Source: Bdellovibrionota bacterium (GTDB taxonomy: Bacteria; Bdellovibrionota; UBA1018; CAIPTA01; JAALKR01). Taken from it: DNA of 64,000 bases. The notes below the pieces were generated by a model. That model saw only the letters and a list, made by a program, of their open reading frames with translations. It did not search any database and had not been told where the DNA came from. The translations under genes were made by a program, and so were the position numbers. The stretch is from the NCBI GenBank assembly GCA_965207455.1, contig CBDBMJ010000003.1, forward strand, positions 96,001 through 160,000, read 5' to 3'. Shown here in pieces: positions 1 through 64,000 of this stretch. The number at the start of each line of letters is the position of its first letter. The stretch's first letter is position 1.

Positions 1-2
1 GT

Positions 3-209
3 GCCGCTAAAAAAGAACTGGAAAGACTCATCTATGCCTTCCCCAACTACATATCGGCACGAATACAACTCGCTCTCCTACTATACGCCATGGGAAATAC
101 GGTAGACGCTAGAGGGGAACTCATCAATGCCCTAGCAATAGACCCTGAAAATAAGGAAGCTAAAAAATATTTAACTCTAACGGCAAAAGCTACAGAAAGC
201 TTATCGTAA
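3..209 (+). CDS. C-terminal fragment of a TPR-like protein (runs in from the window edge)
   Basis: Open frame AAKKELERLIYAFPNYISARIQLALLLYAMGNTVDARGELINALAIDPENKEAKKYL...LS* with TPR-type signature (ALAIDPEN); not in the ORF track. Confidence 0.7.
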   Translation, partial: AAKKELERLIYAFPNYISARIQLALLLYAMGNTVDARGELINALAIDPENKEAKKYLTLTAKATESLS

Positions 210-214
210 AATCC

Positions 215-763
215 CTATAGGGGACTCACTTGTACGCCGGACTCCACACCTGCCAACGGAACAGCTGTGGCCACATTCGTACGGTGAATCGTTCCCATGG
301 GAGTTTTTGCCACCGATATCACTAGGGCTGATAACTCATTGTACATGGCACACTTCACGGAATATTCATTTTCCTGAAGCACCACCTGTCGCCCCAAACG
401 CTCTTTGGTATTGACAACAATGGGTGCTTTTAGGTTCGCCGTCATCTCCCGAACATCCGCAGGAATGGTGAGCACGGAATACACCAAGGTTTTCTCCTTT
501 TCTAAAGAAGAGAGCTTTAATACACGCAATTCGTTTGCCGATAAACGCACATGATAATCCTTACGAAATACCATTGGTTCCAGTATGGGAAACGCAATCT
601 CTGAATTTTCCACGGATTGAAACCACAGGATCATGGTCTCGTCCGACGGGTCCACAATAAAATATTGTTTTAGCTTCTCAAAACCCATCATGCCTTCCGA
701 CAAATGAATAATATGCTCCGAAGCCACATTTAATACACCAAAACGGCTTGTTTTAATCCCCAT
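215..763 (-). CDS. fliW: Flagellar assembly factor FliW
   Basis: TSRFG, GMMGFE, WFQS, MTANLKAPIVVN motifs; adjacent to csrA. Confidence 0.93.
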   Translation of the reverse strand: MGIKTSRFGVLNVASEHIIHLSEGMMGFEKLKQYFIVDPSDETMILWFQSVENSEIAFPILEPMVFRKDYHVRLSANELRVLKLSSLEKEKTLVYSVLTIPADVREMTANLKAPIVVNTKERLGRQVVLQENEYSVKCAMYNELSALVISVAKTPMGTIHRTNVATAVPLAGVESGVQVSPL

Positions 764-833
764 ATTCCCTCCCCACTCTTTATGTTAAAGATCACTCATT
801 ACTTTGATTTTAACTCCAACGTTTGGGAATTGG

Positions 834-1085
834 CTAGGATTCTTTATCTTCTTTTACGCCACTTTTAATAATATCTGCCATATTTGATACAGATTTAGGG
901 GAAAGTCCCGCTGCTTCCTTGTTAGAATCTTGAATGGAGGTGTAAATTTCCTCCCGGTGGATTTTTGTCTCCTTGGGCGCCTGTATTCCTAGCCGTACCT
1001 GTTTTCCCTTAATTTGCACAACCATTATCTTAATATGGTCGTCTATGGCTATCGACTCTCCAAGCTTTCTTGTTAAAACTAGCAT
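834..1085 (-). CDS. csrA: Carbon storage regulator CsrA
   Basis: MLVLTRKLGESIAI...VRLGIQAPKETKIHREEIY. Confidence 0.97.
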   Translation of the reverse strand: MLVLTRKLGESIAIDDHIKIMVVQIKGKQVRLGIQAPKETKIHREEIYTSIQDSNKEAAGLSPKSVSNMADIIKSGVKEDKES

Positions 1086-1182
1086 ATCTTAATCCTCATA
1101 CTCCCTGATGATTTTTCTTTTTTTCCTCTAGGTTATTAGGTGCATACCTGATTTTGCTACATTCAGCAATGGAAACCAGCAT

Positions 1183-2103
1183 TTATGTTAAAAAATCTAG
1201 GAGTTTTAGGCTATTAAACTTTTGCGCCGCACCTAAACTAGCCTTTAAGGCCGTTTCTTCCTTAGCTAAATCTGCGACCACACGCACCAAATCTGCATCC
1301 TCCATGGAGCTCCGAACCTCTGCCTGTATGAGGTCGCGCTCCCCAATGCCCCTGATGGAATTTTCAATGGTCGATGCTTTCGTCCCCACATCCGTTCGAG
1401 CCTCGATAAGGCGACTGCGTATACCATCCAGTGAACCCAGCACCGATTGGATCTTCTCATGGTCATTGCTCTTCAAGGCATCGTAGAATGTGTTGAGAAT
1501 AAAAAAAGCATTCTCTGGCTCATCCTGTTCCAAGCCAAACTCTCCTCGATACACAGGAGAACCCGAAAATACATCCTGACCCGGCAGGTTCATGGATACA
1601 AACACATCCTCATCCACCTCCACCATCATATTGCCATCGTCCCCAGAATAGTCCCCTCGCTCACTAAAAGGCTTTGTGCTTGTCTGAAAACCACCAAATA
1701 TATAGCGACCCCCTAAGCGCTTATTGGCTAGGCTCAGTAGTTCCTGGCGTAAGGAGTTTACCTCTTCAGCTACTAGGGACCGGGTTTCTGCACCATTGGC
1801 TGCATTGCTAGCCATTTGAATGGAAAGATCTTTCGTTCGATCCACCACATCCAAGGCAGAAGTCAATACAGTTTCCGTATAATAAAGAAAGTTCTTTGCT
1901 AAAGATGCGTTCCGAACGAATTGCTCATTATTCATTGCACTCTCCTTTATCTGAGTTACATGCTGATAACCTGCCGGATCGTCGGAAGGTTTATTGATGC
2001 GTTTAAGGCCACCTGCCTCTTGCTGGAGCTTTGCCAAATTACTCCGAGGCTTGTTTACTGAATCTTTTATTCCTTTGTATATAGAGTTTTCTGTTATTCT
2101 CAT
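1183..2103 (-). CDS. flgL: Flagellar hook-associated protein 3
   Basis: KRINKPSDDP, RYIFGG and flagellin-like termini; follows flgK. Confidence 0.93.
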   Translation of the reverse strand: MRITENSIYKGIKDSVNKPRSNLAKLQQEAGGLKRINKPSDDPAGYQHVTQIKESAMNNEQFVRNASLAKNFLYYTETVLTSALDVVDRTKDLSIQMASNAANGAETRSLVAEEVNSLRQELLSLANKRLGGRYIFGGFQTSTKPFSERGDYSGDDGNMMVEVDEDVFVSMNLPGQDVFSGSPVYRGEFGLEQDEPENAFFILNTFYDALKSNDHEKIQSVLGSLDGIRSRLIEARTDVGTKASTIENSIRGIGERDLIQAEVRSSMEDADLVRVVADLAKEETALKASLGAAQKFNSLKLLDFLT

Positions 2104-2107
2104 AATT

Positions 2108-3538
2108 TTAACCTAATAAACCAATTATTGTTTCTAACATTTCATCAGCCACTTTCATCACTTTTGCATTAGCAGAATAGGCGTGCTGAAAGCGAACAAT
2201 GTCTGCCGTTTCTTCATCTAAACTCACACCACTGATTTGTTCTCGAAAGCCTTCCAACTGATTCATAACATCTACTTTAAATGTCAGTTCTTTATTCGCA
2301 AAAGCAGTACTACTACCTATATCAGCAACAATGGAATTATAATCTTCCACAACGGAATGATCGGGAATTCCAGAGGAGCCTTTCAAGGAAGGCAGCTTAG
2401 ATATCTGTAGAGCAATGCGATTATCTCCAGGTGCCTCAGGCAAGAGACCAGCAGCAATAGCGTCCAAGGAGGAGGTGACTTCATCGGAAAGTCGAAACAA
2501 TTCTATGGCACGCCCCTTACTCTCTTCTTCAATTTTTTGAAAAAAATCTCTCTCGCCCACTCCATCTAAACCGTAACCTGCTTGATGAATGGTGTTCACA
2601 TTATTGACTAGACTAAAGGCAATGGTATCCATTTTCTCCATAGCTCTTCCCACCTCTCCATCTCTTACTCCAAGGAGAGCACCTATTCTACCTTGGGTCA
2701 TATAGGGAGTGAGTTCAAAGGGAGCCACATCATGCAAATAAATACTGTACGTATTTTCCGGTTTTCCATTGCTATTACCCGGAGTTCTTCGCAACTCCAA
2801 CTCGTTGAGCGTATCTCCTGAAAGAACAATACCCTGTCCTGCCACCGTTATACTCATCATACCCGCATCGTTTTCAAAAACTGAGATTTCACTCAATTCG
2901 CCCAAGCGATTTATGGCCAGATCCCTTCTATCATCTAAATCAGGCACTTCTTTTCCTCCCACTCTTCCTGCACTAATTAAGGCATTGAACTCTCGGACTT
3001 CATGCAGAATGGAGTTAAATTCTTTTGTATAGCCTTTGATACGAGCATCGATATTTTTCTGGATTCCCAGCAAACCATTATCGATATTGCCTGCACTTTT
3101 CACTAAACTCTTGGCAGAAGCACGCACAGTGGAACGAAGAGCAATGTTGGAAGGATCTAGGGATAGGTTTTTAAACTCGTTAAAAAATTTGGATAACTGG
3201 TGGTTAAAACCTTCCACATTGGATTCATTAAAAACCTGCTCGGACTGTGAGAGAAAAATCTTTCTCTCCTCTGCATAACCCAAACTCGTGGCTTCCTTTC
3301 CAATACGTTGGCTGAGGTATTCATCGGACGTACGAGACACTCCCGTGTTTCTCACGCCAGAGCCCACATATCCATTTGCTTTAGGAATACTAGGCCCCGT
3401 TACTTGATCCACTTTTTGACGGGAATAGCCCTTCGTATTGGCATTGGCCACATTATGGGAAGCACTTCCTAAAGAACTCCGGGAGGCATTTAATCCTGAG
3501 TTGGCAATATCAAATATTCGTGTTGCGCCACTACTCAT
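2108..3538 (-). CDS. flgK: Flagellar hook-associated protein 1
   Basis: HNVANANTKGYSRQ N-terminus; SGVSLDEE...FQHAYSANAKV C-terminus. Confidence 0.96.
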   Translation of the reverse strand: MSSGATRIFDIANSGLNASRSSLGSASHNVANANTKGYSRQKVDQVTGPSIPKANGYVGSGVRNTGVSRTSDEYLSQRIGKEATSLGYAEERKIFLSQSEQVFNESNVEGFNHQLSKFFNEFKNLSLDPSNIALRSTVRASAKSLVKSAGNIDNGLLGIQKNIDARIKGYTKEFNSILHEVREFNALISAGRVGGKEVPDLDDRRDLAINRLGELSEISVFENDAGMMSITVAGQGIVLSGDTLNELELRRTPGNSNGKPENTYSIYLHDVAPFELTPYMTQGRIGALLGVRDGEVGRAMEKMDTIAFSLVNNVNTIHQAGYGLDGVGERDFFQKIEEESKGRAIELFRLSDEVTSSLDAIAAGLLPEAPGDNRIALQISKLPSLKGSSGIPDHSVVEDYNSIVADIGSSTAFANKELTFKVDVMNQLEGFREQISGVSLDEETADIVRFQHAYSANAKVMKVADEMLETIIGLLG

Positions 3539-3553
3539 CGCCCATCCCCCTAG

Positions 3554-4063
3554 TTAAACTTTCTCGGATACAATGCGTGCGTTTCTATCTCCACTTTCAT
3601 GCATCTTTCCTCGGGGATTATATGTTGGAGATTTATCTTCCGTAACTGCTAAGGCATTTTTTTTCATTTCCTGGGTTTCTTCCAGGGCATTTTCCACTAA
3701 CCTTCCATTTTCTTGATTAAAGCTATGCACACGAGTGACAATAATCCTCAAGCTGTTGCGTAATTTCATTATCGACGGATACTGAGGATACAGCCTTGCC
3801 ACAGCCTCTAAACTCAGTTTCTCCACATCTTGGTTTGTGGCATTTGCTAGAGATAATAGCCATTTCTGGCGTTCCATTTCTTTCTTGTGCAATTCACCTA
3901 AAAGAACCTCTTTGGCTAACGTAATCTTACGAATTTCTTTTATGTTTGTTTGTACAACATAATCCTTCTCTTCTCGAACGAGAAGCAACAATTCTTTATA
4001 AAGGGTAAGTTGAGACGTTAAATTTTCTTCCAGCAACTCTACTTCTGGTAGCGAATCATCCAT
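3554..4063 (-). CDS. flgN: Flagellar export chaperone FlgN
   Basis: Helical protein with NxxNxxL and C-terminal TYNPRG, located between flgM and flgK. Confidence 0.8.
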   Translation of the reverse strand: MDDSLPEVELLEENLTSQLTLYKELLLLVREEKDYVVQTNIKEIRKITLAKEVLLGELHKKEMERQKWLLSLANATNQDVEKLSLEAVARLYPQYPSIMKLRNSLRIIVTRVHSFNQENGRLVENALEETQEMKKNALAVTEDKSPTYNPRGKMHESGDRNARIVSEKV

Positions 4064-4115
4064 GAATTTTCCTCCATCCTCCGTGATAGAGATACCGATT
4101 TTCTTCAGCCCCTTC

Positions 4116-4154
4116 AGTTTTGGCCCCTAGTTTTGGCCCCTAGCTTTAGCTCCT
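4116..4154. repeat. 13-bp tandem repeat x3 (AGTTTTGGCCCCT x2, AGCTTTAGCTCCT) at the flgM stop
   Basis: Read directly from sequence. Confidence 0.8.
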
Positions 4155-4461
4155 AGCTTCGCAGCAACTCCTCAAGCAACATTTTATCGGCAACCTCTCC
4201 GTAATCGGGTTTATACTCATTTGCAGCAATTTGTTTTTTCAGTAACTCTACTTTTTCTTTGTTTGATAGGTCTGTGCCTTTCACTATCTCTATGGCCTTG
4301 GCCACTAGCTTCGCCTTATCGGATAACCTAACCGCTGTGCCATCCATTGTTTTAGGGGCTTGTTCTCCACGCCCCACAGTGGTATTGGGATTCAACATAT
4401 TTTTCTTAGCTTTAGCTAAGTTTGATATTTCCACATTATCCATGGAGCTTGAAACTTTCAT
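4153..4461 (-). CDS. flgM: Anti-sigma-28 factor FlgM
   Basis: VRLSDKA...EKVELLKKQIAANEYKPD...VADKML. Confidence 0.9.
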   Translation of the reverse strand: MKVSSSMDNVEISNLAKAKKNMLNPNTTVGRGEQAPKTMDGTAVRLSDKAKLVAKAIEIVKGTDLSNKEKVELLKKQIAANEYKPDYGEVADKMLLEELLRS

Positions 4462-4516
4462 AACCTATTTCCTTTCTAAAACTCAGTTTTATTGTAACAC
4501 AATAGTTGCTATCAAG

Positions 4517-4834
4517 TCATTCCTTTTTCTGTGTGTGAATGTTGCGAATACCTGTCTGAGCAGGATCCGTTAAGTGGCGAACAATGAGCTCTGCAAGACC
4601 AATCCCCCTACCACTCTCACTTGCTTTCTCTGCATAGGTATCGTCCAACATTCCACGAAATAACTGTAAAGAACGATTATTTTTTGAGTCTGCACTTTCT
4701 GGCACACTACTTCGCATGGCACGAACCAATTGCTTTAAAAAGTTTGCCTCCATGGCACGCGCTGCTTGCACTAACTTTGGGTCCACCCGATCCAGATTTA
4801 CAGGTTGGATAATTTTTGTTGTATTTACCTTCAT
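4517..4834 (-). CDS. flgJ: FlgJ rod-binding domain only (no muramidase domain)
   Basis: AARAMEANFLKQLVRAMRSSV...FRGMLDDTYA...GIGLAELI. Confidence 0.85.
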   Translation of the reverse strand: MKVNTTKIIQPVNLDRVDPKLVQAARAMEANFLKQLVRAMRSSVPESADSKNNRSLQLFRGMLDDTYAEKASESGRGIGLAELIVRHLTDPAQTGIRNIHTQKKE

Positions 4835-5071
4835 AATTACTCAATAAAATAAGGAGATAGGACAGATGAAAAAAACTGCCCTACCCCCCTTGTTAGATGC
4901 ACCCAGCATCCATGCCAGCCACTATTATAAAAGAAAAAAAACAATCACCATCCATGGCAGATAATTTTTCTCCATTTCCTGCTTCATATACCAAGACCCC
5001 ATCCTAGAGTCATACATCTATCAAAAATCTATGCACATTCCTTGCCATCTTTTCTACTCTTCGTTTTATTT

Positions 5072-6088
5072 TTAAAATATTTCTAATTCCCCTTCCAAAG
5101 CACCTGATTTTTTCAAGGCTTGAAAAATTGCGGTAAGATCTTTGGGACCAACGCCAATGGTATTTAAAGCTTTTACTAACTCACTCACGCTCGTAGACTC
5201 TTGAATTTCAATTACTTTTTTACCCACACTGCTTAACTGCCTAGTTTTATCTTCTATCTGAATGGATAGGTCTCCGTGTGAAAGCGCAACCGACTTAATC
5301 CGCACTTTTCCTCCTGCTACAATGGTTCCCGTTTTCTCATTGATAACAATTTTAGCTTTTTCGCTAGTATTCACCGTCAAATTTTCCAACACCGCCATTA
5401 ATTCGACAGCATTTCCCTTAAAAGAAAACGGAACAATTAAGTCCACCGTATTACCGTCTACCGTGGTGGCATACTTACCACCCAACTCCATATTAATTCT
5501 ACGAGCCACCCTAGCAATAGTAGTAAAATCATGCTCTTGGGTGTGCAAACGAATAGATTTTTTATTAGAAAAGTTTGCCTTTAGTTCCCGCTCCACAGTT
5601 GCACCACTGGGAAGCCATCCCACTGTACCAAATGTTTCCTTGGTTTCAGACGTGGTCCCAAGACTCACGGAACCTTGTGCAACGGCATAAACTTTTTGAT
5701 CTCCTGCTCGTAACGGCGTTGTCAGCAACGTACCACCACTTAAACTGGCCGCATCTCCCACACTGGAAATAGTTATGTCAATTTTTTGTCCTGCACGCGC
5801 AAAGGGAGGCAACTTTGCTGTTACCACTACAGAAGCCACGTTCTTCGATTCCACATTAGCCCCTGAATCCATTCCCATCTTTTTCAACATGCGACGAAGG
5901 GCTCTTCCCGCTGTTTGACCAGAGGAGTCCCCTGTGCCCCTTAAGCCAACCACAAGCCCATAGCCAATTAAAATGTTTTCCCGTACCCCCTTTACCTTTA
6001 CCACATCTTTTATACGTGCTCCCCAAACCTCCTGAACAGACACTGAAGATAATGTAAACATAATAAAAATAAATATAGAAACTCGCAT
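5072..6088 (-). CDS. flgI: Flagellar P-ring protein
   Basis: ARIKD...GVRENILIGYGLVVGLRGTGD; likely ATG at 6088 (track start 6115). Confidence 0.97.
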   Translation of the reverse strand: MRVSIFIFIMFTLSSVSVQEVWGARIKDVVKVKGVRENILIGYGLVVGLRGTGDSSGQTAGRALRRMLKKMGMDSGANVESKNVASVVVTAKLPPFARAGQKIDITISSVGDAASLSGGTLLTTPLRAGDQKVYAVAQGSVSLGTTSETKETFGTVGWLPSGATVERELKANFSNKKSIRLHTQEHDFTTIARVARRINMELGGKYATTVDGNTVDLIVPFSFKGNAVELMAVLENLTVNTSEKAKIVINEKTGTIVAGGKVRIKSVALSHGDLSIQIEDKTRQLSSVGKKVIEIQESTSVSELVKALNTIGVGPKDLTAIFQALKKSGALEGELEIF

Positions 6089-6134
6089 CGATATCACTCC
6101 CCTCATCTCTCTCACCCCTCTTACTCCTCTTTCT

Positions 6135-6995
6135 CTACCTCAATACCCAAGCTCTAAAATCTAAGAAATCAGTAGAACTTATTTTATTATCCATATCCAA
6201 TTTCTTAATCGGCACTAAAGCAATCACCTCTATCACTTTTCTACGCCCTTGGTAGGTAATGGGTTTTTCACCCACTAGACGGAGAAAGTTGTCGCCAAGA
6301 TTCTCCACTATTTCCATGCGCATAGTCTTTAGTTCAACTTTTGGATCCACACCCTTACCTTCCACAGAAGCAGGATCCACAGAATCAAGCTTCACAGAAT
6401 TAATCTTCACGGAAGCGAGCTCCCTTGAACTCTTTTCCACCTTCTTAACGATTTTATCCACAGGCAAAGAACGGAAAAGCGCACGCCGCATTTCCTTATT
6501 CAATTTCTCCTTTATATTCACAAAAACCACATCACCTAAACTAACTTTTTTGTTTGTATTCTCTGTAAACAGGTAATTGTCCGGATTGTTAGCAAACCAA
6601 AGACTGTTTTCACTTACCTCCGTGTCCCTAAAATCCTCACTCTTAAAGCGATCATTGGGAACAGCAGAAAATTTATCTCGAACGCTAACAAAAAAATCAC
6701 CCCTAGGTTTGTCTCTCAAAGAATCATGCACAGGAACGGTGTTTGCTGTAGGCGGCGGAGGAGGAGGAGGAGGAGGCAGTGGTAGTGCAGGCGGTGGTGG
6801 CAGCGGCCTATCCAGCTCTCTCTTCACCAACACATACTGCCTATCCAAACTTGCAATTCTTCTTTCTATATGAGAATTCTCCCATGCTAAAATTTTCTTT
6901 CTTTCCGATAAAGACCCTTCTTCAATCATAGAGCTAACGGAAGTGCTGCAACCATTGAACAATAACAAAAAAATAATATAGCTGGATTTTCTCAT
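6135..6995 (-). CDS. flgH: Divergent flagellar L-ring lipoprotein with poly-proline insert
   Basis: Position between flgA and flgI; lipobox FNGC; SLW and LGDVVFV motifs, FlgH-like C-terminal strands (LRLVGEKPI...NKISS). Confidence 0.7.
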   Translation of the reverse strand: MRKSSYIIFLLLFNGCSTSVSSMIEEGSLSERKKILAWENSHIERRIASLDRQYVLVKRELDRPLPPPPALPLPPPPPPPPPTANTVPVHDSLRDKPRGDFFVSVRDKFSAVPNDRFKSEDFRDTEVSENSLWFANNPDNYLFTENTNKKVSLGDVVFVNIKEKLNKEMRRALFRSLPVDKIVKKVEKSSRELASVKINSVKLDSVDPASVEGKGVDPKVELKTMRMEIVENLGDNFLRLVGEKPITYQGRRKVIEVIALVPIKKLDMDNKISSTDFLDFRAWVLR

Positions 6996-8008
6996 AACCT
7001 AGCCTCCAATACCTTTTCCTCATTCAATCGCCCAGAAATTATTTTTCTTGTTTTTTTAATCCGCACCTGTAACGTGCGACCAATGGTTCCCTTACCCATG
7101 GCCTTGCCTGCCGTAGATATGGTTAAGCCACCCGCTCCAGAAAGAATTACTTTTACACTTTCCCCAGGAAGTACGTCCGGAATGGCGTCCAGAAAACTCA
7201 CTCTTAACACTTGCCCCCTAGAAATATTTCGATTGCTCCGCATACCAACTAAGTGCTTTTTCAATTCCTTCCTATTCTTTGCCAGCACCACAACGGCCCT
7301 ATAAACACGCCGAGTCTCCCCTAGCTTTTTATAAAAATACCGGGGCTGGAGTTTTTCTAAAAACCGAATATTTCTCTTACTTACCCACTGCTGTTCAAAC
7401 CATTTTATGTCTGCACTTACTAGGAAGGTTCTCCCAGCAGAGTAATTCTTCCCTTTTAATATCATGGGGGATTGTATGGAAATCCTAAAAAATATTCGAC
7501 CGTTCCAACTATGATGGTGCTGAGGCTCCACCACACTTAAGCTACTCCCACCTATCCGATTTTTCTTTAAAGCAACCACCGCACTTGTGGGTATCTTGAT
7601 GTCTTTTACGGAAAGAAGAACTCTCTTGGGAAGATCTCCATTCTTATGAACAAAACGCACTAGTAATTTTTTTATATTTTCCCTCAAAGACATAACCTTT
7701 TTCTGGCGCACATGAATCACCTTTGGAGCTTTGAACTCAATGGAATTATTCCCCACAATTTCCTGAATCCTCGATAAGATATAAGAGGAAGGAATACGCA
7801 AACTCTTCTTACCTGCTGGCAATTGTCCTATGGGCATCTCACTCAACAACTTAGCCTTCACCCCGTCGTTCAGTTTTATCTCAGCAATTTGATGAAGAAA
7901 AATACTTCTTCCCTTAATAAAAACAGGTGAACGTAAATGGATCTCTCCCCTAGCCTCCACATCCATGGGCGCGAAAAGAAAAAATAGAGCAATACTACTT
8001 AACCACAT
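6992..8008 (-). CDS. flgA: P-ring assembly chaperone FlgA
   Basis: C-terminal VLPGESVKV...GLTISTAGKAMGKGTIGRTLQVR; synteny. Confidence 0.85.
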   Translation of the reverse strand: MWLSSIALFFLFAPMDVEARGEIHLRSPVFIKGRSIFLHQIAEIKLNDGVKAKLLSEMPIGQLPAGKKSLRIPSSYILSRIQEIVGNNSIEFKAPKVIHVRQKKVMSLRENIKKLLVRFVHKNGDLPKRVLLSVKDIKIPTSAVVALKKNRIGGSSLSVVEPQHHHSWNGRIFFRISIQSPMILKGKNYSAGRTFLVSADIKWFEQQWVSKRNIRFLEKLQPRYFYKKLGETRRVYRAVVVLAKNRKELKKHLVGMRSNRNISRGQVLRVSFLDAIPDVLPGESVKVILSGAGGLTISTAGKAMGKGTIGRTLQVRIKKTRKIISGRLNEEKVLEARL

Positions 8009-8780
8009 TGTTTGTTATTGATAGCATCGCGTCTGCCGCTTGCATCACCTTGGAATTCATTTCATAAGAGCGTTGCACCTTAATCATATTCACCATTTCG
8101 GTTACAATATTCACGTTGGAACCCTCCAAAGCTCCAGATAAAATTCTTCCAAATTTAGACGTTCCAGGAATACCTTGCTCCGGTACCCCCGAGGCCTCAG
8201 AAAATTTATATAAATTCCCTCCAACAGCCTTCAATCCGCTGGGATTAATAAAACGAACTAACTGGATTTGACCTAAATTCAAGCGATCCCCAGCACTGTT
8301 TTGGGCAGTTACAGTTCCATTGCGCTCAATCCCCACACTCAAAACATTGGGAGGAATGGTAATGCCTGGTTGTAGTAGATTCCCACTGGAAGTCATCATT
8401 TTTCCATCAGGCCCAATACGGAAATTTCCGTCCCGGGTATAACGAATCTCTCCAGAGGAATCCTCCACAGAAAAAAATCCATCCCCCTCTATCATAAGAT
8501 CCAAGGGAGCATTGGTCATTCGCGCCGACCCCTGAGTAAATTCTTTATACAGACTGGCCGTCTTTACTCCCGCACCCACCTGCACGCCCGTGGGCGAAAT
8601 GGTATTTCTACCTGTCTGAACACCCGGCTCTAACAACGTTTGGTAGAAAAGATCCTGGAATTTTGCAGTACCTCGCTTGTAACCCGTAGTATTTACGTTG
8701 GCTAAGTTATTGGCAATATTGTCCAAATCCATTTGCATGGCTTCCATACCCGTTGCCGCTGTGTGAATAGCTCTAAACAT
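7995..8780 (-). CDS. flgG: Flagellar distal rod protein
   Basis: ANNLANVNTTGYK, FQDLFYQ, LEGSNVNIVTEMVNMI. Confidence 0.97.
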   Translation of the reverse strand: MFRAIHTAATGMEAMQMDLDNIANNLANVNTTGYKRGTAKFQDLFYQTLLEPGVQTGRNTISPTGVQVGAGVKTASLYKEFTQGSARMTNAPLDLMIEGDGFFSVEDSSGEIRYTRDGNFRIGPDGKMMTSSGNLLQPGITIPPNVLSVGIERNGTVTAQNSAGDRLNLGQIQLVRFINPSGLKAVGGNLYKFSEASGVPEQGIPGTSKFGRILSGALEGSNVNIVTEMVNMIKVQRSYEMNSKVMQAADAMLSITNNVVK

Positions 8781-8803
8781 TTTTTCCCCTCCAGTGTTCC
8801 TCT

Positions 8804-9628
8804 TTATTTCGTTATGTCGCTAATAGCTTTTTTCTCTATCTCTCCATAGTTTCTTATAATATTTTGATTCGCTTCAAATAAACGATTGGCTTTTAAAAGC
8901 GCAGTTAATTCTTGAATGGGATTTACATTGGAAGTCTCCAACATACCCTGTAATATCCCAGAGGAACGAGCATCCCTGTTTATGTTGGCGTTATCTTTGT
9001 TAGTAAACAAAGTACCCTCTTCCTTTAATAGCAAACGCTTGTCCACAAAATCCACTACAGAAAGCTCACCCACTTGCTTCTTTCCATAATATACCTCTCC
9101 ATTCCGGTTAATGATGAGAGTGCTCCCAGGAGTTTTGTTGTCTAAATAAATTCCACGATTTAAAAGATTCTGTCCTGCATTTTGAGGATTAAATCGTGTT
9201 TTTGATAGAACTAAATCACCCCTTAATGTAACCAAAGCACCTGCGGGATTGATACGAAAAGAACCACCCCTGCTATAACGAATTCCCTTGGGCGTGAGCA
9301 CCTCTAAAAATCCACTTCCATCTATGGCAACATCCAATGGAGATCCGGTTACTTTTATTTTTCCTGAACTAAAGTCTGTGAACGTTCCCCCCATTACCAC
9401 GTAGGCTTTGTCCTTACCGTCTAAGCGATGCAAATCTTTTTCTGTATATAGTCGGCGAGGAATGCCTTTTCCCTGCTGGGCCAAATCCGAGGAACTTAAA
9501 ATCTGCTGGAATACAATGGAGCTTTTTTTAAACCCATCTGTATTCACATTGGCTAAATTGTTTGCCACCACATCTAAGCGCTGACTTTGCACAATACTAC
9601 CAGAAACTGCAGGCCATATACCCTTCAT
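8804..9628 (-). CDS. flgF: Flagellar proximal rod protein
   Basis: ANNLANVNTDGFK, TGSPLDVAIDG, LETSNVN; upstream of flgG. Confidence 0.88.
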   Translation of the reverse strand: MKGIWPAVSGSIVQSQRLDVVANNLANVNTDGFKKSSIVFQQILSSSDLAQQGKGIPRRLYTEKDLHRLDGKDKAYVVMGGTFTDFSSGKIKVTGSPLDVAIDGSGFLEVLTPKGIRYSRGGSFRINPAGALVTLRGDLVLSKTRFNPQNAGQNLLNRGIYLDNKTPGSTLIINRNGEVYYGKKQVGELSVVDFVDKRLLLKEEGTLFTNKDNANINRDARSSGILQGMLETSNVNPIQELTALLKANRLFEANQNIIRNYGEIEKKAISDITK

Positions 9629-9653
9629 GCTTTACCCCTCTCTTACAAAGCAA

Positions 9654-9669
9654 AGCAATTCCCGTACCA
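9654..9669 (-). promoter_or_regulatory. Sigma-54 (-24/-12) promoter of the flgF operon
   Basis: Minus strand reads TGGTAC-GGGAA-TTGCT (GG-N10-GC), about 25 nt upstream of the flgF start. Confidence 0.8.
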
Positions 9670-9877
9670 CCTCAACAAGAAAAGAGAGAAATAGAAATTA
9701 GTAAGAAAAATCAAGCATGTAGGCTTGAAAAAAAATATCGCAGCACTGAAGAAATCTTTTATTTTTTTATTTTTTGACAAATACTTCCAAAATACTGACA
9801 GAAAAATGACAGTTAGACTCCCCATAATTTTGATTTTTTCGATTGCGTATATTCAAAATTCTGATTACATTCTCCCT

Positions 9878-10753
9878 ATGGACGCCATATTTCCCTGCAC
9901 CTCTCTAGCAAAAAAAATATTGAACGATTCCCAACAATCTGCCCAAGCCTTCCATGAACAATACAAACAAAAACCAACCCTTTGCGTGGTTTTAGTGGGA
10001 GAAGACCCTGCTAGCCTAGTCTATATAAAGAAAAAAAGTGAGGCCTGCAACACCCACTCTCTTGCAGCCACCGATATTCACCTACCCGAAAGTACTAGCC
10101 AGGCCGAACTCGACGATGTAATAGAAAAACTGAATCAAGACCCCTCCATCCACGGAATCCTTGTCCAATGCCCATTACCCCAGGGACTTTCCCAATCTCG
10201 CATACAGGGCCTAATCGATCCCAAAAAGGACGTGGATTGCTTTCATCCCACCAATACGGGCAAACTCATGAACAATCCCCAACAAGCTTTTCAAGAAGGC
10301 TTAGTTCCCTGTACTCCTGCAGGTATAATGGAAATTTTAAAGGAAAACGATATCTCCATAGACGGAAAAAATGCTGTGGTACTGGGGCGTTCTAACCTCG
10401 TGGGCAAACCCATGGCCCTATTGTTATTAGGCGCCAATGCCACCGTCACCCTTTGCCACTCCCGAACAAGAAATGTAAGCGACGAATGCAAACGCGCAGA
10501 TATTTTAATTGTAGCCGTAGGCAAACCACAACTCGTTACCCAAGAATTTGTGAAACCTGGAGCTGTGGTAATCGACGTGGGAATCAATCGAGTAAACGTC
10601 GACGGAAAAAATCGATTAGTAGGAGACGTGGATCAAACCTCCGTTTCCACACAGGCGAGCCTCCTTACCCCCGTACCCAAAGGAGTGGGAGTGATGACCA
10701 TTGCCATGCTTATTCGGAATACAGTGCGCGCAGCATGGAACCAAAAAAAATGA
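9878..10753 (+). CDS. folD: Methylene-THF dehydrogenase/cyclohydrolase
   Basis: VLVGEDPAS..Y, KDVDCFH, PCTP, GRSNLVGKP, TPVPKGVG; likely ATG 9878. Confidence 0.97.
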   Translation: MDAIFPCTSLAKKILNDSQQSAQAFHEQYKQKPTLCVVLVGEDPASLVYIKKKSEACNTHSLAATDIHLPESTSQAELDDVIEKLNQDPSIHGILVQCPLPQGLSQSRIQGLIDPKKDVDCFHPTNTGKLMNNPQQAFQEGLVPCTPAGIMEILKENDISIDGKNAVVLGRSNLVGKPMALLLLGANATVTLCHSRTRNVSDECKRADILIVAVGKPQLVTQEFVKPGAVVIDVGINRVNVDGKNRLVGDVDQTSVSTQASLLTPVPKGVGVMTIAMLIRNTVRAAWNQKK

Positions 10754-11841
10754 AAAAAACACCTCTATACAAACAACATGTACAATTAGGCGCAAACCTA
10801 GTGGACTTTAACGGCTGGCAACTGCCCGTGCAATATTCCAGCATTATGAAGGAGCATGCGGCAGTACGCAACCAAGCAGGTCTATTCGATGTCAGCCACA
10901 TGGGTGAAATCTGGGCGACGGGACCGGACGCACAAGAATTTATCAATAAAGTAATTACCAACGATGTCGGCCCCCTCCAAGAAGGCAAAGCCCTATATAC
11001 CGTACTGTGCCGACATGACGGCGGCATCCTCGATGATTTTATTGTCTATAAATACACACCCCAACGATTTTTAATCTGCGTAAACGCCTCCAACAGAGAA
11101 AAAGATTTTCGCTGGCTTGTGGAACAACTGGACAAAGAACGAGTGAAATTAGAAGACCATTCAGACAACTACTGTCAAATAGCCCTGCAAGGCCCCAAAT
11201 CCCTAGAAATTTTAAAAAAAATCTGCGACCCGGATCTTCCCTACTACCACTTCACAGAAAAAGAAATTTCTTATAACGGTGTAACTGTGCCGACAATGAT
11301 TAGTCGCACAGGATATACAGGAGAATGGGGTTATGAATTATATATGCCCAGCGCATATGGTCCCCACCTATGGCAAGCACTGTTGGAGGCAGGTTCTCCC
11401 CTAGGTTTAATTCCATGCGGCCTAGGCGCGAGAGATATTCTACGAACGGAAGTAAATTTTCCCCTGTACGGTCATGAGCTTACTGAAAATGTTACCCCCT
11501 TTGCAGCAGGTCTAGCCTGGGTAGTAAAAATGGACAAACCCTCTTTTATTGGCAAAGACGCTCTCCTAGAGCTAACAGAAAAAAAGACGTGCCTAAGAAA
11601 TATTGTAATGGAAGGCCGTGCAATCCCCCGCTCTGGCTGCGAAGTCTATGGACCAGAAAAAAAAGAACCCATTGGTTATATTACTAGCGGTACCCTTTCT
11701 CCTATGTTACAAAAACCTATTGCTATTGCTCAGGTCTCTAAGGACTTAACAATAGGAGAAGATATTTTTATAAAGATTCGAAACCGATTTTTTGCCGGAC
11801 AGGTGGTGAAGGCTCCCTTCTATAAAAAAGAGGAAAAGTAA
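10750..11841 (+). CDS. gcvT: Glycine cleavage aminomethyltransferase T
   Basis: KKTPLY...FDVSHMG, SRTGYTGE; ATG overlaps the folD stop (ATGA). Confidence 0.96.
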   Translation: MKKTPLYKQHVQLGANLVDFNGWQLPVQYSSIMKEHAAVRNQAGLFDVSHMGEIWATGPDAQEFINKVITNDVGPLQEGKALYTVLCRHDGGILDDFIVYKYTPQRFLICVNASNREKDFRWLVEQLDKERVKLEDHSDNYCQIALQGPKSLEILKKICDPDLPYYHFTEKEISYNGVTVPTMISRTGYTGEWGYELYMPSAYGPHLWQALLEAGSPLGLIPCGLGARDILRTEVNFPLYGHELTENVTPFAAGLAWVVKMDKPSFIGKDALLELTEKKTCLRNIVMEGRAIPRSGCEVYGPEKKEPIGYITSGTLSPMLQKPIAIAQVSKDLTIGEDIFIKIRNRFFAGQVVKAPFYKKEEK

Positions 11842-11845
11842 TTTC

Positions 11846-12235
11846 ATGTCAGAAGAAATTCCAAAGGACTTGCGCTATACTCCAGAACACGAGTGGGTAT
11901 CTGTAAAAGAAAATACTGCACTCGTAGGCATCACCTTCCATGCACAAGATGCGCTGGGTGAAATAGTTTATGTGGAATTACCAGAGGTTGGCACGGAGTT
12001 AAAAAAAGGAGACACTCTTGGCGCAGTGGAAAGTGTAAAGGCCGCTAACGATCTGTACTCCCCTATTTCGGGTAAGGTACTAAAAATAAATACAATGCTA
12101 GCAGACGACCCAGGACAAGTAAACTCCGACCCGTATAATGCAGCATGGATGATCGCACTAGAAATTACCAACCCTCAAGAACTCGACACATTAATCGACG
12201 CTGACGCATACAAGAAGATAATATCTTCCCTATAA
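11846..12235 (+). CDS. gcvH: Glycine cleavage H protein
   Basis: HEWV, VESVKA lipoyl-lysine motif, NSDPY. Confidence 0.97.
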   Translation: MSEEIPKDLRYTPEHEWVSVKENTALVGITFHAQDALGEIVYVELPEVGTELKKGDTLGAVESVKAANDLYSPISGKVLKINTMLADDPGQVNSDPYNAAWMIALEITNPQELDTLIDADAYKKIISSL

Positions 12236-12253
12236 TTTTTTTTAAAAGCTCCT

Positions 12254-12703
12254 TTGACAAAGTTTATAAACAACGATATGTTGGTCTCCGATATGCCCAG
12301 TGATACAAATTTTGCAACAGTTGACGTGAAGAAAAAAGAACTCATAACAGAAGAAAGTTCTTTATCTAATTTTGAAACAAGTACTTTTCATAACATTTCT
12401 CCGACGATAAACGAAGACACGAACTCCACCCACGCCAACCGACAAATTTTTTCCAGCATGCTTGTTACCAGCAAAATAGATTCCAATGTGGATTGCTCCG
12501 TAACGGACAGAATATCCCAACTGCTGGAAAGCCCTCAAGTGAATGCCATACTAAGTGCTGCAGAAAAACTATCCCGCGAAAAAGATATACCATTAGCAAA
12601 GTCCATGGAACAAATTATTGGAAGCCTACGGGAACTGGACGAACTATGGACTCAAGTTCTCTTCCGTGAAGGATTAAACCACCTAAGCAAATCTATCCAA
12701 TAA
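12254..12703 (+). CDS. Hypothetical protein, helical C-terminus; start uncertain
   Basis: ORF fills the gap after gcvH; protein-like C-terminal half. Confidence 0.6.
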   Translation: MTKFINNDMLVSDMPSDTNFATVDVKKKELITEESSLSNFETSTFHNISPTINEDTNSTHANRQIFSSMLVTSKIDSNVDCSVTDRISQLLESPQVNAILSAAEKLSREKDIPLAKSMEQIIGSLRELDELWTQVLFREGLNHLSKSIQ

Positions 12704-12713
12704 AACTAGCCGA

Positions 12714-12773
12714 GGTCACACAAGGGGGTCACACAAGGGGGCCGCAAGGGGGCCGCACAAGCGGACCGCACAG
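12714..12773. repeat. Degenerate 11-13 bp tandem repeat (GGTCACACAAGGG / GGCCGCA(CA)AGGG), about 5 units
   Basis: Fills the spacer between two convergent genes. Confidence 0.75.
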
Positions 12774-13574
12774 TTAAGACTGCACCACAAAATCCCAATA
12801 AATTCTAATCAACCCACCTCGTTCAATCAATCCTCGTGGAGGATTGGGGAAAGGCCCCGCCCGATTAAACGCCTCAATAGCCGCCTCATCTAAATCAATA
12901 GCCCCCGACCCCCGTAACAACTTAATGGCCTTAATACGCCCATGACGATCAAGAAAAACAGAAAGGCGAGTAGTATAACTAGCATCCGTAAGAAAACGCC
13001 GCTCACTTTTTATGTAACGAAATATGGCACCACGAAGCTCAGAACTCCAAGAACTCTCCAAGCGCTTACGAATACGATGGTAATAAGTATAGTAAATAAA
13101 TTCTTTTGTATTTAACAAAGTGCTATTACCCTTTTTCACTTTTTTCAAATAATCGTTACTGGCCGATGGCTGAGCTAAACGCTTCCTCTTCTTGACGGAC
13201 ATAAAATTCCCCACTGTGCTGGGAACCAGTTGCTTTAAATCCAGCACCCTCAGCTGAGCTTTTTTTCCTGCACGAAAAGGGCTTATATTTTCAGACTTGG
13301 TCTCCTTTTTCACACTTTGATTACGCTTACCCAAATATTTGGTTTTTTTCGGCACCCTACGATCAAGACTTTCCTCCGTCTCCACAATCTGTCTACGCTC
13401 CACAGGCTCTAACAAATCAAACTCCACTATCTCTTGCACCTCTGCTACCGGTCGACCAAAGAAAAATCCAAAAGTAATAAAATGAATGAGAACGGAAAGC
13501 AACAGTGTCAGTAAAAGACTGGATGCCAACAATCTATTTAGCGGCAGAAAAGCTTTGGATCTCAGTTTATTCAT
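12774..13574 (-). CDS. TonB-family energy transducer
   Basis: N-terminal TM with SxxxH (SVLIH); C-terminal GSGAIDLDEAAIEAFNRAGPFPNPP. Confidence 0.85.
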   Translation of the reverse strand: MNKLRSKAFLPLNRLLASSLLLTLLLSVLIHFITFGFFFGRPVAEVQEIVEFDLLEPVERRQIVETEESLDRRVPKKTKYLGKRNQSVKKETKSENISPFRAGKKAQLRVLDLKQLVPSTVGNFMSVKKRKRLAQPSASNDYLKKVKKGNSTLLNTKEFIYYTYYHRIRKRLESSWSSELRGAIFRYIKSERRFLTDASYTTRLSVFLDRHGRIKAIKLLRGSGAIDLDEAAIEAFNRAGPFPNPPRGLIERGGLIRIYWDFVVQS

Positions 13575-13614
13575 ACATTCACATACCTAATAAAATATAC
13601 CCCTATACAACAAG

Positions 13615-13642
13615 GTATCGGCACTTTAATAGAATTTCTAAA
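13615..13642 (-). promoter_or_regulatory. Possible sigma-28 promoter for the TonB gene
   Basis: Minus strand TTAG-N15-GCCGATAC; -10 is consensus, -35 imperfect. Confidence 0.4.
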
Positions 13643-16352
13643 AGTCTTCGCTAAAAAAATTGCTAGAATCGGGTACCTGCTGCTTATCCCTTGTCCTGAC
13701 TGTGGGTTCTGTGCCCTCTGCAAAAGCCACCTTTACGGAATCCACACTTTTGGAGCTAGCAAAACTACCGTCCTTAGGATTTATACGAACAAAAACAATG
13801 TCTTGGGGCACTTCGTAGGTATTGAGAGGATACACCTCCAAACAACTTTTCATGTAATCCACCCAAGCAGGTAAGGCTGCCCTAGAACCGGTCTCTCCCT
13901 TTCCCAGACTTCTGGGAGCATCGAAACCAGTCCATACTCCCGTTATAATTTCAGGGGAAAAACCCACAAACCAAGCATCCACGAAATCATTGGTAGTACC
14001 TGTTTTTCCACCCAAACTTCTTCCGAGGCGAGAGGCTCTCCAGCCCGTACCACGAGTAACCACGTCACGAAGTATATCTCCTATAATAAAAGCTGTTTTT
14101 GAATTCATTGCGCGCATGGGATCCTCAAACTGAGGTGCCTTGAAGTTGGCAATTTTCTCATCCTTACTCTCATCCTTCTTTTCTCCTGCGGAATCAGCGG
14201 TTTCTGGTATGGGATCAGATTCTTCTGCCAAGGCTTTAGCTGCTGCCTCCTCCTTCATTCTTTCCTCTTCACGATCCTCTAACCATTTTTGAGCTATTTC
14301 TGCCTGCACGTCTTCCTCATCATACTCGAAAAGAATCTCTCCATTTCTATCTTCGATTTTTAAAATATAAATGGGTTCTATTTTCAATCCATTCCTGGGA
14401 AAAAGCGCATAGCTTTTCGTCAAGTCCATCAAGGATATAATATTGGATCCAAGGGCAAGGGAGAGGTCTTCATTCAATCCTTTTCGTATGTCTAGGTTTT
14501 TTAAGTAATTTAACATATAGGGTACTTGTATTTTCTGTAATAGCTTTACCGTGGGCACATTTCGGCTTTTAATTAATGCCATCCGAAGAGTAGTGTCTCC
14601 ATAAAATCGCTCACTATTGTTTTCAGGGATCCATTTAAATTCTTCTTTCCCCTGATTTTCAAAAATCATGGGAGAATCCATAATAATAGACACCGGGTTA
14701 TAACCCCTATCTAAGGCAGCGGCATAGATAAAGGGCTTAAAAGCAGAACCCGGTTGACGCTTGCTCTGGATCACTCGATTATATTCTGAATTTCTAAAAT
14801 CCACACCACCAACCATGGCCACCACATAGCCTGTTTTTGCTTCCATGCTCACCAGCGCACTCTGAGCTGTTGCTTTTTGGGTCAACGCCACCCTCACATA
14901 CGGATCTTCTTTTTCCTCCTCTGGAGTGTTTTCCTCAGTGAGGTTGGATGGCTCTTCCTGAAAAAGTGCTTTAGGAATATCCAAGACCCTCACATCAATC
15001 ACATCACCTAAGCTAAGGGACTCTGAAACTTCTGTAAGCTTCTCACCATTGGAGAACGCATTGGATTCTATTTTTTTAGCCCAACTCATATTATTTATAC
15101 TCAGTTTTGTTTTTATCCCTCCAATCATGGCAACGGCTGCTTTCTTATCCTCATCTATACTAATAACAACGGCATGGTAATCCTCACCCTTGGCAAGTAA
15201 ATCTATTTCCTTCTTATATAAGCCCAACTCCTGAGCCTTATTCATGCTGTATTGGGCCCATTCTTCCTGAGACACTTCCTCATTTTTATCTGTGGGTAAG
15301 AGCAAGAAAGGGAATTTCTTTGTGAAAACCTCCACTTGAATTTTCTTTAACTCCTCCAGTATTTCTTCGTTATCCTCTACATACACTTTTTTTGACGGTC
15401 CCAAATATCCCTGCCTCTTAGAGAGTTTAAGAATATTCCTCACAATTGCTTTGTTTGCGGATAAGGAAAGATTATAGTTAGCGGCAGAATAGATTTTTAA
15501 TCCAGCAGTATAGAGCTGATCTTGGCCGTACTCCTCCAACACTTTCCTACGAATGTGCTCCACATAATAGGGGCTAACCTGGTTATTGACTTCCTTGTAA
15601 TGGTACAAGCGAACATTTTCCTCCATTGCCTGATCGTGCTGTTCTTGGTCGATATGTTTCGTATCCAACATCCTACCCAATACGTATAGTTGTCGCCTGC
15701 GCGCTTGCACGAAATTCGTCATAGGTGAGTACTTAGAGGGAGCTTGTGCAAGACCTGCCAGTAGTGCCATCTCTGCTATGGTTAGGTCTTTGGCATTTTT
15801 CTTAAAATATGTTTTGGCTGCTGCTTCCACACCATAAGCTCCATGCCCAAGATAAATTTGATTTAAATATAAAAATAAAATCTCTCTTTTATTGAGATTA
15901 TTTTCTATTTGACTGGCAAGAATGGCTTCCTTGAACTTCCGAGTAAAGGATCGCTCCGAGGTTAATAGTAAAGATTTCGCTACCTGCTGTGTAATGGTAC
16001 TTCCTCCCTGCACTACTCTACCTGCTTTCAAATTAGCCAAAGTGGCTCGAAGGATTCCTAAAAAATCAATCCCCTTATGATCAAAAAATCGATCATCCTC
16101 TGCACTAATAAAAGCTTCCACAGCGAGTTGGGGAATTTCATCAATACTCAGCACATAACGCCTTTCCTTGTAGAACTCTCCTATTATGCGACCGTCGCGA
16201 GAAAATACTTGGGTAACTAGTGCAGGTGAGTAGTCTCGCAAAGAAGAAATAGCTGGTAGATTTTTTAATACAACAAGGATTGCAATTAAGGCTGCTGTAA
16301 CTCCAATAATACCCAAGATAAAACAGCTAAAAAATATTTTTTTATACGACAT
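13638..16352 (-). CDS. mrcA: Class A penicillin-binding protein 1A
   Basis: EDDRFFDHKG, QGGSTITQQ, SAFK, SRN, KTGTT motifs; likely ATG 16352. Confidence 0.93.
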   Translation of the reverse strand: MSYKKIFFSCFILGIIGVTAALIAILVVLKNLPAISSLRDYSPALVTQVFSRDGRIIGEFYKERRYVLSIDEIPQLAVEAFISAEDDRFFDHKGIDFLGILRATLANLKAGRVVQGGSTITQQVAKSLLLTSERSFTRKFKEAILASQIENNLNKREILFLYLNQIYLGHGAYGVEAAAKTYFKKNAKDLTIAEMALLAGLAQAPSKYSPMTNFVQARRRQLYVLGRMLDTKHIDQEQHDQAMEENVRLYHYKEVNNQVSPYYVEHIRRKVLEEYGQDQLYTAGLKIYSAANYNLSLSANKAIVRNILKLSKRQGYLGPSKKVYVEDNEEILEELKKIQVEVFTKKFPFLLLPTDKNEEVSQEEWAQYSMNKAQELGLYKKEIDLLAKGEDYHAVVISIDEDKKAAVAMIGGIKTKLSINNMSWAKKIESNAFSNGEKLTEVSESLSLGDVIDVRVLDIPKALFQEEPSNLTEENTPEEEKEDPYVRVALTQKATAQSALVSMEAKTGYVVAMVGGVDFRNSEYNRVIQSKRQPGSAFKPFIYAAALDRGYNPVSIIMDSPMIFENQGKEEFKWIPENNSERFYGDTTLRMALIKSRNVPTVKLLQKIQVPYMLNYLKNLDIRKGLNEDLSLALGSNIISLMDLTKSYALFPRNGLKIEPIYILKIEDRNGEILFEYDEEDVQAEIAQKWLEDREEERMKEEAAAKALAEESDPIPETADSAGEKKDESKDEKIANFKAPQFEDPMRAMNSKTAFIIGDILRDVVTRGTGWRASRLGRSLGGKTGTTNDFVDAWFVGFSPEIITGVWTGFDAPRSLGKGETGSRAALPAWVDYMKSCLEVYPLNTYEVPQDIVFVRINPKDGSFASSKSVDSVKVAFAEGTEPTVRTRDKQQVPDSSNFFSEDF

Positions 16353-16372
16353 TATACTCTCTCCCAATCACC

Positions 16373-17317
16373 CTAATCTAGGGCAAGCTCCTCGGCCATG
16401 GCCTCAATAGTAATAAAAGCTGCTTCTTTGCCTGCTGCCATGATTCCAGCACGTCGCTTGAAATCCATAAAAGAATAATTACTAAGCTCCGGCTTGATGA
16501 GGAATTGAGCTTCTCCTCTTTGGTACTTGGAAATATTTTTTGCTACGAAAAACTGCATGGCTATTTTTTTCCTGTCTTTATCCAGAAAATTCAGTCGAAA
16601 ATCGTCGTTCAATAAATCCACAACAACCACATGGGTGGCACCTTTTTTTTTCGCTAAAGCAATGGGCAAGGGACGAAACAAAGCGCCACTAAAGAGTTCT
16701 TTATTCTCATTGATCTTCCATGGCTCAAATATACCTGGGATGGCAATAGCCACACTCACCGCATCTGCCACCTCTTCATCATCTAAAGTGATAAACCTGC
16801 CGTACTCAGGTTCCATGGCTGGAACAATAAGTTTTATCTTTAAATCACGTTGCTGCTTAAATCCCAAATAGGAACGAAGGAATTTATGTATCTTTTTTCC
16901 ACTGGCTGCTCGGGAAAACAAGGCCGAATCCAAATAGGTATTCTTTTTTAATTTAAACAACTGCCACTGTAAGGCATTAATTTCTCCAGAACTGGCAAAA
17001 AGTCCACCTACCACTGCTCCCATTTCCATACCGACAATACAATGCAAAGGCACGTTTTTTTCCACAAAGGCTTCCAACACGCCCACATGGGCAAAACCCC
17101 TAGCCATGCCCGGACCCAAAACAAGGCAAATGCGAGCCTCCGGATCCCAGGCAATAGCACCAGCCTTGGTGTCTTCTTTTCTTATCTTCTCACGCTCAAT
17201 AACAGGCGCACTAGTGACCTCATCATATAAAGAATACTTCTTCTTGGATCCAGTGGCACAGGCTCCTAGTAGGAGAGAAAGTACACAGCCAGCAATAATC
17301 CTATTTTTTGCTTCCAT
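16373..17317 (-). CDS. Patatin-like lipoprotein with altered catalytic motifs
   Basis: Lipobox LLGAC; LGPGMARGFAHVG loop; GMEMG in place of GxSxG; SGA in place of DGG. Confidence 0.8.
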   Translation of the reverse strand: MEAKNRIIAGCVLSLLLGACATGSKKKYSLYDEVTSAPVIEREKIRKEDTKAGAIAWDPEARICLVLGPGMARGFAHVGVLEAFVEKNVPLHCIVGMEMGAVVGGLFASSGEINALQWQLFKLKKNTYLDSALFSRAASGKKIHKFLRSYLGFKQQRDLKIKLIVPAMEPEYGRFITLDDEEVADAVSVAIAIPGIFEPWKINENKELFSGALFRPLPIALAKKKGATHVVVVDLLNDDFRLNFLDKDRKKIAMQFFVAKNISKYQRGEAQFLIKPELSNYSFMDFKRRAGIMAAGKEAAFITIEAMAEELALD

Positions 17318-18038
17318 AGAGAAAAAACTCCTGATTCCCTTTTTTACCTTTAATTTCTGAGGGCTTTATACCAAGCACTCGAAACGAATAACTCTCCACA
17401 TGCTCCTTAGCGGAACGCAAAACATTCTCAATTAAATCCTCATTCTTTACCACACCACTTTTATTTAAACCCGATGGTCCCACTTCAAACTGAGGTTTTA
17501 CAAGGGCGAGGAGCTTACCTCCTGATGGTAGAAACTTTGTTATGTGTGGAATAATTTTATGGAGCGACACAAAGGAAACATCCACTAAAACAATATCAAT
17601 CACATGAGCAATATTAACTAGAGGAAATTTCTGAATGGAAATGCCTTCCCAAAAATCTACCCGATGATCCATTCGCAGTGTTTTATCCAATTGATCCGTC
17701 CCCACATCCACACAATAAACATGTTGAGCACCTTTTTCTAATACACAACCAGTAAATCCTCCTGTGGAAGCGCCCACATCCAGAACCACCTTGTTACGAA
17801 CAGAAATAGCAAAATCACTAAGTGCTCTATCTAATTTTAAACCACCTCTGGAGATATGGGCACACCATTTTTTAGAAATCTTTACCTTGTGAGCGTGAGA
17901 AACCGTTTGACTCGGCTTCCAGCAGGTACGGTCGTCCACATACACTCCACCCCGGAGAATGAGATCCCGGGCCTGGCTCCTGCTCTTCACCAAACCTTTC
18001 TGAAAAATCCACTGATCTAGGCGAAAATCAGGTGTCAT
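17301..18038 (-). CDS. tlyA: TlyA-family rRNA 2'-O-methyltransferase
   Basis: S4 domain, SRGGLKL, DVGASTGGFT, DVSFVSL, LVKPQFE, GNQEF. Confidence 0.95.
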   Translation of the reverse strand: MTPDFRLDQWIFQKGLVKSRSQARDLILRGGVYVDDRTCWKPSQTVSHAHKVKISKKWCAHISRGGLKLDRALSDFAISVRNKVVLDVGASTGGFTGCVLEKGAQHVYCVDVGTDQLDKTLRMDHRVDFWEGISIQKFPLVNIAHVIDIVLVDVSFVSLHKIIPHITKFLPSGGKLLALVKPQFEVGPSGLNKSGVVKNEDLIENVLRSAKEHVESYSFRVLGIKPSEIKGKKGNQEFFLYGSKK

Positions 18039-18285
18039 CTCTAAACGCTTCAGTGTTAATCATTTCTTTATTCGAGGAAACTAAAAGTTCAATTTTCTGT
18101 TCTGCCTCACTTAGTTTTTCCTGACAACGTTTAGCCAAAACCAAGCCCTTTTCAAATTCCTCCATGGACTTCTCAAGAGGGCTTTCTCCTCTTTCTAAAT
18201 TCCGAACAATTCCCCTAAGCTCCTCTAGTAGAACTTCCAATGTCTCCTGCTTTTTCTTTTTCTCGGTAACTTTTTTCTTTTTCAT
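18028..18285 (-). CDS. xseB: Exodeoxyribonuclease VII small subunit
   Basis: LEELRGIVRNLERGESPLEKSMEEFEKG...CQEKLSEAEQKI. Confidence 0.95.
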   Translation of the reverse strand: MKKKKVTEKKKKQETLEVLLEELRGIVRNLERGESPLEKSMEEFEKGLVLAKRCQEKLSEAEQKIELLVSSNKEMINTEAFRDDT

Positions 18286-18382
18286 CCTCCCTTCTTATCA
18301 CTTTACTTACCCCTATTTCTAGCCCGTTTTTCCAACTTTTTGCTTATAAAAGCCCTCCTCTGCTATACTTAGGCTAAGATCT

Positions 18383-18889
18383 ATGAAAATACTGACAAAA
18401 AAACCTCTCTATCAGTTCTTTTGTCCCCTATGTGGACAAGAAAAGAAAACGCCCCACCCCAACCATAAGACTTCCCTTCGAAACCATGTCCAAATTTTCC
18501 TTGCCACCTCTTTCTTTACACTCCTCACTTGGGAGTATTTTCACTGGAAGGGCGTGGTTAGCTACTTTCTTTTCTGGAGCCTTACGGATTTTTTTCTTCG
18601 ATTGAAACGACGACAGCTGCTGATTTGTAAGTCCTGTGGTTTTGACCCCTTTTTATACACTTCGAATCCTGAAAAAATGCGTAGCGTCGTAAGGAGGCAT
18701 ATCCAAAAGCGCATTCATGCTGAGAGCCTGTTCCAGGGGGTTGCCCTAAAAAATTATCACACAGCCCCAGAAGAGTCCTCTCCCTCCCCAAAACCACTGG
18801 AACGCAATGCCCAAGGGCTGGAGGAAAATCTTCCATCTATGCCTCCCCCCGACTTGACTCCCATACCTCCCCTAGATACAAATCAGTAA
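18383..18889 (+). CDS. Hypothetical membrane protein with two CxxC pairs flanking a TM hairpin
   Basis: CPLC, hydrophobic hairpin, CKSCGFDP, Pro-rich tail. Confidence 0.7.
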   Translation: MKILTKKPLYQFFCPLCGQEKKTPHPNHKTSLRNHVQIFLATSFFTLLTWEYFHWKGVVSYFLFWSLTDFFLRLKRRQLLICKSCGFDPFLYTSNPEKMRSVVRRHIQKRIHAESLFQGVALKNYHTAPEESSPSPKPLERNAQGLEENLPSMPPPDLTPIPPLDTNQ

Positions 18890-18919
18890 ACATCAATTTA
18901 TATTCCAAAGGAGATTTTC

Positions 18920-19363
18920 ATGTCAGTAAATAAAGTGATTTTAGTAGGACGACTGGGAGCCGACCCAGAAATACGTTATACGCCATCTGGAGCGGCCGTA
19001 ACAAATTTTAACCTAGCCACCAGCGAGAGTTGGAACGACAAAAGCGGGCAAAAACAGGAGCGTACCGAATGGCACCGAATTGTGGTGTGGGCAAAACTAG
19101 CTGAGCTATGCAATCAATACTTATCGAAAGGACGACAATGCTACCTAGAAGGTCGACTCCAAACAAGACAATGGGACGATAAGGACGGCAATAAACGCTA
19201 CACCACAGAAATCGTTGCCAGCACTGTTCAATTTCTAGGATCCAACGCCCAATCCACTACCAATACAGACGAGACAGCGGCGGATACCAGTACTACTAAT
19301 CAACCACCTCCTAGCACTGGAGCAACGGAAACATCCTTTACTGAAGACGATATACCATTTTAA
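18920..19363 (+). CDS. ssb: Single-stranded DNA-binding protein
   Basis: [15 protein letters not shown]...TEWH; DDIPF C-terminus. Confidence 0.98.
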
Positions 19364-19410
19364 ACACGCCTAACGGTATTTCGATCCACTGCGAAGTTAA
19401 GAGGTGAACC

Positions 19411-20154
19411 ATGAGATTTCTCGTTGTCATTCCGACCTATAATGAAATAGAAAATCTCCAAGATATCACCTCCTTAATCTTGCAACATGCGGACGAAACC
19501 GCAAAACTAGCTGGTATCCAAGAGTTTCATATTCTCATCGTGGACGATAACTCTCCCGACGGCACCGGCGCTCTTGCAGCGGAGCTATCCAAAAAAGATC
19601 CACGTATCTTTGTGATACACAGACAGCAAAAAGAGGGACTGGGCAGGGCCTGTATTAGTGGCTTTTGTTGGGGCATAGAAAGAAAGTATGATGCCCTTTG
19701 TGAAATGGACGCAGATTTTTCCCACCACCCCAAACACCTCAAGGACTTTTTTCCTCTCCTAAAAAACCACAGCGTGGTTATTGGTTCTCGCTACACTCCC
19801 TCTGGAAATACAAAAAACTGGAGCATCTTTCAAAGAGCTATCAGCAGGGGAGGAAACCTATACGCCCAGACCATGCTGGGACTCCACATTCAGGATCTAA
19901 CAGGAGGCTATAACGTTTGGAAACGTGAAGTCTTGGAAGCCATCGGCCTCTCTTCTATTGAAAGCCAGGGCTATCTCTTTCAAATTGAAATGAAATATCG
20001 GGCATGGATAAAAGGGTTTTCCATGGTGGAAACCCCCATCGTTTTTGAAGAACAAAACCAAGGCCCCTCAAAAATATCCAAAAAAATTCTTTTAGAAGCG
20101 GTTTTCCGTATACCTGTTTTACGAACAAATAAAAACTCCCATGTCTCTCATTAA
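19411..20154 (+). CDS. GT2 polyprenol-phosphate glycosyltransferase (Dpm1/Ppm1-like)
   Basis: VIPTYNE, VDDNSPDGT, MDADFSH, DLTGGY. Confidence 0.9.
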   Translation: MRFLVVIPTYNEIENLQDITSLILQHADETAKLAGIQEFHILIVDDNSPDGTGALAAELSKKDPRIFVIHRQQKEGLGRACISGFCWGIERKYDALCEMDADFSHHPKHLKDFFPLLKNHSVVIGSRYTPSGNTKNWSIFQRAISRGGNLYAQTMLGLHIQDLTGGYNVWKREVLEAIGLSSIESQGYLFQIEMKYRAWIKGFSMVETPIVFEEQNQGPSKISKKILLEAVFRIPVLRTNKNSHVSH

Positions 20155-20293
20155 AAAACGCCTCCCTTACCTACTCATTGGCCTTCTCATCGGCACGGCC
20201 CTATCCGTCCTGCTCATACAAGCCAAACGGCAGCGATTGCTAAACCAAACTACTCCAGCACCAACCCAATCAGGTGAAAAAAAACAAGATTGA
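20141..20293 (+). CDS. Small single-pass membrane protein, 50 aa
   Basis: MSLIKKRLPYLLIGLLIGTALSVLLIQAKRQRLLNQTTPAPTQSGEKKQD*; below the ORF-track cutoff; fills the gap between two GT2 genes. Confidence 0.55.
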   Translation: MSLIKKRLPYLLIGLLIGTALSVLLIQAKRQRLLNQTTPAPTQSGEKKQD

Positions 20294-20316
20294 GGTTATA
20301 CTGAAGGGGTAGGAAC

Positions 20317-21069
20317 ATGAAATCTCGCCCCAATATTACTGCCACAATTATTACCTTAAATGAGGAAGAGAGCTTACTGCGCACTTTGGAAAGTCTTGCT
20401 TGGGTGGAAGAAATTGTGGTGGTGGACTGTGGTTCCGTGGATAAAACTCAACAGATTGCCCAAGCAGCAGGAGCAAAAGTAATAGAAAACAAATGGCAGG
20501 GCTATGGACAGCAAAAGAATTTTGCCATGGAACAGGCCACCCATGATTGGGTACTCAATCTGGATGCAGATGAAGTAATAAGCCCGGAGCTAAAAAAAGA
20601 AATAGAGCTTTTTTTACAATCCCCGGAGTTAACAAATTATCGAGGAGCAAAGATGCCAAGACGGGCATGGTATTTGGGACGATGGATTCGCCATGGGGGA
20701 TGGTATCCAAATTACACCACACGCTTAAGCCATAAAAAATACAGCCGCTGGACGGAGCCTCCCATCCATGAATCCCTTGGGGTGGACGGCAAGGTATATT
20801 CCTTTTCCCGTGATCTACTCCACTATCCTTTCTCCACCATGGGAGAACAGATAAACGCAAATGTGCGCTACGCTCAATTAGGTGCTGCCACAGCAAAAGC
20901 CCAAGGAGAGAAATCCTCCCTTATGAAGATACTCTCAAGACCCACCGTAAAATTTTTAGAAACCTATATTTGGAAACGGGGATTTTTAGACGGCTTCCCG
21001 GGTTTTGTGATTGCCGTAAATAGTTCCCATTCCATGTTTATGAAGTATGTGGAGATCTACCTTGCCTAA
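20317..21069 (+). CDS. GT2 glycosyltransferase (WaaE/KdtX-like, LPS core)
   Basis: ITLNEE, VVDCGSVD, QKNFA, LDADE, GWYP, IHE, GFLDG. Confidence 0.9.
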   Translation: MKSRPNITATIITLNEEESLLRTLESLAWVEEIVVVDCGSVDKTQQIAQAAGAKVIENKWQGYGQQKNFAMEQATHDWVLNLDADEVISPELKKEIELFLQSPELTNYRGAKMPRRAWYLGRWIRHGGWYPNYTTRLSHKKYSRWTEPPIHESLGVDGKVYSFSRDLLHYPFSTMGEQINANVRYAQLGAATAKAQGEKSSLMKILSRPTVKFLETYIWKRGFLDGFPGFVIAVNSSHSMFMKYVEIYLA

Positions 21070-21763
21070 TATTCTAATTATCGACAACAATATAATGCAG
21101 CCCCATGGGTGCTTAGACATTACCCGTACCCTACTGGAAAACACAAAAGATGGACTGGATACCACCGTTTGTCGAGGACCAGAGCAACAAATTCCTTTCT
21201 CTTCCAAAGGTTTTGACGGGGTTATTATCTCCGGATCCAAAACCACAATCCTAGACAATGCACCTTGGGTGGGGCAACTCATGGACTTCATTCGTAAACT
21301 ACACCAAGAAAAAATTCCTGCTCTGGGTATCTGTTACGGATCTCAGATTATTATAAAATCCCTGTTTGGAGATAACCATGTTCGCAGGGCTCGTACCCCT
21401 GAGGTGGGCTTAGTAAAAATTAAACTTACCGATGGGGGAAAAAAATCTCCTATTTTTGAGAATCTGCCTCACGAGTTTTATTCCTTTTGTTATCACTTCG
21501 ACGAAATAGCTAAACTACCACAGGAATACGCCATCACAGCCCTATCCCAAAACTGCGCCATCCAAGGCTATGACGTTCCCAACACTCCAATATGGGGCAT
21601 ACAGTTCCATCCGGAAAAGAACCCGAAAGAATGTGCCGCAAATGTGAGGAGTATAAAGGAAGAGATTTCGGGAATATCTATTTTTAATGAAGATGATCTG
21701 GAGAAAATGTTTGACCGCACGGTAGGAGATAAAATCTTTACGAACTTCTTAAAGCAAGTCTAA
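21062..21763 (+). CDS. Class I glutamine amidotransferase-like protein
   Basis: GVIISGS, LGICYGSQ, GIQFHPE triad; likely TTG start after GGAG. Confidence 0.88.
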   Translation: MPNILIIDNNIMQPHGCLDITRTLLENTKDGLDTTVCRGPEQQIPFSSKGFDGVIISGSKTTILDNAPWVGQLMDFIRKLHQEKIPALGICYGSQIIIKSLFGDNHVRRARTPEVGLVKIKLTDGGKKSPIFENLPHEFYSFCYHFDEIAKLPQEYAITALSQNCAIQGYDVPNTPIWGIQFHPEKNPKECAANVRSIKEEISGISIFNEDDLEKMFDRTVGDKIFTNFLKQV

Positions 21764-21875
21764 GCCAAGCTTTGGGCATACACTCCCATATTCGGACACC
21801 GGAGCTGGGAGAGTCGCTCCAGAAAGAGATTTTCCGTTACGCTACTAAGGCCTAAATCTTGCATTTTTTCTCTTA

Positions 21876-23189
21876 ATGGGAAAACAGTACTATATCTCCG
21901 CTGCTATCAAAATCCTCAGTAAACATGCTTTTGGTTTTCCAGAAATAAAAAAAGGACAGGAAGAAATTATCCGAGCCCTAGCTCTGGGTCGATCTGTTTT
22001 TGCTATCTTCCCAACAGGCTACGGTAAAACCTTATGCTACCAAATCCCTGTACTCCTATGGAACTGGAAAATATTTATCGTCTCCCCTCTTATTTCCTTG
22101 CTCCTCGATCAACGAGAGAGAATGGAAAAAGCAGGCATACCCACTCTTTGCTTCCACAGCGGGCTTTCCAAGGAGGAAAGAAAAGAAATGAACAAAAAAC
22201 TCTGGGCGGGTAAGTGGAACATTGTACTCCTGTCGCCTGAGCGCCTCTACCTCTGGGAGCAAAAAAAAATATGGTCCAGTCTCCAAAAAAGATTCACTAT
22301 CCAATGTATTGTATTGGACGAAGTTCACTGCTTTATAGAGTGGAAGAATTTCCGTCCCGCTTATGCAAAACTCAGCACATTGCTGGAAAACACTGGACAA
22401 ACACGGGTGCTAGGCCTTAGTGCTACCCTTAGCAATCAAAGTGCAAAAGAGCTTTGCCTCCAATGGAAAAAAAATATCTCCATCGCCAGGCTCCCCATCG
22501 GCAAAGAAAACATACAAATCCAAGTGCTCCCCATGAAAGACGAAGCCCAACGATGGCTCACCCTATGCGCTTCCCTAAAAAATATCCAAGCCCCCAATAT
22601 AACCATCGTGTACTGTACCACTCGCAGGGATTGTGAAGAGATTGCCTGCTTTTTACTCGCTGCTGGCTGGAGTGCTATTGCCTACCACGCCGGCGTGCCT
22701 CCCATAGAAAGAACTCGACGACAAAATGCTTTTATGCGAGGAAACATTTCCGTTATCTGTGCAACCACTGCCTTTGGCCTCGGCGTAGACTACCCATGGG
22801 TAGAGCGCATTATCCACTGGAAAGCTCCCCCAGACTTGGAGACCTACTGGCAGGAAGTGGGCAGGGCAGGAAGGGCCGGTCAACCAGCCCAAGCCATCGT
22901 CCTGTGGAACTGGAGCAACCTGATGGAATCTCGTGCCTTTTGGCAAGGCGCTCCCAAGGAACGAAAGAAGAAAAAAGAAAAGGGACGCCTCCTCTGGGAA
23001 TACCTCTTCTCCACCACCTGTAGAAAAAAATATATTGCCCAATACTTCGGCCTCTCCTCCTCCAACTGCCAAAAATGCGACACCTGCCTGCATCCACTAA
23101 ACCCTAAAGACCCGTGGTGGCGCATCACCGGCAAGCAACATATGCGAGATTTCTTTTCAGAAGAAAAAAAGGATACAGTATTACTGTGA
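21876..23189 (+). CDS. recQ: RecQ-family helicase (short form, no HRDC)
   Basis: PTGYGKT, DEVH, LSAT, YHAG, AFGLGVD, QEVGRAGR, Cys cluster CR...CQKCDTC. Confidence 0.88.
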   Translation: MGKQYYISAAIKILSKHAFGFPEIKKGQEEIIRALALGRSVFAIFPTGYGKTLCYQIPVLLWNWKIFIVSPLISLLLDQRERMEKAGIPTLCFHSGLSKEERKEMNKKLWAGKWNIVLLSPERLYLWEQKKIWSSLQKRFTIQCIVLDEVHCFIEWKNFRPAYAKLSTLLENTGQTRVLGLSATLSNQSAKELCLQWKKNISIARLPIGKENIQIQVLPMKDEAQRWLTLCASLKNIQAPNITIVYCTTRRDCEEIACFLLAAGWSAIAYHAGVPPIERTRRQNAFMRGNISVICATTAFGLGVDYPWVERIIHWKAPPDLETYWQEVGRAGRAGQPAQAIVLWNWSNLMESRAFWQGAPKERKKKKEKGRLLWEYLFSTTCRKKYIAQYFGLSSSNCQKCDTCLHPLNPKDPWWRITGKQHMRDFFSEEKKDTVLL

Positions 23190-23233
23190 ACTTTTCACTC
23201 AAGGCGTGTACAATAACAAAAGCCTGCCAAAAG

Positions 23234-23322
23234 GCCGGGGTGGTGAAATTGGTAGACACACAGGACTTAAAATCCTGGGGGTGTTAAAACCCGTGCCGGT
23301 TCAAGTCCGGCTCCCGGCACCA
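23234..23322 (+). tRNA. tRNA-Leu(TAA)
   Basis: GCCGGGG/CTCCCGGC acceptor, CAGGA-CTTAAAA-TCCTG anticodon arm, long variable arm, encoded CCA. Confidence 0.97.
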
Positions 23323-23326
23323 CAAT

Positions 23327-24540
23327 TTAACTATTCCTTTCCTGGTGCTGAGTAAAGACATAAACCCAGGCAGCAAAGGACTTTGACTGCAATCTATATT
23401 CTCCTCTTTTATCCTTACTTGGCAGAATAATATTTTTCTTTTTCATAGAGTTAAGAGCATTACCCACCGTATGCTCAGGAATTCCAGAATTTTTTATTAT
23501 ATCACTACGAGAGATCCAGTTATCTGAAAACTCTGACATATACTTTAAAACTTTCCGATAATCGATCGATTCTATTTCTTCAAAATAAATTCTATTAAAC
23601 AGGCTTTCTCCCAACTGCTTCAAAGCTCCTTTTTTTTCATCAAAAATACCTACATCAATATCATTCCTATCAATATTATTATCTTCATCTGCCTCAAAAC
23701 AACTGTAAGCAAATTGCTGTAAAAAATAGGGATACCCCTGAGATAAATAAGCTATTTCTTGACTTGCTTCTCTTGTAATATCCGTTCTCACATCATTCTT
23801 TTGATTGGCTTCCTTTAGTCCCTTACTTATAACCTTATTCTATCTGCATCTTCTAAAGTTTTTAAATTCAATACATTGAATAACCTTAAAGAAGATTCAT
23901 GACTATCTCTCAATTTTCCCATAATCGCATCTAAACCAAAAAGACCAATACACACTTTATTACAATTTATTTTTGTTAACCTTTCAGTTAATAATTTTAA
24001 AAACGATCCTAAATTGGAATCCTGTCGTGGACGATCAGCCTCATCCATAAGAATTAAAATCCCCTCAACTTTCCCAGAGTCTATAATACCTTTCAGTAAA
24101 TTTGCAATGTCGGCTACAGCACTATAGAGTTCAACCTCCTCTTTTTTTAATCGGAATATATCGCTCTCTATTTGGCTTGCAATTTTCAGAACTGTATTGA
24201 AAAGACCTTTAATTTTATCAACCTGTTTCAATTGTATTTTCACTTCAGCTATCATTTTACTTATAATGTCTAAAAAATTAAAATGGCTCTCTAACTCAAA
24301 ACTAACTACCAGAAAATTATGACTACCGTTGGAGGGGCTAGCTAAATTTTCTGCATAGGAAAGCAGGGAGCTCTTTCCAATCCCTCGTTCCCCCTGAATA
24401 ATAAAATTTTGAGGATTGCCGTTTTTGGTTTGAATCAAAGCTCTCTCTATAGCTCTAATCTCAACCTCCCTTCCGCAAAACATATCTGCGTGAATAATAT
24501 GACCTGGCTTATAGGGGTTGTATTTTATAGATTCTATCGA
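23327..24540 (-). pseudogene. Frameshifted AAA/P-loop ATPase with C-terminal wHTH (track ORFs 23827..24483 and 23327..23791)
   Basis: NPYKPG...FCGRE, Walker A GERGIGKSS, Walker B ILILMDEAD; frames join as ...DADRI/KVISKGLKEANQKN...SQGYPYFLQ with one base missing near 23835; no ATG upstream of NPYKPG. Confidence 0.75.
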
Positions 24541-24560
24541 TTTTACTGTACTATAGAAAA

Positions 24561-24600
24561 GACTACTTTTCGCTACTTTTCGCTACTTTTCACTACTTTT
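24561..24600. repeat. 10-bp tandem repeat x4 (consensus CGCTACTTTT)
   Basis: gactactttt cgctactttt cgctactttt cactactttt. Confidence 0.85.
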
Positions 24601-24610
24601 TTAGGCCGAC

Positions 24611-24632
24611 GCTGGCTCTAGCCTTTCTCCCT
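24611..24632 (+). repeat. 22-bp exact direct repeat; second copy at 26041..26062
   Basis: GCTGGCTCTAGCCTTTCTCCCT at both positions. Confidence 0.9.
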
Positions 24633-24786
24633 CTAACTTGCTCGAAATTGTTAGTTTATTTTTTTTCGAGCAATTTTCAGGTGCTCTCCTAATAAGAAAA
24701 ATTGTAAACAATCGCGAGTGTCCCAATGCCAATCGACACTACGAAAAACGAACGTAAAACGAATAGCGCACAAGATTGAATTTTTT

Positions 24787-25494
24787 TCATTTCTTACTCC
24801 CCCTTTCGTTAACTAGAAATTTGCCTTGAACTAGCTTAAACATATAGCAATATTTAAATACACCTCTCTCATTTGCTATTTTTACAATAAGGTAAGGCTT
24901 TTCTGAACCTGCTATTGCTCCCTTTCTAAACAAATATTCGCTATCAGCAGGACTGTAATGCTTACCTCCATACTGATTGTCCGAATGATAAATTTGCTTA
25001 AGACTTCCATCAGACTGCACTGACAGATTCAGAGAACTACTAAAAGCCCTATCTGTGTGCCTTCTAATTTTTCTTATCCTTCTTGGAGATATGTGATCAA
25101 AATAGGTTGGACCCTTCCCAGGATTAGTCCATATACTAAATTTATACCCAGTAACTAATGTGGGACTAAATCTGTATCGACGTCCCGTTGCAATCAGTAA
25201 TCCGTTTCCAGCAGTAAACTCTGAATAGAAGCATCGCCCACTCATCCAAGCAGTAATTTCACTAGCAAATACTGTTCCCGCATTCTCAAAAGCCTCTTCC
25301 AGTTTTTCGTAGCTAGCATCAGCAATTAATGGAAGTTCACCTAACCCTCCAGAATCTGACGACTGCCCATACGCTGGCATAGTATATCCTGTTAATCCCA
25401 TGGTAAGTACCATCGCTACTACGGTTATTCTATTTTTTTGTTTCTTCATTTTGTTTGCTCTCTTTTTCATTAATGATGCATTGTATTGACCCAT
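24787..25494 (-). CDS. Hypothetical secreted protein (likely start 25449)
   Basis: Signal peptide MKKQKNRITVVAMVLTMGLTGYTMPAYG; WMSGRCF and YCY motifs. Confidence 0.7.
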   Translation of the reverse strand: MGQYNASLMKKRANKMKKQKNRITVVAMVLTMGLTGYTMPAYGQSSDSGGLGELPLIADASYEKLEEAFENAGTVFASEITAWMSGRCFYSEFTAGNGLLIATGRRYRFSPTLVTGYKFSIWTNPGKGPTYFDHISPRRIRKIRRHTDRAFSSSLNLSVQSDGSLKQIYHSDNQYGGKHYSPADSEYLFRKGAIAGSEKPYLIVKIANERGVFKYCYMFKLVQGKFLVNERGSKK

Positions 25495-25981
25495 AGTTAG
25501 CTCGTGATAGTGGTAGATTTATTTCCGACTTCGCTTAAAATAGGCTTAGAAATGTCCTCTTCATTCTTGAGACACACATCCATAATGCGACGAGCCTTAA
25601 TGAATCTACCGTAAAGGAGAGGCTTGTCACCATATACAAAAAATAGTTTCATATTATCTTCCATGGAGAGAGTACCCAAAAAATGATTGGGCGCCTCGTC
25701 GTCCCCTGAGTATCCGTAAGCTTCGTATGTATCGTTGCTTTGATTTCATTGTATTTAACCCCTGTTTTTAAGTTAATGCAACATACCAAAAAAAATTAAG
25801 TTAATCAAGTACCGTTTTTGTTTTTTCTCAAAAATCGTTAAACGCTTGTATTTTAAACAGGTTACAGCTTGGTGGTATGGTAACTCAGTCGCAAGTAAAT
25901 GAGTGCTCCTAAGACCTGTCAAGGGGTGCACTGGGAGAGCATACTTGACCCCTTCTGGATATCCCCATACACTCAAAACAG

Positions 25982-26626
25982 ATGAAGCTTTTTGCCGCAC
26001 CATACAAAGCATTCCAACTTCTTATAAAAAGTCCAAGCTTGCTGGCTCTAGCCTTTCTCCCTGGTGCTGTCGCCCTGCTGCTCACAGTCCTTTCCTTGCT
26101 CTTTGCTTGGCAGCAGTGGTTAGGTCCCATGGATAACCTTTGGCTTTCCATACCTATCATTCTTGTTCTTTCTCCTATTTTCTGGATTGCTTTCGGCAAC
26201 CTCGCTATTATCCCCATTGAAGACACTATTATCGACAAAGTACAGCTTGCTGTTTGGAATGAAGTGCGTATTCCGTCGACGGAATTTCATATGAAGCGAA
26301 TGTTGACAGAGTCTGTGTATTCCCTGTCTCTTACTCTCTTTTTTCTATTCCTTCTCCTTATTAGCTTCATACCCGGTCTTGTAATTCTCTCCTACCTTGC
26401 TGCCTCCTGGGCGATTGCTTGGAGTTTTCTAGCCGCCTATTACGCCAGAAAAAGCTTCACTCTACGGCAGAAACTAAAAACTTTTTTTTCCAGTCCCTTC
26501 ACTCATTTTCTTTTAGGTGCATTTTTAAATCTTTTGCTGTTTATCCCGATTGTAAATGTGTGGTTGCTAGGCTACGCCCTGATCCTTAGCACATTGGTAG
26601 CGATGGAGCAGGAAACCAGTTCATAG
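25982..26626 (+). CDS. EI24/CysZ-like membrane protein
   Basis: PSLLALAFLP N-terminus, several TMs, LLFIPIVN C-terminus. Confidence 0.7.
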   Translation: MKLFAAPYKAFQLLIKSPSLLALAFLPGAVALLLTVLSLLFAWQQWLGPMDNLWLSIPIILVLSPIFWIAFGNLAIIPIEDTIIDKVQLAVWNEVRIPSTEFHMKRMLTESVYSLSLTLFFLFLLLISFIPGLVILSYLAASWAIAWSFLAAYYARKSFTLRQKLKTFFSSPFTHFLLGAFLNLLLFIPIVNVWLLGYALILSTLVAMEQETSS

Positions 26627-26766
26627 AGGAAAATTGCGACACGGATCAAGATTGTGCCGACAATCTACCAAATATAAGCAAAATAAATCTCATATCAGCG
26701 ATTCCCCTCTTGACTCTTAAGCCACAGATACATAATTTGTAGTTTCATAGAAAGCAGAAATGATAA

Positions 26767-26845
26767 CGGGATGTAGCGCAGCTTGGCTTAGCGCACTTGC
26801 ATGGGGTGCAAGGGGTCGCTGGTTCGAATCCAGTCATCCCGACCA
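26767..26845 (+). tRNA. tRNA-Pro(GGG)
   Basis: CGGGATG/CATCCCG acceptor, CTTGC-ATGGGGT-GCAAG anticodon arm, GGTTCGAATCC, CCA. Confidence 0.97.
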
Positions 26846-27251
26846 AAACAAATCACTACCCACTGGTTGAACCTAACTTGCCCTCTAATGCAAAAAAGCT
26901 AGAGGATTCGAACGCGGAGTAATGACCTGCGCTGGTTCCGAGTAAGCGAGGAACTAGTGTGGGGAAAAAAATCTTTTGATGATTTTTTAAATTACGCAGG
27001 GGAGCCTACGCAATAAAATCCCTGGATGGGATTTTATGTAGTGGGTTGAATCCAGTCATCCCGACCAAAACAAATCACTACCCACTGGTTGAACCTAACT
27101 TGCCCTCTAATGCAAAAAAGCTAGAGGATTCGAACGCGGAGTAATGACCTGCGCTGCGACCAAAACAAATCACTACCCACTGGTTGAACCTAACTTGCCC
27201 TCTAATGCAAAAAAGCTAGAGGATTCGAACGCGGAGTAATGACCTGCGCTG
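26826..27251 (+). repeat. tRNA-Pro-linked repeat array: 109 bp at 26826..26934 and 27048..27156, plus 95 bp at 27157..27251
   Basis: Exact repeats that begin with the tRNA 3' end (GAATCCAGTCATCCCGACCA). Confidence 0.93.
26881..27049 (+). ncRNA. Structured tRNA-linked element, copy A (candidate ncRNA or non-autonomous mobile element)
   Basis: About 80% identical by eye to 35896..36063, with covarying hairpins. Confidence 0.6.
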
Positions 27252-27479
27252 CGAATTGACTCATAAAAAACGGGGTTGTTGCATAAATAGCTCCAAATTG
27301 AGTCTGTGAGAGACCTCTAATGCCCTCTAGGGTTCTTGAGGCGCCTGACTACTCATTTAGGAATGCTCCCTCTCCTCCACTATTACCTAAAAGATATGTG
27401 GATGGGCTCCCTATACCCCAAAATCAATCCTTACAAAATATTATGCAACAACCCACTTTTCAATGTTAATATTTACAAT

Positions 27480-28406
27480 ATGTTGCCTAGACCAATCATA
27501 CCCTCACTGACTCTCACCTTTAGCCTCTTCTTTTTTAGCTTTTTCTTGGCTTCTCCCCTTTCTGCTAAAATTCAGAAAAAACCGTGCAGCCCCTTTGCTC
27601 AAAAAGGTTGCATGCCACCACCATCTCTAAGCGCCTGCCCATCAAAAAAGATTCTAAAAAACATTCAAGACAAGTCCATCCAGTACCAAGTGATAACAGC
27701 AATCCTTGATCATAAGTGTGAGGAGGAAGCAAAAGCAGTGTTCCCTCGCTTGAGCACAGATCCTTATGTGCATACTAGGCGCTTAGTGACCCGTGCATTG
27801 TACCTAGGAAAATTCTGGGATCTGGGAAAGGAGCTCTTTCCCAAACTGGCTCGCGATAAGGATTCAAGCGTACGAAATAATGTGGTAGCTGCTATGGTCA
27901 GGAGTCAAGACAAAGAGCTTGCAGGAACTATTTTTCATCAACTAATAAACGACACCTCCAGTGATATACGAAAGAATATTGCCGATGCCATTGGACAAAA
28001 TAAGTTTAAGGCACTTGCCATAGAGCTTCTACCAAAGCTTATAGAAGACAGTGACGATTCCGTACAACAGATAGCCATCGAGTCCATTGGCAGACTAAAG
28101 CTCTTGGGACTGGCCGAAAAATTTTTTCCAACACAGGCCCAGAGCACGAACCAAATCAATCGCTTTAAAGTGGCATACGCCATTGGATCAGGAGGATTTA
28201 CAAAACTAGCCGAAAGATTTTTTCCAACCTTCGCTAAAGATAAAAAAACAAATGTACGACGAGCCACTGCCTCCTCTATCGGCAAATTACAGAGCATAAA
28301 ACTAAGACCACTCTTAGAGGATTTAAAGAAAGATGAGATCCCAGTTGTGAGAAGAATAGCCACTAAAGCTGCAAAGAAACTAGATGCCACGGCTGAAGAA
28401 GAATGA
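27480..28406 (+). CDS. Secreted HEAT-repeat protein
   Basis: Signal peptide ending PLSA; repeated LxxD...VR..AA.AIG units; likely ATG 27480. Confidence 0.85.
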   Translation: MLPRPIIPSLTLTFSLFFFSFFLASPLSAKIQKKPCSPFAQKGCMPPPSLSACPSKKILKNIQDKSIQYQVITAILDHKCEEEAKAVFPRLSTDPYVHTRRLVTRALYLGKFWDLGKELFPKLARDKDSSVRNNVVAAMVRSQDKELAGTIFHQLINDTSSDIRKNIADAIGQNKFKALAIELLPKLIEDSDDSVQQIAIESIGRLKLLGLAEKFFPTQAQSTNQINRFKVAYAIGSGGFTKLAERFFPTFAKDKKTNVRRATASSIGKLQSIKLRPLLEDLKKDEIPVVRRIATKAAKKLDATAEEE

Positions 28407-28417
28407 GCCATGGACGC
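28297..28417 (+). repeat. 121-bp exact direct repeat, left copy (right copy 30615..30735)
   Basis: TAAAACTAAGACC...GAATGAGCCATGGACGC present twice, flanking the RM genes. Confidence 0.95.
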
Positions 28418-29510
28418 AAATGAAAGAAACAAAAAGGCAAGTGAATATACTTACGAGAAGATAAATAATTGCATCAAACACCCCATTTTATTATTAAAAG
28501 AAGATAATGAATACATGGAGTTGATCGACAGTTTTGTAAAAATTAAACAAAAAGGCTTTCGAGGTATTGTTTTAACCGCAATAGTCGGAAAATATCTCAA
28601 TAAAGACTTTAATCCTACTACTCAGTTTTATAACTGTAATCCAAGATCGATTTTTGAAAAAGGAATTCGCCATGCACTTATAAAACATAAAATTCCGCAT
28701 GGAAAATCTGACCCTTTGAATGTTGCAAAAAATATAGACATCTTAGATGAATCTTGGGCAAAAGGGAAGCGACCTGAGTCTGCAGCACTAGCTGTTGTAA
28801 CATTTCTTAGAAAATTACAGGACACAGAATATGAATCAGAAAAATATAAAAAATTAACAGATTTATTTTTCATGAAACTTGTGGAACTTAAAGACGATAT
28901 CGCAATTATTTCGACCAAGCTTCCAAACGTTGAACAATCAGAGCTTATCTTCGCTGAAAAATTAGCTAAGTTCATACATGAGGCACCCGAGGGAGGGGCT
29001 GTTCCACAGTTCGTTTTTGGCGCATTACTCATGGAACTTCGGGCAAGTCAGAAAACAAAAACAACGGTGCATGGCGCCAATGATAGTGTATTCAGCACAA
29101 ATACCGCATCAAGAAAGCCTGGAGACATATGGGAAGAGACAACACAAGGAGAAGTTATTTTTATATATGAGGTAACTGTAAAGCCCATTGATATAAATAG
29201 GCTTCAAGATTGCGCTGAAAACATTTCCAATTTAAAACTTAATTCAATTCCTGTAAAATTTTTATGCAGAATCCCTGAAGACATTAAATCCCTTCCACTT
29301 AAAAATGATTCCCGTGTTTTTATTTATCAAAATGTTGTATTCGAATTTATCTCTCTATCTAATTGGACTGTTGACATCTACACTTCTATTCCCACTGAAA
29401 GTCAAGAGTCTCTGAAGAGAAGAGTTGCTGAATTCATCGCATCTTACGATAGAGAAATAAACACTAAGAAAAAATGGAATATTTTTTTCAATTCTCATCG
29501 CTTATCTTAA
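28410..29510 (+). CDS. Probable type II restriction endonuclease (PD-(D/E)xK-like)
   Basis: AT-rich; convergent with a C5 MTase with stops overlapping in TTAA; KPGDIWE...YEVTVK candidate catalytic motif. Confidence 0.7.
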   Translation: MDANERNKKASEYTYEKINNCIKHPILLLKEDNEYMELIDSFVKIKQKGFRGIVLTAIVGKYLNKDFNPTTQFYNCNPRSIFEKGIRHALIKHKIPHGKSDPLNVAKNIDILDESWAKGKRPESAALAVVTFLRKLQDTEYESEKYKKLTDLFFMKLVELKDDIAIISTKLPNVEQSELIFAEKLAKFIHEAPEGGAVPQFVFGALLMELRASQKTKTTVHGANDSVFSTNTASRKPGDIWEETTQGEVIFIYEVTVKPIDINRLQDCAENISNLKLNSIPVKFLCRIPEDIKSLPLKNDSRVFIYQNVVFEFISLSNWTVDIYTSIPTESQESLKRRVAEFIASYDREINTKKKWNIFFNSHRLS

Positions 29511-30547
29511 GCGATATTTTTAATAATTTTTTTACTAATCTCTTGAGCAAGCTTTGGTGGAACAGCATTTCCAATTTGTTTATACTTACTACATTGAGAA
29601 CCTACAAATTTATATTCCTTAGGAAAAGATTGGAGTATGGCTGATTCAAAAACAGTTATTCTTCTCAGAAAACTTGGAACTTCTTTGTACGGCTTCCCAC
29701 CATCTTGCAAGTAGCGATGATATTCCTCTATCCAATTCTCTCTTGTTTCATTTTTTAAAAATTTCTCATCAATAAAAGGAGTTTTATTACCACCCATTGA
29801 TGCCGTCATAGTTATAGCAGGCCTGTCTAAGTCAAGTGGCCGTCCTTGACCATTAAAAAGCATACCAGCATAAGGAGATTTTCTCATAATGGGGTTTTTA
29901 GCAGGAACTATTTTTGCATTACATCTTTCAAAATTTTCTTTTCCCCCTAGAGAAGGAATACCTGTAAGAACATCTCTGACGGTTAATTCATAACTTAGAT
30001 TTTCTTTAGGAAAAAGAGAATCTACGTTAATTTTTAGTTTCTTTTGAACGCCTATGAAAATCGTCCTTTCTCTAGCTTGAGGAACTCCAAAATGTTTGCT
30101 ATTTAATATTTTTATTTCTGTGCAGTATCCTACTTTCTCAGCAGCACTCACCAAGCCTCTCCTTATATCTTCAAATCTGTCATTAATGGCTAAGTTCTTT
30201 ACATTTTCCATTACAAAAACTTTTGGCTTTTTCTCTTTAACGATCCGCATAAATTCCCATACAAGCTGACTCCTTGGGTCTTGTAAGCACATTTTGCCAG
30301 CTACTGAAAATCCCTGGCACGGTGGACCTCCAAAAATAATATCGCAATCTGGTATTTTAGAGGAAGAAATTTCTCTTATGTCACCTATAGTAATATGGTT
30401 TTCAAAATTCTTTCTATATGTGGCTACTGCTGATGGATCTATTTCATTTGCCCAAATAATACTAATACCAGCATTTTTGAATCCCAGATCCATTCCACCA
30501 GCACCAGAAAATAGAGAAACACCCCTAAGTTTTTTTCTTCTGCCCAT
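29507..30547 (-). CDS. DNA (cytosine-5) methyltransferase
   Basis: LFSGAGG, GGPPCQGFS, ENV, QARER, LQSFP, QIGNAVPP motifs. Confidence 0.97.
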   Translation of the reverse strand: MGRRKKLRGVSLFSGAGGMDLGFKNAGISIIWANEIDPSAVATYRKNFENHITIGDIREISSSKIPDCDIIFGGPPCQGFSVAGKMCLQDPRSQLVWEFMRIVKEKKPKVFVMENVKNLAINDRFEDIRRGLVSAAEKVGYCTEIKILNSKHFGVPQARERTIFIGVQKKLKINVDSLFPKENLSYELTVRDVLTGIPSLGGKENFERCNAKIVPAKNPIMRKSPYAGMLFNGQGRPLDLDRPAITMTASMGGNKTPFIDEKFLKNETRENWIEEYHRYLQDGGKPYKEVPSFLRRITVFESAILQSFPKEYKFVGSQCSKYKQIGNAVPPKLAQEISKKIIKNIA

Positions 30548-30614
30548 ATATCTTTTCCCTCAACTGTCACTATGATAATTAATAAATAGAGTTAGTACAA
30601 TAGAAATATAGAGC

Positions 30615-30735
30615 TAAAACTAAGACCACTCTTAGAGGATTTAAAGAAAGATGAGATCCCAGTTGTGAGAAGAATAGCCACTAAAGCTGCAAAGAAACTA
30701 GATGCCACGGCTGAAGAAGAATGAGCCATGGACGC
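30615..30735 (+). repeat. 121-bp exact direct repeat, right copy (duplicated 3' end of the HEAT gene)
   Basis: Identical to 28297..28417. Confidence 0.95.
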
Positions 30736-31021
30736 CTTGAGCTTAGGTGAAAATTCACTATCAAAATGGAAGGACAAGCACTCCACAGGCTCATAAATAC
30801 TGGAAACCACCCGTGATTTATCCTGCAACCCATATTAACGCAATGCATAAATTAAGATGACTTAGGGGAAAGCCTCCTCAATAAATCTCGAACTCATGGC
30901 CTAGATAGAGGCTAAAAATAGAAAAAACACTTTCCAATCCAAGGAATATACTGTAGGAAAATAGATTAAGTTATATGCTATAGTTTTACTGTAGCTGTTG
31001 TGAGAAAAACGTGGAGACCTT

Positions 31022-32218
31022 GTGAGAATGGATCTATTTGATAAATGCACATCTTATACGGACGCAAAGATTGCTCTAAAAAATAATTGTTATCCCTATT
31101 TTCGAGCCATTGAGAGCAGCACTGGCACTCAGGTTTTCTGTGACGGCAGGGAACGCATTATGATTGGCTCTAACAACTATTTAGGGCTAACCCAGCACCC
31201 CCGGGTAATGCAGGCATCGATATCTGCCATTGAAAAGTACGGAACGGGCTGTACAGGATCTCGCTTCTTAAACGGCAATATGGACATCCACGAAGAGTTG
31301 GAAGAGAGATTAGCCAAGTATCTGAATCGGGATGCAGCCCTTGTCTATGCCTCTGGTTTTCTTGCCAATTTGGGGACCATTTCCTGCCTAGCTGGCAGAA
31401 AAGACGTTATTTTCTCGGACCGGGAGAACCATGCTTCCATTGTGGAGGCCCAAAATATTGCCCCAGCACAGGTGGTTCGCTATCGCCACAACGATATGGA
31501 GGAGTTGGAGCGCTTATTGAAAGTGCATGAGGACGCCCCCGGCAAGCTCATTGTTTTCGATGGTGTCTTTTCCATGACTGGAGATATTGTTCCTTTACCT
31601 CGAATTGTGGAGTTAGCGGAAAAATACGGAGCGCGCCTGTATTGCGACTGCGCCCATGCCCTTGGCGTAATTGGAAAAGAGGGGCGAGGAACTGCCCACC
31701 ACTTTGGTCTAAACGACAAGGTGGATATCACCATGGGAACATTCTCCAAAAGTTTTGCTTCACTGGGTGGCTTTGTGGCTGCCTCAGACGATGTCATTCA
31801 TTTCATAAAACACAAGAGTAGGAGCTTTATGTTTTCTGCGGCCCTATCTCCAGCCAGTGTGGCTACTGCTCTGGAGTCTCTTAAGGTGGTTCAAGAGGAA
31901 CCTGAGCACTTGGCGTCCCTTTGGAAAAATACTCGCTACATGAAAAGCAATCTAGATAATATGGGATACAATACCTTGGATTCAGAAACGCCTGTGATTC
32001 CGTTGATGATTGGCGACGAGATAAAAACACACCAATTTGCCTCTGCCCTGTATGAGATGGGAGTGTTTGCCACCGTGGTGGTTTTTCCTGCCGTGCCTGC
32101 TGGTCAAGCCATGATTCGCACTAGCTATATGGCCAATCATACACAAAAGGAATTGGACTACGTTTTAGACATGTGCCAGAAACTCGGCAAGAAGTTCAAC
32201 ATACTCACCCCTCAGTAG
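31022..32218 (+). CDS. spt: Alpha-oxoamine synthase, probably serine palmitoyltransferase
   Basis: YPYFRAI, GSNNYLGL, GCTGSRFLNG, NHAS, GTFSKS (PLP lysine); coupled to a bCerS-like GNAT. Confidence 0.7.
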   Translation: MRMDLFDKCTSYTDAKIALKNNCYPYFRAIESSTGTQVFCDGRERIMIGSNNYLGLTQHPRVMQASISAIEKYGTGCTGSRFLNGNMDIHEELEERLAKYLNRDAALVYASGFLANLGTISCLAGRKDVIFSDRENHASIVEAQNIAPAQVVRYRHNDMEELERLLKVHEDAPGKLIVFDGVFSMTGDIVPLPRIVELAEKYGARLYCDCAHALGVIGKEGRGTAHHFGLNDKVDITMGTFSKSFASLGGFVAASDDVIHFIKHKSRSFMFSAALSPASVATALESLKVVQEEPEHLASLWKNTRYMKSNLDNMGYNTLDSETPVIPLMIGDEIKTHQFASALYEMGVFATVVVFPAVPAGQAMIRTSYMANHTQKELDYVLDMCQKLGKKFNILTPQ

Positions 32219-33366
32219 TGAATTTCCGCTTAGTCCAGTTTAGTCCAGCAAAAAACTCCAAAGAATTAAAGCGTTTTGTCTCCCTGCCTTGGTCGATCTA
32301 TAAAAATCAAGCCAACTGGATTCCTCCTTTGCGCCTAAAGGTTTTGGAAGATCTGGACACAAAGAAAAATCCCTTCTACTGCCATGCCAGCATTCAGTTA
32401 TGGAATGCCTACGACGGGAAGGAGCATGTGGGGCGTATTGCAGCCGTTAAAGATGAGCGATATAACGAAATTCACAAAAAGGAAATGGCGTTCTTTGGTT
32501 TTTTCGAATCTGTCGATCGGACTGAGGTGGCAGAAGCCCTATTTACGGCAGTGGAGTCGTGGGCAAAACAGCAAAACCTTAGTGCCGTTCAAGGACCCGT
32601 AAACCCCAGCTTAAACCACGCTGCGGGATTGCAGATCAATGCCTTTGAACGGGAGCCCTATATTATGACCACTCAAAATCCTCCCTACTATGAAAAGTTG
32701 CTCACCCACTGTTCCTACCAAAAAGCAAAGGACTTATTCTGCCATGAATTTGATTTTGAAAATGATGATATTCCTGCGATAACAAAAAAAATATGCGAAC
32801 GTATCCGTCGAAAAAATAAAGTTACTATTCGTTGTATTGACAAAAAAAATCTCAAGCAGGATATCAAGTACATCCAAGATATTTATAACGACGCTTGGGA
32901 AGACAACTGGGGATTCGTACCACTGGACGACCATGAATTTGATTTTATGGCAAAGGGTATGAAAGATATTCTATGGTCAAACTTTTGCTTACTAGCAATG
33001 GTCAATGGAGAACATATGGCTATGGTACTCTCCCTACCGGACATCCACCAAGTCCAAAAGAAAATACCCAATGGAAAGCTCCTTCCCTTTGGCATTTTCA
33101 AACTCCTATCGAACCTGTGGCGACCAAATTCTGGATGCATCAACCAAACCCGTCAGCTCATTATAGGCATAAAATCCAAGTACCGATCCACGGGGGTGTT
33201 GACCTTACTTGCGTATGAGATATACCAACGATCCATAAATAGTAATATTCGTAGATCAGAGGTGGGGTGGATTCTGGAAAATAACCATCTGGCCAACAAA
33301 ACGGTGGAGCAGTATACGAGAAAGCCGCCCTATAAAACGTACCGAATCTACGAGAAAACACTCTAA
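32218..33366 (+). CDS. GNAT N-acyltransferase, bacterial ceramide synthase-like
   Basis: FVSLPWSIY, WIPPL, KKNPF, VGRIAA, FGFFE, NWGFVP, WILENN; GTG start overlaps the spt stop. Confidence 0.72.
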   Translation: MNFRLVQFSPAKNSKELKRFVSLPWSIYKNQANWIPPLRLKVLEDLDTKKNPFYCHASIQLWNAYDGKEHVGRIAAVKDERYNEIHKKEMAFFGFFESVDRTEVAEALFTAVESWAKQQNLSAVQGPVNPSLNHAAGLQINAFEREPYIMTTQNPPYYEKLLTHCSYQKAKDLFCHEFDFENDDIPAITKKICERIRRKNKVTIRCIDKKNLKQDIKYIQDIYNDAWEDNWGFVPLDDHEFDFMAKGMKDILWSNFCLLAMVNGEHMAMVLSLPDIHQVQKKIPNGKLLPFGIFKLLSNLWRPNSGCINQTRQLIIGIKSKYRSTGVLTLLAYEIYQRSINSNIRRSEVGWILENNHLANKTVEQYTRKPPYKTYRIYEKTL

Positions 33367-33405
33367 GGCTCCAAAATTTACTTCCTGTATGCTAGCCTTA
33401 AACTT

Positions 33406-33912
33406 ATGAAAGTAATGGGGATAGACCCGGGTTCCGTCTGTATGGGGCTTGGTTGTATTGAAAGCCAAGATAGAAGCCTTATGTATGTGGGTCACCGCTT
33501 GGTCAACGTAAAAATGAAAAAGGAAAGTTCGTGGGTTGAGCGTATTAGAATTATTTACTCTTCCGTCCAGGAGCAAATCAAACTTTGGCAGCCGGATTGT
33601 GTGGCTATTGAAAATGTATTTATGTCTCAGAATGCTAGTAGCGCCTTAAAACTAGGACAAGCCCGGGGAAGTGCCATTGCTGCTGTGGCCATGGCCAACC
33701 TTCCTCTCCACGAATATTCTCCACGGAGCATTAAACAGAGTGTGGCCTCCTACGGCAATGCCAATAAGCAGCAGGTCGCTTCCATGGTGGCCCTTCTCCT
33801 TGGCAACTCCCTCAAGCAACACTCCCTACAGGCCGATGTCTCCGACGCCCTAGCCACTGCCATTTGCCATACTCAACACCAAAGGCTATATTGTCAACAG
33901 GACGCTAGATAA
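33406..33912 (+). CDS. ruvC: Holliday junction resolvase
   Basis: MGIDPG, AIENVF, LKLGQARG, DVSDALA. Confidence 0.96.
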   Translation: MKVMGIDPGSVCMGLGCIESQDRSLMYVGHRLVNVKMKKESSWVERIRIIYSSVQEQIKLWQPDCVAIENVFMSQNASSALKLGQARGSAIAAVAMANLPLHEYSPRSIKQSVASYGNANKQQVASMVALLLGNSLKQHSLQADVSDALATAICHTQHQRLYCQQDAR

Positions 33913-34565
33913 TGATTGCACGCTTAAAAGGAATTTTAGAGGAGAACACTACGGACCAGGTGATTGTGGATGTGCATTCCGTGGGTTACTCCTTGAAAGT
34001 ACCTGAACGCATACGCCAGCAGCTTCCCCCCATTGGTTCCCCCATCACTTTTGAAATCTATACCCACATTCGAGAGGATGTTATGGATTTGTACGGTTTT
34101 GTGTGCAGCTTGGAGCGACGCTTGTTTATGCTACTGATTAGTGCCAATGGTGTGGGTCCTAAGATGGCTTTGAAAATTCTTTCCCATCTGGAGAGCGAGC
34201 AATTACTCCATGCCATTCAAACAAAAAATATGGGTTTGTTCACAGCGATTCCTGGTATTGGTCCTAAAAAAGTGGAGAAGTTACTTTTGGAGTTAAGTGA
34301 TAAATGCAAAAAGTCTTTTTCCTCTCTAATGACTGATCAAAAAGTCGCCCCTCTTTCTCCCCTGGGTGTTAATGGACTAGAGGTCAGTTTGACGGAAGCC
34401 CTAACCACTCTTGGCTACAAGGACATGGAAGCTCGACAAACGATCCGTTATGTATTGGAAGCCCACGACCCCAAAGAGAAATTTGAGCAAACACTCAAGC
34501 GTTGCCTCCAGCAAATTCGACGTGCTGGAAGTAATCGTAGCAACGAGGTAAGTAAATGGATTTAG
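33912..34565 (+). CDS. ruvA: Holliday junction DNA-binding subunit
   Basis: MIARLKG, IREDVMDLYGF, GVGPK, IPGIGPK. Confidence 0.96.
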   Translation: MIARLKGILEENTTDQVIVDVHSVGYSLKVPERIRQQLPPIGSPITFEIYTHIREDVMDLYGFVCSLERRLFMLLISANGVGPKMALKILSHLESEQLLHAIQTKNMGLFTAIPGIGPKKVEKLLLELSDKCKKSFSSLMTDQKVAPLSPLGVNGLEVSLTEALTTLGYKDMEARQTIRYVLEAHDPKEKFEQTLKRCLQQIRRAGSNRSNEVSKWI

Positions 34566-35611
34566 AAATTCCCACAAATCCCAACCTTATAACAAAGAAA
34601 AATTCTCCAGAGGAGGGCAAGCAGGAGGTTAGGATTCGTCCTCAGTCCTTTGACCAGTTTATTGGACAAACGAAGGTGAAGGAAAATTTATTGTTATTTA
34701 TTCAGGCAGCGAAAAAGCGACAGGAGCCTTTGGATCATTGTCTACTGTCTGGTCCTCCGGGCTTGGGGAAAACTACTCTTGCCAATCTTATTGCTAAGGA
34801 AAAGGGAACTCAGCTCTTCACCTTAAGTGGGCCCGCACTGGATAAAAAGGGCGACATTGCTTCTATCCTCACCGACCTACTTCCTGGTGATATTTTATTT
34901 ATCGATGAAATCCACCGCATTCCCATCGCCATAGAGGAGGTTCTTTATTCCGCAATGGAGGACAGTCATTTAGATATTATTTTAGGGCAGGGACCTGGAG
35001 CGCGTTCTGTTCGTATTGATCTTTCTCCTTTTACTCTAGTGGGTGCCACCACACGTTCTGGTCTTCTATCTTCTCCCCTAAGGGATCGGTTTGGTATTCA
35101 CTTCAACTTGGAATTTTATAATCCCAAGGATCTCTCGAAAGTGGTGGATCAGGGAGCGCGCTTTTTAAATATTTCCATCACTCCGGATGGGGCCCGGGAG
35201 CTTTCCACCCGTTCTAGGGGAACTCCCCGAGTAGCTCTGAGGTTACTAAGAAGGGCCAGGGATTTTGCTCAAATTCAAAACAAAAGGGAAATCGACTTGG
35301 AGGTTGTTTGCGAGGCGCTCCAGCGCTTGGATGTGGACCATAAAGGACTCGACGCCATGGACAGAAAAATCCTGCTCACCATTATTGACCTATTTGATGG
35401 TGGACCGGTGGGACTGGACACCATTTCTGCAAGCATTGGTGAGGAGGCGCGAACGGTGGGGGAGGTATACGAGCCTTTTCTCCTCCAGCAGGGTCTGCTC
35501 CAGCGCACCCCAAGGGGAAGGGTGGCTGGCCCTCTTGCCTACCAGCATTTAAATAGGAAGCCCAAGGCCACTAATGGCACAAGATTCAGCACTGGAGGGG
35601 AAAAGGTTTAG
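34556..35611 (+). CDS. ruvB: Holliday junction helicase
   Basis: GPPGLGKTT, FIDEIHR, LRDRFG, EPFL...RTPRGR. Confidence 0.98.
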   Translation: MDLEIPTNPNLITKKNSPEEGKQEVRIRPQSFDQFIGQTKVKENLLLFIQAAKKRQEPLDHCLLSGPPGLGKTTLANLIAKEKGTQLFTLSGPALDKKGDIASILTDLLPGDILFIDEIHRIPIAIEEVLYSAMEDSHLDIILGQGPGARSVRIDLSPFTLVGATTRSGLLSSPLRDRFGIHFNLEFYNPKDLSKVVDQGARFLNISITPDGARELSTRSRGTPRVALRLLRRARDFAQIQNKREIDLEVVCEALQRLDVDHKGLDAMDRKILLTIIDLFDGGPVGLDTISASIGEEARTVGEVYEPFLLQQGLLQRTPRGRVAGPLAYQHLNRKPKATNGTRFSTGGEKV

Positions 35612-35651
35612 AAAAAAAAAGGTCACTTAATGAAGAAGCGGCATCAAAACC

Positions 35652-35679
35652 TTGACACCAGTCCAAACTACGAGATACT
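35652..35679 (+). promoter_or_regulatory. Sigma-70 promoter of the tRNA-Lys/Glu operon
   Basis: TTGACA-N16-GATACT ending 10 nt before tRNA-Lys. Confidence 0.55.
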
Positions 35680-35689
35680 CAATTTTTAG

Positions 35690-35766
35690 GGGCCAATAGC
35701 TCAGTTGGTTAGAGCATCTCCCTTTTAAGGAGAGGGTCGAAGGTTCGAGTCCTTCTTGGCTCACCA
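35690..35766 (+). tRNA. tRNA-Lys(TTT)
   Basis: GGGCCAA/TTGGCTC acceptor, TCTCC-CTTTTAA-GGAGA anticodon arm, CCA. Confidence 0.97.
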
Positions 35767-35776
35767 TAAAAATTAT

Positions 35777-35854
35777 GTTCCCATCGTCTAGCCTGGTCTA
35801 GGACATCTCCCTTTCACGGAGAAAACAGGGGTTCGAATCCCCTTGGGAATGCCA
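35777..35854 (+). tRNA. tRNA-Glu(TTC)
   Basis: GTTCCCA/TGGGAAT acceptor, TCTCC-CTTTCAC-GGAGA anticodon arm, CCA. Confidence 0.97.
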
Positions 35855-36183
35855 ACTACCCCAAACAAAAACATCCATCAAACCGAAAGCACCAACCCCC
35901 AATGTAATAAAAGCAAAGGGGATTCGAACACGAAGCAATGACCCGCGCTGGCTTTGAGCTGGCGAGGAGCTAGTGAGGGGAAAAAAATCACGAGGATTTT
36001 TTAAATTGCGTAGGAGAGCCTACGCAGCGAAATCCCTGGAGGGGATTTTGTGTAGTAGGTCGGCCCCTTGGGAATGCCAACTACCCCAAACAAAAACATC
36101 CATCAAACCGAAAGCACCAACCCCCAATGTAATAAAAGCAAAGGGGATTCGAACACGAAGCAATGACCCGCGCTGGCTTTGAG
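35839..36183 (+). repeat. tRNA-Glu-linked direct repeat: 120 bp at 35839..35958 and 36064..36183
   Basis: Exact repeat that begins with the tRNA 3' end (CCCCTTGGGAATGCCA); period 225 bp. Confidence 0.93.
35896..36063 (+). ncRNA. Structured tRNA-linked element, copy B
   Basis: Homologous to 26881..27049, with covarying stems. Confidence 0.6.
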
Positions 36184-36208
36184 TTAGCGCAGCGCGCACA
36201 CCATCAAG

Positions 36209-37264
36209 TTAGGAGAGTCCTAATTCATACCAGCTTCCACGACCTTTTCCACACAGCACCAGATGGTTTTTTCTAAGCAATGCCCTGAAATGTTCTTTCA
36301 GGGTGTTACGACTTACGCCGGTAATTTTAATCATATCAGCCATTGTGACTCGTCCATGTTGACGAGCATGATCCAGGATTTGCAGGGATAACTCTGGCAA
36401 GCTGGATGCGATTATTTTCTCCCGTTTAACCTTTTTGCCAAGGTTGCGGCTTTGCTGTAGCAAAATCTGTAGAAAATAAATTATCCAGGGTTGCCAATCG
36501 GGATTTTCAGTACGGATCGTGCCTTGTGTTTGTCGTAAGGCCAAGTAATAGGTATCTTTATTTTTTTCGATCACGCTTTCCAAAGAGCTATACGGCACAT
36601 AAGCATAGCCGGCGCGGAGTAAAAGCAATGTGGTTAAAACACGGCTTAATCGACCGTTCCCGTCTACAAACGGGTGAATCTCTAAAAACACCACAATAAA
36701 CACAGCAATTGTCAAAAGTGGGTGCAATGATTTAGTTTCCAGTGTTTCATTTGCCCAAGCGACAATCTCGCTCATTAGTGCCGGTGTTTCAAAAGGTGTG
36801 GCCGTTTCAAATACGACTCCAACCTGCTTACCCGTTTCATCAAAGGCAGCGACGTTATTGGATGATGTTTTATATTCTCCACAATGATGATTATCTTTTT
36901 CCACGTACTTTAAGAGATCACGATGGAGTTGTTTGATGTGATTTTCGCTCAGGTGAATATCTTCCCATGACTGAAATACCAATTCCATCACTTCGGCGTA
37001 ACCGGCCACTTCTTGTTCATTGCGTGTTCCAAAATATTTGATCTGCAAATTGGACAGCAATTTTTCCACTTCACGATCAGAAAGCTTACTGCCTTCAATG
37101 CGTGTGGAAGATCCGATACTTTCAATGGTAGCAACACGTCGCAGAGTGTCTAAGCGATCTGGCGCAAGCGTTCCTAAAGCACGCCAAGCTCCTTTAAATT
37201 CATCAATTTCAGCAATGAGCCCAAGGATCTTCTGCGTAATATTAAGTGTCTTTGTTTCTATCAT
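36209..37264 (-). CDS. Fic-domain protein with C-terminal wHTH
   Basis: HPFVDGNGRLSR catalytic motif, STRIEG inhibitory motif, HTH...GKGRGSWY; likely ATG 37264. Confidence 0.93.
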   Translation of the reverse strand: MIETKTLNITQKILGLIAEIDEFKGAWRALGTLAPDRLDTLRRVATIESIGSSTRIEGSKLSDREVEKLLSNLQIKYFGTRNEQEVAGYAEVMELVFQSWEDIHLSENHIKQLHRDLLKYVEKDNHHCGEYKTSSNNVAAFDETGKQVGVVFETATPFETPALMSEIVAWANETLETKSLHPLLTIAVFIVVFLEIHPFVDGNGRLSRVLTTLLLLRAGYAYVPYSSLESVIEKNKDTYYLALRQTQGTIRTENPDWQPWIIYFLQILLQQSRNLGKKVKREKIIASSLPELSLQILDHARQHGRVTMADMIKITGVSRNTLKEHFRALLRKNHLVLCGKGRGSWYELGLS

Positions 37265-37316
37265 ATACCCATTTATATACCCATAAACACCCATTTGTAC
37301 ACCCATAAACACCCAT
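37265..37316 (-). promoter_or_regulatory. Five phased ACCCAT boxes directly upstream of fic
   Basis: ACCCAT at 37267, 37279, 37289, 37301, 37311 (12/10/12/10 spacing). Confidence 0.55.
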
Positions 37317-37443
37317 TACGAAAAAGCCCTAAATACGGGTCTCTAAAGTTATAATGCTAGGGCTGGAGCGGAAGCAAAAAGAAAAATATCAGATTAATTC
37401 AATAAAATCAAAGCGATACTGCTAAATAAAAATCAGACTATTT

Positions 37444-38370
37444 TTAAAATCCGCTGGTACAGCGAAACCCAATATTGTCTGCTGTTGTAGACGGGCTTTC
37501 CAATAAATTCACAGAAAAAATCCCCGGCCCTGAGTTACTGGATTCATCATAGGAGGCACCTCGAAAAACACCCTTGTTGCTCTCGTCAGGTGATATGAGA
37601 TAAGCATAGCCCAAGCCACCCCATGGATTATCGTTCAAGGTACTATAGTCTTCAGCAGGACCAAATTGATCTTTAGCTGTTCTCTCTGGTCCTCCACCAA
37701 GAGAGGCCCTTTCTGTGCGAATATCTTCTATTTGTGACACATAAGTAGAAGAACCATATTCCCCATCTGCAGCGTGGATCTCTTTTATCCACTCACTAAC
37801 ATTTCCAGAAAAATCCCAGATCACTTCCCCATTGGAAAGAACATGGGTACGACGATTTTTATGCCACTCACGAAGACTGCACTCCTGACCCGTTCCCTCA
37901 CAAGCCATGGTATCGTCGCTAGCGGCCGCTATCGCTGCTGTGGCTGAAGGACCAAAATAACCTCGATTGATTTCTTCCCCATCGATACCAACAACACCTG
38001 TCTTCCAATTTTGCCTAACTGATTCAATGTTTCTAGCGATAGCCTGCCACCGATCGTTGGTAATAAGATCATAGCCTTCTCCTAGGGCTTGGCACGCCTC
38101 CAGTGCTCCCTGTTGGGAAATGTTTGCCCAAGGAGTTCCTTCAGCTAAGGAGGAGGCTCGGGCAGTGGCTTCCTCCGCTTGTCCTTCTGGCTCTACTTTT
38201 TTCATTTCATACTTGGCAACACAAAAGGAAATGCTGGAATATTCTCCGAGCGGAGGCACCTGTATAAAATTTTCTGGGCAGGACAAACTTTTGCCACTAC
38301 AAGCCGTTAGCACAAAGCCGCAAGCCAGAAAAAAGATAACACGATATGTAAAACCATCCACAAGACCCAT
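37444..38370 (-). CDS. FGE-sulfatase/C-type-lectin-fold lipoprotein
   Basis: Lipobox LTAC; CPENF, FCVAKYEMK, PW, DFSGNVSEW, RGAS, GFRC. Confidence 0.85.
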   Translation of the reverse strand: MGLVDGFTYRVIFFLACGFVLTACSGKSLSCPENFIQVPPLGEYSSISFCVAKYEMKKVEPEGQAEEATARASSLAEGTPWANISQQGALEACQALGEGYDLITNDRWQAIARNIESVRQNWKTGVVGIDGEEINRGYFGPSATAAIAAASDDTMACEGTGQECSLREWHKNRRTHVLSNGEVIWDFSGNVSEWIKEIHAADGEYGSSTYVSQIEDIRTERASLGGGPERTAKDQFGPAEDYSTLNDNPWGGLGYAYLISPDESNKGVFRGASYDESSNSGPGIFSVNLLESPSTTADNIGFRCTSGF

Positions 38371-38481
38371 ACCCGTTATAATAAACTAATCCCAGAACAA
38401 TGACAATACATATCTTGACTCCCAGAGAGATCTGTGTGGAAATATAGTAAATTTCTAAGCGATATAACAAAGGAGAACACT

Positions 38482-38730
38482 ATGAGCGAACAGGATATGA
38501 ATGCAGAGTTAGAGAAACTTCGTCAAGAGAATGCACAACTTAAAAAAGCGGGTTCTAAAAGTAGGGATCTAAGCCTCAAGGTCAGCCAAAAGGGCGCTGT
38601 TTCTTTGTATGGAATGGGTCGATTCCCTGTGACGCTATACCAAGAACAATGGAGCCGAGTGCTGGATTTTTCCGACGAAATACGTTCTTTTATATCTGAA
38701 AACGAAGGCCAGTTGAAAACAAAAAACTAG
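38482..38730 (+). CDS. Small conserved-looking hypothetical protein (coiled coil plus KVSQKGAVSLYGMGRFPVTLY)
   Basis: Strong RBS AAGGAG, ATG at 38482. Confidence 0.8.
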   Translation: MSEQDMNAELEKLRQENAQLKKAGSKSRDLSLKVSQKGAVSLYGMGRFPVTLYQEQWSRVLDFSDEIRSFISENEGQLKTKN

Positions 38731-38752
38731 GGTCTGCCATCTTCGAAACACG

Positions 38753-39295
38753 CTATTGCACAGTATAGTTAGAAAAATACGTTTCCATCACAGTGCCCGT
38801 TTTCAGTAATTTATTGATCCCCTTGGTAATGGAGTGACGAATTAAAGCGCTGGGTTCACTGTTCGTTAACTCCAAATAACTTTTCGACGCAATGACTGAG
38901 TGAATTAAATCTTCTATTTTCACCTGAATGGCTTCTACCTCTTCCAAGCAACGCTTGTTATTGCACCGTAAGGACACCTCTAAATTCGCATAGTGGAAAC
39001 GCTTCGATCCCCTTCTTCCCTTAAGATTCACATTCATCTCAGGGAGGGTTACGATATGAACCGTGTCTTCCACAAGAGCACCCATATCCACTTTTCTTTC
39101 TAAGTCTTTGGCTGCGTCCATTTCCTTAGACGGTTCCTGTTGATAAATAATTTGAGTATAGAAAATATAGGAAACCCCACCAAGAACGATAATGATATTG
39201 AAAAGGGCAAGAAAAAAAACGGGTGCGCTTAAGCCTAAAATAATAAAAGGCTTTTTTTCCTCTTCAGCGCTTTGAGAAATTTCAGTGTCTGCCAT
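38753..39295 (-). CDS. fliL: Flagellar basal-body protein FliL
   Basis: Single TM, then LPEMNVNL...IEDLI...INKLL...YFSNYTVQ. Confidence 0.8.
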   Translation of the reverse strand: MADTEISQSAEEEKKPFIILGLSAPVFFLALFNIIIVLGGVSYIFYTQIIYQQEPSKEMDAAKDLERKVDMGALVEDTVHIVTLPEMNVNLKGRRGSKRFHYANLEVSLRCNNKRCLEEVEAIQVKIEDLIHSVIASKSYLELTNSEPSALIRHSITKGINKLLKTGTVMETYFSNYTVQ

Positions 39296-40400
39296 CCAGC
39301 TTTACTGCTTCAAAAGGTAAGTTTAGGTCATCAGCTACTTGTTTATAAGCCACCTTTCCATTATACACATTTACTCCTCGATACAAAGCCGAATCTCTTG
39401 CTATGGCTTCCTTAAAACCCAATTCCGCTAAGGATTGAGCATATTTCAAGGTACGGTTTGTAAGAGCGTAAGCGGATGTTTTCGCTACCGCGCTGGGCAT
39501 GTTTGTTACACCGTAATGGATCACTCCTTGCTCCCGGTAGGTGGGATTGGAGTGGGAAGTGGGTCGGATGGTTTCAATACAACCACCCTGGTCTATGGCA
39601 ACGTCCACAATTACGGAACCCTCCTCCATCGACGAAACCATCTCCTTAGTTACCAACTTAGGCGCCCGAGCGCCGGGAAGTAAAACAGTACCAATCAGAA
39701 GGTCCGCTTCCTTTACCGCATTTCCCACGTTGATGGGATTGGAGTACAGGGTGGAGATAGTGTTACCGAAAATCTCGTCTAAGTATTGCAGGCGGGTCAT
39801 GTTGATATCCAATAACGTAACTTGAGCTCCCATACCCATAGCGATCATCGCTGCATTTGTACCTGCTGTTCCCGCACCAAGAATAGAAACTTTTGCTCTC
39901 TTCACGCCGGGAACTCCAGAGAGGAGCACTCCTTTTCCGCCGCTATCCTTTTGCAAATAATGGGATCCAATTTGTGTAGCCATACGCCCTGCCACCTCGG
40001 ACATGGGTATAAGAAGGGGAAGGGATTTATCTTCCAACTGAATGGTTTCGTATGCAATAGCCGTCACACCTCTCTCCATCAGTTCCATGGTGAGTTTCCG
40101 CTCAGGGGCTAGGTGGAGGTATGTATAGAGGATATGACCCTCTCGTAGAAGGTCTAAGTCTTGTTGTATGGGTTCCTTAACTTTAATGATCATTTCCCCA
40201 TTGTGGAAAACCTCTTCTGCGGTAGCAAGCACTTGAGCACCCGCTTGTTCAAAATCCTCGTCGGTAATACTGGCAGCTATGCCAGCGTCCTTTTGTACAA
40301 ACACGGTATGTCCTTGGTTCACCAATGCTCGCACACCTCCAGGCACAAGCCCCACTCGGTTTTCGTTATTTTTTATTTCCTTTGGTACTCCTATTTTCAT
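39282..40400 (-). CDS. ald: Alanine dehydrogenase
   Basis: MKIGVPKEIKNNENRV, KVKEP, YLHLA, PMSEVAGR, VDVAIDQGGC. Confidence 0.97.
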   Translation of the reverse strand: MKIGVPKEIKNNENRVGLVPGGVRALVNQGHTVFVQKDAGIAASITDEDFEQAGAQVLATAEEVFHNGEMIIKVKEPIQQDLDLLREGHILYTYLHLAPERKLTMELMERGVTAIAYETIQLEDKSLPLLIPMSEVAGRMATQIGSHYLQKDSGGKGVLLSGVPGVKRAKVSILGAGTAGTNAAMIAMGMGAQVTLLDINMTRLQYLDEIFGNTISTLYSNPINVGNAVKEADLLIGTVLLPGARAPKLVTKEMVSSMEEGSVIVDVAIDQGGCIETIRPTSHSNPTYREQGVIHYGVTNMPSAVAKTSAYALTNRTLKYAQSLAELGFKEAIARDSALYRGVNVYNGKVAYKQVADDLNLPFEAVKLDGRH

Positions 40401-40416
40401 GTTCTCTTTCCTTTCG

Positions 40417-41226
40417 TTATGGTTGTACATATAAACGAAGTCCATCATAGGCTGGGACTATGCGTGGTGGCAATATTTTTCGAAATTTTTCATACTCCAA
40501 TTCATGGCTCATATGGGTAAATACGGTTTTTTTAGCGTTGATGCTGCGAGCATAATCCAGTGCTGCCTCCACATGCAAGTGGGTGGGGTGGGGGGCTACC
40601 CTGAGACAACTTAAAATAAGCAGGTCGAGATTTTTTAGTTTCCCAAGCGTTTGAGGAGAAATTTTATGACAGTCGGTGATGTAGGCCATGGTGCCAATGC
40701 GGTAACCAAGAACTTTCATTTTCCCATGGGCGACGGGCAGGGGTAGGATCTCTATTTTTTGTAGTTGGGTGTGGGAAGTGTGTTGGAGTCGGAAGGGTTT
40801 ATCGTCGGCCACCGGCTGTAGCTGTACCTTGGGGGAACTGCTTAAGTTTTTCAGGGAGGAGAAAATATAAGCGAATCGTCGTTGAATTGCTTCCAACACT
40901 TTCTTTTCACCATAAAAGGGAATCGCCCCGCCCTGATAAAAATTAAAGGGGCGTATGTCGTCAATACCATGGATATGATCCGCATGATCATGGGTGACAA
41001 GTACTGCGTCTAACCTTGGGTTGCGCGCAGGGAAAAAGCGTAGCACCTGTTGGCGCAAGTCAGGAGAAGTGTCGATCAATATGGAACCTTTCCCAGGACC
41101 CAATGGCTCCACAAGACAACTTGCCCGCAAGCGATTATTTTTTGGTTCCTGGAATTTTTTTTTCGTTTGTTGACCAATGATGGGCGAACCGAGGGAAGTT
41201 CCAGAACCCAAGATAGTAATGCGCAT
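40417..41226 (-). CDS. Metallo-beta-lactamase-fold phosphodiesterase (PhnP-like)
   Basis: ILGSGTS, IDTSPDLRQQ, THDHADH, YITD, THMSH, AYDG. Confidence 0.9.
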   Translation of the reverse strand: MRITILGSGTSLGSPIIGQQTKKKFQEPKNNRLRASCLVEPLGPGKGSILIDTSPDLRQQVLRFFPARNPRLDAVLVTHDHADHIHGIDDIRPFNFYQGGAIPFYGEKKVLEAIQRRFAYIFSSLKNLSSSPKVQLQPVADDKPFRLQHTSHTQLQKIEILPLPVAHGKMKVLGYRIGTMAYITDCHKISPQTLGKLKNLDLLILSCLRVAPHPTHLHVEAALDYARSINAKKTVFTHMSHELEYEKFRKILPPRIVPAYDGLRLYVQP

Positions 41227-41306
41227 TTTTGGTTTACCTTGCCGCCGTTTTTGTGACATAACATTCTTCTAGCACTTTGTGCGCGTATAGGAAATAGGAA
41301 GCCAAT

Positions 41307-42293
41307 ATGAATATTTTAGTAACGGGAGCCAGTGGTTTTGTGGGAAGCACCTTGAGTGAATCCTTATTTCGACAGGGGCACAAGGTACGCCTACTGATGC
41401 GAAAAGCCAGTTCCCTACGAAACCTGGACACCTCAAAGTTCTCCATTGTTTATGGCGACTTACGAGACCAAGACTCCCTCCACGAGGCAGTAACAGGAGT
41501 GGATATTATCTTCCATGTGGCTGGTGTGATTAGTGCGCCCCGAAAAGTAGGGTATTTTCAAAACAATACCCAAGGGACCGCTAATTTAGCCCAAGCCGCC
41601 CAGAAAAACCCCAACTTAAAATGTTTTGTGTATGTGAGTTCCCTAGCCGCAGGAGGTCCTGCCTCCAAAAATAAACCTTGCTCGGAAGAGGATATTCCAC
41701 AGCCCATCTCCGACTATGGCAGGAGCAAGCTAGCGGGCGAAGAGGCGTTGCGGAACCTAAACATACCGTCAGTATTCGTACGACCCCCCGCGGTGTATGG
41801 CCCCAAAGATAAAGGGTTGTTCCCTTTTTTCCAGCTAGCTAGCAGGGGTATCTCCCTTTCCCTTTCAGGTATTCGAGAAAAACCCGGAGGGTATAGCCTC
41901 ATTCATGTGGACGATTTAGTGCAATTTTTAATCACCGTGGGCACGTCCACTAAGGTCTGGTCCCCGGGTGAAGTATTCTATGTGGCTGAGGACAACATCT
42001 ATACCTGGGATCAAATGATGGCGTCCATGGCCCATGCCTTTCAAAAAAAAACTCTATCCATTCCCCTGCCCTTGGGCGTTCTCAAAGCTGCTGGAACTGT
42101 TCTGGGAACCTTGGGCCGCATCAGTGGCAAGCAATTTTTATTTAATCAAGATAAGGCCAAAGAGCTTTGCGTTTCCTATTGGACCTGCTCCAATACAAAG
42201 GCGAAAAAGGAATTAGGCTTCACACCTCAGTGGTCAATGGACTCTGGCTTTTCCCAGACGGCGCAATGGTATCGGGACCGGGCGTGGTTATAG
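41307..42293 (+). CDS. NAD-dependent epimerase/dehydratase (extended SDR); ceramide reductase candidate
   Basis: TGASGFVG, YGRSK, RPPAVYGP, HVDD. Confidence 0.85.
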   Translation: MNILVTGASGFVGSTLSESLFRQGHKVRLLMRKASSLRNLDTSKFSIVYGDLRDQDSLHEAVTGVDIIFHVAGVISAPRKVGYFQNNTQGTANLAQAAQKNPNLKCFVYVSSLAAGGPASKNKPCSEEDIPQPISDYGRSKLAGEEALRNLNIPSVFVRPPAVYGPKDKGLFPFFQLASRGISLSLSGIREKPGGYSLIHVDDLVQFLITVGTSTKVWSPGEVFYVAEDNIYTWDQMMASMAHAFQKKTLSIPLPLGVLKAAGTVLGTLGRISGKQFLFNQDKAKELCVSYWTCSNTKAKKELGFTPQWSMDSGFSQTAQWYRDRAWL

Positions 42294-42660
42294 CCTTTCC
42301 TTTAAAATAAGCCCCAAACTTAATTTCCAGATTTGGACTATACACGTCTCCAATTAAAGTGCCACTCTCAGAAAGAGTTACTTTCACGGACGCATGGATA
42401 TTGGATCGGACAATTCCATCGATAATAATTTCAGCACAATGAATATCACCGTCTATACTAGCCGTTTCTCCCACCACAATAAGGCTATTGGGTAAACCTT
42501 TTATCTTCCCGTTAATATCTCCGTAGATTCTTGTAAAGCGGTCAAAAACAAAATTACCTTCAAGGCGAGTGCCTTGGCCAATCAAGGTGAGTTCGGACTC
42601 CATGGTAAAGGTCAATGGGTCATGGAGATTATCTATATTGTTACCCAGGTGTTCTGCCAT
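42220..42660 (-). CDS. Bactofilin (polymer-forming cytoskeletal protein)
   Basis: TLIGQGTRLEG...RIYGDING...IDGDI...GAYFKG beta-helix repeats. Confidence 0.9.
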   Translation of the reverse strand: MAEHLGNNIDNLHDPLTFTMESELTLIGQGTRLEGNFVFDRFTRIYGDINGKIKGLPNSLIVVGETASIDGDIHCAEIIIDGIVRSNIHASVKVTLSESGTLIGDVYSPNLEIKFGAYFKGKAITTPGPDTIAPSGKSQSPLTTEV

Positions 42661-42661
42661 C

Positions 42662-43375
42662 TTAAATTGCTTTCTGTACTTGTAGGGAGTTTAATATTTT
42701 ACCCGATGGTGAGAAAATTAAAATCTGAAAATGTAGCTCTTCCTCTGTTATGGACGGCGCTAGAAACTGGGCAGTTACGGATCGAAACCGGGCAATGCTA
42801 AACGTTTCCCCTTTTTTATAGTCGAAGAGTACGGACCCTATGGGCTGGAGCACTCCACTGGGATAGGCATAAATAGCATTTTTCGATTTAGCTATGGTGA
42901 GAATATAGCCCCGAGTGCGTTCTTTAGCACTGTTATTGGAAAGGTCGAATTTTAACAGCACCTCATCCGTCTCCCGGTTTTTTATCACCCTTGGATTGAT
43001 AATCTCCACGGCTTGATTTTCCAACAGCGCACTTTCTTTTCCAAAAAGATTTAAAGCGCCCACATCTTCCCGAAAACCCACTGTGGCAGGAGTATTCTTT
43101 CCCAAAGACAACTGCGCTTTTTCCAATTTCCCACTCAAGGCTACTATTTCCTGTAGCTGACGCTTATTCGTTTGGACTAAGCTATCTGTTTCAAAGGCAA
43201 TATAATTTTCATATATATACAGACCAGAGAAAAACAGAGCAGAAAGTAGTAGCGTTCCCAGTACAAAGCAAAGGAGGAGTATCTCTCGCTTGATCTTACT
43301 CATGGGCAGACGAAATGTGCGAGCAGCCCCATTGGATCGCATCAATACTAGAGTTAGGTCACTGGCAGCTTTCAA
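42662..43375 (-). CDS. Hypothetical bitopic membrane protein upstream of bactofilin
   Basis: TM, short coiled coil, beta-rich periplasmic domain. Confidence 0.7.
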   Translation of the reverse strand: MKAASDLTLVLMRSNGAARTFRLPMSKIKREILLLCFVLGTLLLSALFFSGLYIYENYIAFETDSLVQTNKRQLQEIVALSGKLEKAQLSLGKNTPATVGFREDVGALNLFGKESALLENQAVEIINPRVIKNRETDEVLLKFDLSNNSAKERTRGYILTIAKSKNAIYAYPSGVLQPIGSVLFDYKKGETFSIARFRSVTAQFLAPSITEEELHFQILIFSPSGKILNSLQVQKAI

Positions 43376-43557
43376 AGGTATACCTCCATCTTACTTTAGG
43401 CTAGTTTTTCGCCCTAGGGATGTCAATAGTATACGCCTGTATGTATTTTATATCCACTCACACGATTTTATACTCTTACAAAAGAGTGTTTTGACAGTAC
43501 TCCCCAAATTCAGTACAATTTACTATAATGCTATAGCGTTTATCTACAGGAGGATTC

Positions 43558-45675
43558 ATGCGTATTCTTTGGCTCGGTGTAATAGACACAGTTTGGTCAG
43601 AAAAAGACGGCTGGGATAGTCTGCAAAAAAAAGTGGAACTTGTCCGTGTGGACACAACAGAAAAAGCTCGTGCCCAATGGAACGACACTTTTGACGCTAT
43701 AGTGATAGAGCCCGAAACAAAGGAAGCTATTGCACTACAAAAGGAAATTGCTTCCGGCGCTACGGGCGCCATTCGACCAATAATTATTGTTTCCAAAATC
43801 TGGTGTCAGATAGATTTTAACCAACACTCTGCCTCGGAACTCCCTGCCAATCACTATAGTTCTCTGCCCATGACCTTGGATAGCTTTATGGGGTTCTTGG
43901 AAAACTTGGGTGAGGCTCAGCAGGAAGTCCCCCAAGGAAGTGTTTCTCCGGATGCTTCTCCGGGTGTTTCTCCCACCGCTTCTCCTGCGGCTCCTCGAAA
44001 GCCATCGGATCTATTGCGATCTGCTGATGAAGCCGCTTCTTTTAATTATTCCTTTTCTGAGACTCCTCCCTCCCAAGCGCCATTAGGCAAAAAAGAAGGG
44101 TCGCCAAAGGAAACGTCCAAGGGGTCGCCAAAGGAAACACCAAATGAGTCCATAGATATTACAAAACTGGTAAAGGCCACTGTGCCTCCTAAAGACGATC
44201 CAGTGCCTACTCCAACAGCGCCAACAGAAGGTCTGCCACTACCACCGGCAGTGCCAACTCCCATGGAAGCTGCTCCACCACTAGCAGCACCCCCATCAGT
44301 GCCTCCAGTACCGGCAGTGCTGCCATCGCCACTACAAGCAGTACCACCAGTAACACCCCCATCAGCAGTACCTCCAACAACAATACCTGCCCAGCTTCCA
44401 GACGCACCCGCTCAGTCTTCTAAGCCCACTAGCGAAACTCCTGGGACTCCTGGAGAGTCCACAAAAATGCTGTTGAATAAAGTTTTCTCTGCCCTATCCT
44501 CTGCCGTGGGCAAGGGGGGGAAAACCACGGAATCTCTCCCTGAGGTTGGGGAGCAGAAAGCGCCACAAGCCCCTAGTTTGCCTCCTCTCGATACTAGCAA
44601 CAAAGTATTAAGTGATTATTTAAGCGTACGGGAGCATGAACTGGCTACTGCTTTAAAAGAGAAAGAGAAAATACGGCAGATGTATGCCTCTTTGGAGAAG
44701 AAAGCTGAAGATTTAAGAAAAGATCTATATGAACTGCAACACCAGAAGGGTTCTCTGGAGACAAACAATAGTAGTTTAAATAAAAAAATAGAGGAAAAAA
44801 ACCGTGAACTGGAAGAGCAAAAAGATCAATTGGAGTTTGAGAAAAGCAGTTTGACGGATAAGGTGAAGCTTTTAGAAGAAAAGTTAAATGCTACTCGAAT
44901 TCAGTACACGAGCCTAAAGGATCGGATACAAAAGGATATTCCTCTTATTCAGGAACGGGAAAAAGAATTGGAAAGTCACTTGGAGATTGTTAAGGGCGAT
45001 TTGAAGAACTTAACAAAAGAGCGGAACAATCAGGTGTTGGATCTCAAGAAAAAAATTACTGGCATGGAGAGGGATGTGAATATGGCTCACACTGAGCAGT
45101 TGGAGGCTGAGACTTCCAAGGAAAAATATGTGGACAGTATTTCCCGTGTCAACCGGGCCATTCAAATTGCTTTAGGTATTATTGAGGAGCAAGCCGCGGA
45201 AGAGAAAGAGGAGAGACAAGGGGAAAAGAAGGCAGCAACAAAAAAGAAAGCAGCAACAATAGAGGAAGAGCTTCTTCAAGATGCCTCAGAAAACAAGACG
45301 GGTGTGCCGAGCATAACCTCAGGTGACGAGGAAAAGGGTACAGCCCCTGAGGAGGCGTTGACAAAAGAGGAATTAGAACAAGCTGAGGCGGCTACACGGA
45401 TTTTCGATGGGAATGCAGCTCCAGAGGAGTCCCATCCTGCGGATCCGGTGCCAGGGCAGCCGCTACCAGAAGGCACACATGCAGGACAAGATGATGTTTT
45501 CGACGTCTCTTCTGAACACACTGATCACAATATCAAACCCCTTGCTGCTGATAGCGGTGACCAAGAGCAACCTTTGGAATTAGAGGTTGAGGATGAGTTC
45601 ATAGAGACAGTAGAGCCAGAGACCAATGACGAAACTAAAGTTATTGACTCCAAAGCAACAAAAGATATAAATTAA
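43558..45675 (+). CDS. Degenerate receiver-like N-terminus, Pro-rich linker, coiled coil and acidic tail
   Basis: Composition read from the translation; RBS AGGAGG. Confidence 0.8.
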   Translation: MRILWLGVIDTVWSEKDGWDSLQKKVELVRVDTTEKARAQWNDTFDAIVIEPETKEAIALQKEIASGATGAIRPIIIVSKIWCQIDFNQHSASELPANHYSSLPMTLDSFMGFLENLGEAQQEVPQGSVSPDASPGVSPTASPAAPRKPSDLLRSADEAASFNYSFSETPPSQAPLGKKEGSPKETSKGSPKETPNESIDITKLVKATVPPKDDPVPTPTAPTEGLPLPPAVPTPMEAAPPLAAPPSVPPVPAVLPSPLQAVPPVTPPSAVPPTTIPAQLPDAPAQSSKPTSETPGTPGESTKMLLNKVFSALSSAVGKGGKTTESLPEVGEQKAPQAPSLPPLDTSNKVLSDYLSVREHELATALKEKEKIRQMYASLEKKAEDLRKDLYELQHQKGSLETNNSSLNKKIEEKNRELEEQKDQLEFEKSSLTDKVKLLEEKLNATRIQYTSLKDRIQKDIPLIQEREKELESHLEIVKGDLKNLTKERNNQVLDLKKKITGMERDVNMAHTEQLEAETSKEKYVDSISRVNRAIQIALGIIEEQAAEEKEERQGEKKAATKKKAATIEEELLQDASENKTGVPSITSGDEEKGTAPEEALTKEELEQAEAATRIFDGNAAPEESHPADPVPGQPLPEGTHAGQDDVFDVSSEHTDHNIKPLAADSGDQEQPLELEVEDEFIETVEPETNDETKVIDSKATKDIN

Positions 45676-45683
45676 GCAAAGCC

Positions 45684-46532
45684 ATGGATTTGCACGCACA
45701 ATTATTAATAGATTTTTTATTACACTGTACAGGTATCAATGAATCGACTGCCATGAAGGAAGCTGTTCATCAATACTTGCGTGACCGTTTTGCGCCCAAG
45801 GTGCTGAAGGTGAGGGAAGGCTATATGCCTTTTTTTGAGGAAGGAACCATTTTCTACGAGTTCCAAAACAAGTACTTTTTTTGCCTAGAGATCAATCAAC
45901 CTGAGGTAATTGAAATATCAGGAACGGATCAGCCTCCGATGAGTGAAATGGAATTAAAGTCTTTAGAAAAAGCTATTGTTTCTTTTAAAGAGAAGTACCA
46001 AAAAATGAATGTGCTAAGAAGCCTAACTTATATTGATGATGTCACTGGTTTATACAATCAGCGCTATTTGGAGGCTGCCTTAGACCGGGAGCTTTCTTTG
46101 TCTAAGCGAAATAAAAATCCTTTTTCTGTTTTATTTTTGGACTTGGATCATTTTAAAGAAATAAACGACAGCCATGGGCATTTGGTGGGAAGTCGTGCTC
46201 TATGGGAGGTTGGCAAAGAAATAAAAAACACCGTTCGGGAATCGGATATTACTTTTCGCTTTGGTGGTGATGAGTTTGTTTGTATCCTTTCCAATACGGA
46301 TCAAACGGAAGCTATGGTGGTGGCTGAACGGGTACGAATTTGCATCAGCAATAAAAAATTTCTAACCACAGAAAATTTAAATGTTCGCCTATCTGTAAGC
46401 ATTGGTGTGGCTTCCTATCCAGACCATGCTCTTACCAGAGAGGATATTCTCAATGCAGCGGACAAAGCCCTATACGGAGTAAAAGAAAGTTCCAGGAATA
46501 AAGTGATTTTATCAAGGATCACTAAGCCCTAA
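45684..46532 (+). CDS. Diguanylate cyclase
   Basis: DDVTGLYN, DLDHFKEIND, RESD I-site, intact GGDEF. Confidence 0.95.
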   Translation: MDLHAQLLIDFLLHCTGINESTAMKEAVHQYLRDRFAPKVLKVREGYMPFFEEGTIFYEFQNKYFFCLEINQPEVIEISGTDQPPMSEMELKSLEKAIVSFKEKYQKMNVLRSLTYIDDVTGLYNQRYLEAALDRELSLSKRNKNPFSVLFLDLDHFKEINDSHGHLVGSRALWEVGKEIKNTVRESDITFRFGGDEFVCILSNTDQTEAMVVAERVRICISNKKFLTTENLNVRLSVSIGVASYPDHALTREDILNAADKALYGVKESSRNKVILSRITKP

Positions 46533-47647
46533 TGGCGAAAAAAATAAAATTAATAGTGAGTGACTTTCATTTGGGGAAAGGTTGCTTCCTAAAGGATGGT
46601 ACTGCTAATATTCTGGAGGATTTTCAGTTTGCCTCCAAGTTTGTGGAATTTTTAAAATTTTATAGTAGTGACGACCATAAAGAAGCGCATGTGGAGCTTA
46701 TTATAAATGGAGATTTCTTAAACCTACTGCAAGGTGATTATTTAGGAGTACATTCCTATCTAATTACAGAAAAAAAAACCAACTATATGCTCCACTCCAT
46801 CATCGCTGGTCACCCGGAGGTCTTTCAGGCTCTTAAGTATTTTATGGAGCAACCCAACCATGAGATTGCTTATGTAATTGGCAACCACGATCAAGCTCTC
46901 CTATTCCCCGCTCCAAGAAGAATTTTATGTGATTATATCGGCAAGGATTTGCGTTTCTACGACACGTACTATGAATTCAGTGGTGTGCATATAGAGCACG
47001 GTCACCAGTACGAGTCCGTCAATAAATGCGACATTCAAAACTATGAAATACGAGATCCCATGTATCCTGAGCCGGTGTTAAATTTACCCTGGGCCTCTCT
47101 TTTCGTGGCAGGATACTTGCCTAAGATGAAAAAGAAACGTCCCTATGTGGATAAAATAAAGCCCTTTACTTCCTATATTCGCTGGGCTCTTATTCATGAC
47201 TTCTTTTTTGCCATTTATATGATTATCTATTCCTGTACCACCTTTTTAAAAATGTCTCTTTTACAAAGTAAATATCCTCTTTTAGATTTTCACCTCACCT
47301 TGGAAAGGCTCAAAGGACTCACCCTTTATCCTTCTTTTGTAAATATAGCTAGAAAACTACTGCAAAGAAAAAAGCAACTACATACTGTTATTTTCTCCCA
47401 TACCCATGTATTGCGCTATCGACAATGGGCTGGAGGACTGGAGTACTTTAATGTGGGCACATGGAATGAGTTTACTAATTTAGATATAGGAAACTTTGGC
47501 TTACAGCACTTCCTAACCTACGGATACATTGAGCAAGAAGACAATCAAAAACCACGCACCAGTCTCAAGGAATGGAAAGGAAGTTGGGAACCCTCAGTGG
47601 AAGCTTCCAGTGTGCCCAATATACCCAGTGGAAAAACCCCATTTTAA
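46532..47647 (+). CDS. Calcineurin-like metallophosphoesterase
   Basis: SDFHLG, NGDF, GNHD, HGHQ, SHTH. Confidence 0.88.
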   Translation: MAKKIKLIVSDFHLGKGCFLKDGTANILEDFQFASKFVEFLKFYSSDDHKEAHVELIINGDFLNLLQGDYLGVHSYLITEKKTNYMLHSIIAGHPEVFQALKYFMEQPNHEIAYVIGNHDQALLFPAPRRILCDYIGKDLRFYDTYYEFSGVHIEHGHQYESVNKCDIQNYEIRDPMYPEPVLNLPWASLFVAGYLPKMKKKRPYVDKIKPFTSYIRWALIHDFFFAIYMIIYSCTTFLKMSLLQSKYPLLDFHLTLERLKGLTLYPSFVNIARKLLQRKKQLHTVIFSHTHVLRYRQWAGGLEYFNVGTWNEFTNLDIGNFGLQHFLTYGYIEQEDNQKPRTSLKEWKGSWEPSVEASSVPNIPSGKTPF

Positions 47648-47669
47648 GTTTTTCAAAAGACTAGGGCGC

Positions 47670-48959
47670 ATGGATAGGGACTATAAAAAATTTTTCTCCT
47701 TAGCCCTGCCCAGTATTCTCACAAACCTAACGATTCCATTGGCTAGTATTGTTGATCTGGCTCTGCTGGGTCACTTCTCGGATGTAAAGCAACTAGGGGG
47801 TGTGGCTCTTGGTGCGATTATTCTAAACTCACTGTACTGGATATTTTCCTTCCTGCGAATGAGTACAACTGGTCTCACAAGCATCGCTTCAGGTGAGGGA
47901 AATAAGGAAGAAATAGTTTCTCTTTTTTTCCGCGCCCTATTTTTAAGTTTTGTTTTTGGACTACTATTCTGGATAGTGCAAACACCTTTAATCCATGCTT
48001 CCTTTTGGCTCTTGAGTGGCGAAGAGGTAGTAAAGTCTGTGGGTATAGGCTATACATACTATGGAATTTGGGGCATGCCCTTTACCTTAGCGGGATTTGC
48101 TATTATGGGTTGGCTTTTGGGCCGACAAAAGCCCCTCTGTATCCTATATTATTCCACTGCACTCAATGGATCCAATATTATCTTCGACTGGATTTTTATT
48201 TATAAGCTGGGTTGGGGTGCTCAAGGAGCAGGGCTAGCCACCATGATCGCAAGCATTCTTGCCTTTATCCTGGGTTTGTTTTTAGTGCGCTCCCAATGGA
48301 AGGGCTTACCAAAGATAAACCTGCCCGCTGTTTTTCAAAAGAGTAATTTAGAAAAATTTTTAAACCTAAGTGGAAATATTCTAGTTCGAACATTTTTATT
48401 GATGCTAACCTTTTCTTTTTTCATCAATGGCTCTGCTCGATTCAGCACAAACCTACTGGTTGCCAACACTATTCTTCTACGTCTTTTCTTCATGGCTTCC
48501 TATTTCAGTGATGGCTTTGCTTTCGCACTGGAAAGTGTAGTGGGAAAATATGATGCTAGTGGCGAACGGTCGAAAATGAAAAAAATATTTCATCTAGGTA
48601 TTTATTGTAACCTACTGGTGGCTGTCGTTTTTTGTGGTGCTTACCTATTTTTCAGTAATTTTGTGCTCTCCCTTTTAACCAAACACCAGGAAGTAATTGA
48701 AATAGCTCAAGCCTACCTGCCTTTTTCCTGTGCCGTGATCTTTGTGGGAAGTGTTGCATTTATTTTAGACGGCATGGCCATTGGCCTAGCTAAGGGAAGG
48801 GAAATGCGAAACTCCATGAGCCTTTCAGTGCTTCTTGGCTTCGTTCCGTTTTATATTTGGGCTTACACGGATAACTACCCTGAAGCCCTATGGTGGGGAA
48901 TGATACTATTTATGGCACTTCGATCCCTATCTTTATATAAATTTTTAAAAATACACTAA
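47670..48959 (+). CDS. MATE efflux transporter (DinF-like)
   Basis: LALPSILTNLTIPL...VD, FLRMSTTG, DGFAFA; multiple TMs; likely ATG 47670. Confidence 0.92.
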   Translation: MDRDYKKFFSLALPSILTNLTIPLASIVDLALLGHFSDVKQLGGVALGAIILNSLYWIFSFLRMSTTGLTSIASGEGNKEEIVSLFFRALFLSFVFGLLFWIVQTPLIHASFWLLSGEEVVKSVGIGYTYYGIWGMPFTLAGFAIMGWLLGRQKPLCILYYSTALNGSNIIFDWIFIYKLGWGAQGAGLATMIASILAFILGLFLVRSQWKGLPKINLPAVFQKSNLEKFLNLSGNILVRTFLLMLTFSFFINGSARFSTNLLVANTILLRLFFMASYFSDGFAFALESVVGKYDASGERSKMKKIFHLGIYCNLLVAVVFCGAYLFFSNFVLSLLTKHQEVIEIAQAYLPFSCAVIFVGSVAFILDGMAIGLAKGREMRNSMSLSVLLGFVPFYIWAYTDNYPEALWWGMILFMALRSLSLYKFLKIH

Positions 48960-48964
48960 TTTTC

Positions 48965-49405
48965 TTGCACCCACTATATTTTCCACCCATACTTATACTT
49001 ATGATGATGTGTGCTGCTTCTTTTTGTTGGATGTCTTTTGGTCTTTTGGTGCTTTGGGTTTTAATTGCCTCTGGCCTTTTATTCTATACTTGGAATAAAG
49101 TTGTTTGTGCTCAATGGAGTGGGCGAAGTCCATTTCAATTTTACCACGCACTCCTAGTAGTACTCACGATATTAGCTTTCTGTTTACCTGCAAAATACAT
49201 GAAAAAACGTGGTGGACACTATGGGAAGCACTCATACAAAAGCAGGAGTTACCACGACGGCAGCACTACGGAAAAACATGGATACCGTGGAGACCATTCC
49301 GGCTGCAATCACGCTTGGAAAAACGGTAGCACCACAGAAAAACAAAAACACCGTAAAGAGCGCCGCATGCAGCGCCGTAATAATAAAGAAAATAAAAGCG
49401 AATAG
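48965..49405 (+). CDS. Hypothetical membrane protein with His/Lys-rich tail; start uncertain
   Basis: Two hydrophobic segments, then a basic His-rich tail. Confidence 0.5.
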   Translation: MHPLYFPPILILMMMCAASFCWMSFGLLVLWVLIASGLLFYTWNKVVCAQWSGRSPFQFYHALLVVLTILAFCLPAKYMKKRGGHYGKHSYKSRSYHDGSTTEKHGYRGDHSGCNHAWKNGSTTEKQKHRKERRMQRRNNKENKSE

Positions 49406-49406
49406 G

Positions 49407-49910
49407 CTATAAACGATAGCCCAGAGTTAGACCAAACCAAGCACCATTGGTTTGCCCCACAAAAATATACGGAGCCGCTCGAAATACAAAGTTGTTACGC
49501 TCGAACTCGTAGCCTATACCTGCGGACGCCGCCAAACCCGATCCCGTGACTAAGCCTGTACCCTGAGTATTGGAAGAACCAATGGATAGATTGGCCCCAG
49601 CACTAACAAAAAGGCGGCCTTTGCTAAAAGTGGAAAAATAGTAATTGGCGTAGAGAGGAAGGATGAGCAGCGCACCTTTGGTAGAACCCTGACCAACGGA
49701 GTAGGTGGAAAAACCAGCTCCTGCTTGCACATTGCTATTTACGGGCCAGTCGTAGTTTATACTATAGAGTCCACCCCGTCCCAGCATTTCAAAGGAAAGA
49801 ACGCCAGAGGAAGAGGAAGAGGAAGAGTCCCAAGAAGAGATGCCAGCCCCATGGGCGGGGGAAAAGGAGGTTGCGACGATAAACATACATACGAGTAATA
49901 TAGATTTCAT
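49407..49910 (-). CDS. Small outer-membrane beta-barrel protein
   Basis: Signal peptide, amphipathic strands, C-terminal GLTLGYRL. Confidence 0.75.
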   Translation of the reverse strand: MKSILLVCMFIVATSFSPAHGAGISSWDSSSSSSSGVLSFEMLGRGGLYSINYDWPVNSNVQAGAGFSTYSVGQGSTKGALLILPLYANYYFSTFSKGRLFVSAGANLSIGSSNTQGTGLVTGSGLAASAGIGYEFERNNFVFRAAPYIFVGQTNGAWFGLTLGYRL

Positions 49911-50137
49911 AACTTAGACTGTATGGGAGAGACGAGCTTTTGTCAAAATTTCACTCGATCCCTTCACTGGTCTCACAAACCAAATAACCGTGCCTTTCAG
50001 TCCATTAATGGCATATTTATGTTTTCCTTGAGATCGCACCCCGCATTAACCAAGCCATAACTCACTGTTCTCAAAGCCATTTTGGTGACGTTTTTTGTGA
50101 GTCAATTCGGCGCACAATAAAAAAATCGAAATAACTA

Positions 50138-50166
50138 TTGACATGATGCATAAATTAATGCATTAT
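50138..50166 (+). promoter_or_regulatory. Sigma-70 promoter with a palindrome in the spacer
   Basis: TTGACA-N17-CATTAT; spacer carries ATGCAT-N6-ATGCAT. Confidence 0.55.
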
Positions 50167-50230
50167 GCACTCACTGACTAGAGGCATGGTGCAGCTAGAC
50201 AGGAAAAACAATTAATGAAGGAGAAAACTT

Positions 50231-50530
50231 ATGAAAAACATACTAACAATCACAGCAATGGCACTTGCCATGGCATTACCGACCATAGGACATACTTATG
50301 GTGATGACGAATGGACAAATGAGAATCTGTTTTGGCGAGAAGTAGCAGACAGGGACACTGGTACGGAACCGTGCATTGACGAGCTCAATCGTCACTTGAT
50401 GGTTGGTTTTTCAGCTGGGTTAACAGGACCCTTAGGCTTTCTTGCCCAAGTCTCCGGATTGGAAGACACAGGTAGAGAATACAAAGAATGTAAGAGAAAA
50501 TACGCTAATTGGTATTACTATTCGAAATGA
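50231..50530 (+). CDS. Small secreted protein with two Cys and a Gly-rich hydrophobic segment
   Basis: RBS AAGGAG; signal peptide MKNILTITAMALAMALP. Confidence 0.75.
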   Translation: MKNILTITAMALAMALPTIGHTYGDDEWTNENLFWREVADRDTGTEPCIDELNRHLMVGFSAGLTGPLGFLAQVSGLEDTGREYKECKRKYANWYYYSK

Positions 50531-50607
50531 TAATCAAACTAAGCCGATAAACTGTAATTTACTATAAATTTGGAAGCCTTCTTTAGAAATAAGGAAGGAT
50601 CCAAAAA

Positions 50608-50877
50608 TCACTCGATTATTTCCAGTATTGTACGCCTTTTCAGCTTCGTAGAAGCCCCATTAAGGATGGTGCGAATAGCACGAGCCGTACGACCTTGCTT
50701 GCCAATCATCTTGCCTAGGTCATCTTTCGAAACACTCAGTTCAATGACTGTAGTTTGCTCCCCTCGAACTTGACGCACCTTCACGTCCCCTGGACTATCC
50801 ACCAATGCCTCCGCAATGTGAGAAATCAGCTTGCCCAGTTCATCTATTTCCTGACTTTTACTTTCTTCTTCTCCCAT
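50608..50877 (-). CDS. khpA: KH-domain RNA-binding protein
   Basis: ALVDSP...DLGKMIGKQGRTARAIRT; follows rpsP. Confidence 0.93.
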   Translation of the reverse strand: MGEEESKSQEIDELGKLISHIAEALVDSPGDVKVRQVRGEQTTVIELSVSKDDLGKMIGKQGRTARAIRTILNGASTKLKRRTILEIIE

Positions 50878-50957
50878 GAATAACCCCCAACAATAACAAT
50901 AAACACAAGCCTGAAAAATTTAAGGCCAAGGTTAATCTCAGCGTTTTAACTATACTA

Positions 50958-51200
50958 TTATTTTGAACCGAATTTTAGAATTTGTACAACAGTTTCCGAG
51001 GGTTGCGCCCCTTTTGTGAGCCAGGCTTGGTACTTTTCCTTGTCGATATAGGCCTTATCCTGGCTTTTTTCCTTATGCGGATCATAAAAACCTAATGTTT
51101 CTAGTACCTTACCCTGATTTCGCTTGCGAGAGTCCAAGGCCACAATGTGGTAGTAAGGTTGCCCTTTTCTACCTTTTAACGTTAAACGAACTTTTACCAT
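50958..51200 (-). CDS. rpsP: 30S ribosomal protein S16
   Basis: MVKVRL...PYYHIVALDSR...LGFYDP...GAQPSETV. Confidence 0.96.
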   Translation of the reverse strand: MVKVRLTLKGRKGQPYYHIVALDSRKRNQGKVLETLGFYDPHKEKSQDKAYIDKEKYQAWLTKGAQPSETVVQILKFGSK

Positions 51201-51309
51201 ATAGGTCTTGTTTAATACAAAAAGCACAGGTACGCAAGCTCCTTAATGCTTTTTCAGCCTGTATCTCGAATAAGCTCTCACAAAAGCCCAGTCACGAAAA
51301 GGATCTCCC

Positions 51310-52608
51310 CTATAGATTATCAACGGAGATAGGCGTTTTGCTACAAGAAGCATTTCTCCCACCAATCGAACATATATCCGTAGTTGTGGCACCCAGTTCC
51401 CCATAGGCGTTCCCTCCCCAGCATTTTGCAGTTCCACCACTAATAAGTGCGCAAATGTGATCATCTTCAGTTTTGATTTCACTGGCATCGCTTAAACCTG
51501 AAACCGTAACTGGTGTATCGCTATCTGTTGTACTATTATTGCCCAGTTCTCCCCACTCATTCCTTCCCCAGCACTTCACAGTACCCGCTTCATCTATTTC
51601 CGTGGTGGCTGTATCATCTTCTAAAACTGCACAACTAAATCGATCTCCTAAAGCAAGTTGACTTGCATTATTTAAACCAGAAACCGTAACTGGTGTTGGG
51701 CTATCTGTTGTACTATTATCACCGAGTTGCCCGTTATCATTCTTTCCCCAGCATTTTACTGTACTGCCACTAATAATTGCGCAAGTGTGATCTACTCCTA
51801 TGGAGACTTGGGTTGCATTGGATAAGCCAGTAACCGTAACTGGCGCTGGACTACAGGCCTCATCATTACATGTATCTGTAGTCGTGGCACCTAACTGTCC
51901 AGATTCATTATACCCCCAGCATTTTACCGTGGCACCACTAACAACTGCACAAGCGTGCAAAGGTCCTGCGGACATTTGAGTGATACCGCTTAAGCTAGAC
52001 ACTGCAACGGGTGTTAGACTATTGCTTGCGCTACCTCTACCCAATTGTCCAGTGCCATTACCCCCCCAGCATTTTGCAGTATTATCCTTTAAAAGAGCGC
52101 AACTGTGGAACTCTCCTGCAAAAACTTTCTTGGCATTACTTAGGCCAGAAACCACAACTGGTGTTGTGCTTTTATCTCCCTCACTACCGCCACTGTTATT
52201 ACCCAGTTGACCATCCCTATTATTTCCCCAACACTTTACAGTACCGCCAATGATAAGTGCACAAGCGTGACCGTGTCCCAAAGAAATTTGACTTACACTG
52301 CTTACGCCGGAAACTGTAACCGCTGCTATGCTATCGGTTGTGCTGTCATTGCCCAGCTGACCAAACTCATTCTTTCCCCAGCATTTTACCGTGCCACCGC
52401 TAATAATTGAGCAGCTGTATTGAGTTCCTGTGGCAATTTGTGTGACAACAGTGCTTGGGTTTGGGTTTGGGTTTGGGTCTGGGTCTGGGCCTGGACTCGG
52501 GATCGGATCCGGTTCATCTGCTAGGTCCGTTATAGTTACTAACGGATCAGCACATGCACTCAACAAAAGAAAAAGAATTGCTGGTAAGATAAAAAGTTTT
52601 TTAAACAT
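51310..52608 (-). CDS. RCC1-repeat beta-propeller lipoprotein
   Basis: Lipobox LSAC, PD/PN linker, seven HxCA...VKCWGxNxxGQLG-type repeats; RBS AGGAGG, ATG 52608. Confidence 0.92.
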   Translation of the reverse strand: MFKKLFILPAILFLLLSACADPLVTITDLADEPDPIPSPGPDPDPNPNPNPSTVVTQIATGTQYSCSIISGGTVKCWGKNEFGQLGNDSTTDSIAAVTVSGVSSVSQISLGHGHACALIIGGTVKCWGNNRDGQLGNNSGGSEGDKSTTPVVVSGLSNAKKVFAGEFHSCALLKDNTAKCWGGNGTGQLGRGSASNSLTPVAVSSLSGITQMSAGPLHACAVVSGATVKCWGYNESGQLGATTTDTCNDEACSPAPVTVTGLSNATQVSIGVDHTCAIISGSTVKCWGKNDNGQLGDNSTTDSPTPVTVSGLNNASQLALGDRFSCAVLEDDTATTEIDEAGTVKCWGRNEWGELGNNSTTDSDTPVTVSGLSDASEIKTEDDHICALISGGTAKCWGGNAYGELGATTTDICSIGGRNASCSKTPISVDNL

Positions 52609-52641
52609 CGTCCTCCTATTACATACTATCAATTACTATGA

Positions 52642-52668
52642 GTATCGGTGAGCCAAAAGAAAACTTTA
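52642..52668 (-). promoter_or_regulatory. Sigma-28 (FliA) promoter of the RCC1 lipoprotein
   Basis: Minus strand TAAA-N15-ACCGATAC, about 33 nt before the ATG. Confidence 0.7.
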
Positions 52669-52946
52669 ATTTCCGTTACAATATTTCATGAATTTAGAAG
52701 AGCGTGTACAAGAAACCGGCTAAATCCCATCATTTGTTTTCCTCTCCGATTGATTAAAAAATCAATGCCCCATAAAAAGTAACAGCACTTTAAAAAGATA
52801 TTGTAGTTTTTTTATAAAATAAAAATTATTTATATCGACAAAATAAAACATTTTATAATTTAATCTTACCGACAGTCAACACTCATTTGTGGTCAAAAAA
52901 ATAATTGCAAGCGGTACGCACACTTTTAAAGTAAAAAATATTTATC

Positions 52947-54719
52947 TGTGAAACGGAAATAAGTGCATCATCCTTGCTCAAACTCCATTTTTATGGGTAT
53001 AGGAATCAAGCTACATCCATATTTATCTCTAAGTTACCCGTTCAGGCTACTTTAGCCTATGAATTTCACTGCTGTTTACTAAATTGAATAATAGAATCCA
53101 GAGAAAAAGGATTTTTCTAAAATTAATTCTGGGAATAGCTTAAAAATGATCTAACCGTACGCGGTGGAATGTATCTCTGTTGATAGGTCATCGAAAATCT
53201 TTATTAACTTTTTCTGAATCTCCTTTTTGAATGAGAGGATCAATCGCATAAAGTCAAAAGTTTTCATGATAGCAAAGGTTGTTTCTGTATACACGATAAT
53301 ATCAGGGTTTTTCTCCTCTGGTCGCTTTTGCCTGTATGTTTTTAATGTGAAATCATCAAGTGATTCACACTCTTCCGAGTTAAGAAAGAGATTGAAAAGG
53401 TTGTAAGCAATCGTTCCCATTACAACCCTAAAGACAACCTGGGTGTATTTTTTGGAAGGTAGTTTCTCTAGTCCCTGAAAGCACTTCATTTGGCGGTGAG
53501 ATTCTTCAATTTCTGTGCGCAAGTCATACGTGCTTAAAACTGCCTTTGCTGATTTATTTTTCCTAGTATCTGCAAAAATAATGTTTTCTTCCTCACCGTT
53601 TCTCTTTGTAAAATTAACTAATACACCACTTTTAAATACAGAAAACGATTTCCAGTCCAAATCGTCCTCCTTAAGTTCCTTTATTCTTTGTTTGTGTCTT
53701 GTGGGGTGAGGTGCCCATTTATTTTCTGCCAAAGCTTCAGCAACTGCGTATTTACTTACCTCTAAACTCTTTTTTAAGGGAATGCAGACATCAATTCCAC
53801 GATCCTGCTTTAAAGAGGTTATCCATTTGCTATCTAAAAAACCTCTATCCATGATTAAAACGGAATCTCTTTCAAAATTAAAGTTCTTTACCAGTTCTCT
53901 TCCAAGGGGAAGGTCATGCTCATTGATAGGGGAAAATTTCATTGCACGAATAATTCCCTTTCGGTCGATGATTTCTTGAATCCAGACAACCTTATATCCA
54001 TACTCAGAATTATTCTCCGCATTTTTTAAAACTCCAGCACCTTGAAAACTTTCGAAAAGATGTTTTGGAATATGTAACTTAGTTCCATCAATAATATAGT
54101 GATGAGTTCTTCCAACCGACTGCTCTTTGAATATATTATTTAGGATACCATTAAACCAATCTACTATATCCCCTGCCTTAGTTGATAGTAAGACGTGTTT
54201 TAGAGTCTCTCCATGAAATGCAACCTCTCTAGGGTACTTATTTTTTCTATTAAACCCATCTTCCAGCACTTTAGCTGAGTATCCTAATTTAGCTATTAGC
54301 TCTGCTGAATTTAACATATAAGGTGCTGAAACTAACGAGTGTTCATCATTTAGCCGTTGAATAATCTGCGCTAATAAAAGAAACTCAATAGGAACTTCAT
54401 ATCTTTTTCTTGGATCAGGAAAGGACTTTAATACATCCTGCAAGAACCCTTCATCGAGAGCATATTTGGCAATGGAATCGACCGGCATTTTTTGACTTAT
54501 TCTAACAGACTCTATAATGCCTTTCTTCAGTGATTCAATCGTCTTTTTCTTATCATTTTTTATTATTGGTAGATCAGGAAACATTCTAAAAGGTTAAATT
54601 ATTTTTGATCAAAACGCATGATTATTTTTCATACACGGTATTGGGGTTCAAATGAAGAATTTTTCAACACCGTTTCTTGTATTTATTTTTTCTTTGACAC
54701 GAATTCTCTCCGTTTCACA
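52947..54719 (-). mobile_element. Insertion sequence, IS4-like DDE superfamily; ends approximate
   Basis: 11-bp inverted repeat TGTGAAACGGA (52947) / TCCGTTTCACA (54709) flanking the transposase. Confidence 0.6.
53151..54584 (-). CDS. DDE transposase
   Basis: IIDGT, GYK, MDRGF, YDLRTEIEESHRQMK (YREK-type motif). Confidence 0.9.
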   Translation of the reverse strand: MFPDLPIIKNDKKKTIESLKKGIIESVRISQKMPVDSIAKYALDEGFLQDVLKSFPDPRKRYEVPIEFLLLAQIIQRLNDEHSLVSAPYMLNSAELIAKLGYSAKVLEDGFNRKNKYPREVAFHGETLKHVLLSTKAGDIVDWFNGILNNIFKEQSVGRTHHYIIDGTKLHIPKHLFESFQGAGVLKNAENNSEYGYKVVWIQEIIDRKGIIRAMKFSPINEHDLPLGRELVKNFNFERDSVLIMDRGFLDSKWITSLKQDRGIDVCIPLKKSLEVSKYAVAEALAENKWAPHPTRHKQRIKELKEDDLDWKSFSVFKSGVLVNFTKRNGEEENIIFADTRKNKSAKAVLSTYDLRTEIEESHRQMKCFQGLEKLPSKKYTQVVFRVVMGTIAYNLFNLFLNSEECESLDDFTLKTYRQKRPEEKNPDIIVYTETTFAIMKTFDFMRLILSFKKEIQKKLIKIFDDLSTEIHSTAYG

Positions 54720-54801
54720 ACTTTCTAGTTGTGTGTCAAAAAAAATAATATTAATATATTTATTGGACCATATAAAAAGAATATAAGAAGAGATCTAAAC
54801 C

Positions 54802-55689
54802 ATGCGCTTACTATACATATTTTTTATTCTATCTGTTACCGGTTGTGCGGATTACAGAAAACTAAACGGGTGTCCTGAAAACTTTGTTGCTGTACCTGGC
54901 TTAGCTGGATATTCAGCGGGCTTTTGTGTTTCCAAATATGAAATGAAACAGGTAGATGGAACTGGTCAAGCCATATCACAACCTAAAACAGCACCGTGGA
55001 ACAATCTAACCCATGCTACTGCCCTCGCTGCTTGTAGAGCTATGGGAGAAGGCTATGATTTAATCACAAACGACGAGTGGCAAGTGCTGGCTAGAAACAT
55101 TGAGTTTGTACGATGGAATTGGTCTGGAAGAACTATTGGATCTGCCGGTGGTATTAACCGGGGAATATTTAGTTTCAATAGCCAGCCTCTTGAGGCCTCT
55201 GATGATGATAATGAGGCTTGTTTTAAGGTTCCAAACCTCACAGGTTCCTGCGATGCGAACACTTGGCACCCTAATCGACGAACACATATCCTTCCTAATG
55301 CTCAGATTATTTGGGATGTGGCAGGAAATAGTGCCTCTTTTGTACGCGGTGCTGTTAAAAAAAATCTTGATTATGATGAGGATAGCACTGATTATGTATC
55401 GCAAATAACAGACGCAAGCTACAGCCAGACGGCTGGTCTAATAATAGGAGAAATAACAGGTGTGGAAAGAACGGCCAAAGGGCATTTTGGTTCTGCAGGA
55501 GATTATAGTGAATTAGATACAGATCCTTTTGGAGGATTGGGTCTAGCATCGAAACTGAATCGTGATAACTATGACTTTATGACCCGAGGTGGTCTTCCAA
55601 GATATCGTGTCGGTGCTATTTTTAGTATGGACAAGGTTGATGGAAGCATTCATCATCAAACTGGTTTTCGGTGTGTGTATCATCGATAA
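54802..55689 (+). CDS. FGE-sulfatase/C-type-lectin-fold lipoprotein, paralog of 37444..38370
   Basis: Lipobox VTGC; CPENF, FCVSKYEMK, GEGYDLITND, RTHIL, DVAGN, RGG, GFRC. Confidence 0.85.
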   Translation: MRLLYIFFILSVTGCADYRKLNGCPENFVAVPGLAGYSAGFCVSKYEMKQVDGTGQAISQPKTAPWNNLTHATALAACRAMGEGYDLITNDEWQVLARNIEFVRWNWSGRTIGSAGGINRGIFSFNSQPLEASDDDNEACFKVPNLTGSCDANTWHPNRRTHILPNAQIIWDVAGNSASFVRGAVKKNLDYDEDSTDYVSQITDASYSQTAGLIIGEITGVERTAKGHFGSAGDYSELDTDPFGGLGLASKLNRDNYDFMTRGGLPRYRVGAIFSMDKVDGSIHHQTGFRCVYHR

Positions 55690-55717
55690 TTAGGGATCTT
55701 CGTGAGTATGGCTTTTT

Positions 55718-57046
55718 TCATCTGCCTAGAAATTTCTTGAGTAAACCCGATTTTGTCATTTGTTTTAACATCCGGTTGGTATCCGTATATTTTTTCACCA
55801 TACGATTGACATCACTCACATGAGTGCCACTCCCTAAAGCAATCCGTACTCGACGGGAACCATTGAGAATCTTGTGGTTACGTCGCTCCCGTTTCGTCAT
55901 GGATAAAATAATGGCTTCCATTTGTTTAAGTTCTTGTTCTGGGTTTGCATCTTTGAGTCGAGAGGATAGTTGCTGACCGCCTGGGAGCATTTTCAGCATA
56001 CCGCTCACGGAACCTAACTTTTTCATCATTTTCATTTGTTGCAAAAAATCTTCTAGTGTAAAGGCGCCACTAGTAGCCTTTTCAAAACTTGCCTGTGCGT
56101 CCTCTTCGCTCACCACCTCTTGGACTTTTTCCACGAGACTTACCACATCGCCCATATCGAGAATACGGTCGGCTAGTCGCTTGGGTGAGAACAGTTCCAA
56201 GGCATCCACGCTTTCTCCCATTCCCACAAACTGTATGGGAACGCCGGTGAGGTATTTAATAGAAAGAGCAGCTCCTCCTCGAGCATCGCCATCTAATTTA
56301 GTAAGAATCACACCCGTTAGTGGAATATGTTCTTGGAAAGTTTGCACCACATTCACTGCATCTTGACCCATCATGGAGTCGGCAACAAAAAGGCTAGCAT
56401 GGGGCTGTACAACTTTTTTTATGGCCGACACTTCATCCATGAGTTCCGTATCGATAGCCAATCGTCCGGCGGTATCAAAAATCACCACATCCACCACTTG
56501 TTTTTTCGCTTCTTTAATGGCAGCTTTAGAAATTTTTGCTGGGCTTTTGCTAAGATCGCTGTCGAAACAAGGAACTCCCACCTTGCTTGCCATCTGTTGG
56601 AGTTGTTCTTTAGCAGCAGGACGACGATTATCCAACGGTACTAAAAGCACGGACTTCTTTTGTTTTTTCAAGTGACCGGCTAACTTCGCTGCCGACGTTG
56701 TCTTTCCCGATCCCTGCAAACCCACCAACAATACGGAAACGGGGGGCACGGCCTTGAGGTCGAAAGAAATTTCCTCGTCACTGCCTCCCAAGAAGCGAAC
56801 AAGAGAGTCATGAACAATCTTTATCAACTGCTGACCTGGGCTTATATTTTTTAATAGGTCTTGGCTTAAAGCCTCCTGTTCCACCCCATGGAGAAACTCT
56901 TTGACAACTTTAAAGTGTACGTCTGCCTCTAGGAGCGCTAGGCGAATACCTCTTAGGGTATCCTTGAGATCCTTTTCCGTAATTTTTCCCGTGCGACCAA
57001 AGGTGCGGATGGGCTTTAAAAGCTTTTCGGTCAAGGCATCAAACAC
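55718..57046 (-). CDS. ffh: Signal recognition particle protein
   Basis: ALLEADV, GLQGSGKTT, DTAGR, TKLDGDARGG, M domain; likely GTG start 57046 (FDALTEKL). Confidence 0.97.
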   Translation of the reverse strand: MFDALTEKLLKPIRTFGRTGKITEKDLKDTLRGIRLALLEADVHFKVVKEFLHGVEQEALSQDLLKNISPGQQLIKIVHDSLVRFLGGSDEEISFDLKAVPPVSVLLVGLQGSGKTTSAAKLAGHLKKQKKSVLLVPLDNRRPAAKEQLQQMASKVGVPCFDSDLSKSPAKISKAAIKEAKKQVVDVVIFDTAGRLAIDTELMDEVSAIKKVVQPHASLFVADSMMGQDAVNVVQTFQEHIPLTGVILTKLDGDARGGAALSIKYLTGVPIQFVGMGESVDALELFSPKRLADRILDMGDVVSLVEKVQEVVSEEDAQASFEKATSGAFTLEDFLQQMKMMKKLGSVSGMLKMLPGGQQLSSRLKDANPEQELKQMEAIILSMTKRERRNHKILNGSRRVRIALGSGTHVSDVNRMVKKYTDTNRMLKQMTKSGLLKKFLGR

Positions 57047-57288
57047 GTTTTTTTTCCCGTATATTTTATGGAGTTGCCATAGTCTACAATGCCACCATGG
57101 GCTTGTCCATATTCTATACATCTTTCCAGTAGCAATAAATTAGACAGCTCAACGCTGTTTATCCTGTTTGAACTCCCTGATTTCCAAGGGTTTTCCCTGT
57201 GTCAAATACCTCTTGACTATACGCCAAATACTGTATTAAAATAGTAGTATATAGGTTTCTCAACCATAACCTTGCGGGGGGTTTATTT

Positions 57289-58733
57289 ATGAAAATTAGA
57301 AAAAAACACTCTTTTATACCCTTATTTTACTGGCGACAAGTACTAGGCACTGCCCTAGTCTTTACCCTCGCACTAACAATGTTGCCAAGTGTAGCTAGTG
57401 GCACTTGCGGTACTCAAGGCACACCTGCTTGTCCAAGCCTCAAAAACCCAGCTAGCCCAGCAAGTGGAACAGATTCAATCGGTGTAGCAGATGAAACAAA
57501 TTCAGTAGCAGCAAAAGCAAAAGCATTACAAAAAAGACAGCAAGAAGTAGCAGCAGAATTAGAACTTTGTCCGGAAACAGCACCTGCTGGTTTTGGTGCT
57601 TTCATTGATTTTATTTGGCCAGACCATTGTAATGTGTTTCATAGAGCAGCAGAAGCAGTAAATGCTCAGCTAACACCCGCATGTGCGGGTCCAACATGTA
57701 AAGCAAGTGCTGTTGAAGCAACTGAGGGGCTAAGAACTTCTGCAGAAATCTATAAATGGTCACAACGCTCTGGAATCATAGCAGCAGGAGCAGTGATAGC
57801 TTCAGACGGTTTTCAAGGAGTGGCAATGACAAGGATTCTTTAGAGTCATCTGCTAAGATGCATAAAATAGCTGGCAGTGCTTCTATTGCAGCAGGAGCAG
57901 TGGATGCTGCCTTATCTCTAAAAGCATGGAATTCCGAACGGCAAAAAGTGAATAGCATTAACTGTATATCTCCCACCACAGGTCTGCCAGTACCATCTTG
58001 TACGGCTGGAAAGGCCGCAGCGATCGAAAAAATCAACGAAGCAATTAGCGAGGCTGCTTTCATGAGTACAGCCAAAATAACTGCTGGGTCGATTGCTATA
58101 AAAATAGGAAGCGATTCTGCTAAGAGTGCTAATGACCTAGGTGATATTCCCGAACCCAAATCCGAACCTGGTGGACCCGGAATTATACCTAAACCCGAAC
58201 CTAGACCCGACAATAATGCCAAGTATGACGAAGCTTCATCAGGAAGCGCTTCTGCAATGAAAAAGGAGGATTTTCCCGAGAATGCTAGTGGTTCTTCCCG
58301 GGCAGCAATTGGACAGTCAACAAGTCAACTGGCAGCAAGTGAGAGGACAGTGGGTGAAGAAGATATTTCAATTTCTACTGTTGCTGCCGATTCCAACAAC
58401 TCAGGCTCTCCGGGTTATGGACAAGCATCCATAGGTTCTGGCGGCTTTACCAGTGGCGTGGATGGTGGCTCACAAGGAAACACTTCAGTGGGTTCTGCCA
58501 ATGGTGTAATGGATATAGGTAGTTCCGATGGTGGTTTTGGAAAAATTATAAATTCTCTTGCCGGCGATAATGGAGAATCAGGCAAAAAAAATCATATTTC
58601 TATCGCTCAATCAAGAGCTGCCTATGGGCAATCTCTAAAGTTAGGATCAGGAAGAAACTCTTCCTCTATTTTTGAACGTGTCCACAGCGCTATTAAAAGA
58701 AATATGAAGGAAGGATCTGTTTATGGAGATTAG
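57289..58733 (+). pseudogene. Exported Gly/Ser-rich family member 1, frameshifted near 57806-57818 (track ORFs 57289..57843 and 57756..58733)
   Basis: Colinear paralog of 58723..60330; 12 versus 10 nt between TCAGA and AGTGGC gives a +2 shift. Confidence 0.8.
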
Positions 58734-60330
58734 AAAAAAACACTCTTTTATACCCTTATTTTACTGGCGACAAGTACTAGGCACTGCCCTAGTCTTTACC
58801 CTCGCACTAACAATGTTGCCAAACGTGGCTAAAGGAACATCAACATTTTCAGATAATGGCACTCTATTGGTAAAGGAACGCCGGTGTGAGAAAAAGCGTA
58901 CTCGGCAGGGATTTAAAAACGTTTGCTTTGATTACTTCAGGGAGGCAACACCAGAAGAAATCGCAGCTTTTAGAGGAGAAAATACCAGCGCAGTAGCTGA
59001 TAAGGGAATAGGTGTAGCAGACGGATCAGGTGGACCAAGTTTAGATACAACAGGGCCAGTAAGGCCAGCATCGGGGGAATCGCAAGCAAAAGCAAATGCA
59101 CAAATAGATCAAAGAAACGCAGATTTAACGGCAAAAAACGAACAACAAGCGCTAGCAAAAGAACAAGCACTTTGTCCAGACACAGCGCCTACTGGTTTTG
59201 GTGCTTTCATTGATTTTATTTGGCCAGACCATTGTAATGTGTTTCATAGAGCAGCAGAAGCAGTAAATGCTCAGCTAACACCCGCATGTGCGGGTCCAAC
59301 ATGTAAAGCAAGTGCTGTTGAAGCAACTGAGGGGCTGCGCACTTCTGCAGAAATCTATAAATGGTCAAATCGTGCTGGAATTGTGGCAGCAGGGGCAGTG
59401 GTAGCTTCAGAGGCTTTCAATAGTGGCAATGACAAGGATTCTTTAGAGGCATCTGCTAAGATGTATAGGGTAGCTGGTGGTGCTGCTGTTGCAGCAGGAT
59501 CTGTGGATATTGCTTTATCTCTAAAAGCATGGATGTCTGAGCAGGAAAAAGTGAACAGCATTAACTGTATATCCCCCAGCACAGGCCAACCGGACGCAGC
59601 TTGTACCGCTGGAAAAGATGCAGCGAACGTAAAAATCGACGAAGCAATTATGGAAGCTTCTCTCATGGGTAGCGCTAAAATAGTTGGTGGCTTGGGCGCT
59701 ATAAAATTAGGAAGTGATTCTGCTAAGAGTGCTAACAACCTGAGTTCAGTAAAGTCCTCCGCTCCTCCTACAAAAGTTGACCCTGGCAAGCATTACGGTA
59801 GAGATAATGAATTTGACAAAACCTCAACAGGAGGAGCTTCTGTAGCTCAAGAGGAAAAATTTCCCGACTTTAGCAGTTCATCACAGGCAGCAAGTAAAAG
59901 AGATGCTGGAGGTATTCCTACTGCCGCTTCCGACAAGTCAGACTCTCCCGGAAATTATGGACAGTCGGCATCCACGGGTTCCAGTGGATCCCTCGGTGGG
60001 TCGAATATAGATGACTCGCAAGGGAACGCTTCCAGTGGTTTTATAAAAATATCTAAGGGAGGAACATCTTGGTCTGGCGGAGGTCGTGGTCTTGCCAATG
60101 GCGTAATGGATATGAGTGGATCTGATGGTGGTTTTGGAAACATTATGAGCTCTCTTATGGGTGGCAGTCAAAAACCAGAAAACAATAACTATGTTTCTAT
60201 TGCTCAAGCCAAAGCCGACTATAAGCGCTCCCTACAGTCAGGCAAGGGTGGAAGTTCTCTATCTATTTTTGATCGCATCCACAGTGCTATCAAAAGAAAT
60301 ATGAAGGAGGGAAGCCTTTCTCCGAGGTAA
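58723..60330 (+). CDS. Exported Gly/Ser-rich family member 2
   Basis: Signal peptide, Cys pairs, Ala/Gly hydrophobic helices, low-complexity linker, SIFDRIH tail. Confidence 0.85.
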   Translation: MEIRKKHSFIPLFYWRQVLGTALVFTLALTMLPNVAKGTSTFSDNGTLLVKERRCEKKRTRQGFKNVCFDYFREATPEEIAAFRGENTSAVADKGIGVADGSGGPSLDTTGPVRPASGESQAKANAQIDQRNADLTAKNEQQALAKEQALCPDTAPTGFGAFIDFIWPDHCNVFHRAAEAVNAQLTPACAGPTCKASAVEATEGLRTSAEIYKWSNRAGIVAAGAVVASEAFNSGNDKDSLEASAKMYRVAGGAAVAAGSVDIALSLKAWMSEQEKVNSINCISPSTGQPDAACTAGKDAANVKIDEAIMEASLMGSAKIVGGLGAIKLGSDSAKSANNLSSVKSSAPPTKVDPGKHYGRDNEFDKTSTGGASVAQEEKFPDFSSSSQAASKRDAGGIPTAASDKSDSPGNYGQSASTGSSGSLGGSNIDDSQGNASSGFIKISKGGTSWSGGGRGLANGVMDMSGSDGGFGNIMSSLMGGSQKPENNNYVSIAQAKADYKRSLQSGKGGSSLSIFDRIHSAIKRNMKEGSLSPR

Positions 60331-60333
60331 ATT

Positions 60334-61680
60334 ATGTTTCAAAATCCATTGTCAATAATTAGCATATCTTTGTTATTCGCCTTAGGCGGAAGCAATCTCC
60401 TATATGCTAAAAGTAGCCAGGGGTGTTTTAAAGAGAACAGTGATTGCCAGAAACATTTCAAAAAAATTAAAGCATGTTTGAACGTTCCTAAAACAAGTGC
60501 ATCGTTAGTAAGAGCAGGATGCAAAAAAATAAGTACAGGCTTTCAGGATGCAACTAAATGGGATAATATTTTAGAGGCGCTCAAAACAAGTAGAAACACA
60601 AATCTTGCAGACATAACTGCCTCTTCTTCGGGGCAAAAGGATCAAAACGCTGCATGTGTGGAGCTTAACAAAAACTCATCTCAGGAAATGAAATCAGCTA
60701 TTGCTAATTTAAAGGCGGCTTTTGAGAAAATAAATAAAGGCAAAAAACTTATAGATAAAGGGATAGCAAAACTCAGTGCACAGCAAGCTGCAAATCCAAA
60801 AGAAATCAAGAAGTACCAGGAATATTCCACTGCTGCGGAAAATATAAAGAGCCAAATCAAGAAAGAAATCAGAGAGTACTCCAGTCTCTCTAAAAATTTC
60901 AACAGCAATCAAGGAAAATGTGAACAAAATGAAAGCTCCACAAGCTCGCTAAAAAAACTTTATGAAAAAGAAAAGGAATTTAAAAAAGGCAAAGGAGGTC
61001 TTATATATGCTATGGGCAAGCAGCTACACTCTTTGGCCAAAGCTCGCAATAAAAGCATTAGCGGAAGCTCAGGGGCTAATCTTCTTTCAGATGCCGACAT
61101 AAAACTACCTCCACTCCCCACTCTTGAATGGGATGAAGAAACAGAGGAAGCCCAAGCATCTTCAGATTTCACTACTTCTCTTGCAGGGAGGGCTGGAAAT
61201 AAAAATATGGACAAGATTTTAAGTTCTAGCGAAGAATCGAATCCCAATACAAGTGGTGCTTCCACAGGTTTTCGTCACTCTAGTACACCCTCTGGAGGAA
61301 CTGCCATACCTCCATCTACAGCAAGCTCCACACCATCTGCAACAGGATCCACACAATCCTCATCCGTAATTGATAGCAAAATTGAAGTTGGCGCTATTTT
61401 GGAAAATGAAGAGTCCAATCTTTTCGCTTCGATCGCTTGGTCTGGCGGTGGTGGTGGGCTTGGTAATGGAATAGCTGGCAGCATAGATCCCAGTTTTAAA
61501 AATTTCTTTAACGATCAGCCCAAGAAAAATAATCGTACATATTCCAGCTATACTAGTGACTCTTCTCCAGATAGGCATTTAGCCGAACGAAAGGAAACGA
61601 AAGATGAAACAAGAGATTCTTTATTTGACCGCATACACCTCCAAATTTCATTGCTCTATGAGCAAGGCGAGGTTCGGTAA
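60334..61680 (+). CDS. Exported Gly/Ser-rich family member 3 (coiled coil)
   Basis: Signal peptide, Cys-containing helical domain, Ser-rich linker, SLFDRIH tail. Confidence 0.85.
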   Translation: MFQNPLSIISISLLFALGGSNLLYAKSSQGCFKENSDCQKHFKKIKACLNVPKTSASLVRAGCKKISTGFQDATKWDNILEALKTSRNTNLADITASSSGQKDQNAACVELNKNSSQEMKSAIANLKAAFEKINKGKKLIDKGIAKLSAQQAANPKEIKKYQEYSTAAENIKSQIKKEIREYSSLSKNFNSNQGKCEQNESSTSSLKKLYEKEKEFKKGKGGLIYAMGKQLHSLAKARNKSISGSSGANLLSDADIKLPPLPTLEWDEETEEAQASSDFTTSLAGRAGNKNMDKILSSSEESNPNTSGASTGFRHSSTPSGGTAIPPSTASSTPSATGSTQSSSVIDSKIEVGAILENEESNLFASIAWSGGGGGLGNGIAGSIDPSFKNFFNDQPKKNNRTYSSYTSDSSPDRHLAERKETKDETRDSLFDRIHLQISLLYEQGEVR

Positions 61681-61700
61681 TTTTTAGAAAGGAAAAGAAA

Positions 61701-63185
61701 ATGCTAAACTCAAAATACATTACATTTGCTCTATTTATGGGATTTCTATTTGCATTTCCTGCTTGGAACAATCCATCTCTAGCAGCTACAGAAAAGGAAG
61801 AGTGTGAGGAGAAGGATGGTAAGTATTGGGATGAAGATGATGAGGAATGTAAAAAGAAAAGAGCGAGAAGCAGGTGCAGTAAAAACACTGATAAATATAG
61901 TTCTGCTTGCGAAAAGGCAAGGGAAGCGATAGTTGATGCTAAAGATCGCCGTAAAATAGCCCAAGCTGCTGATCTGGCAACTGCGACTACCATTGGAATA
62001 ATCAACGCAAATAATTTTAGGCCTTACGATGAAAAAGCTAGTATCAGGCAACAAAAAACTGCTTTAACAGTAACTGGAATCAGCATGGCAGCAAAGGTTG
62101 CAAACAATCTGTGGAGTGTGAGAGAACTCGATAAGGCAGCAGAGGAAGCTGAACGTGAAAGCACTAAGGTAGAGGGATTAAGAGAAAATTATAACCAAGC
62201 TCGTAGTCGAGCTCGACAAGCAAATTCTAACTCAATAGTAAATGCTGCGTTCGATGAACATTTAGATGAAAGCGAAACTATGAACGAACTATATAGAAAA
62301 AGTGCTCAAACGGCTCACGGCTCTATCCCCCTTACTGAAAAAAAGCACACTAATTTTGTGGGCGCTCTATCGACTGACGCAAAAGAGATCATTAATAAGG
62401 GTGGTGACAGCGTAAGTGCTTTTGGACGAAACGCCACACGTGCAAGGGATCAATTGAATAGTGCCAGAAGAGCTGCTGAAAATGCATCTGACGGGTCTAT
62501 GGCTGAGACTCTTCTGAACTCAGTAGTCTTAGCTACGATTCCCATAGGTCTAAGCAGTTTAAACAGACTAGAAAAAAGTCTTGAACCAGTACCACTATCA
62601 TCTGAGATAGAATTTGGTGAGAGACGTACTGTTGCTTCTACTGCTCCCGGGGATGACTTTATCAGCCTAGGTGATCTTGGTGGTGATGATAGATACGATG
62701 GCAGCGGTATTCCTGCTGGAGCGAGGCGAGGAATTGAAGCTAAAAATTCATTTCCAACGATAGAGCCAGATAAATCTGCTGCCAATAACCAAGGATTTGG
62801 TGCAGGTGTTGCTGGCGCTCCCGGCGGGGGCGGACTTGCTGGCGGTGCCAACGCTGATCCCAACTCTAATGATAATAATGATTTTGGCTATACGGGGAGT
62901 GGAAAAATTGATTATCGACCAAGCAGTGGCGCTAAAGGGCTAAACTCTGGGTTTTCCAATGCTCCCAGCAAAGCGAGTGCAATGCAAGAAGCTTTGAAAT
63001 CCTTATTGGGTGGCAAAGGGGAAAAGGATAAAAACAGTCTTTCCTTTGGAGAGAACAAGGACAGAACCTTAGCCAGTAGAAGCGGAACTAATAGTGCTAC
63101 GGATATTGGGGAGAAAAACGGGCGTACGATTTTCCAGCGCGTGCAGTCTGCGTATGAAAGAGCGCAACTGAGTGGTTCTATTTAG
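61701..63185 (+). CDS. Exported Gly/Ser-rich family member 4
   Basis: Signal peptide, Cys pairs, hydrophobic helices, Gly-rich linker, TIFQRVQ tail. Confidence 0.85.
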   Translation: MLNSKYITFALFMGFLFAFPAWNNPSLAATEKEECEEKDGKYWDEDDEECKKKRARSRCSKNTDKYSSACEKAREAIVDAKDRRKIAQAADLATATTIGIINANNFRPYDEKASIRQQKTALTVTGISMAAKVANNLWSVRELDKAAEEAERESTKVEGLRENYNQARSRARQANSNSIVNAAFDEHLDESETMNELYRKSAQTAHGSIPLTEKKHTNFVGALSTDAKEIINKGGDSVSAFGRNATRARDQLNSARRAAENASDGSMAETLLNSVVLATIPIGLSSLNRLEKSLEPVPLSSEIEFGERRTVASTAPGDDFISLGDLGGDDRYDGSGIPAGARRGIEAKNSFPTIEPDKSAANNQGFGAGVAGAPGGGGLAGGANADPNSNDNNDFGYTGSGKIDYRPSSGAKGLNSGFSNAPSKASAMQEALKSLLGGKGEKDKNSLSFGENKDRTLASRSGTNSATDIGEKNGRTIFQRVQSAYERAQLSGSI

Positions 63186-64000
63186 AGATCCCTCTGACTA
63201 GAGGCTCCCTCTAGCAAAATTTCTGCTATATCTTTCACCACCACAGTTTCCTGTTGTTCTTCTGTTTTTATGCCGTCGGTAATCATGGTTGTGCAGAATG
63301 GACAGTTTAAGGCCACTGTTTTTGTTTTCGTGGCAAGGAGTTCTTGGGTTCGTTCCACGTTAATTCGCTTGCCTGTTGTTTCTTCCATAAAAATCCTAGC
63401 GCCTCCAGCACCACAGCAAAGTCCTGACTTGCGATTTCGTTTCACTTCTTCGATTTTCACACCAGCGGCCTTTAGTAAATCTCTGGGAGCTTCGTACACA
63501 CCATTCCAGCGTCCCATATAGCAGGAATCATGGTAGGTAACCGTTGTGTCTTGGTTTTTTGTTGGAATTTTTCCCTGTTTAACCAAGTCCAGAAGAAATG
63601 CGGAGTGGTGGACCACATTGTATTGGGCGCCAAAGGCTGGGTATTCATTTTTCAATGTATTGAAGCAGTGGGGGCAAGCAGCGAGTATGGTTCGGGGTTG
63701 GTATTTGCGGAGTGTTTTCACATTTTCTTGGATAAGCATTTGGGCTAGGTATTCATTGCCTGCACGTCGAGCAGGATCTCCGTTGCATTTTTCTTCCTTT
63801 CCCAGTATTGCAAAATCCACACCTGCCATTTGGAGAAGTTTCACAATGGCAGTGGCTACTTTTTTTGCTCTATCGTCGAAGGATCCAGCACAACCCACAT
63901 AATAGAGCACTGAAGCCTTGGGGTGATCTGCCATTTGCTGTACGCCGAGGTCTGCGCACCAGTCTGCTCGTGTGTCGTGGGGGAAGGCCCAGGGGGCGAA
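63182..64000 (-). CDS. Fe-S oxidoreductase with two CCG domains (GlpC/HdrD/FadF-like), 5' end beyond the window
   Basis: YVGC, CPHC, YHDSCYMGR, CCGAGG, CPFC; frame open to the window edge. Confidence 0.9.
   Translation of the reverse strand, partial: FAPWAFPHDTRADWCADLGVQQMADHPKASVLYYVGCAGSFDDRAKKVATAIVKLLQMAGVDFAILGKEEKCNGDPARRAGNEYLAQMLIQENVKTLRKYQPRTILAACPHCFNTLKNEYPAFGAQYNVVHHSAFLLDLVKQGKIPTKNQDTTVTYHDSCYMGRWNGVYEAPRDLLKAAGVKIEEVKRNRKSGLCCGAGGARIFMEETTGKRINVERTQELLATKTKTVALNCPFCTTMITDGIKTEEQQETVVVKDIAEILLEGASSQRDL

Follow-up and report, generated by a model that had tools for sequence, protein, structure and literature searches.

Within a 64,000-nucleotide stretch of a Bdellovibrionota genome (the window), intact tRNA-Pro and tRNA-Glu genes are each followed by a folded, gene-less module of ~210 bases, and we conclude that these two units represent a new family of tRNA-linked repeats (TLRs), for which we infer a mechanism of movement. 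The explanation that we favor, with roughly even confidence, is that they belong to a multi-phylum family of gene-less tRNA-linked repeats that is likely a small, non-autonomous mobile DNA, folding as single-stranded DNA (ssDNA) and having its 3′ end joined into the tRNA T-loop by a trans-acting enzyme that is likely of the HUH type.

Architecture of the two window units

Each unit follows the order tRNA gene, leader, antisense copy of the host T-arm, conserved core and, lastly, a direct copy of the tRNA's 3′ end that starts at C56 or T55:

26767..26845, + strand: tRNA-Pro(GGG), intact host gene (ARAGORN (ggg), Rfam)
26846..26903, + strand: leader of Pro unit 1; kin leaders lie behind a displaced Asn end and a Met tRNA of the same genome
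26904..26913, + strand: antisense copy of the host T-arm, Pro (tRNA positions 53-62, 10 nt exact)
26914..27045, + strand: conserved core, Pro; right end like a MOB_V oriT half-site
26915-26923/26991-26999, + strand: helix P1b of the Pro core, enclosing two hairpins
27005-27009/27041-27045, + strand: stem P4 of the Pro core, enclosing hairpin P5 (27013-27037)
27046..27067, + strand: direct copy of the tRNA-Pro 3′ end, position 55 to CCA, with one C-to-T change
27068..27251, + strand: two truncated tandem units, Pro (leader, antisense arm, core start); cut off at 27253 by an unrelated IS-like end
35690-35766: tRNA-Lys, upstream of tRNA-Glu
35777..35854, + strand: tRNA-Glu(TTC), intact host gene (ARAGORN (ttc), Rfam)
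35855..35916, + strand: leader of Glu unit 1
35917..35929, + strand: antisense copy of the host T-arm, Glu (positions 53-65, 13 nt exact)
35930..36059, + strand: conserved core, Glu, folding as in the Pro copy
36060..36079, + strand: direct copy of the tRNA-Glu 3′ end
36080..36189, + strand: truncated second unit, Glu, followed by an IS-like right end at ~36190-36220

An initial annotation had described the two copies as about 80% identical with mostly transitional differences, and global alignment of 26881-27049 with 35896-36063 bears this out (136/171 identical columns; 24 transitions against 6 transversions). Its repeat periods of 222 (26820/27042) and 225 (35839/36064) were reproduced, and the three stems it quoted are present in the sequence with their compensatory changes. 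Folding z-scores of -5.2 and -3.3 for the two copies (200 shuffles) agree with its structured element, and open reading frames of at least 90 amino acids are absent from either unit, in line with its statement that no integrase or transposase lies inside. The common layout holds in its coordinates and periods and needs amending in its details: the Pro locus carries two truncated units (27068-27156 and 27163-27251) rather than one, the duplicated 3′ end with CCA is present, but in the Glu copy the T-loop is damaged and only the final 16 nt are exact, and the antisense T-arm copies had been overlooked. The HEAT, methylase, Fic and FGE genes that had been taken for accessory cargo are not cargo. 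They sit beyond the limits set by the duplications, past IS-like ends; the truncated units at both loci each stop where an unrelated IS-like repeat ends; and among the 22 largest clusters of genes flanking 257 loci, only housekeeping neighbors and small GIY-YIG genes recur. Positions 26905-27077 form a single unitig in the Logan contigs of one run (X1), which is probably the source sample and not independent of the assembly; the contigs of that run hold no joint that skips a unit, which is proof neither for nor against. Rfam searches of both loci returned the tRNAs only.

Distribution of the family

The genome to which the window belongs holds 22 element matches behind 11 tRNA ends, and the cores at these ends are near-identical (80-99%). 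Orthologous tRNA sites in relatives are empty, and the closest relative, a genome of the same family, yielded no model match. Queried by BLAST against 40 relatives, a window copy returned a single weak match of 27 nt, and the wider family was detected only with a gapped motif and a covariance model. Model matches were found in 30/111 genomes of the class, and homologues were found in several phyla behind tmRNA genes and nearly every tRNA type. A tRNA or tmRNA gene lies at most 400 nt upstream in 72/110, 76/118 and 24/29 loci; these and the other counts of units and loci given here overstate independence because the sequences are phylogenetically related. Units stand on the tRNA strand in every case, occur one to five in tandem and are non-coding, as in the TLR class, and none among the loci examined contains an internal gene. 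Neither viral contigs, searched with exact G000-type patterns and with the family pattern, nor genome contigs, searched with the exact patterns, gave a match, and BLAST against plasmids and phages returned short chance matches only.

The copied arms follow the host tRNA

Both tRNA-derived segments track the gene upstream. The direct copy scored 14.4/17 against its own host and 9.2 with swapped tRNAs (maximum 9.8; n = 94), and the antisense copy scored 10.9/12 against 8.7 (maximum 9.0; n = 94). The antisense arms at the Pro and Asn sites, as read from the sequence, are 10 nt each; complementarity is lost at positions 66-76, and full inverted copies running through the acceptor stem occur in 6/159 units, with 0.6 expected. 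An arm with GA in place of TC is found in 6/184 family units. Downstream copies usually lack CCA where the gene itself lacks it, and the template therefore looks like DNA. A model of reverse transcription from a primer-binding site was rejected on this pattern of CCA, on the missing complementarity at 66-76 and on the absence of a reverse transcriptase (RT) from G000. At three loci (L143, L169 and L186), CCA is present in the downstream copy only.

A fixed junction and a branched fold

The right junction is fixed at C56, or at T55 in a sub-type. An additional base before C56 is accompanied by an additional C behind the antisense arm in 138/141 units; the spacing between the two junctions is 2 nt in either register, and the tree requires at least three switches of register. 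The duplication stops at the tRNA end, measuring 18-22 nt in 26/46 of the units whose duplication is at least 17 nt. Between these boundaries, the core (110-140 nt) has a conserved fold, a three-way junction in which tandem G·A pairs abound. Helix P1b in 91 cores comprises 469 Watson-Crick, 408 G·A and 38 G·T pairs among 1092 cells and has a mutual information (MI) of 6.7, compared with 2.6-3.5 in other registers; covariation is 0.383, as against 0.128 when shuffled and at most 0.139 when slid. In 6/15 matches obtained independently of the pattern, the outer pair of P4 changes from C-G to G-C. An RNAalifold consensus of 11 copies from the window's genome had instead drawn the P1b/P4 region as a hairpin that lacked compensatory changes, and was dropped for the P1b/P4 fold. 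The motif YGAR occurs 536 times on the top strand and 31 times on the bottom, with 254 in shuffled sequence. Such a G·A-rich junction would be more typical of ssDNA than of RNA; tandem G·A pairs occur in RNA too, and the two kinds of motif are hard to distinguish computationally. Group I introns, hammerheads and other known ribozymes were set aside on the size of the core, its fold, the blank Rfam result and the intact upstream tRNA. Of 64 leaders, 51 fold as strong hairpins, many of them terminator-like, which would stop transcription before the core; leaders in the window's own genome are mostly not palindromic.

The right end resembles a MOB_V transfer origin

The right end of the family maps one to one onto sequences upstream of mobV genes. 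Like the oriT of MOB_V (pMV158/Mob-Pre) systems, it consists of GAG, a 5-bp arm, an internal loop, a hairpin and a 5-bp arm ending at the nick, predicted in the case of the family, and sequences upstream of clostridial mobV genes contain the exact 20-nt right-end pattern of the family, those from Bacillus and Weissella being close to it. The junction between core and tRNA copy coincides with the nick site mapped in pMV158 and IMESag (PMC3105389 and PMC5090054), and in both architecture and junction position the end agrees with a MOB_V oriT, in which a hairpin and ~8 nt end at a G/T- or G/C-type nick site. In the CCTAC/GTAGG sub-type, the predicted nick is placed by homology. The likeness has bounds: after the predicted nick the family has the tRNA end where a MOB_V oriT has IR2, the two do not share the left part of the core, the family model gave no significant match on the oriTs of MOB_V plasmids (best E 1.9), and other right-end types with the same frame (L026, L155, L369 and L376) do not have the oriT-like motif.

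Candidate enzymes

The initial annotation had called for a search for a co-occurring nuclease or recombinase, and co-occurrence tests for GIY-YIG, Y1, RT, Mob_Pre and Replic_Relax were all negative. RT is absent from G000, G261 and G402, and Y1 transposase from G000 and 4/5 other genomes tested. Replic_Relax occurs in 6/29 element-positive and 23/81 element-negative genomes, and a Mob_Pre relaxase gene in 0/111 genomes of the class and 0/3 element-rich genomes outside it, with none beside the units. No integrase lies inside or adjoining the two window units. Since no enzyme was found, we infer movement from the distribution.

Proposed mechanism and alternatives

If the family is mobile DNA as we favor, the tRNA-sense strand would fold as a three-way junction, the antisense arm would pair with a T-arm (that of the target or, if the unit is excised as a circle, its own), and the last base of stem P4 would be joined to C56 or T55 of the tRNA gene. 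Host repair would recopy the tRNA end, keeping the gene whole and leaving the 18-22 nt duplication. The antisense arm might be rewritten for its new host by fold-back at the tRNA trailer hairpin or by later correction, and tandem arrays could come from repeat rounds or unequal exchange. A stronger version, which we advance tentatively and consider doubtful, portrays the unit as a self-reprogramming ssDNA parasite of tRNA genes that has a MOB_V-type nick at its right end and a 9-13 nt antisense guide capable of choosing any tRNA T-arm and rewritten at each insertion. Were this self-reprogramming reading true, TLRs generally would constitute a class of guide-directed, HUH-driven elements, and if the guide model holds, DNA insertion at tRNA genes would be naturally programmed by base pairing and leave the genes unbroken. 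Because the family supplies hundreds of diverse copies whose fold covaries and whose junction is exact to the base, and because MOB_V-type nicking is a candidate chemistry, oligonucleotides and a single purified relaxase suffice to put the TLR question to the test.

The initial annotation had wavered between a non-autonomous tRNA-targeting element, which fits the evidence, and a co-transcribed structured RNA, which stays a rival although we give it rather low credence. On this view the unit is a trailer RNA comparable to RtT/RttR and RrA/B/F in E. coli: 3′ processing of the tRNA type would free it at the duplicated end, and either its antisense arm would pair with the pre-tRNA T-arm and affect maturation, or the RNA would bind a protein. 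The constant tRNA-strand orientation and the marked strand asymmetry of YGAR suit this proposal, as does the transcription and processing of E. coli TLRs reported in PMC8144298. At positions 57-62 (n = 82), the antisense arm also has 11 mismatches to the tRNA and the downstream copy 28, and the arm is the nearer to the tRNA in 27/27 discordant units, a set with a selection bias towards the tRNA, and no terminator was called between tRNA and core in either window copy. However, G·A exceeds G·U in P1b by ~11 to 1, the frequent terminator-like leader hairpins are awkward for co-transcription, presence is patchy with a seemingly arbitrary choice of tRNA, and the fixed junction and oriT-like end go unexplained by an RNA function. 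We think it unlikely that the units spread with no dedicated enzyme, through template switching or ectopic recombination between tRNA genes, exploiting microhomology both at the CCA end and in the T-loop common to them, with quasi-palindrome correction keeping the arm matched. Different tRNAs of the window's genome do have leaders in common (Ser-gct, Trp, Ser-tga and Gln; Pro, Asn and Met), the Gln antisense arm matches Ser tRNAs (12) better than Gln (10), and no candidate enzyme co-occurs; yet the proposal leaves unexplained why sequence motifs, along with a junction fold that covaries, have survived in different phyla, and by what route a lineage acquires its first unit.

Two further proposals invoke particular enzymes. 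Minimal islands of the form attL, body, attR, with a resident or visiting tyrosine integrase crossing over in the T-loop, are very improbable. The att cores of tRNA islands run from the T-loop to the tRNA end, as the duplication here does, and the genome encodes 9 tyrosine recombinases; against this, one core is found at 11 tRNAs with differing 3′ ends, true islands at the Gln and Asn sites have displaced existing arrays and have junctions of their own, and no integrase recurs beside the 257 loci. Even less credible is a small GIY-YIG nuclease that cuts the T-loop to leave a 2-nt 3′ overhang, which the core would cap by joining to both strands. The constant 2-nt distance between junctions invites the idea, and small GIY-YIG genes stand on either side of locus L117, but such genes lie near only 6/257 loci, accompany other tRNA repeats and are absent from three element-rich genomes (G000, G402 and G404). 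The lys TLRs of E. coli, moreover, have the same 2-nt linker with no tRNA match there, so the spacing may be a matter of junction geometry.

Relation to known repeats

The statement that no named family fits requires revision, as the design is that of the E. coli TLRs, although the sequence is unrelated. The TLRs of E. coli (RtT/RttR at tyrT-tyrV, the lys cluster and rrA/B/F) are gene-less, stand behind tRNA genes in one to five units per locus and close each unit with a repeat of the 3′ end of the gene upstream; according to PMC8144298, no origin or function has been established for them since 1978. Members of the class directly follow a tRNA or an rRNA gene. The present family likewise lies directly behind tRNA genes on the same strand, is non-coding and repeats the 3′ end of the upstream gene, and both have GNA-capped, GA-rich hairpins. 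The E. coli tyr TLR even carries an antisense T-arm (10/12, with GA for TC), whereas the lys TLR has a 5-nt match only. E. coli duplications begin at A58/A59 and span 18-19 nt, in contrast to C56/T55 and 21-22 nt in the family, which also differs in that a single family with an oriT-like right end reaches tmRNA and almost all tRNA types in several phyla. No sequence homology to the tyr and lys loci was detected (best E 0.29 with the family model), and the RtT family of Rfam was unmatched. The literature that we found describes neither antisense T-arms in TLRs nor the family itself; Williams 2002 and Bösl and Kersten 1991 may do so.

REP/REPIN sequences with their RAYT, and IS200/IS605, are also short, non-coding hairpin elements moved in trans, and IS605 selects its target by base pairing. 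The family differs from these in its branched fold, strict tRNA T-loop junction and 18-22 nt duplication, and the Y1 transposase expected of a REP/REPIN-RAYT system is absent from most element-rich genomes tested. It resembles tRNA-integrating islands in being flanked by a duplicated tRNA 3′ end, and departs from them in its 200-bp size, lack of an integrase, antisense arm and use of many tRNAs by one core. A presumed likeness to the ColE1 primosome assembly site (ssiA) was not significant, with no model match on ColE1 at E 5 and local scores no better than shuffles. On ColE1, 10/67 best local matches fell inside the 110-bp ssiA stretch.

The repeats form a widespread tRNA-linked family

The repeats in the window belong to a new, real and widespread sequence family of a known but unexplained kind, the tRNA-linked repeats (TLRs) of E. 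coli. Its two copies here lie where the initial annotation placed them:

26881..27049: Pro copy, behind tRNA-Pro(ggg)
35896..36063: Glu copy, behind tRNA-Glu(ttc)

Alignment of the pair bears out the claimed ~80% identity, mostly transitions (136 of 171 columns identical, 24 transitions, 6 transversions), the repeat periods are indeed 222 (Pro locus) and 225 (Glu locus), and the stems quoted earlier are found with their compensatory changes in both copies. On folding, each unit beats 200 of 200 shuffles; Rfam recognises only the tRNAs at both loci, with no match for the repeat. The description of one truncated element per locus holds for Glu but not for Pro, where two truncated units are present. 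At both loci, truncation coincides with one end of an IS-like repeat that is unrelated to the family and occurs elsewhere in the source genome (G000).

An IS-like element with inverted ends starting GGGTCTC occurs at window 36190-36220 and 37337-37350 and at G000:C3:369291-370503; these ends recur downstream of several tRNAs and cut off the second Glu unit, and a 1.2-kb copy behind Ser-gct contains a 272-aa frame that is transposase-like by eye. A second repeat end (window 27253-27275 and 50089-50116; 9 genome copies) closes the third Pro unit.

Further copies exist across G000, in which BLAST returns 22 matches and a covariance model 17; with both methods, all sit behind tRNA 3' ends, in a genome with 33 tRNA genes (ARAGORN).

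Host tRNA ends in G000
Host ends: Pro-ggg, Glu, Ser-gct, Ser-tga, Ser-gga, Met, Arg-cct
Incomplete: Trp (partial); Pro-tgg (3' fragments only)
Displaced: Gln, Asn (later integrase islands separated the array from the intact gene)

Eleven aligned cores from this genome are 80-99% identical, and leader sequences are common to different tRNAs, indicating that whole units moved between host genes. In a same-family genome (88% complete), every site that was read is empty (Glu and Gln, on short flanks of 191 and 75 nt, and Ser-tga, Trp, Met and Asn), the Ser-gct site being unreadable; three Lys-Glu loci elsewhere in the same order are likewise empty.

Behind tRNA-Pro(tgg) (G000:C3:35900-40580), the unit is broken up by repeated small secreted-type genes with a common N-terminus, leaving only right-end fragments. 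At Ser-gga, a Ser tRNA 3'-end copy (G000:C1:1458245-1458265; L016) interrupts the third unit's core and is possibly a template-switch scar. A 5.6-kb contig (G000:C2; L380) carries tyrosine integrase, HTH_17 and Replic_Relax genes; integrase and HTH_17 islands resembling it lie at tRNA-Gln, Asn and Leu, and one such island carries a pair of TIR (ThsB-like) genes together with a methylase-Mrr fusion.

Beyond G000, a gapped right-end motif matches in 11 of 400 other genomes of the phylum, and a model built from 67 sequences matches in 30 of 111 class genomes, G000 counted. Collection scans yielded at least 110 genome loci and 118 metagenome loci, with labels among the genome matches listed that include Bdellovibrionales, Desulfuromonadales, Omnitrophota, Planctomycetia and Nitrospinota. 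A tRNA or tmRNA end lies within 400 nt upstream at 72 of the 110 genome loci listed, 76 of the 118 metagenome loci and 24 of 29 further loci, the remainder being contig ends, displaced fragments and chance matches; nearly every tRNA type serves as host among the loci listed. Four loci (L026, L155, L369, L376) combine the same frame and C56 junction with other right-hand modules, sometimes with two types in tandem. Several relatives have a palindromic leader whose loop is occupied by a REP-like insert containing a GTAC palindrome (L046:1600-1670, L044:1600-1680, L064, L127 and L376), and at L108:760-1035 a family unit follows a tRNA-Arg split in its anticodon loop by an apparent group I intron.

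Each unit carries two copies from its own tRNA's tail

Units run from tRNA through leader, antisense T-arm copy and folded core to a direct copy of the tRNA 3' end. In the 94 units whose upstream T-loop is readable, tested against 200 tRNA swaps, 14.4 of 17 direct-copy positions agree with the unit's own tRNA (swapped 9.2, maximum 9.8), as do 10.9 of 12 in the antisense arm (swapped 8.7, maximum 9.0); in G000, the arms track the T-loop variants that are diagnostic for Met, Arg and Asn. Antisense complementarity is at least 0.93 over tRNA positions 54-62 and at background level from 66 (n=83, terminal-GAA filter). It extends through the acceptor stem in 6 of 159 units (0.6 expected), in which tRNA end and trailer together read as a single long fold-back. 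Positions 57-62 differ from the intact tRNA 11 times in antisense arms, themselves located by tRNA match, versus 28 times in downstream copies. C56 is the first base of the direct copy, or T55 in a sub-type to which G000 belongs, and an extra right base is accompanied by an extra left C in 138 of 141 readable units (166 counted, 25 without a readable copy); the tree requires six register changes, of which at least three are forced. Exact duplication reaches at least 17 nt in 46 of 82 units, 26 of which stop where the tRNA itself does, at 18-22 nt.

The core has a covarying fold

Anchor-based alignment revealed a helix missed by energy folding, P1b, which encloses two hairpins; over 12 columns in 91 cores, Watson-Crick pairs fill 469 of its 1092 positions, G·A pairs 408 and G·T pairs 38, and its summed mutual information is 6.7 against 2.6-3.5 in three alternative registers. 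Compensatory P1b changes occur in the window Pro copy and in the Arg copy. Covariation in the 67-row alignment scores 0.383, where shuffles give 0.128 and slid controls no more than 0.139; kinship among the sequences inflates all counts. The search pattern dictated P4, the right-end stem directly before the direct copy, but in 15 model-only matches its outer pair is C-G nine times and G-C six. The tRNA strand has 536 YGAR words, the opposite strand 31 and shuffles 254.

Relation to E. coli TLRs

PMC8144298 defines E. coli TLRs by two traits, a site following a tRNA or rRNA gene and a repeat of that gene's last 18-19 bp, and gives their function as not known. The tyr and lys units also contain an antisense T-arm, strong in tyr and short in lys, and GA-rich hairpins, but show no homology by our family model. 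The initial view that the repeat fits no named family stands for its sequence and needs revising for its kind: with a TLR-like design but no TLR homology, the repeats make up a TLR family that is new in sequence. A literature survey, which left the supplements of PMC5737381 outside its scope, found no account of it.

Possible mechanisms

Layout and patchy spread agree with the non-autonomous, tRNA-targeting mobile element initially proposed, and we give about even chances to an element working as a folded single strand, probably of DNA. In the scheme we infer, its enzyme, strand chemistry and order of steps included, the antisense arm would hold a T-arm while the P4 end is joined to C56/T55 of the tRNA gene, which host repair would then restore. 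Among stable DNA motifs are tandem sheared G·A pairs and GNA loops (PMC11014236), and the core's richness in tandem G·A would favour single-stranded DNA over RNA; PMC5737381 cautions that motifs of the two are hard to distinguish. A processed trailer RNA is a less likely alternative. Enzyme-free template switching with palindrome correction seems unlikely.

None of the units contains a gene, and the initial annotation likewise saw no integrase or transposase inside its two copies; an integrase mini-island is very improbable. Nor did the suggested co-occurring recombinase or nuclease emerge: RT, Y1 transposase and Replic_Relax fail to track the element (the Pfam scan in G000 covered 57 mobile-region and 36 window proteins). 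Recurrent neighbours among 257 loci listed (177 longer than 1.5 kb) are housekeeping genes and, at 6 loci, small GIY-YIG genes; in the element-rich genomes G000, G402 and G404 the sole GIY-YIG protein is UvrC-sized, and capping by a small GIY-YIG nuclease is the least probable reading. Small GIY-YIG genes adjoin tRNA genes at L117, L120, L199, L202, L203, L206 and L230, in Omnitrophota, Planctomycetia and one metagenome contig, where the repeats are of other types, some duplicating tRNA halves.

A further reading, doubtful to the same degree as the trailer RNA, makes the antisense arm a guide that picks the target T-arm and the right end a MOB_V-type nick site. The right-end pattern has four clostridial matches away from tRNAs, three of them near-identical; at one (L147), a Mob_Pre relaxase gene on the opposite strand begins shortly downstream of the motif. 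There are 87 plasmids with similar sequences, of which 81 are typed as mobilizable, and in both plasmids inspected the sequence is upstream of mobV. Compared with the oriT of L392, which is of the mapped TAGTGCG/TTA type, these motifs have in common a GAG, then a 5-bp arm, a hairpin and another arm reaching to the nick, and the family core stops at the position equivalent to MOB_V nick sites, as given in PMC3105389 and PMC5090054, with the tRNA copy starting directly after, a likeness noticed only after the right-end pattern had been chosen. Against this lead, units with other right ends occur; moreover, the full family model gives no score on plasmid oriT sites, of the three MOB_V upstream regions that have sufficient flank, two (L389, L391) do not match the oriT expression, and a Mob_Pre gene is absent from all 111 class genomes and from three outside genomes rich in the element.

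Other features of the window

28297-28417 and 30615-30735: two identical 121-bp direct repeats flanking a C5 methylase gene and a 366-aa gene (no Pfam match, possible nuclease); read depth falls from ~37 to 25 at the right repeat
51310-52632: RCC1-repeat protein gene
57279-63185: paralogous gene cluster with long direct repeats and no Pfam match
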